Assembly (NCBI GenBank): GCA_032718475.1 | Contig: JAUCBJ010007223.1 | Span: 1,885-65,884 of the forward strand | Reading direction: 5' to 3' | Origin: Nemertoderma westbladi | Taxonomy: Eukaryota; Animalia; Xenacoelomorpha | Length of the DNA stretch: 64,000 bases | Part shown: positions 1-64,000 of the stretch, one piece after another | How positions within the stretch are numbered: the stretch's first letter is position 1 | Layout of the letters: each line of letters begins with the position of its first letter | The notes under the pieces: generated by a model | What the model was told of the DNA's origin: nothing | The model's database searches: none | What the model saw: the letters and a program-made list of their open reading frames with translations, nothing else | Position numbers and translations under genes: made by a program

Positions 1-2
1 TC

Positions 3-2939
3 CGATGTTTTCTCTCTGGACTGCTTGATGAGTTGTAGTTTTACTTCACCATCTAAGAAAGACATGGGATCAGCCATGGTAGGACTTCGTCGTTGTTGTT
101 CATTCATGTACAACACTTTCTTGTCCCAGCGTGTACATACTCCACCCTTTGGTAAAGTAGAGACTACGGCTCCAATAACCATGGAACTCTGATATTCATG
201 CGACTTACCTAACCAGTCCAGTTGTCTACAGATCTCTTGAATTTCATCGGAAAACTCTATAATCCCGCTACTAAGGAAGTGTCGGGGGGCTACTAATTTT
301 GCATACAAATACTTAGCTATGTTATCCTTGTTACCATACCTGATGTTTAATGTATCCCAAACTTGTCTTAATCCATCTGGATGTCCAATAAACTTTAACG
401 CCATTAACTTGGGAGGTCCTTCCAAGCACTTGATGAGGAATCTAAGTTTCTCTCCGTTAGATAGTACAGAGTTCTGTATGCTATCTTTGTAATATTCGTT
501 GAAAGGTAACCATTTCATCTCATCTCCATTGAATTTGACGATCTCTCCCACTTTGACCGCTTGGCGGGCTTCTGTTCTAGCCATCTGACGCGTAAAGCTT
601 TCTTGGGCCATCGTGTTATTTAATATCGAATTATCGGTATATAAATTTCTCGGATCATTATCAGGTCTATAGGGAATATCATTAATAACAGGTCTATAAT
701 CACCCTTAATAGGGTTTGCTATAGGAGTTTCAACTTCACTAGCAGTATAGATGCATGTAGGCTCCACACCTTGCGCATGTAATACTTCAGACCTAACAGG
801 TTGACACAATGTTACAGGGGGTATTGGTATGCCCTTTTGTATATTGACTAATTTGTCGCGTTCTAGCGCGATACTTTGCTGCACTTCTTGCAACTCTGCT
901 CTACCTTCCCTCACTGTTCCCTTAAGTTGGTGGACAGTCTCCTGCATCTGTCCTAGCAGGAGATTCATCCCCCGCCGTCCCTCTTCCACCCACTCAACCG
1001 CCGAAGCGGGAGTCGCCAACATAGTAGCGGGCTGACGCGGGACGACGGGAGACAAATTTTTGATTTCTCTCTCTGCTATCTGGACAGGGATATTCTCTTG
1101 GACTGTTCCACCGGGTACAGGCAGTGTAGTACTATGTAAAGGGAATTTAGAGTTAAGCTCTGGAAGTACAGGGGTCTCTAACACAGAAGTGACTTTGGGA
1201 ACGACAGGCCTAATTATCTCAGGCTCATCAACTATTGTAGAGAGTCTTTGGACCTTAATACTTTGGGCTGTAGGTTCTATACTACTCAAGTCTGTGCTAG
1301 CTAGCTGTCTTCTAACAGCTGGGGGCAAATCAGGCAATTTGCGACGGTAAGATGTTTTTCTACGCCTACTTAGATGAGATCTATTTCCTCCGCCTTCAGG
1401 ATCGGTAGTCTCGCCTTCCTCCGAGGATGTGTATCCCTGGCGCTTGGGAGTAGATTTTCTCATCATCTGCATTTGATTAGCAGTAAACTGTTTATTTATA
1501 CTGTCTTGCGTCTCTTGCAGATTTTCCAACTCCAATTGGATAGTCTCCTCAGAAGCTCTACGTTCTGCTTCTGCCACTGCTGCTTTTCTTTCTGCTTCTG
1601 CTTCTGCCGCCTTTCTTTCGGCTTCTGCTTCTGCCGACTTTCTTTCGGCTTCTGCTTCTGCCTCTGCCGCCTTTCTTTCGGCTTCTGCTTCTGCCGACTT
1701 TCTGTCGGCTTCTGCTTCTGCCGCCTTTCTTTCGGCTTCTACTTCTGCCGCCGCTGCTGCTGCCACCTTTCTTTTCTCTATCCGTTCTTTCTTTATTTGT
1801 TCTTCTCGGACTCTAGTGAGGCGGAGTTTTTCATCACATTCAGCTTGGTTTGCAGCTAACATTTCGGCATCGATTGAGTCCAACACAAGCTTGGTTCCTT
1901 CACTATTAGGGGAAAGTCCAGACAGCCGTCTCCTCAACTCTTCGTCTCCTAGGAATCGCTGATAGTCGGACAAATAAATGTCGATAGCGTCTCTAGTTCG
2001 CGGTTTCTCGGCGGTCTCTTCGCTTTCCGCTTGAGAAAGGGTGACATCAGTTTGTTCTTCATAGGTTGATCTCTCAGCCAGCTGGGATTTCCACTGGGCC
2101 GTTTCCTGTACTTTGAGATCTACCCGATGTAACCAAGTTTTGACAGCAACCTGCAGCGACGTGTCCTGTCTTCTTTTGGAAGTTTCCTCAAAGGCTGAGA
2201 GGATTAGTCGTATGCGTAGGGTTCTTTCGCATATTTGGTATAGCAGCTCTTCCTGCTCTTGAGTTCCTTGAGGTTGTCGAAACAGTTGTTCTTCCAATCG
2301 CTCCAAGGAGCCGAAGAATCCCTGCACATATCCTGCTGCCGACCTCTTCCAAACAGCTGGATCCATTGTATCTTTAGCCACTCCCATCCTGTGTATATCT
2401 TCCCAAGTAGCCTCGGACAGATCCAACGGGAGTCCGAGTCCGGGAAAGTTCCATTGTGACTCGACAATAGACATCAATTCTTCCCTGGCGTATCCCGCAT
2501 AATTATCTTGGGTCGCTCGCTTATTCCTCGCCCAGTCGGCTTGATGTTCCTCCACCGCAATGAATATAGTAGTTAGCACTGCAGCAGGAAGGGTAAGAAG
2601 GGGGTCCGAGTAGACTGTAGCAGCCATCTGCACTCCGCGTTCGGGGGTCAGCTCTACAGTATCCGAACTGCTGGAGCTATCGGGTTGCTGGGAAGTAGGT
2701 TCTTGACCAAGGTGTTGCTGCGATAGGACAACTGCCTCTTGGTTCCGTTTGACCTGTGCCCGAGTGCCTATGATGGACCTATGGTGGATTAGCCTAGGGT
2801 CTGATACTACTGGAGGGATGACCTTTTTTGCAGTAGGAGGTGAGTTGAACTCCTTTCTTAATCGCTCCACACTCCTATCTGTGTCACAGATAGTTGTATC
2901 GATCAGACTGTCTGACAGGTTTTGCTGAGTGTCAGACAT
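3..2939 (-). CDS. Gag-like polyprotein of copy A (N-terminal ~979 aa; open to the window edge, so absent from the ORF track)
   Basis: ATG at 2939 (MSDTQQNLSDSL...) reads without a stop into MAQESFTRQMARTEARQ at 611 (776 codons later). Homologous to ORFs 14577 and 20662 joined; includes a BEL-type Gag core (KFNGDEMKWLPF...LNIRYG). Confidence 0.88.
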   Translation of the reverse strand, partial: MSDTQQNLSDSLIDTTICDTDRSVERLRKEFNSPPTAKKVIPPVVSDPRLIHHRSIIGTRAQVKRNQEAVVLSQQHLGQEPTSQQPDSSSSSDTVELTPERGVQMAATVYSDPLLTLPAAVLTTIFIAVEEHQADWARNKRATQDNYAGYAREELMSIVESQWNFPGLGLPLDLSEATWEDIHRMGVAKDTMDPAVWKRSAAGYVQGFFGSLERLEEQLFRQPQGTQEQEELLYQICERTLRIRLILSAFEETSKRRQDTSLQVAVKTWLHRVDLKVQETAQWKSQLAERSTYEEQTDVTLSQAESEETAEKPRTRDAIDIYLSDYQRFLGDEELRRRLSGLSPNSEGTKLVLDSIDAEMLAANQAECDEKLRLTRVREEQIKKERIEKRKVAAAAAAEVEAERKAAEAEADRKSAEAEAERKAAEAEAEAERKSAEAEAERKAAEAEAERKAAVAEAERRASEETIQLELENLQETQDSINKQFTANQMQMMRKSTPKRQGYTSSEEGETTDPEGGGNRSHLSRRRKTSYRRKLPDLPPAVRRQLASTDLSSIEPTAQSIKVQRLSTIVDEPEIIRPVVPKVTSVLETPVLPELNSKFPLHSTTLPVPGGTVQENIPVQIAEREIKNLSPVVPRQPATMLATPASAVEWVEEGRRGMNLLLGQMQETVHQLKGTVREGRAELQEVQQSIALERDKLVNIQKGIPIPPVTLCQPVRSEVLHAQGVEPTCIYTASEVETPIANPIKGDYRPVINDIPYRPDNDPRNLYTDNSILNNTMAQESFTRQMARTEARQAVKVGEIVKFNGDEMKWLPFNEYYKDSIQNSVLSNGEKLRFLIKCLEGPPKLMALKFIGHPDGLRQVWDTLNIRYGNKDNIAKYLYAKLVAPRHFLSSGIIEFSDEIQEICRQLDWLGKSHEYQSSMVIGAVVSTLPKGGVCTRWDKKVLYMNEQQRRSPTMADPMSFLDGEVKLQLIKQSREKTS

Positions 2940-4299
2940 GTTTAGCTATACAGTTGAATGTCTACTACTATAGTTTCAGTTAAAGCAAGTCTGGTAATTC
3001 AGTATGACCGCAAGCCTAGCGATTTATTACCGATACCGTTACTCGGTGTAACATGATATATATACAATATATTAGAATGCCGGTATGCTTATAATATATA
3101 TAAGTATTATTACAGACTAGATTTGTCACAGAGTACCGGTATATAATTTTAGCACAAATATATATAAATATATAATAGGCCTATAGTGAATACCGGTATA
3201 CAGCTTACACTTATAGTATATATAAATATAATTATGAACTAGAATTAATTACAGAATACCGGTATGATTTCAGCTCAAATTTATAGAAATAAATATAATA
3301 AGCCTATGGTAAGTACCGGTATGTCAATTATTTTTAGAATAATTAAATTTCTGAATATTCTAAGGTTACTTGGTTACTTTAACTTACTTTATTACCGTTA
3401 TTTAAGCAGTAGTTCAACTGATATTGAGACCTAGTTGTTGTATGGCAGGCCTACTATTTATAAATCGTTTGAGTTGATTTATAATAGATATATACCCGTT
3501 TAAAAGGGGTTTTGTCAATATTTGAAATAAATGTTATTATTTCTGGGGGAGTCACTACACAGAAGCTGTACGCTCTCAGTGAAGTGTTACTTATTGAGAC
3601 ACTAAAACTGATAATTCTAATTTACTTAAGTTACTTAATACTACAAATTACTTACGATACGGGTGAGATTAATTCTCTAATTAAACACAACAAAAATATT
3701 ACGTACAAAATTTTTAGGGTAATTTTACAGGAAGTCTACAAACCAGCCTAACAAAGGGTTAGAATTCTGGTTATTACAACGGACAGGGTACTACGGTATT
3801 TGAAATAATAAGTAGTAGTAAATATATTGCACTGTCCAGATAGGAAAATACCACCGCCTGACGACCTATAACCGTATCGCTATAGGTACTACGTTATGTA
3901 TCACGGAGTGTTCCTACCCAGAAGTTAATAGAGCTAACGAATGTGCCTATCAACCACTTTACAACACAAATATACTGCCTACACACTAATTACTCTCGGA
4001 AGCACTGTACGCTAAACCCTAAATTAGGTACAAGTACTGGTACAACAAATAATCAGTAGTTAAATATACTTGAACAGTTAAAAGAACCACGGCATCTGCT
4101 GGAGTGACCAGAGCACAAAGTCACCAGTCTTGTCCTACGCCAAGCAGCCCGTGTAGTACCGGGGTTAATTTAACTATAACGGTATGTATAACAAGCACAA
4201 TTACTGTAGGGATAAACTTGGGGACATGAATGTTGCGAATAATCGCATAAACTCTGAATAATAAATATTACGCTACCCGTACAGAATACTCAAACAAAA

Positions 4300-4840
4300 T
4301 ACAAACCAAACGCTGGCAGACTACCACCAAGCCTAAATAAACTACCGTACGTGTAGCTTCTGAAATGGTTAGTTAGTATGCGTTCTAACACGGTAGTACG
4401 ACTTATTCTTTAAGAGGGGATTGACCTTACAGCATATGGCTGCCCCAACTTACTAACGGCACTTTATCAGACAAACTCCACACATACAGCAATCTCTTCA
4501 GACCTAATAATAGCTAGACAACAATCCAGCCTACAAAATATCTGAGTAATAACTATTACGGTACCTGAACAGACCACACAAACAAACACAGGCTAAAACA
4601 CTGGCAGACTACGATCAAGCCTAAATAAACTACAGTATATGCAGATTCTGAAATAGTTAGTTAGTATGCGTTCTAACACGGTAGTACGACTTATTCTTTA
4701 AGAGGGGATTGACCTTACAGCATATGGCTGCCCCAACTTACTAACGGCACTTTATCAGACAAACTCTACACACGCCGTAATCTCTCTAAACCCAACAACA
4801 GTCAGACAGCAGCTCAGCCTACAATTATCTGAACAATCTG
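4300..4840 (-). repeat. ~288-bp tandem duplication in the leader of copy A
   Basis: GCGTTCTAACACGGTAGTACGACTTATTCTTTAAGAGGGG recurs at 4380 and 4668; boundaries approximate. Confidence 0.8.
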
Positions 4841-5187
4841 AGCAGGGTCACACGCCTTCTGCTCAATATTAGCCTACTAGTAAATAAAACCGACAGAAAT
4901 AAGTAGAATCTCAATAAAAATTCAGGGCTGCAGTCCCTGATTAAGTACTAAGACCTACCGGTATACACTAATCAAATTCGAATAATACTAATGTACTGAT
5001 ACAGCAGTACCGGTTAGGACAGTTGGGCCTACAGACCTACAGAAGTACCGGTTCTGGCAGTTGGACCTACGGACCTACAGCAGTACCGGTTCTGGCAGTT
5101 GGGCCTACTGACCTACAGAAGTACCGGTTCAGGTTTACCGGTCACTACGGTATTTTGCAACCTTATTGCTTACTGCAATAAGATCGT

Positions 5188-5197
5188 TAACTGTTAT
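5188..5197 (-). promoter_or_regulatory. Non-tRNA primer-binding site candidate of copy A
   Basis: Minus-strand ATAACAGTTA directly follows the LTR end and is complementary to LTR-internal 5962-5971. No TGG tRNA-type PBS is present. Confidence 0.65.
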
Positions 5198-6416
5198 TGT
5201 TCGCGCTTTTGAAGACCTTTAGCAGTTTAACCTGCCAAAATTTATATGTCTTTTAGTTAATTAAAACACCTTTAGCATACGACAATATTTTATGCTAATA
5301 AACAAAACATTAGCCGAAGTCAGCCCATGCGCGATTATTCACCCGATGGCTACGCCCGGGAGGCTGAATTCGGATGCTTAAATTTTATTATTGCAGTGTA
5401 AGGTTGCAGTGTAAATCTACTGTATTATTCAATTGATCACTAATATATAATTTCTGACAGATATTATTAGCTTTCGGGAAATATTAACAGTTCCTTTAGG
5501 ACGTGGCGCTCTATCTATTTAAACAGAACTAGGACTTATACTAAACGCAACGATACTGCTTATGATTAAAGTATAAGGCGCATTCTTTAGGAAATGCTTT
5601 GTTACCAATCACAATCATGCACACTATTCTGCCGACCGTCAGTAAATTTGATCACACATAAAGAGAGCAGCAATTGACTCATGTAGGGTCTGCTAAATAA
5701 CATTAGATTCAATACACGCCACATTGATATAAAATCGCAATTGTTATGTATAGCCTGTCTCTCTAACCTGTAGTGTATCAAGAAAATTGGGAATTTTGGG
5801 TGATTTATCCGTATTCTCCAAAGAGCAATATTTCCTCAATAAATCGATACAATTAATAACTGACGGTAAATAACAGTACAAACAATATAATTAATAAGTA
5901 AAGTTCGGAAGAATAATATGATTATTAGTGAGTTAGTTAGGTAGGTAGGTAGGTAGGTAGGATAACAGTTATACTTTCGATAATTTAAGCAGTTTTACTA
6001 GAGTTCTTCCCAAAAGCCGGTGTTATGGCGAAAAATGGGAACACAACAACAGAATCATATGAAGAATCATATGACTAGATGACTATACGAGGATACCAAC
6101 TACCCTTATTCCCCGAAGCTCCCGTCCAACACAGAGGATGAGCATACAGATAGGAAATTCAGTTCAGTAGCTCTGGGATAGGTCAAAATCAACGCCCACT
6201 CAAATTCTATTGGCCGATACGGACAGCAGGGCTGAGGCAACCTCCCTAAGCTGGTTGGCCGATTAAACGGAGCCCAGATACCTTCGTACAGCACATCAGC
6301 CAATAAGCTGGTAGCTTGCACTATTTTGCTATAGATCCCTTTTAGAGTATTCTAGCGACCGGGGGGGAACTGGCCAGCAAGGCAAACGAATCAGTTATCC
6401 CACAAAAGCTTTTACA
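5198..6416 (-). repeat. 5' LTR of copy A (1219 bp)
   Basis: Minus-strand TG...CA termini match the copy B LTR ends; the downstream ~770 bp aligns with 10690-11447. Confidence 0.85.
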
Positions 6417-7420
6417 GCTCAATTACAAGACGTGCGTGACGTCACTGTGACGTCACTGTACTCACGGTGAAAGCAAAGTCCATCAAATATGAGATGGCTC
6501 TGTTCAAGTGTCAAGTTAGGGGGATGGGGGTGGGGTGGTGTTGGGGGGGGGGGGATGAGCAATGAGACACCTCCAATGTTATATAGTGCATTGTACTTGG
6601 CATAATGAACCCAGTGAACTATTCTTGTTGAACAGTTAGAGCCCAGCGTCTAGTAGGTCTACATAAAAGTGGAAAATATTGATGGAGTTCCACCACTTCC
6701 CTGATTCTGATAATCGAAGCCACATACGGTAAGTAGCACATTTGTTACAGTTACATTTTGGCATCTAGCGGTTGATAAATAAAATATAAACATTAAACAA
6801 ATTACAATAGAATAGGTTACAGTTTTATTTTTGAGAGTAATCAGCTGTTATTTGCGTCAAATTTCCCCTGGAGAGGGATTAATTTTTATTGCGTCCAGTT
6901 TTATTGCTCCCTCTCTGAGTCATTTAGTTATTTTATGAGTTATTTGTCCACGGGGAGTTAACGAAACCCTCTGCTAAAAAAAAAGGCTGATAAATAATGT
7001 CATAAGGATATAATGAGATTTACAAGAGTCTCAATTGTCAAACACTGTAAAATAATATATGCGCTGAACCATAAAGAAAATAATAATTAATATTTAGGGT
7101 TTGTTGATAATTACTTAAAGACAGCGAACCTGCTAATTTTAAATTATTGCTTATACAAAATGGTGTCATTGCGTTACGGGTACTGTCGCGCTACGGCTAA
7201 TTATCGCGTTACGGCTATACTGTCTTGGTTTTACATAAGGAATCATTATCAATATTATTCTATGGTAAATATAAATTAATACTTTTCAATTGTGCTTATT
7301 TCTTTTGATTATTTTAGTATAATAATTAAAAATATATATATAATATTCTATGGTGTTTACGTACAGATGAGCTGCGAATAATTTAATGTAATAATGTTTT
7401 ACAGCATGGGGGGGGGGGGG

Positions 7421-7625
7421 TGTAAAAGCTTTTGCGGAATTGCCCGGTTATTTTTCCTTATTTTTCCCGTAAAATACTCTGTAGTTGGTTTAGTAGGCGT
7501 AAGAGGCCGTATTATTGCTGTATCGGTGTTTTTTAGAGGACCTAAGAGCTATTTCTTCCCTATGTGCACTTTGGAAGACATGGTTGGTGATTCTATGGCA
7601 ATTCTATGACGCAAAAGGGGCTAGA
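7421..7625 (+). repeat. 5' LTR of copy B, left segment
   Basis: Matches 26377-26581 with 3 substitutions. Confidence 0.9.
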
Positions 7626-7801
7626 CGGTCAGGGCCCTAAACCGATTAGGTTCTCTGTTCGCAGAACACCGAACACTATTCCGGCCACGGAACTAGTCCA
7701 GCAGAATGCCTTTATAGAATCCTGGGATTTGTGGGACGAGAGGATCTCAGCAACTAAGCGAAAACGAACAATAGGATGTTCCTAGACCCCCCCCCCCCAA
7801 A

Positions 7802-9630
7802 ATTTATCTAGAAGACTTTTTCCCATATACATTACGTTTCAAAAGTCTACGGTTCTCCGGCTAGGGCCAATTTGAGTCAAAAAGTCAGCCTCCCTAGCAA
7901 CCTCGTTGCTATGGAGATAAGTCCAGAACCGCTAATGCTACGGACTTGGGACCGGCGCCAAACTGTAGGCAGCATATGGGTTTACCTTCACAGAGCTTTT
8001 TTTTGGAGCGATCAGATCATGATCTTGACCATGATCAGCAAAGATCAGTTTTGATCAGCAATCGGACACTCAAGGCTTGCTCCAATCGAAAAACTTAACA
8101 TTACAAAAAGATTCAGCGACCCCACATTAGTCATGATTCCCGTTAAAAGATTTTAAAAAAAGTGAATTCTTACTGGTCAAAACGCAAGATCATGATCGCG
8201 CAAAGATCGGACTTCGTAAAATCGTAACTAAGCATTTTGGATATAAACAATTACTGTAGGAAACGTTCAGAACACCGCCTTGAGTCGATTAAAAAAAAAA
8301 TTGGCTCAATCGGACAACCGGTTCTCGAGATCTGATACCTGATCATTAAAGATCATATTTTTCGGTTTTTTCCAATTTTCTCGAAAACTTTGTTTGAGAC
8401 CCCCGATTTTTTTTTTACGAATCGACTTCTATGGTGAAGGGGCAACTTTTAAGCATTTCGAAATTTTCAAAAAGCGATTTGATCAGGCCGCGATCAGAAA
8501 AGATCGTGTTTTTGGTTTTATTTCGAAGACCAAGTCCTGGGAGTTCACCGTATGGAAAAACTTAACATCACAAAAAGATTCCTCACCCTCGAATTATGGG
8601 GGGTAGCCAAAATTTGGGCATAAAAAAGTTCAAGTCTAGTGGGTCAAAACTCAAGATCATGATCGCGAAAAGATCAGTGTACTTAAAATCGAATCTAAAC
8701 ATTTTTTTAATAAACATTTATTGTAAGAAATGTTCAATGGTCTATTCTGAGTTGATTAAAAAAAAAATTGGCTCGATCGGTCAACCGGTTCTCGAGATCT
8801 GATACCTGATCATTAAAGATCATATTTTTCGGTTTTTTCCAATTTTCTCGAAAACTTTGTTTGAGACCCCCGATTTTTTTTTTACTAATCGACTTCTATT
8901 AAGAAGGGGCAACTTTTAAGCATTTCGAAATTTTCAAAAAGCGATTTGATCAGGCCATGATCAGGAAAGATCGTGTTTTCGGTTTTATTTCGAAGACCAA
9001 GTCCTGTGAGTTCACCGTATGAAAAAACTTAACATTACAAAAAGATTCCTCACCCTCGAATTAGGGGGGGTAGCCAAAATTTGACCATAAAAAAGTTCAA
9101 TTCTAGGGGGTCAAAAGATCATGATCGCGAAATGATCATTTTTTCGAAATTACTTCTGAGCATTTTGGAGCAAAACTGTCAAATTAAAAAACATTCACTG
9201 GAGTGTTCTAAGTAGATTAAAAAAAATTTCGACTCAATAGGCCAACCGGTACCGGAGATATGGTCGTCCAAAGTCTGCTTCCGGTAATTCGAAAATATTT
9301 CGAAAACCCTTGATCGAATTTTTTCCTTGAAAATATGTGAATGTACAGTTAGTGGACCCGCATCTAACGATATATCACAATCCATATTTCAGATGACAGG
9401 TACCGGTGAAATCAGACTTTACCGAAAAAAATTTAAATTTTTGCTACTCATGTCTGACTATCTCGAAAACTATAATAGGTATGGAAATACTTTCACTGCA
9501 AGAAATGTTCGCCTATCCAATGCGCTTCTAACTCTGTGCTCGGATTTTGCATAGTGTCAAAACCTACAACTTAACCCCCCCAGCGGAGGGAACGGAGTGA
9601 CCGGAGCGCCAGTACTATCTTTCATTATTA
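7802..9630. mobile_element. Probable non-autonomous element with internal ~465-bp tandem repeats (HINE/Helentron-like), inside the 5' LTR
   Basis: About 3 units (TTGGCTC...CAACCGGTTCTCGAGAT at 8301 and 8768, diverged at ~9229), no ORF, GC-rich terminal motif at 9576-9617. Family and boundaries are inferred. Confidence 0.4.
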
Positions 9631-10430
9631 TGAAGTAATAAGGGCGGTGGGTGGGGTAGGTGGTGAACACTATTTATAGGGTGGAGGGAGGGTCTAGTAT
9701 ATTACTTTAGGATATTTGATTTCTTTGCAATATAGTTTAGCTGCCTCAGTCTTATTTGTAATATGTTATACATTATACCAAATTATATCAAGTTTTAACA
9801 TACTACATTGTCTACCTGTAGGAGAAATATACAATGTAGGGCTCATAATATATTTATAAATAGATTTAGTATATTTACATTGTATAACAGAGTTAATTGA
9901 TACTATTACGGTATTATACTAAAGACGCCGCTTTGATATATCTAATCAAATGGCAATTTCTTGTATATTATCTATTTCCCTATCTTGGGTATATCATTCA
10001 ATTTCTAAAACTATAATAATAAACATTTACTTCACTTCTTGTTTACTCGCATGGATATATTGATATAAAACACTTCAGTATAATATGTTATAGGGCCGAA
10101 CGCAGATTAATCGGAATAATATGTTTAATTATTATTACAATTGGCACATTGATGTAAGTAGTACATGAGTTTGATAAAATAATTATGAATCTGTATCTTA
10201 TTCTACTTTGTCTATATGATTATGTTATATAATAATGTTACTTTATCACTTTGGTTTAAACCGATCTCCTTTACTATTACTTACTACTTATACTACTACT
10301 ACTACTACTATTACTACTACTGCTACTGACTACTACAGAGTTATATATTATAAGAGGACGGGGTTCGTGATTATTAGTTATTATACAAGTGCCCCTCGGC
10401 TATAGAGAGTCCACCCTCGGTTGCTTACTG

Positions 10431-11447
10431 GATACTCTTGAACAGTAGTTACTATGACGACGGTTAACAGCTGATATTCATACGTGTCGATTTTCTTTGT
10501 TCTACGGCTTCTCTTAGTTCAGTCAACCAATCAGAGCGTTTTTACGGCTCTTGTACAGAAATTTCCGAGAAATCACGCAATGCATTATGGGCAGTGTTAT
10601 CATTCTGTCCTGAGCCAGGAAGAACGGCTTTGGAATATTTTGTGCTGTTCTGCTTTTAGCCTAACACTAGTAGGCTTAATTATAAGGACATATATCCGTT
10701 ATCTGTGCAACTCAATACTTACCTACTAACCTAACTCAACTGGGCAATGCATATATCTTGTTGTACATACTTTTATATTGTTATACTGCTATTTACTGTC
10801 GATTATTCATTATATGGTGATGAAATATTATATTGGAATAACGAGAAATAACCCCGAAAACCCAATATTCTTGATATACCGAAGGTAAGAGAGACAGGTT
10901 ACATATAACGATTGTGACTTATGTTAAAGTGGTTTGAAGTGAATCTAATGTTATCTGATAGACCCTACATGAGTCGGTCTGTGTTCCTTTTATATGTGAC
11001 TAAAATCAGTGAAGATCGGCAGATCAGTGTGCAGTATTGTGCAGCATTGTGTATGAGTGAGACTGATAACGAAGCATTTCCTAAAGAATGCGCCATATAT
11101 GTGAATTGTAACTAAGCCATATCGTTGCGTGTAGTTTAAGTCATAACTCTGTTTATATAGATAGAGCGCCACGTCCTAAAGGAACTGCTAATATTCCCCG
11201 AAGGTGAATAATATTGTCAGAGATTATATAACACGATCAGTCGAATAATACAGTAGGCTTACATAGCAATACGATTAAGCCGTCGAACCCAATCTCCCGG
11301 GTATATCCAGCGGGTGAATGATCGCGCACGGATTGGTTTCAACTAGTGTAGTGAATCAAATACTTGTCAGAGGCTAAAAGCGATTTATTATCTAGAAGAC
11401 ATCCTAATTTGGCGGGTTAAACTGCCAAAGGTCTGAAAGCGCGAACA
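10431..11447 (+). repeat. 5' LTR of copy B, right segment
   Basis: Appears identical to 26580-27596 at a constant offset of 16149; the three short ORF-track translations in each are identical. Confidence 0.93.
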
Positions 11448-11462
11448 ATAACGGATATATGT
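11448..11462 (+). promoter_or_regulatory. Non-tRNA primer-binding site candidate of copy B
   Basis: ATAACGGATATATGT directly after the LTR is the exact reverse complement of ACATATATCCGTTAT at 10688-10702. Confidence 0.7.
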
Positions 11463-11638
11463 GTCTGTATTGCAGTGTAGGCATTAAATACAGTTTAATA
11501 TTGTTCTGGTAAGAACAATAACGGATATCGCTTCTGTATTGCAGTAGGCAATAAAGCTGAAGTACCGGCAACCGGTACCCAGTAGGCCTGACTACCTAAC
11601 CACCCGGACCGGTACCTACAGCAGTACAGGTACAGCAG

Positions 11639-12504
11639 TAGGGTTCGATCGGTGCCAAAATTTTGCCGGTGCCGGTGCCGGTGCCGGTGTCACATTGTAA
11701 ATGCCGGTGCAGGTGCCGGTGCCGGTGTTTTTAAATGTTGGGCAAATTTGGCGTAATTCTATTTGAAAACGAAATAATATAAATTTTTGTGTAATCTATG
11801 TCTATTACATTAGGCCACACGCACACCTAACCCTGTCACCTAATGAAATGCAGAAATGAGGCAGTGATGCAGTAAAGTACCACAGTCACAGATTGACAGA
11901 AGGTACAGTACAGCAGTAGCTCAGTAGCTGGCCGACTATGTACTGATCAATTTCTGAATTAATATTGAAATAGCTTAACCCAGCTGTCCAGCACACGGGT
12001 ACAGCAGCAGAGCAACAATAAGTACGTACAATTCTACAATACTGTAAAATTATGATGTCACGCATTTATATAAAATGGTTTAGATTTACAATAAAATGAA
12101 TATAAAAGTTTAAATAAAACGATTGCATTAAAATTATTTGTGTAGGCCTACAGTTACAGTAGGCCTACAGTATTTATATATTACATAAAATACAGAAATA
12201 ACATAGTGTATCAGTTTTACACTAAGTAAGGCGTTATGATTCTGGGCTACCCTACCACTAGTCAAGTCACTAGACTGCTAGACCAGTAGACAGACAGTCA
12301 AACAGCTATAGCCAGATAGCCTTGCTGCCTTGTAGCTGACTGATAGCTTAGCCAGGCTGTCTGCAGTACCGGTACTGCAGTAGGCTTCAATTTTAACAGC
12401 AGCCAATCATTTTAAAAAACACCGGCACCGGCAATGTTTTTGCCGGTGCAGGTGCCGGTGCCGGTGGTGCCAAACACCGGTGCCGGTGCACCGATCGAAC
12501 CCTA
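11639..12504. mobile_element. hAT-type MITE (866 bp)
   Basis: TIR TAGGGTTCGATCGGTGC / GCACCGATCGAACCCTA; 8-bp TSD TACAGCAG (11631-11638 and 12505-12512); subterminal (GCCGGT)n; absent from the copy A leader. Confidence 0.92.
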
Positions 12505-12674
12505 TACAGCAGTATTATTCGATTTTGATTATTATATACCAGTAGGTCTTAATAATTAATCGGGGACGCCTGGTTTTTATTGGGATTTTACTTAGGCCTA
12601 TTTCTGTCAGTTTTATTTATTTGTAGGCCAGTATTGAACAGAAGGCGTGTAAGCCTGATCAGATTGTACAGACA

Positions 12675-13245
12675 ATTTGTAGGCTGGGCTGTTGTCTGAT
12701 TGTTGTTAAGTCTGAACGGATTGCAGTGTGTGTAGATCATCTGTCCGATAAAGAACGGTTAGGAAGTAGGGGCAGCCAATAGCTGTAAGGTAAACCCCCA
12801 TCTAAAGAATAAGTCGTACTACTGGGTTAGAACGCATACTACCTAACCATTTCGGAGTCTGCATGTCCTGTAGTTTATTTAGGCTTGAGAGTAGTCTGCC
12901 ATCGTCTAGTCTGTACTTTGTTTGTGTAGTCTGTACAGGTAGCGTATAATATTTATTTAGATAATTTGTAGGCTGGATAGTTGTCTGGCTGTTATTGGGT
13001 CTGAAGGGATTGTAGTGTGTGTAGAGTGTCTGTTCGATAAAGTGCGGTTAGGAAGTAGGGGCAGCCAAAGCTGTAAGGTAAATCCCTTCCTAAAGAATAA
13101 GTCGTACTACTAGGTTAGAACGCATACTAACTAACTATTTCGGAATCTGCACATACTGTAATTTATTTAGGCTTGATAGTAGTCTGTCAGTATTTAGTCT
13201 GCATTTTGTTTGAGTGGTTTGTACGCGTAGCGTAATATTTATTAT
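12675..13245 (+). repeat. ~288-bp tandem duplication in the leader of copy B
   Basis: AAGAATAAGTCGTACTAC at ~12805 and ~13093; homologous to 4300-4840. Confidence 0.8.
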
Positions 13246-14576
13246 TCAGAGTTTATGCGATTATTCGCAACATTCATATCCCCAAGTTTGTTCCTACAGT
13301 AATTGTGTTTGTTATATATACCGCTATAGTTAAATTAACCCCGGTACTACACGGGCTGCTTGGCGTAGGTAAAGACTGGTAATTTTGTGCACCGGTCACT
13401 CCAGCAGATGCCGTGGTTCTTTTAGCTGTTCAAGTATTTTTAACTACTGATTATCTGTTGTACAAGTACTCGTACCTAATTTAGGGTTTAGTGTACAGTG
13501 CTTTCCGAAAGTAATTAGTGTAGGCATTATATTTGTGTTGTAAAGTGGTTGATAGGCACGTACGTTAGCTCTATTAACTTCTAGGTAGGAACACTCCGTG
13601 ATACATAACGTAGTACCTATAGCGATACGGCTATAGGTCGTCAGGCGGTGGTATTTTCCTATCTGGACAACGCAGTGTATTTACTACTACTTATTATTTT
13701 CAAATACCGTAGTACCCTGTCCGTTGTAATAACCAGATTTCTAACCCTTTGTTAGGCTGGTTTGTAGACTTCTTGTAAAATTACCCTAAAAATTCGTATT
13801 TGTGTTTTTTTGTAAATTTTTGTGTTTATTTAGAGATTGAAATCTCACCCGAATTGTACGTAATTTGTAGTATTAAGTAACTTAGGTAAATTAGAATTAT
13901 TTGTTTTAGTGTCTAACAAGTAGCACTTCACTGAGAGCGCACAGCTTCTGTGTAGTGACTCCTTCCCAGAAATAATAACATTTATTTCAAATACTGACAA
14001 AACCCATTAAACGGGTATATATATATTATAAATCAAATCTAACGATTTATAAATAGTAGGCCTACCATACAACCATTAGGTCTCAATATCAGTTGGACTA
14101 CTGCTCAAATAACAGTAATAAAGTAAGTAAAGTAACCAAGTAACCCTAAAATTCAGAAATTCAATTATTTAAAATAATTGATATACCGGTATTTACGATA
14201 GGCCTATTATCTTTATTTCTATAAATTTAGGCTGAAATTATACCGGTACTGTAATTAATTCTAGTCCAGAATTATACTTATATATACTACAAAACAAACT
14301 GTAAGCTGTATACCGGTATTCCCGATAGGCCTATTATATATTTATATATATTTGTGCTAAAAATTATACCAGTATTCTGTGATAAACCTAGTCTGTAATA
14401 ATACTTATATAGTTATATATACTATAAGCATACCGGTATTCTAATATATTATATATATATCACGCTACACTGAGTAGCAGTATCGGTAATTAATTACTAG
14501 GCTAGCAGTTAATACTGAATTACTAGACTTGCTTAGACTGTAATATAGCAGTAGGCATTCAACTGTGTAAACAAAC

Positions 14577-16719
14577 ATGTCTGATACTAAACAGAACCTG
14601 TCAGACAGTTTATTAGATGTAACTATCTGCGACTCAGATAGGAGTGTAGAACCGTCTGGACCTAAATTCAGTTCACCTCCTACTGTGAGGAAGGTCATCC
14701 CTCCTGTAGTAATATCAGACCCTAGGCTAATCCAACACCGTAGGTCTATCATAGGCACTCGAGCTCAGGTCAAGCGGGACCAAGAAGCAGCGGAACAACA
14801 ACAACCCGCGAGCCAAGAACTTATTTCTCAACGGCCCGACAGCTCCAGTAGTGAGGATACTGTAGAGCTGACACCCGAGCGCGGGGCAAAGATGACGGAT
14901 GCGGTTTATTCGGATCCCCTTCTCATCCTTCCTGCAGCCGTACTCATTAGGTTATTGATTGCGGTGGAAGAACACCAGATCGATTGGGCGAGAAGTAAGC
15001 GATCGACTAAAGATAGTTATGCGGGATACACAAGGGAAGAACTGAAGTCTATTGTCGAGTCGCAATGGAACTTCCCCGGACCCGGACTCCAGTTTGATTT
15101 ATCAGAAGCTGTCTGGGAAGATATACACAGGATGGGAGTACCCAAGGAAACCATCGATCCAGCTGTGTGGAAGAGGTCCGCAGCCGGATACGTACAGGGA
15201 TTCTTCAGCTCCATGGAGCGAGTAGAAAAACAACTGTTTCAACAACCACAAGGACCTCAAGAGCAGGGACAGCTGCTTTATCAAGTTAGAGAAAGAATTC
15301 TACGAATCAGGCTAATCTTATCGGCCTTTGAGGAGGCTTCTAAAAGAAAACAAGACACGTTGTTGCAAGTTGCCGTAAAGACTTGGTTTCAACGGGTGAG
15401 TCTCCAAGTTCAAAGAGCTGCCCCGTGGAAATCGCAGTTAGATGAGCGCTCAACACTTGGAGAATCCACAGACGCTACCTTTTCCCAAGTGGAAAGTGAA
15501 GCGACAGCAGAGAAGCCGCATAAGAGGGATGCCATTGACATCTATCTGTCAGACTATCAACGTTTTTTAGGAGATGAAGAGTTGAGGAGAAGGTTAGATG
15601 GACTTAGCCCTAATAGTGAAGGAGCCAAGCTTGTGTTGGACGCAATCGATGTGGATAGGATAGCTGCGAACCAAGCTAAATTTGATGAACAACTCCGCAT
15701 CGCTAGAGTCCAAGAAGAACAAGTCAAGAAAAAACGAATAGAAGACAGAAAGATAGCGGCCTTGGCAGCTGCAGTGGCAGAAGCAGAAAGAAAAGCGGCT
15801 TTGGCAGCTGCAGTGGCAGAAGCAGAACGAAAGGCGTCTGAAGAGACTGCCCAACTAGAGTTAGAAAATCTTCAAGAGAGGCAAGATAACTTTAATAAAC
15901 AGTTAACAGCTAGTAATATGCAGATGATGAATCGATCTACTCCCAAAAGACAGGGATATACATCATCTGAGGAAGGCGATACCACCGATGCTGAAGGCGG
16001 GGGAAATAGATCTCATCTAAGCAGACGTAAAAGAACATCCCACCGTCAGAAATTGCCTGATTTGCCTCCAGCTGTTAGAAGGCAACTAAATAACACCAAC
16101 TTAGGTAGTACAGAACCCACAGACCAAATAATTAAAATAGAAAGACTCCCTACTATAGTAGATGAGCCTGAAATAATTAGGCCTGTTCTTGAAATCACCC
16201 CTTCAGTGATAGACACACCTGTGCTCCCTGAAGCTACCTCTAAATTCCCTCTGCACAGCACTAAGCTACCTGTGCCCAGTAGAACAGCCCATGAGACAGT
16301 GCAGGTCCTGGACCCTGAGCGAAATATTCATGATTTGTCGCCCGTTGTCCCTCGTCCGCCCGCTACAACGTTGGCGACTCCCGCTTCGGCGGTCGAATGG
16401 GTGGACGAGAGACGGCGGGGGATGGATCTCCTGCTCGGGCAGATGCAGGAGACTGTTCAGCAATTCAAGGGCACAGTAAGGGAAAGTAGGCTAGAGTTGC
16501 AAGAAGTGCAGCAAAGTATCGCGCTAGAACGCGATAAATTAGTAAATACACAAAGGGGTATACCACCACCCTCGGTAACAATGTGTCAACCTGTTAGGTC
16601 TGAAGTATCTCATGCGCAAGGTATGGAGCCTACACGCATATATACTGCTAGCAAAGTAGAAACTCCTATAGTGAACCCTATTAAGGGTAATTATAGACCT
16701 GTTGATAATGACATTCCCT
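14577..16719 (+). pseudogene. Gag-like polyprotein of copy B, N-terminal part (interrupted by a LINE)
   Basis: Homologous to the copy A ORF up to ...NDIP; the last 17 codons of the 731-aa track ORF come from the LINE. Confidence 0.88.
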
Positions 16720-16825
16720 TCAATTTGAATTTCCCACTATTGACAAGATTTAGGGCCTACACCCAGCACTGACATACAGACATACACGGGTTCATTTATT
16801 ATTAATTGACAATTATTACTGTATT

Positions 16826-19800
16826 ATGGCACTACTCGTGGTAATGGCGGTTCTCGTTATGGTTGGTCGATTGCTGGCGGCAGATGTAATTCCTGTGAGA
16901 AAGGATCCGGTGAGCCTTCAACCAATTCCCGTATTGGATGTCTTCACAGTGTTCCAAATCAACGGAGAATATCGTGGCTGGCGACTACCAACTGTGGCGG
17001 ATCTCTGGACAATGAACGGTGTGAGTCTCTTTGCTCGAAGTAGGAGGAATGCTGGTCCAGTGAGATTTAGTGGGTGGACTTCCCAACTCTGCGCGTTGAT
17101 TCTTGCTGGAGATGTCGAGGTAAATCCAGGGCCTAGCAGGACGATGAAGAAGACCTGTGCGATATGTAAACACGGAGCAAACTCGCGAAGCAAGATCGTT
17201 GAGTGCGAGAAATGTGTAACCTTTTCCCATGCCAAGTGCTACCGTAGGTCTTTAAATAAATATTCCACCCTCAGAAACAGTAACAGCCCAATTTATTTTT
17301 GTAACAGTTGTATTCTATCTGAACTCCCATTTTTTGAAGATTCCTTAGATAACGAACTTGACGAACCTATCGCCTCACCCTTGCAACAACCAAGTGAGGC
17401 CGAGGGTGATACCTTCCAATATTTTAAGAGAAAAGGCTTACATTTTCTACATCTAAACGTGCGATCTTTGCTTCCAAAAATATCGGAACTTAAAATTCTA
17501 TCAGTTAAAACGAACGCCGCAATAATCACAATTTCCGAAACATGGCTGGATGATACTGTTTCTGAGGAGGTGAGGTACACATTAATAACTATGTAATTGT
17601 ACGCAAGGATAGGAATAGGGATGGAGGCGGGGTGTGTATGTACATCAGGAATGACTTAGCTTTTAATCGTAGAGAAGAATTAGAGACTTGCGATGAGATT
17701 TTACTGCTCGAACTTTTACTACCAAAAACTAAACCAATTATTATCGCTAGCGTTTACAGGCCGCCAAAACAAGATAATTTTTTAGAAAATCTAGAAAATA
17801 AAATCTTAGTGAATCTTAGGTCTGACTGTGAATTTTATTTATTAGGAGATTTTAATATTTGTTTTCATCAAAAAGCCTCAGCTATTTGTAGAAAATATCA
17901 AAGTGTTCTGAATTTATTTGGTTTAAAACAATTAATAAGTGAATCAACTAGAATTACAAGTAAAACTTCCACCCTATTAGATCATATTGTTATTAATAAT
18001 AGAGATATGGTATCTCAGTCTGGTGTTTTATCTATAGGTGTAAGTGATCACTTTATTGTTTTTTGTACAAGGAAATCTCAAAAGTATTTTTTTGGGGAAC
18101 ATAATACTGTCAAAATTAGGTCTTTAAAGAACTACAGTAAGCAACAATTTATAAATATTTTAACTAACTCCAACTGGGAACCATGTTTTAAGGCAGCTAA
18201 TATTAACCTTGCTTATGCAATTTTTAAAAATTTATTTTTGAACGCTCTTGATTCTGTAGCACCCATTAAAGAAGTTCACTTAAAACAAAGAACAGAACCG
18301 TGGATGACTGCTAATATTCTTAAGGTTATAAAGGATAGGGATTGCTTATTGTATAGATTTAGAAAATATGGTATTTTAACTGATTATAATAATTACTGTA
18401 GGTTAAGGAACTTAGTACAGCGTGAAATTAAAAAAGCGAAATCCGAATTTTTGTACAACAAAATTGATGAAAATAAGGATAATCCAAAATCACTTTGGAC
18501 GACATTAAAATCTTTAGGGTATAAAAGCACAAATTCAAAATCGAATATAGTCTTGCAGGAAAACGGGGAGCTCATTCATGAGCCTAAGATTATAAGTAAT
18601 TTATTCAATAACTATTTCATTAATGTAGCCTCGAATCTTGTCCAAAAATTGCCAATTGCTAAAAATAAATACAGTCTAAATTCGGAAATACTAAACAAAT
18701 TTTACTCGGAAAAGGTTAAGAATTCTCCAAAGTTATTTTTACAGCCTGTCTCAGAAGCTTATGTATTGAAAAATCTTGTCAGTATTTCGTCATCTAAAAG
18801 TACTGGACTGGACCAGATTCCAGCAAGGTTTCTTAAGGATGGTGCGGAAGTGCTAAAGATTCCTATTACTTACATAATTAACTACTCAATTTTAGAAAAT
18901 GTAGTCCCGGATGATCTTAAATTGGCGAAGGTTGTTCCAATATTTAAAAAGAACAGTAAATTAGAAACCAGTAATTACAGGCCCATTAGTGTGTTAAGTA
19001 TTGTATCCAAAATTCTTGAACGTTCAGTGTACACTCAGCTAGAGTTCCATCTTAACAAACTCAATTTAATATACGAATTTCAATCTGGCTTCCGTAAATC
19101 TTACTCTACAGATAGTTGTCTAATCAATTTGACGGATAATATTAGGTGTAACAACGCGAAGGGATTGTATACCGGTATGGTAATGTTAGATTTACAGAAG
19201 GCCTTTGACACGGTTGATCACGAAATATTACTAGGAAAACTAGATCTTATGGGTGTGGGCTCAATTAATTGGTTCAGGTCATACTTATCAGATAGGGGTC
19301 AAGTTGTAGATATAAATAAAACTCAGTCCTCAGTTCAGAAAATTAAGTGTGGAGTACCGCAGGGTAGCATCTTAGGGCCGTTGCTGTTTGTATGTTACGT
19401 AAATGATATGATTAGTAGCATAGATCCGGACTTTAAACTAATATTATACGCTGATGATAGTGCATTAATCTTTTCTCACAGGGACCCGGACACAATTTGT
19501 GAAAAACTAGGCAAAGTTCTAGAATCCTGCAACGAATGGCTCATCGATAATAAGCTTTCAATTCACTACGGCAAAACTGAAAATATTTTATTCGGCTCGA
19601 AAAGAAAATTAAACAAGTTCCGAAACTTTGAAGTAATTAGCAACGGCCACAAAATTGAAAATAAAAAAGAAGTTAAATATTTAGGCTCCAAATTGGATTG
19701 TAGTTTATCCGGAGAAAGCATTGTTAAAAATATTATTGCAAAAGTTAATGGCAGACTAAAGTTTCTTTATCGACATAAAAATAGCCTAAATTTTAATTCT

Positions 19801-20304
19801 CGTAGGTTGCTTTCTTCATCTTTAATTCAATGTCATATTGACTATGCAAGTTCATCTTGGTATGAAGGCTTAACTAAAAATCTCAAAAATAGGTTACAAA
19901 CAGCTCAAAACAAGGTAGTACGTTTTATTAATGATTATAAACCACGTCACCATTTAACCCCTGAAGATTTTAATCAGTCTGGTTTAATTAAAGTAGACAG
20001 TAGAGTAAAGCAGCTTCGGCTCAACCATGTACATAAAGTTTTCAATGATAACTGCCCTAAATACTTAAATCAAAAATTTACCAAACTGAGTGATACACAT
20101 TCATACGGCACCAGAGCCAGCACATCAAATTTTTATGTTCCCAATTGTATATCCTTTGAAAGCGAAACGTTTTTCTTTAATGGAATAAAGAATGGGAATT
20201 CCTTACCGAATAACATTAAAAATATTAAAAATGAACATGCCTTTAAGTCTGCAGTAAAATCCCATCTCCAAGACCAGTGCAAATTCTTATATAGCAGTAT
20301 TTAG
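16826..20304 (+). pseudogene. LINE ORF: leader, 2A peptide, PHD-like finger, APE endonuclease and reverse transcriptase, with one frameshift near 17570
   Basis: GDVEVNPGP; CAIC...CEKC...HAKC...CNSC; HLNVRSL, ISETWL, then a frame change to RKDRNRDGGGVCMY, YRPP, GDFN, SDH; RT motifs DLQKAFDTVDH, GVPQGSILGP, YADD, YLG. Confidence 0.92.
17108..17134 (+). other. 2A-like ribosomal skipping motif GDVEVNPGP
   Basis: Matches the D(V/I)ExNPGP consensus and is preceded by hydrophobic LCALILA; codons 95-103 of ORF 16826. Confidence 0.85.
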
Positions 20305-20602
20305 TTTAGTTCAATATTAAATAGGTGCATGTGCAATAATTAGTAATAATGTTCAATTTTGTATTTCTTGTATCTTATTTAGTTTAAATTATATAATTAT
20401 TCTATATACAGTAGTTAGTTTAGTTTGTATTGGTAACCAAGTAACTTGAAGGACCCCCTTGGAAATAAGCTGCAAAGCTTTAGGGGTTATCCTTTATGTT
20501 ATGTTGGACAATACTTACTATACATTAATAATTTTACTGAGTTAATGTATTGGTTTCTATTGTTTGCATAATATATAAATAAATCTATCTATCTATAACC
20601 CT

Positions 20603-23115
20603 ATAGACCTGATCATAATCCGAGAAATTTATATACCGATAACTCGATATTAAATAACACGATGGCCCAAGAAAGTTTTACGCGTCAAATGGCTAGAACC
20701 GAAGCCCGGCAAGCGGTAAAGGTGGGAGAGATCGTCAAGTTCAATGGAGATGAGATGAAATGGTTACCTTTTAATGAATATTATAAAGATAACATTCAGA
20801 ACTCTGTACTATCTAATGGAGAGAAACTTAGATTCCTCATCGAGTGCTTGGAAGGATCTCCCAAGTTAATGGCGTTAAAGTTTATTGGACATCCAGACGG
20901 ATTAAGACAAGTTTGGGATATACTAAACATCAGGTATGGTAATAAGACTAACATAGCTAGGTATTTATATGCGAAATTAATGGCGCCCCGAAAGTTTCTT
21001 AGCAGCGGGATTATAGAATTTTCCAATGAGATTCAGGAGATCTGTAGACAGCTAGATTGGTTAGGTAAGTCTCATGAATACCAGAACTCTATGGTTGTAG
21101 GAGCCTTAGCATCTACTTTACCAAAGGGTGGAGTAGGTACACGCTGGGACAAGAAGGTGTTATATATGATGGAACAGCAACAACGAGACCCTACCATGGC
21201 TGATCTCATGTCATTCCTAGATGGAGAAGTGAAATTACAGCTCCTAAAACAGTCTAGAGAGAAGACACCGGAAAACAAGGTAAGTGAGAAACCCGTTTCT
21301 AGGAGAAAGGTAATACCAGTTTGTTATACAGACGACGGCGAAAGCCAGGCTTCTCAAGAGGAAGACAGCGGAAAAGACACTGAAAGATCTTACTATGACA
21401 ATAAAATGCCTAAAGACCAGGTAAGTAAATCCAAGTCTCGACCCAATGACAGAAGAGAACCGGTAAGAAAAACCCCTCCTACGTCTCCCAAGAGAATTCA
21501 TGTAAGAAAGCCCGAGGAAAGAACAAGTGTGCACCACACAGCACAGGTTAAAGTAAGTAACATCAAACCCAAATGTGTGCTGTGCGACGGGCCCCACCGC
21601 TTGAATATGTGCGATGAATTCTTAAAGAAATCATTAAAAGAGAGACGGGAAGTCATGTGGGATAAGCGGTTGTGTTATAATTGCCTCAGACGAGGACACC
21701 AACGGCGAACCTGTTACTCCGACGCAAGGTGTGCAAAGTGCGGCGCAAAACATCATATCTTGTTGCACACGGAATTCGAACGAAACAGCCCGAGTCAGGT
21801 AAGTGAGTCCGAACTACATGTCCAATTCAGTGATGTGAACGACACTGATCAATCTGAGATGGAAGGATTCTATACGGATGAGTTCTCCGACGAAAACGAA
21901 TCCTGTTACCTGACAAATACCGCAGTGTATCGAGCACTCATGTATGAGAAAGACACAGACAGCGACCTCACCCTAACTACTTCAGATCAACAACAATCTT
22001 GGAAAGCGCCAACTTCAAATGTAGGAATCCGAGAATTTCCTGTAGTCCAGTTACGGGTCCACGGACCTCAGAAGAGCTATATAGTGAACGCCCTCCTGGA
22101 CTCCGGTAGCACAGGAACATTCATCGATAAAGAACTAGCCGAAGTCATCTTTGCTGGACAACCCAAGTTCCGAACCAAGCTAAACATGTCAGGGATCATG
22201 CAGGTTTGGAATTCTACTGTAGCTGCCGACTATTATATAGGTGAGTTGTCCACTCCACAGGATAAACTAGGAGAATACAGTATAAGGTCAGTAAAAATGG
22301 TGGCAATAAAGAACTTCGCTACCACCCAAGTGGAACCTTATAATTGGGACGAAGATGATCATGTCCAACAACTTAACATCCCTAGATTCGACACCGATTA
22401 TCCTGGAGTACAAATATTAATCGGTCAAAACGCGCATGAGGCGCTGGAGACATTAGAGAAACGACCTACTCAACCGCAACCACTTCAGACCTATGCGGTA
22501 AGAACTAGAGTAGGTTGGTACCTTACTGGACCTTCCCGTAGAACGCTCAGGGAAAGACTGCTTCAAGATCGCGTCTGCCAGGTGAGTGAATGGGAAGACG
22601 ATACTAGTGAGGGAGACGACCCAACTGAGGGAACACCACACTCCTCAGATAATGACAATCTTAACTCCAATGTAGATCAATGGAGATATTGCCCCAAGAC
22701 GATGAATATAACTGACATCGCTTCCAGAGGAGCAACTCCTCAAGAACTGACAGATACTACAGACCGGTTAGGTGAACCCGACTTCCTGAGTAAGGAGGAT
22801 GAATGGCCTCCCCATCTTACTCCGACTGAGATTAGACCAGCCAAGGGAGCGGAGAAAGTCAAACCTAAAACCCGGACGGGTGGATCGGAGTTATTTGAAC
22901 CCGGGATAGATCTGTCGGTATTACATATTGCCAGGGACGACGCCGTGGATCTGGACCTCCCCACCGCGAGTGGATCCTTCATGAAGATCAGAGAGAGCGA
23001 TTGGAGCTCTGGAACATCAGACGTCTCGCAGGGACTCTTACCTCTCCTGCAGGGAGCGACGGACCACTATAGCTCCTGGAATCGGCTTTGTAAGGCCGTC
23101 GTGTACTTAGAGTGA
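20603..23115 (+). pseudogene. Gag core, Zn knuckles, aspartic protease and RNase H C-terminal remnant of copy B (RT deleted)
   Basis: CVLCDGPHRLNMC, CYNCLRRGHQRRTC, CAKCGAKHHILLH; ALLDSGST; ILIG; then directly QWRYCPKTMNITDIASRG and YSSWNRL, which are BEL/Pao post-RT motifs. No YxDD and no integrase. Confidence 0.88.
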
Positions 23116-24988
23116 TGTTTTTATCGTCACTATTCCAGGACGAAGAGGAATCCTGGAATTGTATTCGGGATGCAGCGACTCAATCACCCAGTCGGTCGTT
23201 TGTGTTTACCGGAAGGGAATGGAGGACTCTCCGGAAACTGTGGAAGGCAAGATTCTCTTCCCACGACCACCTCCCTAATCCTTCAAACATCTAGGGACTC
23301 CATAATGTAACAACATATGGAGTGGGTGTGTGACTATATTATTTTATATTTATTTTTATTATTTTATATTATGTATGTATTATTATGTAATTTTATTATA
23401 ATCGTTTTCTTTAATTTCATTTAGTAGAATGTTATTTTAGCGATTATTTATTAGATTAGTGCAATATATATTCGCGTTTATTACTTAATTACGTATATAT
23501 TATATTTAGTGCGACGGCGAGAAATAATTCTTTTCCTCCTTCCTTACTGTCCGTATTACATTACAAATACGTAACTACAGTAAGATGACATATCCGTACT
23601 TATTAAAGTACAATAAAGCCACTACTATATTCAAGTATTATTGGTAGGCAGAGTATTAGGAATGCAAAGTTCAGATCCTCGTGTCTCGGCTAAACCAAGC
23701 TCTGGGTAGACCTTGGAAACGACTTGCCTCTTCACACTGACATTGCTTCGTGCGATATTGCTCTCATACCATATATTAAATAATACATATAGTAGCGTGA
23801 TGTCCCTCTAACAGTAGCGTAAAACACACATAAATCTGTTAAACCTTTTGACCATCTGTAATTCTAGTCGATTAAGATATCGCGGCACCCACCGATATAC
23901 TTGAAAGACAAAATTCTAGAATCAGTGGTTAACGTCCCCAGACAAGTTCTGGAATAAATCGGTGCCCATCTCAAATATTAATTATTTAATATTTGCAAAT
24001 CTAATAAATCAAAATCTGTAAAATTCAGATCCTTCAACAATTCTAGTCAATTAAGATATCGTAGCATTTACCGATATTCTTAAAAAGACAATTTTCATAG
24101 AATTAAGGATCTTGTGTCCCCAGACATGTTCTAGAATCAAAATATGTCAATTTAATTATCAAATAATAAAATTTCAGGGAATAAATTTAAATTCATGTCT
24201 TTTAATGAATTTAATAAATTGCCATTTTTACGCAATTTATAACATTCCCAAAATTCCATTAATTAATAGATCAAGGGAGCGGAGATTTATCTTATTATGC
24301 GTATGAGTGTGCGAAAGTCTCCCAAACATAGTCAATAGCCGATAAAATTCATAAAGCCATGTATAAAACAGGACATTGACCATTAAAGAATTACTATTAA
24401 ATAACATCCCAGATCTGTATGCATTGGAATTACCCTAATTCTACCGCTAGCTTTGCATAATGTCACCATAGCAACAACCACGCTAGAATTAGAATTGAAT
24501 TAAAAGAACAATAGACAGCTTGTCCCATTGAATAGCATAGGAAATAAATAGCGCACTGCTAGTATCCAAGGATACATGATAATAACGTGACATTCTGGAA
24601 GGCACTGACTAACGGACAAGTGACCCGAGTGTGTGTAATTTGTGACAAATTGTGTGTGTGGTATTTGTGAGTTTATAGGCGAATGTTACTACTAAGGTGT
24701 GTTTACAGTAGCGAGTCGCAATTGTGAAAGTAACCCTAACTCTCCAGTAAGAACCTGAGGTGTATCTAAGCCTTTGGGACGGACAGTCGAGTGACTTGTG
24801 CCGGTTGTCGTTGTCGTTGTGCGGCTACGTCGTTGGCGAAAGTACAGCGGCGACGACACATCGGCGCTGAGGATCTCGCACTGTCCGGGGGCTGATTGGG
24901 GTAGGCAGCGACGCTCGCTAGCCTAAATATAAACTCATTATAATATTAATAAACTCATATATAGCAGATATGACGGAGTTGATAGAAG

Positions 24989-25375
24989 ATGGTCTTGGTA
25001 TCAGGGAGCGATATACTCTACTTTCAAGCGTTTGTTGATAGCTTGATACGCGGTGATACTAGCCCAACTACTACGGAGGATGATGGTCGTTATATCGAAC
25101 CTACGATTTCCTGGAAGCAACTTACGCGTGAATTGGACTATGGAAAATTCACCGCTCGCTACACGCATTGTAATGGTATGTATATGGACTTCTTAACCAT
25201 TGGCCATTCTATCGATTTACACGATACGGACTATGTCGAACATATCCTACCCAGAGGAGTCGAAACGATAAACCAAAATTCTAATGCGAAAATCCTATTC
25301 GAAATCGACTCGAAAGAAAAGACATTAAAGAAACAAATAAACGCGGTAACTCCAACATATATTTGGAATTCTTGA
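24989..25375 (+). CDS. Hypothetical accessory ORF in the 3' internal region of the LTR element
   Basis: 128-aa ORF followed by an overlapping ~100-codon open frame; no recognised motif. Confidence 0.3.
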   Translation: MVLVSGSDILYFQAFVDSLIRGDTSPTTTEDDGRYIEPTISWKQLTRELDYGKFTARYTHCNGMYMDFLTIGHSIDLHDTDYVEHILPRGVETINQNSNAKILFEIDSKEKTLKKQINAVTPTYIWNS

Positions 25376-26368
25376 TAGAAGCATTGTAACAACAAATAAA
25401 TATCATCCACGTTTCCCCTACCAGACGTGCGTCTTTGGTATTATTACGATAAATGCCCTAGACCCAGCCAATAAACGGAAAGACATAAACATCCACGGAA
25501 ACGTTGTGTTAAACACAGTTGTGCTCGTTATATTTACTGGAGTTTCGAGCGAAACTTGTTTGACGTATCACCTATGCTCACTCGGCTCGAACGATCCTGG
25601 AGTAAACCTACGATCAGAGTCCCGGAATACTCGGTCAAACCTCCTCATTCCTTAGTTGGACCTCAGACCTGCGATCCTGGTGGTGTCGCGGATCCTCGCG
25701 GACTGTATTCACTGTTCAAAGATCTAGTGCTACCCTAACAATTAATCGGTAACACTCCGACAGTGGTTTCTAGCTAGCCGCCCATCTTACCTAGCCGGAT
25801 TGTGACGCGAACACCTAATATCACTATCCAACCGTATGGTCGTCCCCGTTTAACGCGATACAACCCTTCATCAAGGTGAAGGAGAGCGTTGTATGAAACG
25901 AGTTAAACGCTATTCTATAAAGATCAAAAAAGAAACCTGCGTTTGTTCAGATAAACGTAAGTTATAACAGTAAGTCCAATCGATAAACGAATTGGCCTTA
26001 TCTCAGTTCGATTGGGAAATCTCGAATCTCTAAGAAGATATCAAGCTTAGAAAACCCTATTCTCTGCGAGAGTTTTGGACGAACGTATCCCATGACAAGC
26101 GGAGGAAAATCAGCTCGAGGAGAAGCATATCGAAATGGACGAGACACCGACCGTAAACCCAAACCTTCTAATGCAATTGTATTGCACCCTTTACCCAGGA
26201 GTTATAGCCTTTCTAGTAAAGTGGCTCGCCCCAAAGAGAAAAGGACTCTTGCTGGCCTCGGGAAACTGCGTGAACGCCGTCCGCGCAAGAAAAACTAACT
26301 GTTTAGAGTATCTTTATGTTTTAGAAACTGTGATTTTTATATTTTATAGACTGAAAATCCCATTTTCT

Positions 26369-26376
26369 GGGAGCGG
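26369..26376 (+). promoter_or_regulatory. Polypurine tract
   Basis: GGGAGCGG directly before the TG of the 3' LTR. Confidence 0.6.
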
Positions 26377-27596
26377 TGTAAAAGCTTTTGCGGAATTGCC
26401 CGGTTATTTTTCCTTATTTTTCCCGTAAAATACTCTGTAGTTGGTTTAGTAGGCGTAGGAGGCCGTATTATTGCTGTATCGGTGTTTTTTAGAGGACCTA
26501 AGAGCTATTTCTTCCGTATGTGTACTTTGGAAGACATGGTTGGTGATTCTATGGCAATTCTATGACGCAAAAGGGGCTAGATACTCTTGAACAGTAGTTA
26601 CTATGACGACGGTTAACAGCTGATATTCATACGTGTCGATTTTCTTTGTTCTACGGCTTCTCTTAGTTCAGTCAACCAATCAGAGCGTTTTTACGGCTCT
26701 TGTACAGAAATTTCCGAGAAATCACGCAATGCATTATGGGCAGTGTTATCATTCTGTCCTGAGCCAGGAAGAACGGCTTTGGAATATTTTGTGCTGTTCT
26801 GCTTTTAGCCTAACACTAGTAGGCTTAATTATAAGGACATATATCCGTTATCTGTGCAACTCAATACTTACCTACTAACCTAACTCAACTGGGCAATGCA
26901 TATATCTTGTTGTACATACTTTTATATTGTTATACTGCTATTTACTGTCGATTATTCATTATATGGTGATGAAATATTATATTGGAATAACGAGAAATAA
27001 CCCCGAAAACCCAATATTCTTGATATACCGAAGGTAAGAGAGACAGGTTACATATAACGATTGTGACTTATGTTAAAGTGGTTTGAAGTGAATCTAATGT
27101 TATCTGATAGACCCTACATGAGTCGGTCTGTGTTCCTTTTATATGTGACTAAAATCAGTGAAGATCGGCAGATCAGTGTGCAGTATTGTGCAGCATTGTG
27201 TATGAGTGAGACTGATAACGAAGCATTTCCTAAAGAATGCGCCATATATGTGAATTGTAACTAAGCCATATCGTTGCGTGTAGTTTAAGTCATAACTCTG
27301 TTTATATAGATAGAGCGCCACGTCCTAAAGGAACTGCTAATATTCCCCGAAGGTGAATAATATTGTCAGAGATTATATAACACGATCAGTCGAATAATAC
27401 AGTAGGCTTACATAGCAATACGATTAAGCCGTCGAACCCAATCTCCCGGGTATATCCAGCGGGTGAATGATCGCGCACGGATTGGTTTCAACTAGTGTAG
27501 TGAATCAAATACTTGTCAGAGGCTAAAAGCGATTTATTATCTAGAAGACATCCTAATTTGGCGGGTTAAACTGCCAAAGGTCTGAAAGCGCGAACA
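26377..27596 (+). repeat. 3' LTR of copy B (1220 bp)
   Basis: TGTAAAAGC...GCGCGAACA; equals 7421-7625 joined to 10431-11447. Confidence 0.93.
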
Positions 27597-28914
27597 GGGG
27601 GGGTGGGGGGGGGGGGGTGTTACCATCTTTCCTATGTTCTTTGACAACCTTACACTCACTACTGTATATTGTATTGTATTCTGTGGTGTACCGGTACATC
27701 TTTAGTTACAGTTTCAAGCCCGAGGAACGGATTACGTTCAGATTTGAAATTACTTTCATTTTGTCATTCCCCAACTGCGTTTTATATATAATAACTTTGC
27801 AATTATCCTTGCCACGCTTTATATTTTTACTGGTCGTATAGTATATACTTACTGGATAACTATGAAAAATTTTGGCTAAGTGCAAAAGGTTCTCAGTTCA
27901 TCCGAACCATACACAACCCACCACCGAACCACCCCTTCGCGGACGAACCATTCATACACAACCCACCACCACTTCACAGCCGAACCATTCATACACCATA
28001 CGAACCATTCATTCATACCACCGAACCAAATTCCATGTGCGGCCGGTGATTGGCTAATTCAAGAGCTTTAATTTTAGATACTTTTGATTATTATAGTGAT
28101 AAATTAAACAAAGCACAATATTTCGGAAATATACTCTCTGAGAATTAGCGACATTCCATAGCGCGACAGCGCCTACAGCGCCCACCGCGCCTACTGAATT
28201 GATGAACAATGCATATAAAATCTAGCACATCCCCAATTTATTTAATTTATAAAATAGGTCCTACATGCTACATGATACATTACATTGCCCACCTGCGCTA
28301 TACATTTAATAATTAAGTAGACAATTATTTTCTAACCAATCACACTTCAGATATAGTAAGTGGTTTACTAACTACCTGCATTTTTTATAGTCATCACTTT
28401 CATTTATTTTTCTTTTACTAAATGTTGTTATCGTTTATAGTAGTTTCCAAAAGTTTCCAAGTTGTAATGCCTATTTACATCTTTTAGATGTAGATGTGCT
28501 ACACGTAACGCAAAAGTACAATTTTCTTCACCGTTTGGTCTGTGTCCTCCCAAACACACAGCCTATGATCATAACTACGAAGTGTCAGTTAGAACAGACT
28601 GGGTCTGAAGCTGTAATTGCTGCTATACAGTTTCCTGCCTGATGCTGACCAGTAATTTCGCCAAAATGACTACAGAATAGCCCAATGTGACCACAAATAA
28701 CGCATTCCCCAAGCAGCATACACTGTACTGTACGTGTAAAATTTGTCACAATAAATCGACGGTTCACGTGCTTGGGATGCGAACTTGTGATCAATGTAAC
28801 ATTAGCTCTGATAGGTGGTCGGGTGTTAAAAAGGATTAGCTAGGACAGACACATATACAGACAGATAATATTTATATGCTGTATATGGATATATTTGTAT
28901 ATAGATAGATGTGA

Positions 28915-31635
28915 TTGCTAGTAATTTTGTTCGCAGATGATTTTGTATTTTATACTTCAAATAAAGAAGAATTACAATGTGCGATAGACAAGTTGCACAG
29001 CTATTGCTCAGAAAATGAATTAACTGTGAACTTAAAGAAGTCGTAAATAGTAAAGTTTAGACGAGGAGGACGGTTGATAAATGATGATAAATTTTATTAT
29101 AATGATAAAGAAATCGAAATTTCAAATGAATACTGTTACGATGTATGGTGTTGTGTCAGAAACAGCTCATTATTCAGTACAAAATAAATTAGAGAAGTGT
29201 ATATCAATACGCAATTGTAGTATAATTAGATTAGGTAAATAAAATCGACAAGTTCGTTTTATATTCATTTAATTTTATACAGTATGTAGCTTTAATTACG
29301 TATATTTTATAATAAAACCGCAGTGTATTAATTTACGGTGGCAAAGATCTACAAATCTAGTATACAAATTTGCCGTTATATAATATCTATTGAATCTACT
29401 TAATAATTGTGCGAAATTCGCCTATATTTCTATATTAATCGATATTTGTGCTAAATCTTCATTTAAATTGTACTTTTAATAATTGCCAAATTAATTTAGG
29501 GCATTTGTGCGTTCCTGCTCGCTGGTTGGTCGAGAGCCCAGCTGGGAGGACCCTGGATCTGGACTGATCATGTGAGAATGACTGAGATTGCGTCATTATT
29601 CAGTTTTTTGTCAGCCATCTTGAATTTCTTAAATTCGTGTTTCTTACTGACTGGAACTTTGCTGCTTTCTGCTTATAAAATGTGACTTTGATAAATGATT
29701 ACTGCTACAGATTCATGATTTTGATTAACTCTGATTGTATTATAACTGCTACAATGTAATAAATCTCAGTAATCTTTGTTTCTTCGAAAGACTGCCTGAT
29801 TGTTTGATGCATTATTATGCCTTTACGATAACAGTTCTCTTTAGCATGCAAGGCTAAAGTAGGCGTAGCGGGCGCACTACCCGGGAATGGCGACGGAGTG
29901 AGTAGAGGATCCAATGCACGGCAGTGCCGGCAAGGCGAGTGAATGTTTGGGACGGGCTGATTGAAGTCTAGGACTGGGGACCGGTCACCTTAAGGTGGTG
30001 AGGGCAGGGCGATCCAGATCCTGTCTCTCATTGTTTTTAAGTTAATTTAGAGGGGGAAATCATATTAGGCCTAGGTGACCTTGGGTTTTCACACTAATAA
30101 CCGAGCTAAAGGCTAAAAAAGGCTAATGTTAGTAACTGAGATAACAGCTAACGCTAAGCTAAGTTAATGACACAAATGCGATACGGTAAGTTTGCCTGTT
30201 GTATTGTTTAGAAAGTGTTTGATTCTTTGCTGTAATGTTTTAGATAGACGCTATTTCTTGATTGTTTTCTATTTCTGAAATGAATGCTTGCTTGATTTGC
30301 ATTTAGGTCAAATAATACAGTATTTAGGCTGACTCTAGTGTAACCCAGAAGCGTAACTAGTTGGTGTTACAATTCTGGAATACATTAATTTAGGTAGTTC
30401 GCAACTCTGTATGTTTAAATAATTGTAGTTCACACCAGTATTTAGGGTAAATAAAAGTTCATATGCTGCATAGTGGAGAGTAGTTTAGTTATTTACTCTT
30501 AGGGAATATTTGAACGAATCTATGCTAGGCGGTTATCTGAAAATAGCGGGTTCGCAAGTTCCACAATAGTCACAAGTGTCACAAGCAAGCAGTGATATAG
30601 CTGATTACAGTCAGCACAAGGTCCAAAGTAGTGGTTTTGGGTAAAAATAAAATATACTTGTCCGTTTGTAACATTAAATATTCTCCAAATCAACATTCGA
30701 TTACCTGATGAATTGCTTTCTTTCTCTGCGAAAAGTGAACAGAATGGAGTTCTGATTCACCTGCACTCATATTAGTAGCCTGGGAAGCCAAAATCGGATT
30801 TATTGTTTTGGTTATTTCTGTTTCGGCTTGCGTTTGCTTGATTAGCTTGATATGTTATAGTTTGATTAAACCAATTTGTTTCATTTGAAAATACAAACAA
30901 ATCAAAAGAAAGAAAGCCCCCTTTATTAGGTGTGATTTCTTTACAAATACGAATACCTAGGAGTAACGCTTCAGTCTAGCTTGACGTTCACACGGTATTT
31001 AAAAGAGAAGCGAGTTAAAGCAGCAGCCGAGTCAGCATCCATTAGGAATTTACAGAGATTATCACTCGAAGCTGATAAACGATATTTTAGTATAATGATA
31101 CAAGCTATTGTTTGTTACGCCATAGAATCATTCTGGTATGACCTAAAAGAACACCATCTAGAATTAATCGACGGTTGTTTATTTGATTTTATGAAGAAAG
31201 TACTTCGTCTCCCCAGTCCTCCTTATGTACAATATGCCTCTATTGACAGAAGAACTTGTATCTTCTGGGAGAGTAAGCCGCACAGCCGCGTTTGACAAAT
31301 ATCTCCCCGGGGTTGAAGGAGTTCTTTTTATCGCCAGCAATGACTCAAAGAAGATGGACTGAAACAAAATACGCTAAACGTCATCTAGTAACAAGACTAA
31401 GTTCCCGCGGATTCCACTTTAAGCTCTGTAATTGTAACGACAAAGATGAGTCTTCTCCATTTCCATGATATTTGTAAACTCTGTGGAAGCTCCTGTACAC
31501 TTCTGCATGCTCTTGAGTGTCCAGTCATCAAACCCCACGACCTTCACTATCTCTATAAAATATCTTAAAAGTCTCGAAATATTATGACTTACTATGAATC
31601 AATTTTACCACTTTTAAACTATTTATTTATTTACT
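28915..31635 (+). pseudogene. 5'-truncated, degenerate non-LTR retrotransposon (RT C-terminal half), split by a solo LTR
   Basis: LFADDFVF...LTVNLKKS*IVKFRRGGRL...NEY then EYLGVTLQSSLTF...KKVLRLP and a terminal CKLC...HALEC knuckle; stops and frameshifts; short (TATT)n tail. Confidence 0.8.
29134..30945. mobile_element. Probable solo LTR (1812 bp)
   Basis: TGTTAC...TTACA ends; 5-bp TSD AATAC (29129-29133 and 30946-30950); removal restores NEYEYLGV in the LINE frame. Confidence 0.8.
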
Positions 31636-31858
31636 TAAACAATAACTAATACTAACAGGCCGAAAGATGCCTCCTTTTAAAGTATATATTTTATTTATGG
31701 GTGCAATTTTATTTGGTTTTATTGAAATACATACGCCCCTCAGATAAAGATATATATATAGGCATAATTGTATAATTGTACTCTTGTAATTTCTCAGATT
31801 GTGAAAATATAGTACAGTACGAAACGATTTTATTTGACATACTGGTATTTACTAATAT

Positions 31859-32200
31859 ATGAAAATCAAGTTGTCTTCATTACTTAAAGAAATGATTTTA
31901 CCCACGATGTTGGCCACCCTGGCCATCCTATATGTCATAACCAATCTGGTAACTTCATCACTTGGATCATTATATAGCAACAGTTTCTGTACAAACACGA
32001 TAACAGTTGGAGTATCAGTTGTAACGTCATCATCCCACTTCTGCAGCATTGAGTGCGAGAAAATACATCAGGATTGTTTGGGGTTCAGCTACAGGGAAGG
32101 TGTTTGTACGATAAATCAGGAGGATTGTCTCGCGGAGATGAATGATTGGGAGGAGGCGGATACAGGAGAGAAACGGTGGATCAGTAGAGAAAGAGGTTAG
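31859..32200 (+). CDS. Small putatively secreted PAN/apple-domain protein (or first coding exon)
   Basis: Hydrophobic N-terminus (MLATLAILYVITNLVTS); CSIEC...CLGFSYREGVCTI pattern typical of PAN/apple; possible donor AG|GTTAGA at 32195/32196. Confidence 0.6.
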   Translation: MKIKLSSLLKEMILPTMLATLAILYVITNLVTSSLGSLYSNSFCTNTITVGVSVVTSSSHFCSIECEKIHQDCLGFSYREGVCTINQEDCLAEMNDWEEADTGEKRWISRERG

Positions 32201-32789
32201 ATACGAAAAACGGTAGAACGACAGAATGGCAAAATTTAAGCAATGAATTTTGATGCTAAAATCAATATGTAAATCATCAGAAAATTTCCGAAAAACAGGC
32301 CATTTATGCCTTTTCACTACTACTATTACTACTAGGTCAAGCAACTCGGACTATGGAAATGAGGTCATTATAGTCTTTCCTTCTCCATGGATGTCATAAT
32401 TTCACTTCTTCGAAATCCAGTATCCCTTTCAAGTGTTCAATGCCTGCCTTTTTACCCTAAAAGTAGATACTGTGAATCTTAGTCTGCTTTCAAGTATTGC
32501 GTAATGCCCACACTGTAAAGCATTGAAAGTCACTACTATCCAGGGACCAGAGTAAGAGCCGAGCATGGACTGCCATATAGCATAACAAAGTCTTAAAGAA
32601 TAAATCGAAGCTAAGAGGAAGTGGGAACAAGTTTAAGAAGTTTATCTTTCTGAGGAGAAGTAGCTCAAGCGCCGCATGAATGATGCTTATAAAGAATGGT
32701 GGTCTCCATGATCTGAATAATCCCAATGGGTTATATGTGTCTCCTTTGAGATGGGTTCGAAACAAAGAGTGACAATTCGTCGACTACCT

Positions 32790-32990
32790 GTCCATACTTG
32801 GACGTAATTGTGATTACTGAAAGTCACCGCGACCTATTCTTTAAATACTGCAGTTGGTTAGGTAATGCACGTTCTATATCAAATCGGAAAGCTAAAAAAT
32901 GCTTTGGGAGGGTTGGGGTACTAATTAAAGATTTGGTATTCAGTAGTTACAATGTAAAAATTTTAGAAGAATTCGTAGACCTTTTGTTGG
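32790..32990 (+). pseudogene. Degenerate LINE APE endonuclease fragment
   Basis: LDVIVITE...GRVGVLIK resembles the N-terminal APE motifs. Confidence 0.4.
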
Positions 32991-33437
32991 TTTCAAAAGT
33001 TCAGTTCAGTTTAGTTCATCAAATAGTTATATATCAGTATATAGTACAGTATAGTATAGTATAATTATACAAATACAATAACTGCCAAGCTCATTGTGTA
33101 TACCTGCAGTCGTGTGTACTGTACTGTATAAGTAGGGGCAATAGTCTCTGCATTAGATATTCTAGTATCTAGTACCTACCAGCCTACTGCAGTGCAGTAC
33201 CGGTTACCAGCCTGACCTGTTGTCAGAAAGACTAACAATTACATACTGAATTACTGACTGACTGATACGAGTTTGGTCAGTTGGTGCTGGAACTTGTTAT
33301 TTACATCCTAAATTGCTATTTTGTGGCCGATGGTGTATGTTACCGGTAACCAAGTAGTCCTTGCCGGTAACAACCAACATCTGAACATCTGAACATGGCT
33401 GCATGGCCTGGCCTTCCCTAGCGAAGTCAGGATTTAC

Positions 33438-34442
33438 CGGTAAAACGAACTTAGATCCCGCAAGGCCTGACTTTGATGAACTTGTATCTTTCCGAACTTA
33501 GGTCCTATCTGGGTGAACTTAGATCTTTACAAGTGAACTTTAGATCCTAACTACAGTAGGTGAACTTAGATCCTAACTAGGTGAACTTAGATCCTAACTA
33601 GGTGAACTTAGATCCTATCTAGGTTAACTTAGATCCTAACTAGTGAACTTAGATCCTATCTAGGTGAACTTAGATCCTAACTAGATGAACTTAGATCCCA
33701 GTTTATGTATTAAAAGCCTTTGTAATCATCATGCTCGTCACGAAGCGAACTTAGATCCCACGTTGAAAGCAACGCGAACTTAGATCTTAGGTGGACTTAG
33801 ATCCCAATTTATACAAATTCCTTAGCACACGCTACAGTAGAGGAGAAAGCGAACTTAGATCCCACGTGTACTGTGCGTTGGCCGCGTTCTATCGATATTA
33901 TACAGTAGTATATTGTACTCTGTTACATTAAGCATATAAAATTAATTATAATGATCTAATGCAAATAAGTCATACACTAAAACCAGTTGCGATCCCGATC
34001 AGTGACTCACCAACACACCACAATTTGCCAATTAATAGCTAATTGATTGCAATGTATTGTTGGTGGGATCTAAGTTCGCTTCCGAATAATTACCGTGATA
34101 ATATTTATATCAAGGTCTGCTGGCCTATGGGAATGACATTTCACATTAACACATCTACGGTACAGCAATATAGGCGAGGTGGGATCTAAGTTCGTATGTT
34201 GAGGATCCAAGTTCCTATGGGAAGGATCTAAGTTCGTATGGGAAGGATCTAAGTTCGTATGGGAAGGATCTAAGTTCGTATGGGAAGGATCTAAGTTCGT
34301 ATGGGAAGGATCTAAGTTAGTATGGGAAGGATCTAAGTTCGTATGGGAAAGATCTAAGTTCGTATATGGGAACGATCTATGTTCAACCAAGATCTAAGTT
34401 CGTTCAGGATCTAAGGTGCTCTAGAGGAACCGGATTTACCGT
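33438..34442. mobile_element. Foldback-like element with inverted arrays of a 21-bp repeat
   Basis: GAACTTAGATCC arrays at 33447-33862 and inverted GGATCTAAGTTC arrays at 34066-34415; termini and TSD unresolved. Confidence 0.55.
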
Positions 34443-34481
34443 GTGCCAGTCCTTGCTTCAGTAGTCCTTGGTATTGCTGTA

Positions 34482-34767
34482 CGGTATGCAAATTTCCAAT
34501 TGGGGTGTAGTTTCAGCCTTCCCTTAAGGTTAATGTTAAATTAATATTGAAAAGTAAAAATACTGTAAATTACTGTAAACTGTGTTCCTCAATTTAGTTT
34601 ATTGTTTTGGTTAGAAAAGCCTTCCATTATGACCTGCTACTTTCCTTTAAAAGGTTCCTTAAATGGTAAATATCGAAATTAAATATTTTCGAAACGAATT
34701 GTTAAACTAAATGTTAATTATGCTAAAATGGGCTGAAACGACACCCCAATTGGTAATATGCATACCG
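34482..34767. mobile_element. MITE with ~37-bp imperfect TIRs
   Basis: CGGTATGCAAATTTCCAATTGGGGTGTAGTTTCAGCC ... GGCTGAAACGACACCCCAATTGGTAATATGCATACCG. Confidence 0.65.
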
Positions 34768-34923
34768 GTATGTCTAGGTAAACCATAGTAGTAGTAGTAG
34801 TAAGAATATACACTTACAGCCACTTAGAGTAATTGAGTAATAATTTAACACGGTGCTTAATTTGGTCTGTTCAAATGTTATCAGTTTAATAAATGATATT
34901 TTACGTTACAAATTTTACATTTT

Positions 34924-35061
34924 ATGTTAAAAGGAACGCTGGTATGCATCGACTGCGATTTGGTTTTTTGTGAAGAATGTCTAGAATATCATTCGAAGAT
35001 GCGAAGATTTAATGACCATAAAGTGGTGAATCTTGGAGAGTGGACAGATAGGGATGCCCAG
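34924..35061 (+). CDS. Exon: B-box 1 (partial)
   Basis: CIDCDLVFCEECLEYHSKMRRFNDHKVV; ends CAG|GTATGG; may begin at an acceptor at 34934. Confidence 0.8.
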
Positions 35062-38000
35062 GTATGGTTGGAGATTGAACAGATAGGGATGCCCAGGTAT
35101 GGTTGGAGAGTGGACAGATAGGGATGGATGCCCAGGTAAGGTTGGAGAGTGGACAGATATGGACGGATGCCCAGGCAAGGTTGGAGAGTGGACAGATATG
35201 GACGGATGCCCAGGTAAGGTTGGAGAGTGGACAGATAGGGATGGATGCCCAGGTAAGGTTGGAGAGTGGACAGATAGGGATGGATGCCCAGGTAAGGTTG
35301 GAGAGTGGACAGATAGGGATGGATGCCCAGGCAAGGTTGGAGAGTGGACAGATATGGACGGATGCCCAGGCAAGGTTGGAGAGTGGACAGATATGGACGG
35401 ATGCCCAGGTAAGGTTGGAGAGTGGACAGATATGGACGGATGCCCAGGTAAGGTTGGAGAGTGGACAGATAGGGATGGGTGCCCAGGCAAGGTTGGAGAG
35501 TGGACAGATATGGACGGATGCCCAGGTAAGGTTGGAGAGTGGACAGATATGGACGGATGCCCAGGTAAGGTTGGAGAGTGGACAGATAGGGATGGGTGCC
35601 CAGGCAAGGTTGGAGAGTGGACAGATATGGACGGATGCCCAGGTAAGGTTGGAGAGTGGACAGATAGGGATGCCCAGGCAAGGTTGGAGAGTGGACAGAT
35701 ATGGACGGATGCCCAGGTAAGGTTGGAGAGTGGACAGATAGGGATGGATGCCCAGGCAAGGTTGGAGAGTGGACAGATATGGACGGATGCCCAGGTAAGG
35801 TTGGAGAGTGGACAGATATGGACGGATGCCCAGGTAAGGTTGGAGAGTGTTCAGATAGGGATGGATATGTCCAGGTAAGTTTGGAGATTGGACAGATAGG
35901 GATGGATGCCCAGGTAAGGTTGGAGAGTGGACAGATATGGACGGATGCCCAGGTAAGGTTGGAGAGTGTTCAGATAGGGATGGATATGTCCAGGTAAGTT
36001 TGGAGATTGGACAGATAGGGATGGATGCCCAGGTAAGGTTGGAGAGTGGACAGATATGGACGGATGCCCAGGTAAGGTTGGAGAGTGGACAGATAGGGAT
36101 GGGTGCCCAGGCAAGGTTGGAGAGTGGACAGATATGGACGGATGCCCAGGTAAGGTTGGAGAGTGGACAGATAGGGATGGGTGCCCAGGCAAGGTTGGAG
36201 AGTGGACAGATATGGACGGATGCCCAGGTAAGGTTGGAGAGTGGACAGATATGGACGGATGCCCAGGTAAGGTTGGAGAGTGTTCAGATAGGGATGGATA
36301 TGTCCAGGTAAGTTTGGAGATTGGACAGATAGGGATGGATGCCCAGGTAAGGTTGGAGAGTGGGCAGATGGATGGATGCCCAGGTTGGAGAGTGGATAAA
36401 TATGGACGGATGTCCAAGTAAGGTTGGAGAGTGGACAAATATGGACGGATGCCCAGGTAAGGTTGGAGAGTGGTCAGATAGGGATGGATGTTCAGGTAAG
36501 TTTGGAGAGTGGACAGATGAATGGATGCCCAGGTTGGAGAGTGGAGAGATATGGACGGATACCCAGGTAAGGTTGGAGAGTGGACAGATGGACGGATGCC
36601 CAGGTAAGGTTGGAGAGTGGACAGATAGGGATGGATGCCCAGGTAACGTTGGAGAGTGGACAGATAGGGATGGATGCCCAGGTATGGTTGGAGAGTTGAC
36701 AGATAGGGATGCCAAGGTAAGGTTGGAGAGTGGACAGATAGGGATGCCCAGGTATGGTTGGAGAGTGGACAGATAGGGATGCCTAGGTATGGTTGGAGAT
36801 TGAACAGATAGGGATGCCCAGGTATGGTTGGAGATTGAACAGATAGGGATGGATGCCAAGGTAAGGTTGGAGAGTGGGCAGATAGGGATGGATGCCCAGG
36901 TATGGTTGGAGAGTTGACAGATAGGGATGGATGCCCAGGTATGGTTGGAGAGTGGACAGATAGGGATGGATGCCCAGGTATGGTTGGAGAGTTTACAGAT
37001 AGGGATGGATGCCCAGGTATGGTTGGAGAGTGGACAGATAGGGATGGATGCCCAGGTATGGTTGGAGAGTTGACAGATAGGGATGCCCAGGTATGGTTGG
37101 AGAGTGGACAGATAGGGATGCCCAGGTATGGTTGGAGAGTGGACAGATAGGGATGCCCAGGTATGGTTGGAGATTGAACAGATAGGGATGCCCAGGTATG
37201 GTTGGAGATTGAACAGATAGGGATGGATGCCCAAGGTAAGGTTGGAGAGTTGACAGATAGGGATGGATGCCCAGGTATGGTTGGAGAGTGGACAGATAGG
37301 GATGGATGCCCAGGTATGGTTGGAGAGTTTTTCAGATAGGGATGCCAAGGTAAGGTTGGAGAGTGGACAGATAGGGATGCCCAGGTATGGTTGGAGAGTG
37401 GACAGATAGGGATGCCCAGGTATGGTTGGAGATTAAACAGATAGGGATGCCCAGGTATGGTTGGGGATTGAACAGATAGGGATGGATGCCAAGGTAAGGT
37501 TGGAGAGTGGGCAGATAGGGATGGATGCCCAGGTATGGTTGGAGAGTTGACAGATAGGGATGGATGCCCAGGTATGGTTGGAGAGTGGACAGATAGGGAT
37601 GGATGCCCAGGTATGGTTGGAGAGTTGACAGATAGGGATGGATGCCCAGGTATGGTTGGAGAGTGGACAGATAGGGATGGATGCCCAGGTATGGTTGGAG
37701 AGTTGACAGATAGGGATGCCCAGGTATGGTTGGAGAGTGGACAGATAGGGATGCCCAGGTATGGTTGGAGAGTGGACAGATAGGGATGCCCAGGTATGGT
37801 TGGAGATTGAACAGATAGGGATGCCCAGGTATGGTTGGAGAGTGGACAGATAGGGATGGATGCCCAGGTGTGGTTGGAGAGTTGACAGATGGACGGATGC
37901 CCAGGTATGGTTGGAGAGTGGACAGATAGGGATGCCCAGGTGTGGTTGGAGAGTTGACAGATGGACGGATGCCCAGGTATGGTTGGAGAGTGGACAGATA

Positions 38001-41000
38001 GGGATGCCCAGGTAAGGTTGGAGAGTGGACAGATAGGGATGCCCAGGTAAGGTTGGAGAGTGGACAGATAGGGATGCCCAGGTAAGGTTGGAGAGTGGGC
38101 AGATAGGGATGCCCAGGTATGGTTGGAGATTGAACAGATAGGGATGCCCAGGTATGGTTGGAGAGTGGACAGATAGGGATGCCCAGGTAAGGTTGGAGAG
38201 TGGACAGATAGGGATGCCCAGGTAAGGTTGGAGAGTGGACAGATAGGGATGGGTGCCCAGGCAAGGTTGGAGAGTGGACAGATATGGATGTATGCCCAGG
38301 TTGGAGAGTGGGCAGATATGGATGGATGCCCAGGTAACGTTGGAGAGTGGACAGATAGGTATGGATGCCAAGGTAAGGTTGGAGAGTGGACAGATAGGGA
38401 TGGATGCCAAGGTAAGGTTGGAGAGTGGACAGATATGGACGGATGCCCAGGTAAGGTTGGAGAGTGTTCAGATAGGGATGGATATGTCCAGGTAAGTTTG
38501 GAGATTGGACAGATAGGAATGGATGCCCAGGTAAGGTTGGAGAGTGGGCAGATGGATGGATGCCCAGGTTGGAGAGTGGATAAATATGGACGGATGTCCA
38601 AGTAAGGTTGGAGAGTGGACAGATATGGACGGATGCCCAGGTAAGGTTGGAGAGTGGTCAGATTGGGATGGATGCCCAGGTAAGTTTGGAGAGTGGACAG
38701 ATGAATGGATGCCCAGGTTGGAGAGTGGAGAGATATGGACGGATACCCAGGTAAGGTTGGAGAGTGGACAGATGGACGGATGCCCAGGTAAGGTTGGAGA
38801 GTGGACAGATAGGGATGGATGCCCAGGTAACGTTGGAGAGTGGACAGATAGGGATGGATGCTGGCTGTGCGTAAGTAATATTTTCTATAATCAGAATACT
38901 GTATGTACAATTATCCCTTTACAGTAGCACAAAGCGTCGAATAATCTTCAGTTCCATACTGTAGGCCTATAATTATCGTTGTTAATTTATTTATTAACAG
39001 GATGTTGCCGAAAAGAGAAAGAGAGTTTGCGACATACACGGGGCCGAATTTGCTTTCCTTTGTACTACTTGTGACGTCATTGCTTGTCCAGCATGTACAA
39101 TGTCCAAGCACTCGGCGGATTTAGGTGGTTATTCCTTATTTACTGGTTTATTAGTTAGACACTATTGTACGCTGTTGGAATTCAATACGGAATAGTTGGC
39201 CAACATGGTCGTCACTACATGGTCGAAATCTTCGTAATGGTATTGAACGCAAAAAAATGTTCTAACATAATCTAATTTTATTCTTATTTACTGTTATTAT
39301 TTACATATTCATGAATTTTTATTCTTCCTTTAGGTCACGCTCCAGTGGAACTTGTTGATGTTGATGACACTTATATAACGCAAGTCGAAGAGATTCTTTC
39401 TCACGTGACCAATCAACTGGAAACCAATCAGAACAACAAAATATCCACTGAACTTGAGCTGACCAATCACAGAAGCGCGGCGGCAACGATACAAAGTCTG
39501 GTACTTCGGGAATACAAACAGATGCACGAAATATTGAACAACCGCGCGGAACAGACATTACAAGGCTTAAATGAGTTAATGGAAGTGGAGAGTCGGTCTC
39601 TTAACGAGGGGTTGGGTAAGACAGTAACGAGTATAGAGTCGTTAGAATACGCCGCAGGTCTGGTTAGGTGCGCCCTCTCACTCAACCCAGAAACCCCGGC
39701 CATGCTGTGCGGAAGTAAAGATATTCTGACTGCTTTAAGAAGACCAGTGTCGCCAACTAGAAAGGAGAACAAGGATATCAACTACGAATGTATTGGATAT
39801 CTACAAACAACTAAGGATGTAAAAGAACATGCAGCTGAATTTACCTTCCCGAAGCTGGTTGTCGTCAAGGTATTTGTATATTTTATTTACTGGTTATTGG
39901 GGACATGAATAGACCACGTATTTCAAAGTCCTCTGTATTTGAACCATTTTATATATTAATTGGTGGTTTTGGATTTGAAATATGTAAAATGAATTTGTAA
40001 TATGATTTTGATATAATTATTGCCTTGGATGACTTCATAATGTTTATACTTAAAGAATCGTTTATTGCCGCAAATATTCCATTTTAATAACTGATATAAA
40101 TTTAGTTACGCTATAACAGTATAACAGATAATAAACTGTTAATTTATCAGTAATGTTATAAACGTGGCTGAAATTTATATTGGTTATTAAAATGGAATAT
40201 TTGCTGCTAAAAACGATTCTTTTAGTGTATTATAACATTCGGAGGAATGTATTATGTAGCCATAAAAATGTAGGTCTATTCTATGACTTTATTTTGAATA
40301 TTAATATATTAAGGTAAGTCATGTAATCGGTATATCACGGAATGATAATTTAGAATACATATTGTAATGTTAGATTTTATTTCATATATTACAGTGTTAA
40401 TGGTTTGTAGATAAGTGAGTTATCTTAGTCAACTTTTATTATTATTGTGGAATTAATAGTAGTACCTGTAGAATATAATATACTGTAGACTTAATCAGAA
40501 GGATATAATGTTTACTATATTTATCTGTAAAGAGTTTGTTGCGTTACAGGGTTCGTTACGAGGATCGGTTGCAGATAAAGCCTTTGTGTTGGATGTGGGC
40601 GTGGCTAAGGGGCCGTTAAGGATGTCCGACGCCAATGTCGATATTGTCGACTGGGACGGTGTAAATGTTAAAGTTGTTACCAGCGTCAACAATGATGGAA
40701 GTTTTAAGCTGAAAGTTAAGGTTAGATAAACATACCTCTATATGCGATCTATAGTGATGCAGGTGCGTACATGTAACATCCCTAACATCTATTATAACAT
40801 CATTCATTATATACTGAAGAGTCTTCTTATAGTACCGGTTAATAATAATTAACAATTTATATTACAATTGAATATTTATTAATATCGCCATAATTACGAT
40901 AATATATTTACGCGCATTCTACTTTAGGTCACTGATGTCGGCCCCTATAAGCTCTTACTCAGGTTTCCCAATGTTGTCCCTTCCGAGATGGTGTTTAATA

Positions 41001-44000
41001 TACAAGTTCCTCTTGTAGCCAATCAGGATCTCAACGTTAGTGTAACGCCCTCTACCGGCAAAGATACGAAAATGTCGGAATACGACGATAATGTTAAACG
41101 AGGTAAGACCTGGGTGGTTCTCCGTGTTGCAAAATATAAACATTAAGTTCAAATAAGTCTAGAAGGTACGATATATTGTCCGTTATATGAGCATTATGGT
41201 CATTGTTGTAGCCGATATCTCAATGATTGTGTTGGTATTTAGTTACTTGCCGGTACAGTAGGAGCAACACCGATTCTGTTGCGGAATTGGTTGATTGTAC
41301 GTTTGTGTTGTTTCTGTAATACAATTCATCAGCCAATATTAGATGACCCTCCTAAAACAGAGTCTTAGTATCATAATGAGTTTCTCGTAGGAAATTTATT
41401 GCTCACATTTATAGATACTATTGTTTGGCAGGTCTTTGTGTTCCTAACTGGTGGCTACCTCAATCTGTAACGCAAGACTTTGTGTTGGTGGAGATGGTAG
41501 ATTCCTCTACTTTCGAGTACCAGAGAGTTCAACAACTGTTTATAGACCGTTGCGATGACGACAAACAACCGTCTATTGTAACTGTTAGTAACTACTCATA
41601 GTATATCATTTAACGCCTTTTAATTTCTCAGTTTTTTTAGGAATTACACTGTATCGACTTTTCCTAGAATAACCTCCTGAGAATACCTCAATTTGTAAGA
41701 AAACATTCAGATTTTCTTACAAATCTTTATCAACAAACTAATTTGTTTCTTAATTTCTAATGCAGATTAAACGTCTTCAAAATCCCGAGTTATTTAAATC
41801 GTATCAGAAACATCGACACGAAACACACACGGATGAGGGAGGGGTTGAGGAACACTACATGTTTCACACTCCTTATAAGATGGAACACATTGCTGACATT
41901 AACAGGGATGGGTTCATGGGTCTCATTGATCGTATACCATCCTCGAAGCTGGGAACAAGTTAGTCGAAGCCGCTATGCCTGCAGAATGATGCTGGGTTTC
42001 GTAATGTAGAGAGTTACACCCGAGTTGTAAAATGCATCGTTAGTGTCTGAGCATTGTATCTTGTCCTAAGCCATTTAACCTGCATAGCATCCGGGTGTAT
42101 AACTGTATTTACGAGCAAGATATCTGGTGTCCTATACAGTAAGAGTGCAACAGGAAATACTGCTATAGAGCAGTATAGGCTCTACTTCTGCCCACTATAA
42201 TTTTACATTGTGACGGTTTGTTTACAGTTTGAAGGTTTAATGCTGCGTAAATTAATCATTAATTAAATATCAAAAGTTTTTGAAAAATGTTTCAAAATCC
42301 TTTATTTGTTTACAGCTTTTAACGGTGAGTCGGGTATTCGATTCGTCCGGAGCTCCACGGATCAATCAGTAGACGAGGAATGGTGGGCCGTTTACGTCTG
42401 TCGGATATTCAGTGTCGCTAGTCAATTAGATGCAGGTAAATATGCCACGTTGTCTACAAACTTAATCAATCCCAAAAATATTAAGTGCTAAGTCAATAGC
42501 TACATAATTAGTAAATAAAGCAACAATTATTGATGATTTTTTTTAACCTCAACTAAAATTGATATCATTTATTTTTGTATCTTATATAATATGCGTTATA
42601 TACTTAATGTATATTAATTATGTGATATCATGTAAATTATATAGGAATTCCAGAAGAGGGGAAAGCAAGCGAAGTTGGTTCCGGGAGGCGGACAGGTACA
42701 CCTGTCGATAAACGAGTATTGGATAGCCGAGAAGACGGACGGCGTACCGGAACGAATAGTCGTAAATCTTCCGGAGTCACTTCGAGAAAGGGATCCAGTG
42801 GTTAGTTGATTAATTAAATACCATAGCAGTACGGTAGTAAATACTTAGCAGTAGTAAATACTTAGCAGTAGTAAATACTTAGTAGTAGTAAATACTTAGC
42901 AGTAGTAAATACTTAGTAGTAGTAAATACTTAGCAGTAGTAAATACTTAGCAGTAGTAAATACTTAGCAGTAGTAAATACTTAGTAGTAGTAAATACTTA
43001 GCAGTAGTAAATACTTAGTAGTAGTAAATACTTAGCAGTAGTAAATACTTAGCAGTAGTAAATACTTAGCAGTAGTAAATACTTAGCAGTAGTAAATACT
43101 TAGCAGTAGTAAATACTTAGTAGTAGTAAATACTTAGCAGTAGTAAATACTTAGTAGTAGTAAATACTTAGCAGTAGTAAATACTTAGCAGTAGTAAATA
43201 CTTAGCAGTAGTAAATACTTAGCAGTAGTAAATACTTAGCAGTAGTAAATACTTAGCAGTAGTAAATACTTAGCAGTAGTAAATACTTAGCAGTAGTAAA
43301 TACTTAAAGCAGTAGTAAATACTTAGCAGTAGTAAATACTTAGCAGTAGTAAATACTTAGTAGTAGTAAATACTTAGCAGTAGTAAATACTTAGCAGTAG
43401 TAAATACTTAGCAGTAGTAAATACTTAGTAGTAGTAAATACTTAGCAGTAGTAAATTCTTAGTAGTAGTAAATACTTAGCAGTAGTAAATACTTAGCAGT
43501 AGTAAATACTTAGCAGTAGTAAATACTTAGCAGTAGTAAATACTTAGCAGTAGTAAATACTTAGTAGTAGTAAATACTTAGCAGTAGTAAATACTTAGTA
43601 GTAGTAAATACTTAGCAGTAGTAAATACTTAGCAGTAGTAAATACTTAGCAGTAGTAAATACTTAGCAGTAGTAAATACTTAGCAGTAGTAAATACTTAG
43701 CAGTAGTAAATACTTAGTAGTAGTAAATACTTAGCAGTAGTAAATACTTAGCAGTAGTAAATACTTAGCAGTAGTAAATACTTAGTAGTAGTAAATACTT
43801 AGCAGTAGTAAATACTTAGTAGTAGTAAATACTTAGCAGTAGTAAATACTTAGCAGTAGTAAATACTTAGCAGTAGTAAATACTTAGCAGTAGTAAATAC
43901 TTAGCAGTAGTAAATACTTAGTAGTAGTAAATACTTAGCAGTAGTAAATACTTAGTAGTAGTAAATACTTAGCAGTAGTAAATACTTAGCAGTAGTAAAT

Positions 44001-47000
44001 ACTTAAAGCAGTAGTAAATACTTAGCAGTAGTAAATACTTAGCAGTAGTAAATACTTAGCAGTAGTAAATACTTAAAGCAGTAGTAAATACTTAGCAGTA
44101 GTAAATACTTAGCAGTAGTAAATACTTAGCAGTAGTAAATACTTAGCAGTAGTAAATACTTAGCAGTAGTAAATACTTAGCAGTAGTAAATACTTAGCAG
44201 TAGTAAATACTTAGCAGTAGTAAATACTTAGCAGTAGTAAATACTTAAAGCAGTAGTAAATACTTAGCAGTAGTAAATACTTAGCAGTAGTAAATACTTA
44301 GCAGTAGTAAATACTTAGTAGTAGTAAATACTTAGCAGTAGTAAATACTTAGTAGTAGTAAATACTTAGCAGTAGTAAATACTTAGCAGTAGTAAATACT
44401 TAGCAGTAGTAAATACTTAGCAGTAGTAAATACTTAGCAGTAGTAAATACTTAGCAGTAGTAAATACTTAGCAGTAGTAAATACTTAGCAGTAGTAAATA
44501 CTTAAAGCAGTAGTAAATACTTAGCAGTAGTAAATACTTAGCAGTAGTAAATACTTAGCAGTAGTAAATACTTAGCAGTTGTTCTCCTTTAGTACGGACC
44601 TAAAAGTACACCAGTACCAGTCCCTAAGCCTACAACATAACGGAATTGCTGTCTGACTGTCAGACTTTCTGACGCCACTAGATTTTTGCTTAGTTTCGGG
44701 CTCGTTTGGGGATTCACGTGGGGTTTTTTGGAATGGTTTGTTGCGGCTGTAGCAACTCCAAGTCGGGGCGCCGCTGCCAGAGATGCGTCTGTGCCGTAGA
44801 GGGTCGGCAATGTTCGAGTTGTGCTCCCGGGAGGAACGGAAACTGCGCGAACGGTGGTCAAACGTCTTCCTCGCAGCCGCTACCTTCCACCTACGGCGCT
44901 ATCCCTGTAGCATCTGAGGGCTCTCTCTCACAGCCAGTTGATAGCGGAACCCCAGACTCGGGCGACGAAGGGGACGACGATGACACGGATTGGCACGACA
45001 CCTTGGTGGACTTCGACACAACCTTAACTGAGTCTACCTCAAATGAGGCGATAACTCCATTCAAGCCAAATCAAGCCAGCGTTGTCGACCCCCTGGTTGA
45101 CCCAGCGTCCGTTGTCGGCCCCCTGGTTCCCCCAGCGTCCGTTGTCGGCCCCCAGGTTCCCCCAGCGTCCGTTGTTGGCCCCCTGGTTCCCCCAGCGCCC
45201 GTTGTCGGCCCCCTGGTCCCCCCAGCGTCCGTTGTCGACCGCCTGGTTCCCCCAGCGTCCGTTGTCGGCCCCCAGGTTCCCCCAGCGTCCGTTGTTGGCC
45301 CCCTGGTTCCCCCAGCGCCCGTTGTCGGCCCCCTGGTCCCCCCAGCGTCCGTTGTCGACCGCCTGGTTCCCTCAGCGCCCGTTGTCGGCCCCCTGGTTCC
45401 CCCAGCGCCCGTTGTAGGCCTCCTGGCTCCCCCGGCGTCTGGGATTAGCCCCTTGGTTCCCCCAACCGGTTCATCAGTGGGGCCAGCGCCGCTAGCAGGG
45501 CCTTCTTGTGTCACCGGTTCAACAGAGGTTACCTGGGCACATGTTAAATTACCCAAACAGCATATCGAGAAGTCTATCGCGGATGCTTATGGTGTTATAG
45601 TTCACTGGCGGCCCAACCTATTCCTAGTGCCTCAGGGGGCTGGGGGGCGGGCTTTCGTTGCGGAAATGTGTCGAATTTTGGTTCTAGCCACCACCAACAA
45701 CGTGCTGCAGGAAGTTTCTCTTACTGCATTGTTGTTGATGCCGGCGCTGTTGCTTCAGAAGCCTGGACGTTCATCAACGACGGCGATACACAGACGAATT
45801 CTAGAACGTAGACTAGAATCTTGGAAAGCGGGTAATTTCAATGAGCTACTTATTGAGGCCCGGGCGATTCAGTCGCATCTTCCCAAGTTAAGACAATTCG
45901 AGTCACAGGAGGTTATGCGCCAGAAAACGTTCGTCAGACATATGTTGACAGGGAATGTGTCTGCGGCGACGCGATGTCTCCGCGACCTGACTAGAGGCAA
46001 ACCGCTCCGCCTGGACGATACGTTTACCGACAAGGACGGGGCAACAAAGGTAGTCCGCGATGTCCTGCGTGAGAAACACCCCGCTGCGAAACCCGCGGAT
46101 GAGTCAGTTTTACTGACAGAGTTCGATCGCGCGCCGGAGTTCCACAACGTTGTGTTCGAACGACTGGATGGTCCATGCATCCAGTCATGTTTACTTCGGA
46201 TGAAGGGAAACGCGGCGGGCCCATCTGGCCTGGACGTTCAGGGGTGGAAACACCTTCTGACAAGGTTTCGCAATCCGTCGGCTGAGCTGTGCGAGAGAAT
46301 CGCTGACCTGGCAAAGCGTCTAGCCCAGGTTGTTGTCCCCCCCGGGTCGCTGTCTGCGTTGCTCTCGTCTCGTCTGTTGGCCCTCGACAAGAACCCGGGG
46401 GTCCGCCCAATCGGGATAGGCGAGGTGCTCCGGCGGGTAATCGGAAAGGCGACGGTGCTGTGTATCAGTCCAGATTTACAGGCCGTCGGCGGATCTGTCC
46501 AGATGTGTCTCGGACAGAAAGCGGGAATCGAACACGCGATACACAGTTTAAACGATTCCTTTGCCTCTGAAGACTGCGACGGCATATTACAGATCGACGC
46601 TACCAACGCATTTAATGTGTTAAACCGCAGCGCAGCGTTGCATAGCATCGGTTTAGTCTGTCCGGCGCTGCACACGATAGTAACTAATTGTTACAGCGAA
46701 CCAGCGCGGCTATTCGTCGGCGGGGAAACCCTCTACTCGGAGGAGGGTTCCACCCAAGGAGACCCGGTGGCGATGCCGATGTTTGGCTGCGGTATAACGC
46801 CGCTCCTTGACGAACTGGACCGCGGGTGCGACGTGGAACAGAAGTGGTTTGCGGACGATGGGAACGCGGGGGGCCGACTGGGAGAACTCAGGAAGTTCTT
46901 TGATATCGCATGTTCAAGGGGACCATTGTACGGGTACTACCCGTCGAAGTGTGTCCTGACTGTAAAGCCGGATAAGTTAGTGGAGGCGGAGGCGTTGTTT

Positions 47001-48555
47001 GCGAACACAATCGTCACAATTGATACGACGGGCAACAAGCTACTCGGCGGCGTTATCGGTACCGAGGAATTTTGTTCCAGCTACGTCGAGGAGAAAGTCG
47101 ATGAGTTCGCGGAGGAAGTCGATCGACTCGCCGAGATTGCCGCGTTGGACCCCCACTGCGCGTACGCCGGTTTGGCGTTCGGGCTCTCCTGCAGGTGGAG
47201 GTTCCTAACCCGCGTCATCCCCAACGCAACGGAGCACTTCGGGAAGCTGGAGGAGACGGTGCAGCGGTTCATCGCCAAACTGCTCGACAGGCCGTCGCTA
47301 TCGGCGGTTGAACGCCAACTAGTCTCCCTCCCAACTCGGGATGGCGGATTGGGTATCCCGGTTCCTTCCGACTTGGAGACGCAGTACGACCACTCGCGCC
47401 GAGTCTGTGAACCGTTCGCAGATGCGGAGTCGATGGCAGCGGTGCGGACTGAACAGAGACGGATCGTGACCGAGGTGAAGGCGGAGTCCGTAACATCGTC
47501 TCGTACTAAAAGGGAACAAGTATACGCCCAGTTACCCACAGACCAACGCAAACTGTGTGAACTCACAACAGAAAAAGGTGCGTCAGCTTGGTTAAACTCC
47601 AAGCCACTAACCCTACAAGTTACTCACCTGAGTAAAGAAGAGTTCCGGGATGCGGTGTGTCTCCGCTACGGTTGGTGTCCGAAGAATCTACCATCTCGTT
47701 GTGCCTGTGGGGCGCGATTTTCTGCAACCCACGTCCTGTCGTGCCCAACTGGAGGTTTCCCCTCCATCAGGCACAATGAGATACGTGATTTCGTCGCCAA
47801 CTCGCTCACTGAGGTCGCCTACAGCGTTGCTGTTGAGCCGATGCTCCAGCCGTTATCCGGTGAAACTTTCACCCATCGTACCACCTCGACGGACCAGCAG
47901 GCGAGGCTGGATGTGTCTGTGAGCGGCTTCTGGGGAAACCGATTCCAGCGGTCGTTCATCGACGTGTCCGTGTTTAACCCGCTGGCGGCGACGAACGCGG
48001 CTATGTCCCTAGACGCAGCGCACCTCCACCACGAGAATCGTAAGATTCTTAAGTACGAGGAGAGGATACGGGAGGTGGAACATTCTACTTTCGTCCCCCT
48101 CATATTCTCGGCCTTTGGCGGGATGGCGCCGACCACGCGCCAGTTTGTTAAGCGCCTGGGACAGAAGCTCGCGGACAAACGCGAGGTCAGGTACTCGGAA
48201 TGCGTCACGTGGATCCGGCGCAAGTTAAACTTCGCGTTGCTTCGTTCCTCCCTGCTCTGCCTTCGAGGTTGTAGGTCAGCCTCTAAACGGCCGGTTCATT
48301 GTCCAGTGTCTGATGCCTCCATTCGGTTGGACAACGCCGACACTGAGCCGTAGCCTGGTAGTACAGCGCAGTCGTACAGGCCTACAATAGCTGACCAGTA
48401 GGCCTACAACATAAACAACCAACTGTTTTGAATTTCCCCCTTACATCCGTATCACTGTACCTCATTGTATAAATCAGATTTGGTGATAGGGTGTAATAGT
48501 GCAATTTGAAATCCATTGTATCAACTATGTTATTATACTATCATTCTCACCCAAT

Positions 48556-48592
<37 letters not shown>

Positions 48593-51500
48593 CAGTAGTA
48601 AATACTTAGCAGTAGTAAATACTTAGCAGTAGTAAATACTTAGCAGTAGTAAATACTTAAAGCAGTATTAAATACTTAGCAGTAGTAAATACTTAGCAGT
48701 AGTAAATACTTAGCAGTAGGAAATACTTAGCAGTAGTAAATACTTAGCAGTAGTAAATACTTAGCAGTAGTAAATACTTAGCAGTAGTAAATACTTAAAG
48801 CAGTAGTAAATACTTAGCAGTAGTAAATACTTAGCAGTAGTAAATACTTAGCAGTAGTAAATACTTAGCAGTAGTAAATACTTAGCAGTAGTAAATACTT
48901 AGCAGTAGTAAATACTTAGCAGTAGTAAATACTTAGCAGTAGTAAATACTTAGCAGTAGTAAATACTTAGCAGTAGTAAATACTTAGCAGTAGGAAATAC
49001 TTAGCAGTAGTAAATACTTAGCAGTAGTAAATACTTAGCAGTAGTAAATACTTAGCAGTAGTAAATACTTAAAGCAGTAGTAAATACTTAGCAGTAGTAA
49101 ATACTTAAAGCAGTAGTAAATACTTAACAGTAGTAAATACTTAGCAGTAGTAAATACTTAGCAGTAGGAAATACTTAGCAGTAGTAAATACTTAGCAGTA
49201 GTAAATACTTAGCAGTAGTAAATACTTAGCAGTAGTAAATACTTAGCAGTAGTAAATACTTAAAGCAGTAGTAAATACTTAGCAGTAGTAAATACTTAGC
49301 AGTAGTAAATACTTAGCAGTAGTAAATACTTAGCAGTAGTAAATACTTAAAGCAGTAGTAAATACTTAAAGCAGTAGTAAATACTTAGCAGTTGTAAATA
49401 CTTAGCAGTAGTAAATACTTAAAGCAGTAGTAAATACTTAGCAGTTGTAAATACTCAGCAGTAGTAAATACTTAAAGCAGCAGTAAATACTTAGCAGTAG
49501 TAAATACTTAGCAGTAGTAAATACTTAAAGCAGTAGTAAATACTTAGCAGTAGTAAATACTTAGCAGTAGTAAATACTTAGCAGTAGTAAATACTTAGCA
49601 GTAGTAAATACTTAAAGCAGTAGTAAATACTTAAAGCAGTAGTAAATACTTAGCAGTTGTAAATACTTAGCAGTAGTAAATACTTAAAGCAGTAGTAAAT
49701 ACTTAGCAGTAGTAAATACTTAGCAGTAGTAAATACTTAGCAGTAGTAAATACTTAAAGCAGTAGTGAATACTTAGCAGTAGTAAATACTTAGCAGTAGT
49801 AAATACTTAGCAGTAGTAAATACTTAGCAGTAGTAAATACTTAGCAGTAGTAAATACTTAGCAGTAGTAAATACTTAGCTTACTCTAAATCAGCTGTTAT
49901 TTACCTCGGCTTTCAGCTGAAGAGGGATGCATTTTGATTGCATCTAGAGACCCTCCCCCCCCCCCCCCCCCCTATCTGCAAAGTCTAGAAAATAAACCTA
50001 CAGATGTATAATCTAATAATCTATTAAATTATTTATTTGTCTTCGGCCTTCGCATTACATTGACAAATTCCATAATCTGAGATTATATTTCGTGTCACCC
50101 AGGGACCAATTCCGTTAAATCGAGGACAAAAACAAAATCACCGAGAAGCAGCCTTCAATCTGGTTCTATAAAACAACGCCAATTAGGTGAGTACCGGAAT
50201 GGGTTCAATTAGGTGAGTACCGGAATGGGTTCAATTAGGTGAGTACCGGAATGGCTTCAATTAGGTGAGTACCGGAATGGGTTCAATTAGGTGAGAACCG
50301 GAATGGGTTCAATTAGGTGAGTACCGGAATGGGTTCAATTAGGTGAGAACCGGAATGGGTTCAATTAGCTGAGTACCGGAATGGGTTCAATTAGGTGAGT
50401 ACCGGAATGGGTTCAATTAGGTGAGTACCGGAATGGCTTCAATTAGGTGAGTACCGGAATGGGTTCAATTAGGTGAGAACCGGAATGGGTTCAATTAGGT
50501 GAGTACCGGAATGGGTTCAATTAGGTGAGTACCGGATTGGGTTCAATTAGGTGAGTACCGGAATGGTTTCAATTAGGTGAGTACCGGAATGGGTTCAATT
50601 AGGTGAGTGCCGGAATGGGTTCAATTAGGTGAGTGCCGGAATGGGTTCAATTAGGTGAGTACCGGAATGGGTTCAATTATGTGAGTACCGGAATGGCTTC
50701 AATTAGGTGAGTGCCGGAATGGATTCAATTAGGTGAGTACCGGAATGGGTTCAATTAGGTGAGTACCGGAATGGGTTCAATTAGGTGAGTACCGGAATGG
50801 GTTCAATTATGTGAGTATCGGAATGGGTTCAATTAGGTGAGTGCCGGAATGGGTTCAATTAGGTGAGTACCGGTATGGCTTCAATTAGGTGAGTACCGGA
50901 ATGGGTTCAATTAGGTGAGTACCGGAATGGGTTCAATTAGGTGAGTACCGGAATGGCTTCAATTAGGTGAGTACCGGAATGGGTTCAATTAGGTGAGTAC
51001 CGTAATGGGTTCAATTAGGTGAGTACCGGAATGGGTTCAATTAGGTGAGTACCGGAATGGGTTCAATTAGGTGAGTACCGGAATGGGTTCAATTAGGTGA
51101 GTACCGGAATGGGTTCAATTAGGTGAGTACCGGAATGGGTTCAATTAGGTGAGTACCGGAATGGGTTCAATTAGGTGAGTACCGGAATGGGTTCAATTAG
51201 GTGAGTACCGGATTGGCTTCAAATAGGTGAGTACCGGAATGGGTTCAATTAGGTGAGTGCCGGAATGGGTTCAATTAGGTGAGTACCGGAATGTGTTCAA
51301 TTAGGTGAGTACCGGAATGGCTTCAATTAGGTAAGTACCGGAATGGCTTCAATTAGGTGAGTACCGGAATGGGTTCAATTATGTGAGTACCGGAATGGCT
51401 TCAATTAGGTGAGTACCGGAATGGGTTCAATTAGGTGAGTACCGGAATGGCTTCAATTAGGTGAGTACCGCAATGGCTTCAATTAGGTGAGTACCGGAAT

Positions 51501-54500
51501 GGGTTCAATTAGGTGAGTACCGGAATGGGTTCAATTATGTGAGTACCGGAATGGGTTCAATTAGGTGAGTGCCGGAATGGGTTCAATTAGATGAGTACCG
51601 GAATGGGTTCAATTAGGTGAGTACCGGAATGGGTTCAATTAGGTGACTACCGGAATGGGTTCAATTAGGTGAGTACCGGAATGGGTTCAATTAGGTGAGT
51701 ACCGGAATGGGTTCAATTAGGTGAGTACCGGAATGGGTTCAATTAGGTGAGTACCGGAATGGATTCAATTAGGTGAGTACCGGAATGGGTTCAATTAGGT
51801 GAGTGCCGGAATGGATTCAATTAGGTGAGTACCGGAATGGGTTCAATTAGGTGAGTACCGGAATGGGTTCAATTAGGTGAGTGCCGGAATGGGTTCAATT
51901 AGATGAGTACCGGAATGGATTCAATTAGGTGAGTACCGGAATGGGTTCAATTAGGTGAGTACCGGAATGGGTTCAATTATGTGAGTACCGGAATGGGTTC
52001 AATTAGGTGAGTACCGGAATGGCTTCAATTAGGTGAGTACCGGAATGGGTTCAATTAGGTGAGTACCGGAATGGGTTCAATTAGGTGAGTCACGGAATGG
52101 GTTCAATTAGGTGAGTACCGGAATGGCTTCAATTAGGTGAGTACCGGAATGGCTTCAATTAGGTGAGTACCGGAATGGGTTCAATTATGTGAGTACCGGA
52201 ATGGGTTCAATTAGGTGAGTACCGGAATGGCTTCAATTAGGTGAGTACCGGAATGGGTTCAATTAGGTGAGTACCGGAATGGGTTCAATTATGTGAGTAT
52301 CGGAATGGGTTCAATTAGGTGAGTGCCGGAATGGGTTCAATTAGGTGAGTACCGGTATGGCTTCAATTAGGTGAGTACCGGAATGGGTTCAATTAGGTGA
52401 GTACCGGAATGGGTTCAATTAGGTGAGTACCGGAATGGCTTCAATTAGGTGAGTACCGGAATGGGTTCAATTAGGTGAGTACCGTAATGGGTTCAATTAG
52501 GTGAGTACCGGAATGGGTTCAATTAGGTGAGTACCGGAATGGGTTCAATTAGGTGAGTACCGGAATGGGTTCAATTAGGTGAGTACCGGAATGGGTTCAA
52601 TTAGGTGAGTACCGGAATGGGTTCAATTAGGTGAGTACCGGAATGGGTTCAATTAGGTGAGTACCGGAATGGGTTCAATTAGGTGAGTACCGGATTGGCT
52701 TCAAATAGGTGAGTACCGGAATGGGTTCAATTAGGTGAGTGCCGGAATGGGTTCAATTAGGTGAGTACCGGAATGTGTTCAATTAGGTGAGTACCGGAAT
52801 GGCTTCAATTAGGTAAGTACCGGAATGGCTTCAATTAGGTGAGTACCGGAATGGGTTCAATTATGTGAGTACCGGAATGGCTTCAATTAGGTGAGTACCG
52901 GAATGGGTTCAATTAGGTGAGTACCGGAATGGCTTCAATTAGGTGAGTACCGCAATGGCTTCAATTAGGTGAGTACCGGAATGGGTTCAATTAGGTGAGT
53001 ACCGGAATGGGTTCAATTATGTGAGTACCGGAATGGGTTCAATTAGGTGAGTGCCGGAATGGGTTCAATTAGATGAGTACCGGAATGGGTTCAATTAGGT
53101 GAGTACCGGAATGGGTTCAATTAGGTGACTACCGGAATGGGTTCAATTAGGTGAGTACCGGAATGGGTTCAATTAGGTGAGTACCGGAATGGGTTCAATT
53201 AGGTGAGTACCGGAATGGGTTCAATTAGGTGAGTACCGGAATGGATTCAATTAGGTGAGTACCGGAATGGGTTCAATTAGGTGAGTGCCGGAATGGATTC
53301 AATTAGGTGAGTACCGGAATGGGTTCAATTAGGTGAGTACCGGAATGGGTTCAATTAGGTGAGTGCCGGAATGGGTTCAATTAGATGAGTACCGGAATGG
53401 ATTCAATTAGGTGAGTACCGGAATGGGTTCAATTAGGTGAGTACCGGAATGGGTTCAATTATGTGAGTACCGGAATGGGTTCAATTAGGTGAGTACCGGA
53501 ATGGCTTCAATTAGGTGAGTACCGGAATGGGTTCAATTAGGTGAGTACCGGAATGGGTTCAATTAGGTGAGTCACGGAATGGGTTCAATTAGGTGAGTAC
53601 CGGAATGGCTTCAATTAGGTGAGTACCGGAATGGCTTCAATTAGGTGAGTACCGGAATGGGTTCAATTATGTGAGTACCGGAATGGGTTCAATTAGGTGA
53701 GTACCGGAATGGCTTCAATTAGGTGAGTACCGGAATGGGTTCAATTAGGTGAGTACCGGAATGGGTTCAATTAGGTGAGTACCGGATTGGGTTCAATTAG
53801 GTGAGTGCCGGAATGGGTTCAATTAGGTGAGTACCGGAATTTTTTAAATTAGGTGAGTGCCGGAATGGGTTCAATTAGGTGAGTACCGGAATGGGTTCAA
53901 TTAGGTGAGTACCGGAATGGGTTCAATTAGGTGAGTACCGGAATGGCTTCAATTAGGTGAGTACCGGAATGGGTTCAATTAGGTGAGTACCGGAATGGGT
54001 TCAATTAGGTGAGTACCGGATTGGGTTCAATTAGGTGAGTGCCGGAATGGGTTCAATTAGGTGAGTACCGGAATTTTTTAAATTAGGTGAGTGCCGGAAT
54101 GGGTTCAATTAGGTGAGTACCGGAATGGGTTCAATTAGGTGAGTACCGGAATGGGTTCAATTAGGTGAGTACCGGATTGGGTTCAAATAGGTGAGTACCG
54201 GAATGGGTTCAATTAGGTGAGTACCGGAATGGGTTCAATTAGGTGAGTACCGGAATGGGTTCAATTAGGTGAGTACCGGAATGGGTTCAATTAGGTGAGT
54301 ACCGGATTGGTTTCAAATAGGTGAGTACCGGATTGGGTTCAAATAGGTGAGTACCGGAATGGGTTCAATTAGGTGAGTACCGGAATGGGTTCAATTACGT
54401 GAGTACCTGATTGGGTTCAATTAGGTGAGTGCCGGAATGGGTTCAATTAGGTGAGTACCGGAATTTTTTAAATTATGTGAGTGTCGGAATGGGTTCAATT

Positions 54501-57500
54501 AGGTGAGTACCGGAATGGGTTCAATTAGGTGAGTACCGGAATGGGTTCAATTATGTGAGTACCGGAATGGGTTCAATTAGGTCAGTACCGGATTGGGTTC
54601 AATTAGGTGAGTACCGGGATGGGTTCAATTAGGTGAGTACCGGAATGGGTTCAAATAGGTGAGTACCGGAATGGGTTCAATTAGGTGAGTACCGGAATGG
54701 GTTCAATTAGGTGAGTACCGGAATGGGTTCAAATAGGTGAGTACCGGAATGGGTTCAATTAGGTGAGTACCGAAATGGGTTCAATTAGGTGAGTAGCGGA
54801 ATAGGTTCAATTAGGTGAGTACCGGAATGGGTTCAATTAGGTGAGTACCGGAATGGCTTCAATTAGGTGAGTACCGGAATGGCTTCAATTAGGTGAGTAC
54901 CGGAATGGGTTCAATTATGTGAGTACCGGAATGGGTTCAATTAGGTGAGTACCGGATTGGGTTCAAATAGGTGAGTACCGGATTGGGTTCAAATAGGTGA
55001 GTACCGGAATGGGTTCAATTAGGTGAGTACCGGAATGGGTTCAATTAGGTGAGTACCGGAATGGGTTCAATTAGGTGAGTACCGGAATGGCTTCAATTAG
55101 GTGAGTACCGGAATGGCTTCAATTAGGTGAGTACCGGAATGGGTTCAATTATGTGAGTACCGGAATGGGTTCAATTAGGTGAGTGCCGGAATGGGTTCAA
55201 TTAGGTGAGTACCGGATTGGGTTCAAATAGGTGAGTACCGGATTGGGTTCAATTAGGTGAGTACCGGAATGGGTTCAATTAGGTGAGTACCGGAGTGGGT
55301 TCAATTAGGTGAGTACCGGAATGGGTTCAATTAGGTGAGTACCGGAATGGCTTCAATTAGGTGAGTACCGGAATGGGTTCAATTAGGTGAGTACCGGAAT
55401 GGGTTCAATTAGGTGAGTACCGGAATGGGTTCAATTAGGTGAGTACCGGAATGGGTTCAATTAGGTGAGTACCGGAATGGGTTCAATTAGGTGAGTACCG
55501 GAATGGGTTCAATTAGGTGAGTACCGGAATGGGTTCAATTAGGTGAGTACCGGAATGGGTTCAATTAGGTGAGTACCGGATTGGGTTCAAATAGGTGAGT
55601 ATCGGATTGGGTTCAAATAGGTGAGTACCGGAATGGGTTCAATTAGGTGAGTACCGGAATGGGTTCAATTAGGTGAGTACCGGAATGGGTTCAATTAGGT
55701 GAGTACCGGAATGGGTTCAATTAGGTGAGTACCGGAATGGGTTCAATTAGGTGAGTACCGGAATGGGTTCAATTAGGTGAGTACCGGAATGGGTTCAATT
55801 AGGTGAGTACCGGAATGGGTTCAATTAGGTGAGTACCGGAATGGGTTCAATTAGGTGAGTACCGGATTGGGTTCAAATAGGTGAGTACCGGAATGGGTTC
55901 AAATAGGTGAGTACCGGAATGGGTTCAATTAGGTGAGCTACCGGAATGGGTTCAATTAGGTGAGTACCGGAATGGGTTCAATTAGGTGAGTACCGGAATG
56001 GGTTCAATTAGGTGAGTACCGGAATGGATTCAATTAGGTGAGTACCGGAATGGGTTCAATTAGGTGAGTGCCGGAATGGATTCAATTAGGTGAGTACCGG
56101 AATGGGTTCAATTAGGTGAGTACCGGAATGGGTTCAATTAGGTGAGTGCCGGAATGGGTTCAATTAGGTGAGTACCGGAATGGATTCAATTAGGTGAGTA
56201 CCGGAATGGGTTCAATTAGGTGAGTACCGGAATGGGTTCAATTATGTGAGTACCGGAATGGGTTCAATTAGGTGAGTACCGGAATGGCTTCAATTAGGTG
56301 AGTACCGGAATGGGTTCAATTAGGTGAGTACCGGAATGGGTTCAATTAGGTGAGTCACGGAATGGGTTCAATTAGGTGAGTACCGGAATGGCTTCAATTA
56401 GGTGAGTACCGGAATGGCTTCAATTAGGTGAGTACCGGAATGGGTTCAATTATGTGAGTACCGGAATGGGTTCAATTAGGTGAGTACCGGAATGGCTTCA
56501 ATTAGGTGAGTACCGGAATGGGTTCAATTAGGTGAGTACCGGAATGGGTTCAATTAGGTGAGTACCGGATTGGGTTCAATTAGGTGAGTGCCGGAATGGG
56601 TTCAATTAGGTGAGTACCGGAATTTTTTAAATTAGGTGAGTGCCGGAATGGGTTCAATTAGGTGAGTACCGGAATGGGTTCAATTAGGTGAGTACCGGAA
56701 TGGGTTCAATTAGGTGAGTACCGGAATGGCTTCAATTAGGTGAGTACCGGAATGGGTTCAATTAGGTGAGTACCGGAATGGGTTCAATTAGGTGAGTACC
56801 GGATTGGGTTCAATTAGGTGAGTGCCGGAATGGGTTCAATTAGGTGAGTACCGGAATTTTTTAAATTAGGTGAGTGCCGGAATGGGTTCAATTAGGTGAG
56901 TACCGGAATGGGTTCAATTAGGTGAGTACCGGAATGGGTTCAATTAGGTGAGTACCGGATTGGGTTCAAATAGGTGAGTACCGGAATGGGTTCAATTAGG
57001 TGAGTACCGGAATGGGTTCAATTAGGTGAGTACCGGAATGGGTTCAATTAGGTGAGTACCGGAATGGGTTCAATTAGGTGAGTACCGGATTGGTTTCAAA
57101 TAGGTGAGTACCGGATTGGGTTCAAATAGGTGAGTACCGGAATGGGTTCAATTAGGTGAGTACCGGAATGGGTTCAATTACGTGAGTACCTGATTGGGTT
57201 CAATTAGGTGAGTGCCGGAATGGGTTCAATTAGGTGAGTACCGGAATTTTTTAAATTATGTGAGTGTCGGAATGGGTTCAATTAGGTGAGTACCGGAATG
57301 GGTTCAATTAGGTGAGTACCGGAATGGGTTCAATTATGTGAGTACCGGAATGGGTTCAATTAGGTCAGTACCGGATTGGGTTCAATTAGGTGAGTACCGG
57401 GATGGGTTCAATTAGGTGAGTACCGGAATGGGTTCAAATAGGTGAGTACCGGAATGGGTTCAATTAGGTGAGTACCGGAATGGGTTCAATTAGGTGAGTA

Positions 57501-60500
57501 CCGGAATGGGTTCAAATAGGTGAGTACCGGAATGGGTTCAATTAGGTGAGTACCGAAATGGGTTCAATTAGGTGAGTAGCGGAATAGGTTCAATTAGGTG
57601 AGTACCGGAATGGGTTCAATTAGGTGAGTACCGGAATGGCTTCAATTAGGTGAGTACCGGAATGGCTTCAATTAGGTGAGTACCGGAATGGGTTCAATTA
57701 TGTGAGTACCGGAATGGGTTCAATTAGGTGAGTACCGGATTGGGTTCAAATAGGTGAGTACCGGATTGGGTTCAAATAGGTGAGTACCGGAATGGGTTCA
57801 ATTAGGTGAGTACCGGAATGGGTTCAATTAGGTGAGTACCGGAATGGGTTCAATTAGGTGAGTACCGGAATGGCTTCAATTAGGTGAGTACCGGAATGGC
57901 TTCAATTAGGTGAGTACCGGAATGGGTTCAATTATGTGAGTACCGGAATGGGTTCAATTAGGTGAGTGCCGGAATGGGTTCAATTAGGTGAGTACCGGAT
58001 TGGGTTCAAATAGGTGAGTACCGGATTGGGTTCAATTAGGTGAGTACCGGAATGGGTTCAATTAGGTGAGTACCGGAGTGGGTTCAATTAGGTGAGTACC
58101 GGAATGGGTTCAATTAGGTGAGTACCGGAATGGCTTCAATTAGGTGAGTACCGGAATGGGTTCAATTAGGTGAGTACCGGAATGGGTTCAATTAGGTGAG
58201 TACCGGAATGGGTTCAATTAGGTGAGTCACGGAATGGGTTCAATTAGGTGAGTACCGGAATGGCTTCAATTAGGTGAGTACCGGAATGGCTTCAATTAGG
58301 TGAGTACCGGAATGGGTTCAATTATGTGAGTACCGGAATGGGTTCAATTAGGTGAGTACCGGAATGGCTTCAATTAGGTGAGTACCGGAATGGGTTCAAT
58401 TAGGTGAGTACCGGAATGGGTTCAATTAGGTGAGTACCGGATTGGGTTCAATTAGGTGAGTGCCGGAATGGGTTCAATTAGGTGAGTACCGGAATTTTTT
58501 AAATTAGGTGAGTGCCGGAATGGGTTCAATTAGGTGAGTACCGGAATGGGTTCAATTAGGTGAGTACCGGAATGGGTTCAATTAGGTGAGTACCGGAATG
58601 GCTTCAATTAGGTGAGTACCGGAATGGGTTCAATTAGGTGAGTACCGGAATGGGTTCAATTAGGTGAGTACCGGATTGGGTTCAATTAGGTGAGTGCCGG
58701 AATGGGTTCAATTAGGTGAGTACCGGAATTTTTTAAATTAGGTGAGTGCCGGAATGGGTTCAATTAGGTGAGTACCGGAATGGGTTCAATTAGGTGAGTA
58801 CCGGAATGGGTTCAATTAGGTGAGTACCGGATTGGGTTCAAATAGGTGAGTACCGGAATGGGTTCAATTAGGTGAGTACCGGAATGGGTTCAATTAGGTG
58901 AGTACCGGAATGGGTTCAATTAGGTGAGTACCGGAATGGGTTCAATTAGGTGAGTACCGGATTGGTTTCAAATAGGTGAGTACCGGATTGGGTTCAAATA
59001 GGTGAGTACCGGAATGGGTTCAATTAGGTGAGTACCGGAATGGGTTCAATTACGTGAGTACCTGATTGGGTTCAATTAGGTGAGTGCCGGAATGGGTTCA
59101 ATTAGGTGAGTACCGGAATTTTTTAAATTATGTGAGTGTCGGAATGGGTTCAATTAGGTGAGTACCGGAATGGGTTCAATTAGGTGAGTACCGGAATGGG
59201 TTCAATTATGTGAGTACCGGAATGGGTTCAATTAGGTCAGTACCGGATTGGGTTCAATTAGGTGAGTACCGGGATGGGTTCAATTAGGTGAGTACCGGAA
59301 TGGGTTCAAATAGGTGAGTACCGGAATGGGTTCAATTAGGTGAGTACCGGAATGGGTTCAATTAGGTGAGTACCGGAATGGGTTCAAATAGGTGAGTACC
59401 GGAATGGGTTCAATTAGGTGAGTACCGAAATGGGTTCAATTAGGTGAGTAGCGGAATAGGTTCAATTAGGTGAGTACCGGAATGGGTTCAATTAGGTGAG
59501 TACCGGAATGGCTTCAATTAGGTGAGTACCGGAATGGCTTCAATTAGGTGAGTACCGGAATGGGTTCAATTATGTGAGTACCGGAATGGGTTCAATTAGG
59601 TGAGTACCGGATTGGGTTCAAATAGGTGAGTACCGGATTGGGTTCAAATAGGTGAGTACCGGAATGGGTTCAATTAGGTGAGTACCGGAATGGGTTCAAT
59701 TAGGTGAGTACCGGAATGGGTTCAATTAGGTGAGTACCGGAATGGCTTCAATTAGGTGAGTACCGGAATGGCTTCAATTAGGTGAGTACCGGAATGGGTT
59801 CAATTATGTGAGTACCGGAATGGGTTCAATTAGGTGAGTGCCGGAATGGGTTCAATTAGGTGAGTACCGGATTGGGTTCAAATAGGTGAGTACCGGATTG
59901 GGTTCAATTAGGTGAGTACCGGAATGGGTTCAATTAGGTGAGTACCGGAGTGGGTTCAATTAGGTGAGTACCGGAATGGGTTCAATTAGGTGAGTACCGG
60001 AATGGCTTCAATTAGGTGAGTACCGGAATGGGTTCAATTAGGTGAGTACCGGAATGGGTTCAATTAGGTGAGTACCGGAATGGGTTCAATTAGGTGAGTA
60101 CCGGAATGGGTTCAATTAGGTGAGTACCGGAATGGGTTCAATTAGGTGAGTACCGGAATGGGTTCAATTAGGTGAGTACCGGAATGGGTTCAATTAGGTG
60201 AGTACCGGAATGGGTTCCATTAGGTGAGTACCGGATTGGGTTCAAATAGGTGAGTATCGGATTGGGTTCAAATAGGTGAGTACCGGAATGGGTTCAATTA
60301 GGTGAGTACCGGAATGGGTTCAATTAGGTGAGTACCGGAATGGGTTCAATTAGGTGAGTACCGGAATGGGTTCAATTAGGTGAGTACCGGAATGGGTTCA
60401 ATTAGGTGAGTACCGGAATGGGTTCAATTAGGTGAGTACCGGAATGGGTTCAATTAGGTGAGTACCGGAATGGGTTCAATTAGGTGAGTACCGGAATGTG

Positions 60501-60862
60501 TTCAATTAGGTGAGTACCGGAATGGGTTCAATTAGGTGAGTACCGGAATGGGTTGTGTACCGGTACTGTATAAATTGTTAATATACCGGGAAAGTATTAT
60601 ACTTCAACCGACCAATATATTCACTTTTATCGCTGATGATTTACAATTTTAACATTTATAAGTTTCTAAATTTATTTGGTTATGCGTTTTGTCAGGTTTT
60701 AACTCTTAGTGATTTCTTACTTTAGAGCTGGACGTGGTTCCAGACGTTACCCCTAGGGGGCGTACCACACCTTTCGGAGAGGGCGATGAAAGCTTGAAGG
60801 AGTTAGTCATTAACGACAATCACCAAGTCTATTCCGAATACATTGTTTACTACCAACATTGA
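34924..60862 (+). CDS. Spliced gene: TRIM-like B-box/B-box/coiled-coil/filamin protein with a C-terminal PARP-like (ADP-ribosyltransferase fold) domain, about 661 aa or more
   Basis: Exons 34924-35061, 39001-39124, 39334-39869, 40550-40720, 40928-41102, 41432-41583, 41766-41958, 42316-42435, 42645-42800, 50103-50186, 60726-60862. All introns GT-AG with compatible phases; total 1986 nt ending in TGA; AATAAA at 61008. The 5' end is uncertain. Confidence 0.8.
35035..38860 (+). repeat. 39/35-bp minisatellite (~100 units) built from the exon end plus 5' splice site
   Basis: Unit GTTGGAGAGTGGACAGATAGGGATGGATGCCCAGGTAAG and shorter variants; the first unit overlaps the coding exon. Confidence 0.95.
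39001..39124 (+). CDS. Exon: B-box 2
   Basis: AACAG| DVAEKRKRVCDIHGAEFAFLCTTCDVIACPACTMSKH, completed by GH in the next exon. Confidence 0.85.
39334..39869 (+). CDS. Exon: coiled coil
   Basis: Track ORF 39345, helical and E/Q/L-rich; TTTAG| acceptor and AAG|GTATTT donor. Confidence 0.85.
40550..41102 (+). CDS. Two exons (40550-40720, 40928-41102): filamin-type Ig repeat
   Basis: Spliced NNDGSFKLKVK|VTDVGPYKLLLRF resembles the filamin DGTY...G.Y.L motif. Confidence 0.7.
41432..42435 (+). CDS. Three exons (41432-41583, 41766-41958, 42316-42435): PARP-like catalytic domain, N-terminal part
   Basis: PNWW...STFEYQRVQQLF...IVT|IKRLQNPELFKSY...EHYMFH...INRDGF...GIRF...VYVCRI, colinear with PARP12/14-type motifs. 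Confidence 0.75.
42645..42800 (+). CDS. Exon: S/R/G/K-rich low-complexity insert
   Basis: TATAG| ... |GTTAGT, phase 1-1, open reading frame. Confidence 0.6.
44733..48353 (+). CDS. Reverse transcriptase plus restriction-like endonuclease polyprotein
   Basis: Cys-rich N-terminus from the first ATG (44733); GVRPIGIGEVLRR, IDATNAFN, QGDP, FADD; CACG...HVLSC, RHNEIRD, RLD...IDVSV, ENRKILKY. Confidence 0.92.
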   Translation: MVCCGCSNSKSGRRCQRCVCAVEGRQCSSCAPGRNGNCANGGQTSSSQPLPSTYGAIPVASEGSLSQPVDSGTPDSGDEGDDDDTDWHDTLVDFDTTLTESTSNEAITPFKPNQASVVDPLVDPASVVGPLVPPASVVGPQVPPASVVGPLVPPAPVVGPLVPPASVVDRLVPPASVVGPQVPPASVVGPLVPPAPVVGPLVPPASVVDRLVPSAPVVGPLVPPAPVVGLLAPPASGISPLVPPTGSSVGPAPLAGPSCVTGSTEVTWAHVKLPKQHIEKSIADAYGVIVHWRPNLFLVPQGAGGRAFVAEMCRILVLATTNNVLQEVSLTALLLMPALLLQKPGRSSTTAIHRRILERRLESWKAGNFNELLIEARAIQSHLPKLRQFESQEVMRQKTFVRHMLTGNVSAATRCLRDLTRGKPLRLDDTFTDKDGATKVVRDVLREKHPAAKPADESVLLTEFDRAPEFHNVVFERLDGPCIQSCLLRMKGNAAGPSGLDVQGWKHLLTRFRNPSAELCERIADLAKRLAQVVVPPGSLSALLSSRLLALDKNPGVRPIGIGEVLRRVIGKATVLCISPDLQAVGGSVQMCLGQKAGIEHAIHSLNDSFASEDCDGILQIDATNAFNVLNRSAALHSIGLVCPALHTIVTNCYSEPARLFVGGETLYSEEGSTQGDPVAMPMFGCGITPLLDELDRGCDVEQKWFADDGNAGGRLGELRKFFDIACSRGPLYGYYPSKCVLTVKPDKLVEAEALFANTIVTIDTTGNKLLGGVIGTEEFCSSYVEEKVDEFAEEVDRLAEIAALDPHCAYAGLAFGLSCRWRFLTRVIPNATEHFGKLEETVQRFIAKLLDRPSLSAVERQLVSLPTRDGGLGIPVPSDLETQYDHSRRVCEPFADAESMAAVRTEQRRIVTEVKAESVTSSRTKREQVYAQLPTDQRKLCELTTEKGASAWLNSKPLTLQVTHLSKEEFRDAVCLRYGWCPKNLPSRCACGARFSATHVLSCPTGGFPSIRHNEIRDFVANSLTEVAYSVAVEPMLQPLSGETFTHRTTSTDQQARLDVSVSGFWGNRFQRSFIDVSVFNPLAATNAAMSLDAAHLHHENRKILKYEERIREVEHSTFVPLIFSAFGGMAPTTRQFVKRLGQKLADKREVRYSECVTWIRRKLNFALLRSSLLCLRGCRSASKRPVHCPVSDASIRLDNADTEP
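45079..45440 (+). repeat. 30-bp coding tandem repeat (PASVVGPLVP)n within the retrotransposon ORF
   Basis: About 12 units with a 120-bp higher-order period. Confidence 0.9.
50103..50186 (+). CDS. Exon: S/K/R-rich low-complexity insert
   Basis: CCCAG| GTNSVKSRTKTKSPRSSLQSGSIKQRQL |GTGAGT, phase 1-1. Confidence 0.6.
50180..60554 (+). repeat. 26-bp satellite (CAATTAGGTGAGTACCGGAATGGGTT)n, ~400 units, nearly all carrying AG|GTGAGT
   Basis: Directly visible; the first unit overlaps the end of exon 50103-50186. Confidence 0.97.
60726..60862 (+). CDS. Last exon: PARP-like domain C-terminus
   Basis: KELVINDNHQVYSEYIVYYQH* matches the PARP terminal E.V....Q.YPEY.I.Y motif. Confidence 0.8.
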
Positions 60863-61181
60863 AGACTCTATGGGTTGACTCGTATTTGCGTAGAGAACCC
60901 ACCCCCTCCTCATTACGGAGTTGAGTTAACAGGAAAAATAGTCATGTAGTCTGCTGTACAGTAATTATTATATATATATATACTTTACAATATATTTCAA
61001 TTTTCTTAATAAATTAGCTATGTTAAATTTATTTCCTTTACTTTGATTTTATATTAAAGTGCGAATAGTTTTTAATAGAGGAGAGAATCTCATAAAGTGC
61101 TATGTTATGATTTGTAGTATCTCTCTGGATACTCACCAGTCGTATAAAGTTCTACATTATGTAGGGCCTACAACCTCTTAA

Positions 61182-61564
61182 GGCCTGTTTACACGTGGCA
61201 ACTTTTAGAGCAACTTTCTCGGCAACTAGCAACTTTTTTTGGAGCAACTTAATTTAATCGCTGTTTACACGTGGCAACTTTACCAGCAACTTTATCAGCA
61301 ACTTGGCCGGCAACTTTTAGAGCAACTTGGCTAGTTTGACTGTAAAATAGTGGGTCATTTTATCTACTAGCTAGTTTTTGATAATTTAATTTGATTATCC
61401 CGCTTTAATTCGCCAACGCAAATTCCTTCAAGTTGCCGTAAAAGTTGAGCAACTTTTACAGCAACTTTTTTACGTGTTTACACGGAGCAACTTGATCGGC
61501 AACCTGGGTTGCTCTACAAGTTGCCGAGAAAGTTGCTCTAAAAGTTGCCACGTGTAAACAGGCC
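61182..61564. mobile_element. MITE with ~46-bp TIRs, flanked by TTAA (Kolobok- or Harbinger-like)
   Basis: GGCCTGTTTACACGTGGCAACTTTTAGAGCAACTTTCTCGGCAACT and its exact inverse; internal GCAACTT repeats. Confidence 0.88.
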
Positions 61565-62744
61565 TTAATACCTGAGGAGTTAAATTTGTCTTTAAAGTAG
61601 TTTTTTTATTTGGTGCCTCTGTTGTACTGGTTCATTGGTCACGTATACCAGTAGTGGTACATCAATAATAATAGTTGTAGACCTACAGTACAGTAGACGA
61701 TACAGTTCTACAGATTATGTGACTTCATTATTTTTACAAGTTGTTTAGATATGATTTACCTATTTAATGAACATAATTAGTATTTTGATTTTATAAACTT
61801 TATTATCAACTGAATTTCAAATGAAGGCCTATGTACGCCCAATAGATAACCACTTCATTGTTTATACCATTAGGCTACTAAGTCATTATTATAGTATAAA
61901 TTTTGTTATGAAGGTGTGACACAAACCTGGAATTTTTTCAAAGCATGGTTTCAAATTTGAATTTAAATTCGGAATTTGAAATATGCCTTCATAATCTCCG
62001 AATCTCGTCATGGATTACTTTTATACCCTTGGCATAATTTCAAACACATTGCGATTAAACGTTAGTTTTCGTTATTTAATACGTCCAGCAATGTATTTAC
62101 TTAGTTAAACAAACCTTCATGAAGAAAATCCGTTTTCATTATAAAGTTATAAAAGGAAATGATATTTGGCCTAAATTGTAATAATTCAGGTAGGCTTACC
62201 TTTACCTTATTGCTACAATGGTTTGCAATATGCCTAGTAAAATATGGGTTTCGTTGAGAAATAGCTGAGATTGGTGTTCTGAAAATGCATGCTTTGTAAC
62301 TGCGTGAGGCTATATTAAGAGCCACAAATGTATATTAAAGTAAAAGTATGTTTTCGTTGGCCAGGGATTACGTACAAAGTCGAATGACTTGGTGAGAAGT
62401 ACCCCACGAAAGAAACTGCTGTACCCATTTAGCGACCAAAAGAATGGAAGTCGTAGATGAACCCTGTCTAGTCCCTCTACAGTATAGTACTGGATGTTTT
62501 TACTGATTTGGAATCCTGATTTGGAACCGACTATAATATGGTTGAAGTAAAACTGCGGCGGTGTTGCTGGTTGAAAATCGAGAGGCTTTTTTTAGAACGT
62601 TTGTAGCAAAATATTGAAAATATATGACATTTATACGAATGACTTTATTTATACTTTTATTAAATATAATTATAAGTGATTAGTTATTTATAGCGCAATA
62701 TATAGCACCACAACAGTACGGGTTACGATTTGTGAATCGATTCA

Positions 62745-63025
62745 TTACAACTGAAGAAACGGTAGAAGATGATTGGGAACGAATATAGATATTCCAACTC
62801 CTATAGAGAAAAAGGCAACGAGACCCACATAGAACAGGGGCATTCGTAACAGACCGCTGCCCGCCATCTGCGGGGTAATCTCGATCTGCGTCTCATACTC
62901 TTCTATCTGTCGTTTCGAGCGAATAACTTCTTCTTTAGCTTTCAATGTTTCTTCGCGTTGGCTCGTTAACTGACGTTTAATCGTTCCTATTTCGCCACGT
63001 AGCGTCTCAACATCACCCGACATAG
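62745..63025 (-). CDS. Probable last exon of a gene encoding a coiled coil plus C-terminal transmembrane (tail-anchor) segment
   Basis: Track ORF of 92 aa with a heptad-like region then PLFYVGLVAFFSIGVGISIFV; acceptor-like CCTACAG just upstream; minus-strand AATAAA at 62644-62649. Confidence 0.6.
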
Positions 63026-63164
63026 CTGTAGGATATGTTCTTCACGGTAAATCGTTTATTTATTAGAGATTGTATCTATTTCTTCTTTATACCGTAGGTG
63101 TAAATTAAAACTCAAAAATTCGTATCAGACCAGGTACTTGTGAATTATGTTTGACTGAATTACA

Positions 63165-63570
63165 CCATGACCTTGAAATTATAGTATCGTTATTCAGGTA
63201 CCTGGACCGCTAAAATTTTCAAAAAATCTTAATGAGATTGCATGAAATTTGAAAAAGATATATCCTTACTGGGTGAACCAGAATTTTTATTTTTGCTTTC
63301 ATTCCTTAGCTACAAGCGTTTGAAAAAGGTGTCTCTGGCAACTATTTTTCAACGAAGTTCAGATTGTGTTACATATTTGGAATCCTCGCATGGCCAAATT
63401 TCCACTTGTAGCTAAAAATTTAAAGCAAAAATAGAGATTCTGGCTCACCCACTCAGAAGGAGGGAGGTGAAACTATCTCTACTCAGTTTCAAATTTCATA
63501 AAGTCTCATTAAGATTTGGAGAAATTTTTTTTTTAACCTGAATAACGACATTATATTCCGGGTCATATTG
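63165..63570. mobile_element. Degenerate inverted-repeat (MITE-like) element
   Basis: CGTTATTCAGGT/ACCTGAATAACG, AAATCTTAATGAGA/TCTCATTAAGATTT and AGCTACAAG/CTTGTAGCT pair in nested inverted order. Confidence 0.55.
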
Positions 63571-63766
63571 TAATACAGTAATTTGTCATTTCTTCGATTT
63601 TGTGTAATTTGATCTATTGATATTCAACAAGATTATGGCGTCTCTTTAGGGTCAATATTCAGTGTTTTAATATTTTTTATTCAGTATAAATTTACATTCA
63701 GTAATAATTAATATCTTTCAGTGTTCTACAATATCTTTTAGTAATTAATAAATTATCGTTCAGTAA

Positions 63767-64000
63767 TACTGAATTATCTTTCAGTATTTTACTGAATTAT
63801 CTTTCAGTATTTACTGAATTATCTTTCAGTATTTACTGAATTATCTTTCAGTATTTACTGAATTATCTTTCAGTATTTACTGAATTATCTTTCAGTATTT
63901 ACTGAATTATCTTTCAGTATTTACTGAATTATCTTTCAGTATTTACTGAATTATCTTTCAGTAATACTTAATTATCTTTCAGTAACGTATTTATCTTTCA
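63767..64000. repeat. 22-bp minisatellite (ACTGAATTATCTTTCAGTATTT)n
   Basis: Directly visible; runs to the window edge. Confidence 0.9.

Follow-up and report, generated by a model that had tools for sequence, protein, structure and literature searches.

A BEL/Pao retrotransposon family that probably primes reverse transcription from its own LTR

Two diverged copies of one retrotransposon family in the window (by which we mean the whole stretch of 64,000 nucleotides that was analysed) carry, immediately past the 5' LTR, a primer binding site (PBS) that is complementary to a segment of their own LTR. Judging from the sequence, we think that this BEL/Pao family probably self-primes in the manner of Tf1 and that the match is kept largely by copying, a reading to which we give a probability of about 0.72. 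Transcription would start at or upstream of the LTR segment, which would fold back to reach the PBS over a distance of some 750 nt. An RNase H would cut just after the GTTAT with which the segment ends, leaving a free 3'-OH. Reverse transcriptase (RT) would then copy U5 and R up to the cut and jump to the 3' repeat. During plus-strand synthesis the RNA primer would itself be copied and the PBS thereby rewritten. A mutation in the LTR segment would in this way pass to the PBS by copying, and selection would need only to tolerate it.

The window is rich in repeats, and in a self-comparison its positions 1-5890 turned out to be an inverted and diverged copy of 10773-21272. The element on the minus strand is called here copy A and the one on the plus strand copy B. 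Copy B spans 7421-27596, between two 1220-nt LTRs with TG...CA ends and with G-runs at both flanks of the element, and the 3' part of copy A lies outside the window. Their main parts are the following:

5198..6416, minus strand: 5' LTR of copy A, 1219 nt, TG...CA
3..2945, minus strand: gag ORF of copy A, open for 981 codons up to the window edge
7421..11447, plus strand: 5' LTR of copy B, split by a 2.8-kb insert at about 7626-10427
14571..23115, plus strand: gag-protease region of copy B, split by a LINE at about 16720-20598
26369..26376, plus strand: purine-rich tract before the 3' LTR of copy B, likely the PPT
26377..27596, plus strand: 3' LTR of copy B, 1220 nt

Regarding the identity of the family, the gag-protease region of copy B contains DUF1759 (Pfam E 1.7e-12), three zinc-knuckle motifs and an aspartic protease motif. 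The Cys/His columns and the protease Asp column are invariant in comparison with the four homologues found among 3250 candidate proteins, and all four of these carry DUF1759 (PF03564) as well. Such a Gag with three zinc knuckles and a protease, LTRs within 0.2-1.2 kb and a PPT are what is expected of BEL/Pao elements. The pol part of the definition, namely RT, RNase H and integrase together with placement in an RT phylogeny, has no counterpart in copy B, where no RT or integrase ORF was found between the protease and the 3' LTR. These 3.2 kb (23115-26376) hold short frames only, the longest being of 129 codons (24986-25372). We read copy B as a non-autonomous BEL/Pao derivative, which would have to borrow RNase H in trans from an autonomous partner; we found no such partner. 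The family looks abundant in the sequencing runs of the host, as 10,698 contigs could be aligned in run X1. BEL/Pao elements are restricted to metazoans, according to the accessible part of PMC3601003, so that the window is probably of animal origin.

From the comparison of their sequences, copies A and B are two subfamilies of one BEL/Pao family, with 80% identity in the N-terminal gag DNA (1712/2143). The 3-kb leader of both copies shows, at 4253-4785 and at 12670-13243, the same 288-nt tandem duplication and another one of 123-127 nt, and these duplications, being common to A and B, are older than the subfamily split. The LTRs of copy B differ at 4 of the 1225 positions compared (pieces of the 5' LTR against the 3' LTR). 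Three of the differing sites fall within the first 205 nt (7421-7625 against 26377-26581) and one in the other 1020 nt, an unevenness that is possibly due to recombination or conversion.

The sites that would take part in priming are these:

5962..5971, minus strand: LTR segment of copy A (candidate self-primer), 10 nt complementary to the PBS
5188..5197, minus strand: PBS of copy A, which starts with ATAAC, lacks TGG and adjoins the LTR end CA at 5198
10688..10702, plus strand: LTR segment of copy B, 15 nt complementary to PBS unit 1 and 11 nt to unit 2
11448..11462, plus strand: PBS unit 1 of copy B, adjoining the LTR end at 11447
11511..11560, plus strand: second 'U5 tip + PBS + leader' unit of copy B, with the PBS at 11518-11528

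The first-pass annotation had given a ten-base PBS and a ten-base LTR segment for each copy, and the four 10-mers are all present in the sequence; the ten-base core in copy B corresponds to 10693-10702 for the segment and 11448-11457 for the PBS. In both copies the match is contiguous, which makes a primer formed across a splice junction unnecessary, the two sites are about 750 nt apart and the 3' T of the segment pairs with the first base past the CA of the LTR. This is where the 3'-OH of a primer must sit, and the position of the segment's 3' T beside the LTR end therefore fits the geometry of priming. The PBS of copy B is duplicated, the second unit lying 70 nt downstream with an 11-bp match, and the leader of copy A aligns to this second unit, with which it is orthologous. 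A PBS that adjoins the LTR and has at least 10 nt of complement in its own LTR is found in both copies, at offset 0, with 10 nt in A and 15 and 11 nt in the two units of B. The LTR identity between A and B is about 50% upstream of the segment (209/418) and 78% in the downstream columns (491/633), and this step places the segment near the usual border between a variable U3 and a conserved R-U5.

Some Cer elements of C. elegans may encode their own primer RNA. An element-encoded tRNA primer was sought here, and none was seen: Rfam gave 0 hits over 4000-14600 and ARAGORN 0 tRNA genes in the whole window.

A primer supplied by the host, either a tRNA fragment or another small RNA, with the LTR match being secondary, has to be considered since the ICTV describes BEL/Pao elements as tRNA-primed, with an 18-nt PBS for tRNA-Arg or tRNA-Gly and a poorly understood replication (PMC8742986), and priming by half-tRNAs exists in Ty1/copia (accessible part of PMC6317226). 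As a control we used 80 distant BEL/Pao-like metagenome loci (80 retained out of 126), which have 22-47% protein identity and no DNA in common with this LTR. A tRNA-type motif lies upstream of the match in 47 of these 80, which also favours a host primer, and no listed motif was present in the other 33, many of them truncated. Nine control loci had a usable LTR end defined from paired repeats, and in all nine TGG lies within six bases of this end and self-matches do not exceed 8 nt; these nine include several loci of one and the same family, as well as one neighbouring element (L022). None of the defined LTR ends among the 80 loci was followed by a self-type PBS. In copies A and B, however, no TGG follows the LTR and the 18-nt tRNA complement of BEL/Pao elements is missing. 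Furthermore, a fixed primer would hold the PBS constant, yet the PBS changes in step with the LTR. We regard priming by a host RNA as very unlikely. Two wider searches can be added here: the conserved DNA pattern of the U5 end had 0 matches in metagenome contigs, and none of the 19 pattern hits from a protein-level scan of viral contigs was a relative.

The first-pass annotation had also claimed that two of the ten positions differ between the copies and that both changes are matched on the partner strand at homologous positions. The LTR segments are indeed positionally homologous, since they occupy the same alignment columns in all three MAFFT modes, a check that had been named in advance, and PBS positions 6 and 8 are mirrored. 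Nevertheless, over 11 positions only two of the three differences between A and B are compensated, as position 11 in copy A has A opposite A (a one-base bulge there allows a 12-bp alternative), and this uncompensated position counts against Tf1-like self-priming.

The pairing between the segment and the PBS is far beyond chance. Of 5000 dinucleotide shuffles of LTR A, 67 contained a match that was 10 nt or longer at offset 0-5, and a match of 15 nt or more came up once in 5000 shuffles of LTR B. When the segment of one copy is set against the PBS of the other, the matches reach only 6 nt, and the pairing energies, which are -9.0 and -10.9 kcal/mol with the own PBS, become -5.5 and -2.4 kcal/mol. 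There are 27 helices of at least 7 bp in homologous columns of both copies, among which this one (10 bp) is the longest, and a shared 10-bp Watson-Crick helix was obtained in none of 150 column shuffles. Two mirrored changes arising by independent drift from a complementary ancestor would be expected in about 5-8 of 10,000 cases when no condition is set, and in about 1 of 400 when each side is taken to have two changes, in a comparison that comprises two full copies only.

The two arms, lying some 750 nt apart, form an inverted repeat, and it could be argued that they are an inverted repeat at the DNA level (either what is left of a small DNA transposon or the outcome of conversion between inverted repeats) or simply a coincidence. 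Transposon ends also co-vary, and a lone 10-nt match occurs in about 1% of the shuffles. However, the right arm starts exactly past the CA of the LTR and is missing after the 3' LTR, so that a DNA-level repeat is largely refuted by position, and there is very little chance that both matches, their placement in homologous columns and the mirrored changes would all occur together. Explanations of this type seem highly improbable to us.

It had been inferred that the pairing is maintained by selection or by copying during replication and that this gives independent support for self-priming. The first part is borne out by the homologous columns and by the tests above, whereas the second needs qualification. 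Should the PBS be a copy of the primer, a single mutation rather than two would account for each 'compensation', and the covariation would then attest copying or pairing and be no independent proof of priming. In more general terms, covariation between PBS and LTR can record copying rather than selection. Under Tf1-like self-priming, copying of the segment into the PBS would explain the matched changes without two independent mutations. The extension of the match in copy B is instructive in this regard. PBS positions 12-15 read ATGT in unit 1 of copy B, CGCT in its unit 2 and CGAT in copy A, and the changed bases of unit 1 match LTR sequence further upstream, as would be expected if a longer primer had been copied. 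To judge from these bases, the extension appears hard to explain by selection, given that 10-11 pairs are enough elsewhere, and easy to explain by primer copying.

A different possibility is that the helix is a selected long-range RNA structure, serving packaging, dimerisation or a translation switch, and that the element uses another primer. The covariation attests pairing, not priming, and R-U5 has other shared helices, such as one of 7 bp with three two-sided changes (11289-11295 with 11330-11336). In addition, copy A has a strong leader hairpin beside the PBS (-14.3 kcal/mol) that competes with the helix. The predicted probability of the helix was 0.8-1.0 for RNAs starting at the segment and ending 40 nt past the LTR, and 0.5-0.6 in copy B when only the 10-nt core was included. 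It fell to about 0 in copy A with 150 nt of leader, where forcing the helix costs 3.0 kcal/mol, and did not exceed 0.5 in any of four runs with 100 nt upstream; in copy B a segment of 11 nt folds preferentially onto the second PBS unit. That the helix is weak or lost in longer RNA windows speaks against the Tf1-like reading, but single-sequence folding flips with the window chosen and was not treated as decisive. On the other hand, a purely structural helix leaves the element without a primer site, does not explain why the duplex ends exactly at the LTR boundary, and accounts neither for the 15 nt of copy B nor for the sharp variability past the segment. We therefore consider this explanation rather unlikely.

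Other pairings around the PBS were also found, some of them candidates for flanking helices:

5388..5397, minus strand: LTR arm of copy A, 10 bp with leader 5181..5172, candidate flanking helix
5329..5334, minus strand: TCGCGC of copy A, complementary to the U5 end 5206..5201, candidate flanking helix, same in B
11256..11272, plus strand: LTR arm of copy B pairing with leader 11467-11482, candidate flanking helix; 34/300 shuffles as stable
11322..11327, plus strand: TCGCGC of copy B, complementary to the U5 end 11439-11444
11408..11429, plus strand: 8-bp U5 hairpin that both copies retain across two one-sided changes

The candidate flanking arms, a 6-bp arm at the U5 end and a leader arm, lie at homologous places in both copies. 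In A the leader arm forms 10 pairs without a mismatch, in the first unit of B about 16 pairs with a single mismatch, and between the copies one pair is compensated, one is a wobble and one is broken. By energy none of the arms clearly surpasses the shuffles, of which 34, 46, 170, 19 and 59 out of 300 were as stable as the respective arms, the value of 170 being that of the leader arm of copy A. By run length, 1445 and 1303 of 2000 shuffles equalled the arms of copy B, and only the leader arm of copy A (49/2000) stands out. At position 11272, most of the X1 contig depth (525,835/622,553) carries the letter of copy A.

Public contigs of the family were aligned from four of the seven listed runs, three of organism A and one of organism B, and they define one more feature:

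10664..10703, plus strand: block conserved among the family contigs, which ends with the candidate primer and is followed by hypervariable sequence after 10701-10705

The contigs follow copy B up to 10701-10705 and then depart from B and from each other, the depth going from 125,377 to 5,456 in X1 and to 0 in X2, X4 and X5. Their loose ends are mutually only 63-78% alike, among the 12 of 14 rows listed. This hypervariability begins at the very site predicted for minus-strand transfer under self-priming, although an abrupt divergence after the segment would also fit an unconstrained spacer. Six contigs (4 of X1 and 2 of X2) depart from B after 10701, one base short of the segment end, and by their sequence the last T of the segment may be missing in them; this early departure is a further point against Tf1-like self-priming. 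Three contigs leave the leader of B at 11458-11459, after PBS position 11-12, which is a weak hint of a core of 11-12 nt. Contigs over the segment carry up to 6 other letters, and that none of the variants among the 40 of 167 rows listed falls in the segment or the PBS is not a sign of conservation.

The position of the segment admits one more interpretation, in which it belongs to U3, between a TATA-like box and the start, and the RNA forms a circle through pairing of this segment, present near its 3' end, with the PBS and is cut after the segment, the genomic RNA itself being the primer. In copy B a TATAA precedes the segment by 12 nt, with an AT-rich motif at the same place in copy A, and this TATAA would put the start downstream of the segment, contrary to what Tf1-like self-priming needs. 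Moreover, the block 10664-10703, conserved among the contigs, may represent a core promoter, and the 15-nt extension in B fits a primer without a fixed 5' limit. However, copy A has no TATAA at that place, first-strand transfer would need a second RNA molecule, no precedent was found in the literature searched, and a start with ATAAC is also seen in Tf1, where priming is from the 5' end. We hold this interpretation to be clearly improbable; if true, it would be a third mode of priming for LTR reverse transcription, besides tRNAs and the 5'-end priming of Tf1.

Other signals were noted in the LTRs. Neither AATAAA nor ATTAAA occurs in the LTR of copy B. A pyrimidine tract ending in AG (10640-10661) lies directly before the conserved block in B and in one X2 contig, with an AG at about the same place in copy A. 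The tract is a possible 3' splice site within the LTR. Just past the candidate primer, copy B has ATACTTACCT at 10715-10724, which is not kept in A, where a (CCTA)n run is found; ATACTTACCT equals the 5' end of U1 snRNA, probably by chance.

The model for the proposed mechanism is Tf1, whose self-priming is established, and we cite for it the accessible parts of the sources. In Tf1, pairing with the PBS involves the first 11 bases, and the RNase H cut falls between base 11 and base 12 (PMC7175516). The Tf1 PBS starts with the five bases ATAAC, about half of the cDNAs carry the reverse-transcribed PBS and most 3' ends have untemplated bases (PMC11042837). Tf1 also needs two flanking duplexes of PBS-adjacent sequence with the LTR, the 'pretzel' (bioRxiv 10.1101/2022.12.06.519325). 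Self-priming has been proposed for Tj1 (PMC4600332, accessible part) and for Tcn1 and the TAR lineages of Ty1/copia (PMC6317226, likewise).

As in Tf1/Tf2, Tj1, Tosmo and the Tf1/sushi group including Tcn1, the PBS of our copies lies right past the CA, has about 11 nt of own-LTR complement and is not of the tRNA type. With Tf1 they share the first five PBS bases ATAAC, and flanking helices of the 'pretzel' type are possible. In contrast to Tf1/sushi, which are Ty3/gypsy chromoviruses, Gag and protease are here of the BEL/Pao type, the loop is of about 750 nt and copy B is without an RT/RNase H gene. Membership in Tf1/sushi is defined by chromovirus proteins, and the domains found are those of BEL/Pao; thus, from its sequence, the element would work like Tf1 and yet is no member of Tf1/sushi. 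For the Ty1/copia TAR elements (Houba, Osr-1), self-priming is predicted from a match to the LTR that is 10 nt or longer and begins 0-5 nt past the 5' LTR (accessible part of PMC6317226), a rule with which both A and B comply, but those elements belong to another superfamily and to plants, and self-priming is also a prediction there. The likeness to Belpaoviridae (Semotivirus) consists of the DUF1759 Gag, the three zinc knuckles, the aspartic protease, the TG...CA LTRs of 1.2 kb and the PPT; the difference lies in the PBS, which is for tRNA-Arg or tRNA-Gly in that family (PMC8742986) and for neither here, and in the lack of pol in copy B.

Self-priming is therefore already described in other groups, and a BEL/Pao case was not found in the literature searched, which leaves supplements, Repbase and most subscription papers outside its scope. 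The accessible parts of PMC3118150, PMC9094657, PMC8220671, PMC6934838, PMC5341516, PMC10680173, PMC5443660 and PMC3601003 contain no mention of it. If our reading is true, priming without a tRNA has arisen in each of the three LTR superfamilies, and the ATAAC start common to this family and Tf1 points to a common preference in cleavage or priming. Self-priming might also be an escape from host control that acts through the supply of tRNAs or through fragments of them. Families of this kind would be missed by annotation tools in which a tRNA site is obligatory.

The window contains several other repeats. The LINE in the gag of copy B (16720-20598), presumably CR1/L2-like, has an ORF1 with a PHD finger, an endonuclease-RT ORF2 and short TCTA repeats at its end. 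The 2.8-kb insert in the 5' LTR of copy B (7626-10427) is non-coding and includes, besides a (TAC)n run, a tandem duplication of 467 nt. Positions 44580-48591 hold a poly(A)-tailed element with one ORF of 1219 codons, a weak RT hit and a C-terminal Cys/His motif, which looks like a non-LTR element with a restriction-like endonuclease, of the CRE kind. It is embedded in a 17-nt satellite, which extends further to either side of it and is possibly its target. A 26-nt satellite occupies 50180-60554, with 399 copies and about 94% matches. Finally, a 39-nt tandem array of about 102 copies (35033-38861) is strongly G-skewed and has long stop-free frames on the minus strand, with no Pfam hit in them.

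Follow-up and report, generated by a model that had tools for sequence, protein, structure and literature searches.

Results

A Non-autonomous BEL/Pao Element and a Second Copy of Its Family

The window, the whole 64-kb stretch of DNA that was analyzed, holds two copies of one LTR retrotransposon family. Copy 1, on the plus strand, extends from 7421 to 27596, and its 1220-bp LTRs, which run TGT...ACA, differ at 4 positions (99.7% identical). Copy 2 is a diverged second member of the family on the minus strand, with an LTR ∼72% identical to that of copy 1 in the 3′ part. The features of the two copies, with strand where assigned, are as follows.

Copy 1
7416-7420: left target-site duplication, a G-run with its right copy at 27597-27601; low-complexity, with an exact length that is not fixed
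7421-11447 (+): 5′ LTR, TGT...ACA, 1220 bp minus the insertion; against 26377-27596, 3 differences in 7421-7625 and 1 in 10428-11447
7626-10427: later 2.8-kb insertion that splits the U3-like portion of the 5′ LTR, with near-duplicated 5-mer flanks
10682-10687 (+): TATA-like hexamer that abuts the complement on its upstream side, not kept at the homologous place in copy 2
10688-10702 (+): predicted self-primer, the stretch of the LTR to which the primer-binding site is complementary; exact pairing
10703-11447 (+): predicted R/U5, a 745-nt loop with nested helices, from folding prediction and comparison with copy 2
11408-11429 (+): predicted hairpin near the LTR end, also in copy 2 with two one-sided changes (two sequences only)
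11448-11462 (+): primer-binding site, directly after the LTR with no spacer and without TGG; exact pairing
11514-11528 (+): tandem second unit of LTR tip plus primer site, with an 11-nt match at 11518-11528
11639-12504: MITE in the leader, with terminal inverted repeats and an 8-bp target duplication; bypassed by contigs of sequencing run X1
14571-16720 (+): gag 5′ part, broken by a LINE
16720-20598 (+): inserted LINE (PHD, endonuclease, RT), ends approximate
20599-23115 (+): gag 3′ part (DUF1759, zinc knuckle), protease, then the RNase H end only
26369-26376 (+): short purine-rich tract ahead of the 3′ LTR
26377-27596 (+): 3′ LTR, in which the complement recurs at 26837-26851

Copy 2
3-2945 (-): gag frame of 981 codons, open to the window edge
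5188-5197 (-): primer-binding site ATAACAGTTA, with two compensatory changes relative to copy 1
5198-6416 (-): 5′ LTR, 1219 bp
5962-5971 (-): complement of 10 nt, at a position homologous to 10693-10702

The gag protein contains a DUF1759 domain (PF03564, E = 1.7e-12) and is accompanied by a Pao-type protease and Cys-His motifs, and the Pao family domain PF05380 is found in 18 of 19 homologs. The frame at 20599-23115 passes from the protease straight to the end of RNase H, with RT, most of RNase H and integrase missing. On the grounds of DUF1759, the PF05380 homologs and the missing RT and integrase, copy 1 is a non-autonomous BEL/Pao LTR retrotransposon. It also has the TG...CA direct LTRs, the target duplication (the G-run) and the purine tract, here a short one, of BEL/Pao elements; by the TGG check, neither copy has their 18-nt tRNA-Arg or tRNA-Gly primer site. 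The proteins are of BEL/Pao rather than Ty3/gypsy chromovirus type, which places the family outside the Tf1/sushi group.

Several insertions complicate the element. A contig of run X1 (share 0.08; a run whose kind is guessed, which may be DNA, and which was used as contigs only) joins 7604 to 10433, bypassing the 2.8-kb insertion. This insertion is without clear terminal inverted repeats, has a ∼470-nt internal tandem duplication (8085-9262) and a hairpin at its left end, and is possibly Helitron-like on the minus strand, although this is a guess. The MITE and the LINE sit within an element whose LTRs are 99.7% identical, and both may have been carried as cargo in the last retrotransposition. 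The leader comprises 3 kb before gag and holds ∼290-nt tandem repeats. In both copies (14571-16720; 3-2945 (-)), gag has an unusually long N-terminal extension of ∼750 residues with alanine/glutamate-rich repeats and no Pfam match. Elsewhere in the window, a GC-rich frame of 1219 codons at 44694-48353 has a weak RT match (RVT_1, E = 7.7e-05), a 26-bp satellite present in ∼400 copies lies at 50050-60700, and a repetitive, G-skewed region that contains open frames lies at 34900-38900.

The Primer-Binding Site Is Complementary to the LTR Interior

Minus-strand synthesis of an LTR element has to start at the LTR's 3′ end. In copy 1, the 15 nt that adjoin the 5′ LTR at this end (11448-11462, ATAACGGATATATGT) are the exact reverse complement of 10688-10702, a segment at LTR position 461-475 that lies 745 nt upstream of the LTR end, and pairing ends on both sides of this match. 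The LTR end itself, at 11447, is set by the 3′ LTR, which has an identical ending at 27596 followed by the G-run. TGG is absent 0-4 nt after the LTR end in both window copies. The 64-kb window contains no tRNA gene, and there is no Rfam tRNA match within 4900-28000; a sub-threshold Rfam match to RT-19 (E = 0.066; 28 bits against the 78 needed) was taken as chance.

With order-2 Markov sequences modeled on the LTR as the null, a match of at least 14 nt arose in 0 of 20,000 simulated LTRs (the maximum being 13 nt), and none of 30,000 window positions treated as fake primer sites attained 13 nt. A single X1 contig (n = 1) tracks copy 1 to 11459 and then resembles the tandem second unit of LTR tip and primer site, a unit that is not present in copy 2. 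A spliced complement was looked for in the window copies and not found.

The first-pass annotation had described a perfect 15-nt complementarity between primer site and LTR that stops at the LTR boundary, and a primer site that does not begin with TGG. All of this holds, as does its placement of the element in BEL/Pao, which the DUF1759 gag and the relatives with Pao domains confirm. Its picture of a self-complementary site stands, but the element is larger than the annotation saw, in both LTR length (1220 bp) and span (7421-27596).

Compensatory Changes in Copy 2

In copy 2 the LTR has the ending ...GCGCGAACA as well, and the nucleotides after it, ATAACAGTTA, are the exact reverse complement of 5962-5971. 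Between the two copies the primer site differs at two positions, 6 and 8, and both changes are mirrored in the LTR segment; when each primer site is matched against the LTR of the other copy, only 5 and 6 nt pair. A 10-nt match anywhere in the LTR, with the homologous place not required, was reached in 182 of 20,000 simulations. The duplexes of both copies finish flush with the LTR end (zero offset), and both sites, with 15 and 10 nt, have the form expected of a Tf1-type primer site: an LTR-adjacent self-complement of at least 10 nt and no tRNA site. The covariation sample for the primer duplex is these two copies. Covariation between primer site and LTR, which had been proposed as a check on self-priming, is seen in one other copy, with two compensated changes at the homologous place.

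Such covariation is automatically expected if the LTR segment is the primer, since plus-strand synthesis copies the primer into the primer site. Because copy 2 pairs over 10 nt and the tandem unit over 11 nt, the shared pairing core is 10-12 nt (15 nt in copy 1, 11-12 nt in other units and 10 nt in copy 2), and the 15-nt version may reflect a primer copied further than usual.

Predicted RNA Folding

For RNAs that start at the complement and carry a short 3′ context, the predicted probability of the primer duplex is 0.96-0.99 in both copies, with folding z scores of -3.1 and -2.9 (20 shuffles each). Across ten choices of start and end, the probability in copy 1 ranges from 0.0 to 0.99. In copy 2, where the duplex is weak (-9.0 kcal/mol), it is 0.0 with 100 nt of 3′ context and at most 0.1 with 45 nt of extra 5′ sequence. 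The folding is compatible with self-priming and is not proof of it. The hairpin at 11408-11429 is a possible counterpart of the Tf1 U5-IR stem.

An automatic alignment of the two sequences misregisters the 5′ edge of the complement, and its pair counts were excluded for the primer duplex. By eye, pairing of 11253-11272 with the leader also looked like a compensated helix; it was rejected, its predicted probability being 0 in copy 1 and 0-0.4 in copy 2. Two occurrences of the motif TCCTAAAG, at 11075-11095 and 11167-11188, fall in the LTR's most conserved part in both copies, and X1 contig depth peaks at 11152-11183; the repeated motif is possibly a packaging or structural signal.

Signals for Transcription Start

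The LTRs of copies 1 and 2 are 36%-50% identical in 50-nt bins over positions 51-450 and mostly 60%-95% identical from position 551 (one bin 50%). Since identity rises from low to high around the complement (461-475), this segment lies near the inferred U3/R border. An AT-rich stretch upstream of the complement is kept in both copies. In copy 1, an initiator-like motif at 10714 lies 32 nt after the TATA-like hexamer at 10682, and together these could place the start downstream of the complement, which would threaten a model with the primer at the 5′ end. The copy 1 LTR has neither AATAAA nor ATTAAA by which the end of R could be placed. Inside the predicted loop there are a site resembling a splice donor at 10885, weaker in copy 2, and one resembling an acceptor at 11160; no GT..AG joint within the LTR was found among the contigs of X1, a run that may be DNA.

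Relatives Carry Complements Across Predicted Splice Junctions

An alignment of seven full-length homologs retrieved 78 loci from metagenomes (confirmation covered the best 80 of 523), and another alignment retrieved 16 further loci from genome bins. The set compared here comprises the 11 loci, drawn in part from the best 80 of 523, in which both LTR 3′ ends are defined. Excluded were L018 (same LTR end as L020), L041, L059, L071 and L089 (ambiguous LTR end), L036, L066 and L088 (the repeat is not an LTR end) and the remaining loci, which are without a second LTR end.

Among the loci retrieved, TGG is absent in 10 of the 11 relatives with defined LTR ends. All ten TGG-less relatives have an 11-15 nt match to their own LTR across a predicted GTRAG..YAG junction, at offsets of 1-4 nt, while in L082, the sole TGG-type locus, the self-match is only 4 nt. 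Contiguous self-matches in the ten reach 6-8 nt, save in L053 (11 nt), and the contiguous zero-offset form is seen in none of them. Three of the ten (L012, L015 and L035) have a common primer core, so the set amounts to ∼7 independent types. When primer sites are paired with the LTRs of other loci, 149 of 156 cross pairs stay below 10 nt; the other 7 reach 10 nt, six of these within three related loci. Between L079 and L080 the three letters before the donor differ, and the primer sites change to match.

In each of the ten (L012, L015, L020, L035, L053, L055, L073, L077, L079 and L080), the primer site is complementary to the exon-exon junction of a predicted LTR intron of 76-451 nt. From this correspondence, the 5′ copy of the LTR would be spliced and the 3′ copy would retain the intron. 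When 68 of the 78 loci, near-duplicates included, were scanned without anchoring, a junction match was present in 21/68 against 1/68 in a reversed control, and contiguous matches stood at control level (16/68 against 15/68). A TATA box lies 36 nt upstream of the donor in L049/L077, which are one family, and predicts a start at the complement; such spacing was seen in none of the other 16 of 18 loci inspected.

The relatives are 19%-24% identical to the window element over gag-protease and form a separate clade. In a FastTree phylogeny of this region (39 rows, 468 columns), a 0.96 split leaves the window element and the splice-type loci on one side, with the window element outside their group, and the support for its nearest neighbor is only 0.57. 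That side is provisionally labeled Suzu/Sinbad/Sailor from its motifs, the tree containing no named reference sequences. Like the window family, the splice-junction relatives have a tRNA-less site complementary to their own LTR, with compensated change (L079/L080). Their complement would form only after intron removal, 44-278 nt from the LTR end and at an offset of 1-4 nt, whereas that of the window family is contiguous, 745-764 nt from the LTR end and at zero offset. The contiguous complement described in the first-pass annotation thus holds for the window copies and does not extend to the sampled relatives.

A conserved 25-nt LTR motif had 0 exact matches among metagenome contigs, and three scans of viral contigs found no BEL/Pao relative. 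Loci L079-L094 are BEL/Pao elements within prokaryotic genome bins, with L082, a complete copy of the TGG type, lying in a Wolbachia assembly; their presence there probably reflects host contamination or host-derived insertion.

Discussion

Proposed Mechanism and Alternatives

We consider it likely, from the pairing and its compensation, that the window family primes minus-strand DNA with its own RNA as Tf1 does, the first 10-15 nt pairing with the primer-binding site and then being cut. Transcription would start at or slightly before the segment at 10688-10702, and the first 10-15 nt of the RNA would fold onto the primer site, spanning a structured loop of ∼750 nt. The RNase H of an autonomous partner is predicted, as in Tf1, to cut after 10702, and the freed 3′-OH would sit exactly at the LTR end and prime synthesis. 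This Tf1-like mechanism is the simplest reading because the LTR 3′ end is where pairing with the element's own LTR stops, and that pairing is kept through sequence change. The window family would then be Tf1-like and contiguous, with a loop of unusual length. Self-priming had been inferred from copy 1 in the first-pass annotation; it now gains support from the covariation in copy 2 and from the 10 of 11 relatives that are tRNA-less and have self-complementary sites.

The start signals bear on an alternative in which the LTR segment primes in trans. Transcription would start near 10714, as the hexamer 32 nt ahead of the initiator-like motif in copy 1 suggests, and the primer would come from the 3′ LTR copy of another RNA (26837-26851) or from a short LTR transcript. 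The same segment is indeed present in the 3′ LTR, and the covariation fits this reading equally well. We nevertheless think it unlikely: the hexamer is not kept at the homologous place in copy 2, the TATA spacing in one related family favors a primer at the 5′ end, and, by established retroviral logic, cutting the template's own 3′ copy removes the repeat required for strand transfer. Somewhat less probable again is that the pairing is a structural switch, for packaging, dimerization or translation, which closes the leader while an unrecognized host RNA such as a tRNA fragment primes. The whole 750-nt stretch is predicted to be structured and is partly conserved, and the ICTV assigns tRNA priming to the family (PMC8742986). 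However, primer sites vary between copies and relatives, each tracking its own LTR, which is impossible for one host RNA; the duplex ends exactly at the required start of synthesis, TGG is missing, and the element has no tRNA gene or Rfam tRNA match.

If R instead ended with the complement, the RNA could prime with its own 3′ end, produced by cutting at the poly(A) site, with no need for a cap-proximal cut. This seems very improbable, given that neither copy has AATAAA or ATTAAA upstream of the complement or a GU-rich element downstream and that U5 would have to be ∼750 nt long. A chance match, or the scar of a one-off template switch, we regard as scarcely credible. The duplicated unit of LTR tip and primer site in copy 1 does point to a past aberrant event, but the independent compensated match in copy 2 already contradicts such an origin, as do the null simulations and the pattern in the relatives.

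Implications for the BEL/Pao Family

Self-priming in the window family thus remains our preferred reading. With a little more reserve, we think it probable that a large part of BEL/Pao self-primes free of tRNA through two architectures: a contiguous, cap-proximal primer with a ∼750-nt loop, and, in 10 of the 11 relatives sampled, a primer that forms once an LTR intron has been spliced out. If so, self-priming would be present in each of the three LTR superfamilies, it may be an old trait and not a peculiarity of chromoviruses, and the textbook account of how Belpaoviridae replicate would have to be revised. How BEL/Pao reverse transcription is initiated is assumed rather than known (PMC8742986), and a compensated, self-complementary primer site is a precise, testable prediction for a whole family of animal retroelements. 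Annotation of primer sites by tRNA matching would overlook such elements. The result also bears on whether self-priming or tRNA priming arose first in LTR elements, a question raised in the accessible text of PMC3601003, and the splice-junction form in the relatives would couple the start of replication to host splicing.

Comparison With Known Systems

The ICTV describes the Belpaoviridae primer site as an 18-nt site for tRNA-Arg or tRNA-Gly, and replication as poorly understood (PMC8742986). The window family resembles Belpaoviridae in its TG...CA LTRs of ∼1.2 kb, its gag with DUF1759 and zinc knuckle, its protease and its purine tract, and differs from the ICTV description (PMC8742986) in having no tRNA-Arg or tRNA-Gly primer site. 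The first-pass annotation knew of no account of self-priming in BEL/Pao, and none came up in the literature searched, chiefly open-access articles, so an earlier mention is possible. By term look-up, priming is not addressed in the available text of six BEL/Pao papers (PMC554778, PMC3118150, PMC6238403, PMC9094657, PMC8220671 and PMC12440569), and the available text of PMC5443660, PMC3601003 and PMC13524379 either mentions self-priming only for Tf1 and chromoviruses or does not mention it.

Self-priming is described for Tf1/sushi elements and Tcn1 and predicted for Copia TAR/Houba, according to the accessible parts of PMC6317226, PMC4600332 and PMC5341516. For the Copia TAR lineage (Houba, Osr-1), the prediction criterion given in the accessible part of PMC6317226 is a match of at least 10 nt beginning 0-5 nt after the LTR, which both window copies satisfy; unlike the window family, these are plant Ty1/copia elements with unrelated proteins.

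The closest mechanistic parallel proposed here is with Tf1, in which, by the accessible text of PMC7175516, the initial 11 bases anneal to the primer site and RNase H cleaves between base 11 and base 12. As far as the accessible parts of PMC7175516 and PMC4600332 describe them, Tf1/Tf2 of S. pombe, Tj1 of S. japonicus and the Tf1/sushi and Tcn1 chromoviruses (Ty3/gypsy) are likewise free of a tRNA site and have ∼10-15 nt beside the 5′ LTR that are complementary to the LTR interior. The window family belongs to a different superfamily, with a DUF1759 gag, Pao-type relatives and no chromovirus features seen. It further differs from the Tf1 group in that its start and cut are predicted from sequence, in being non-autonomous, and in the ∼750-nt loop that its primer would have to span.
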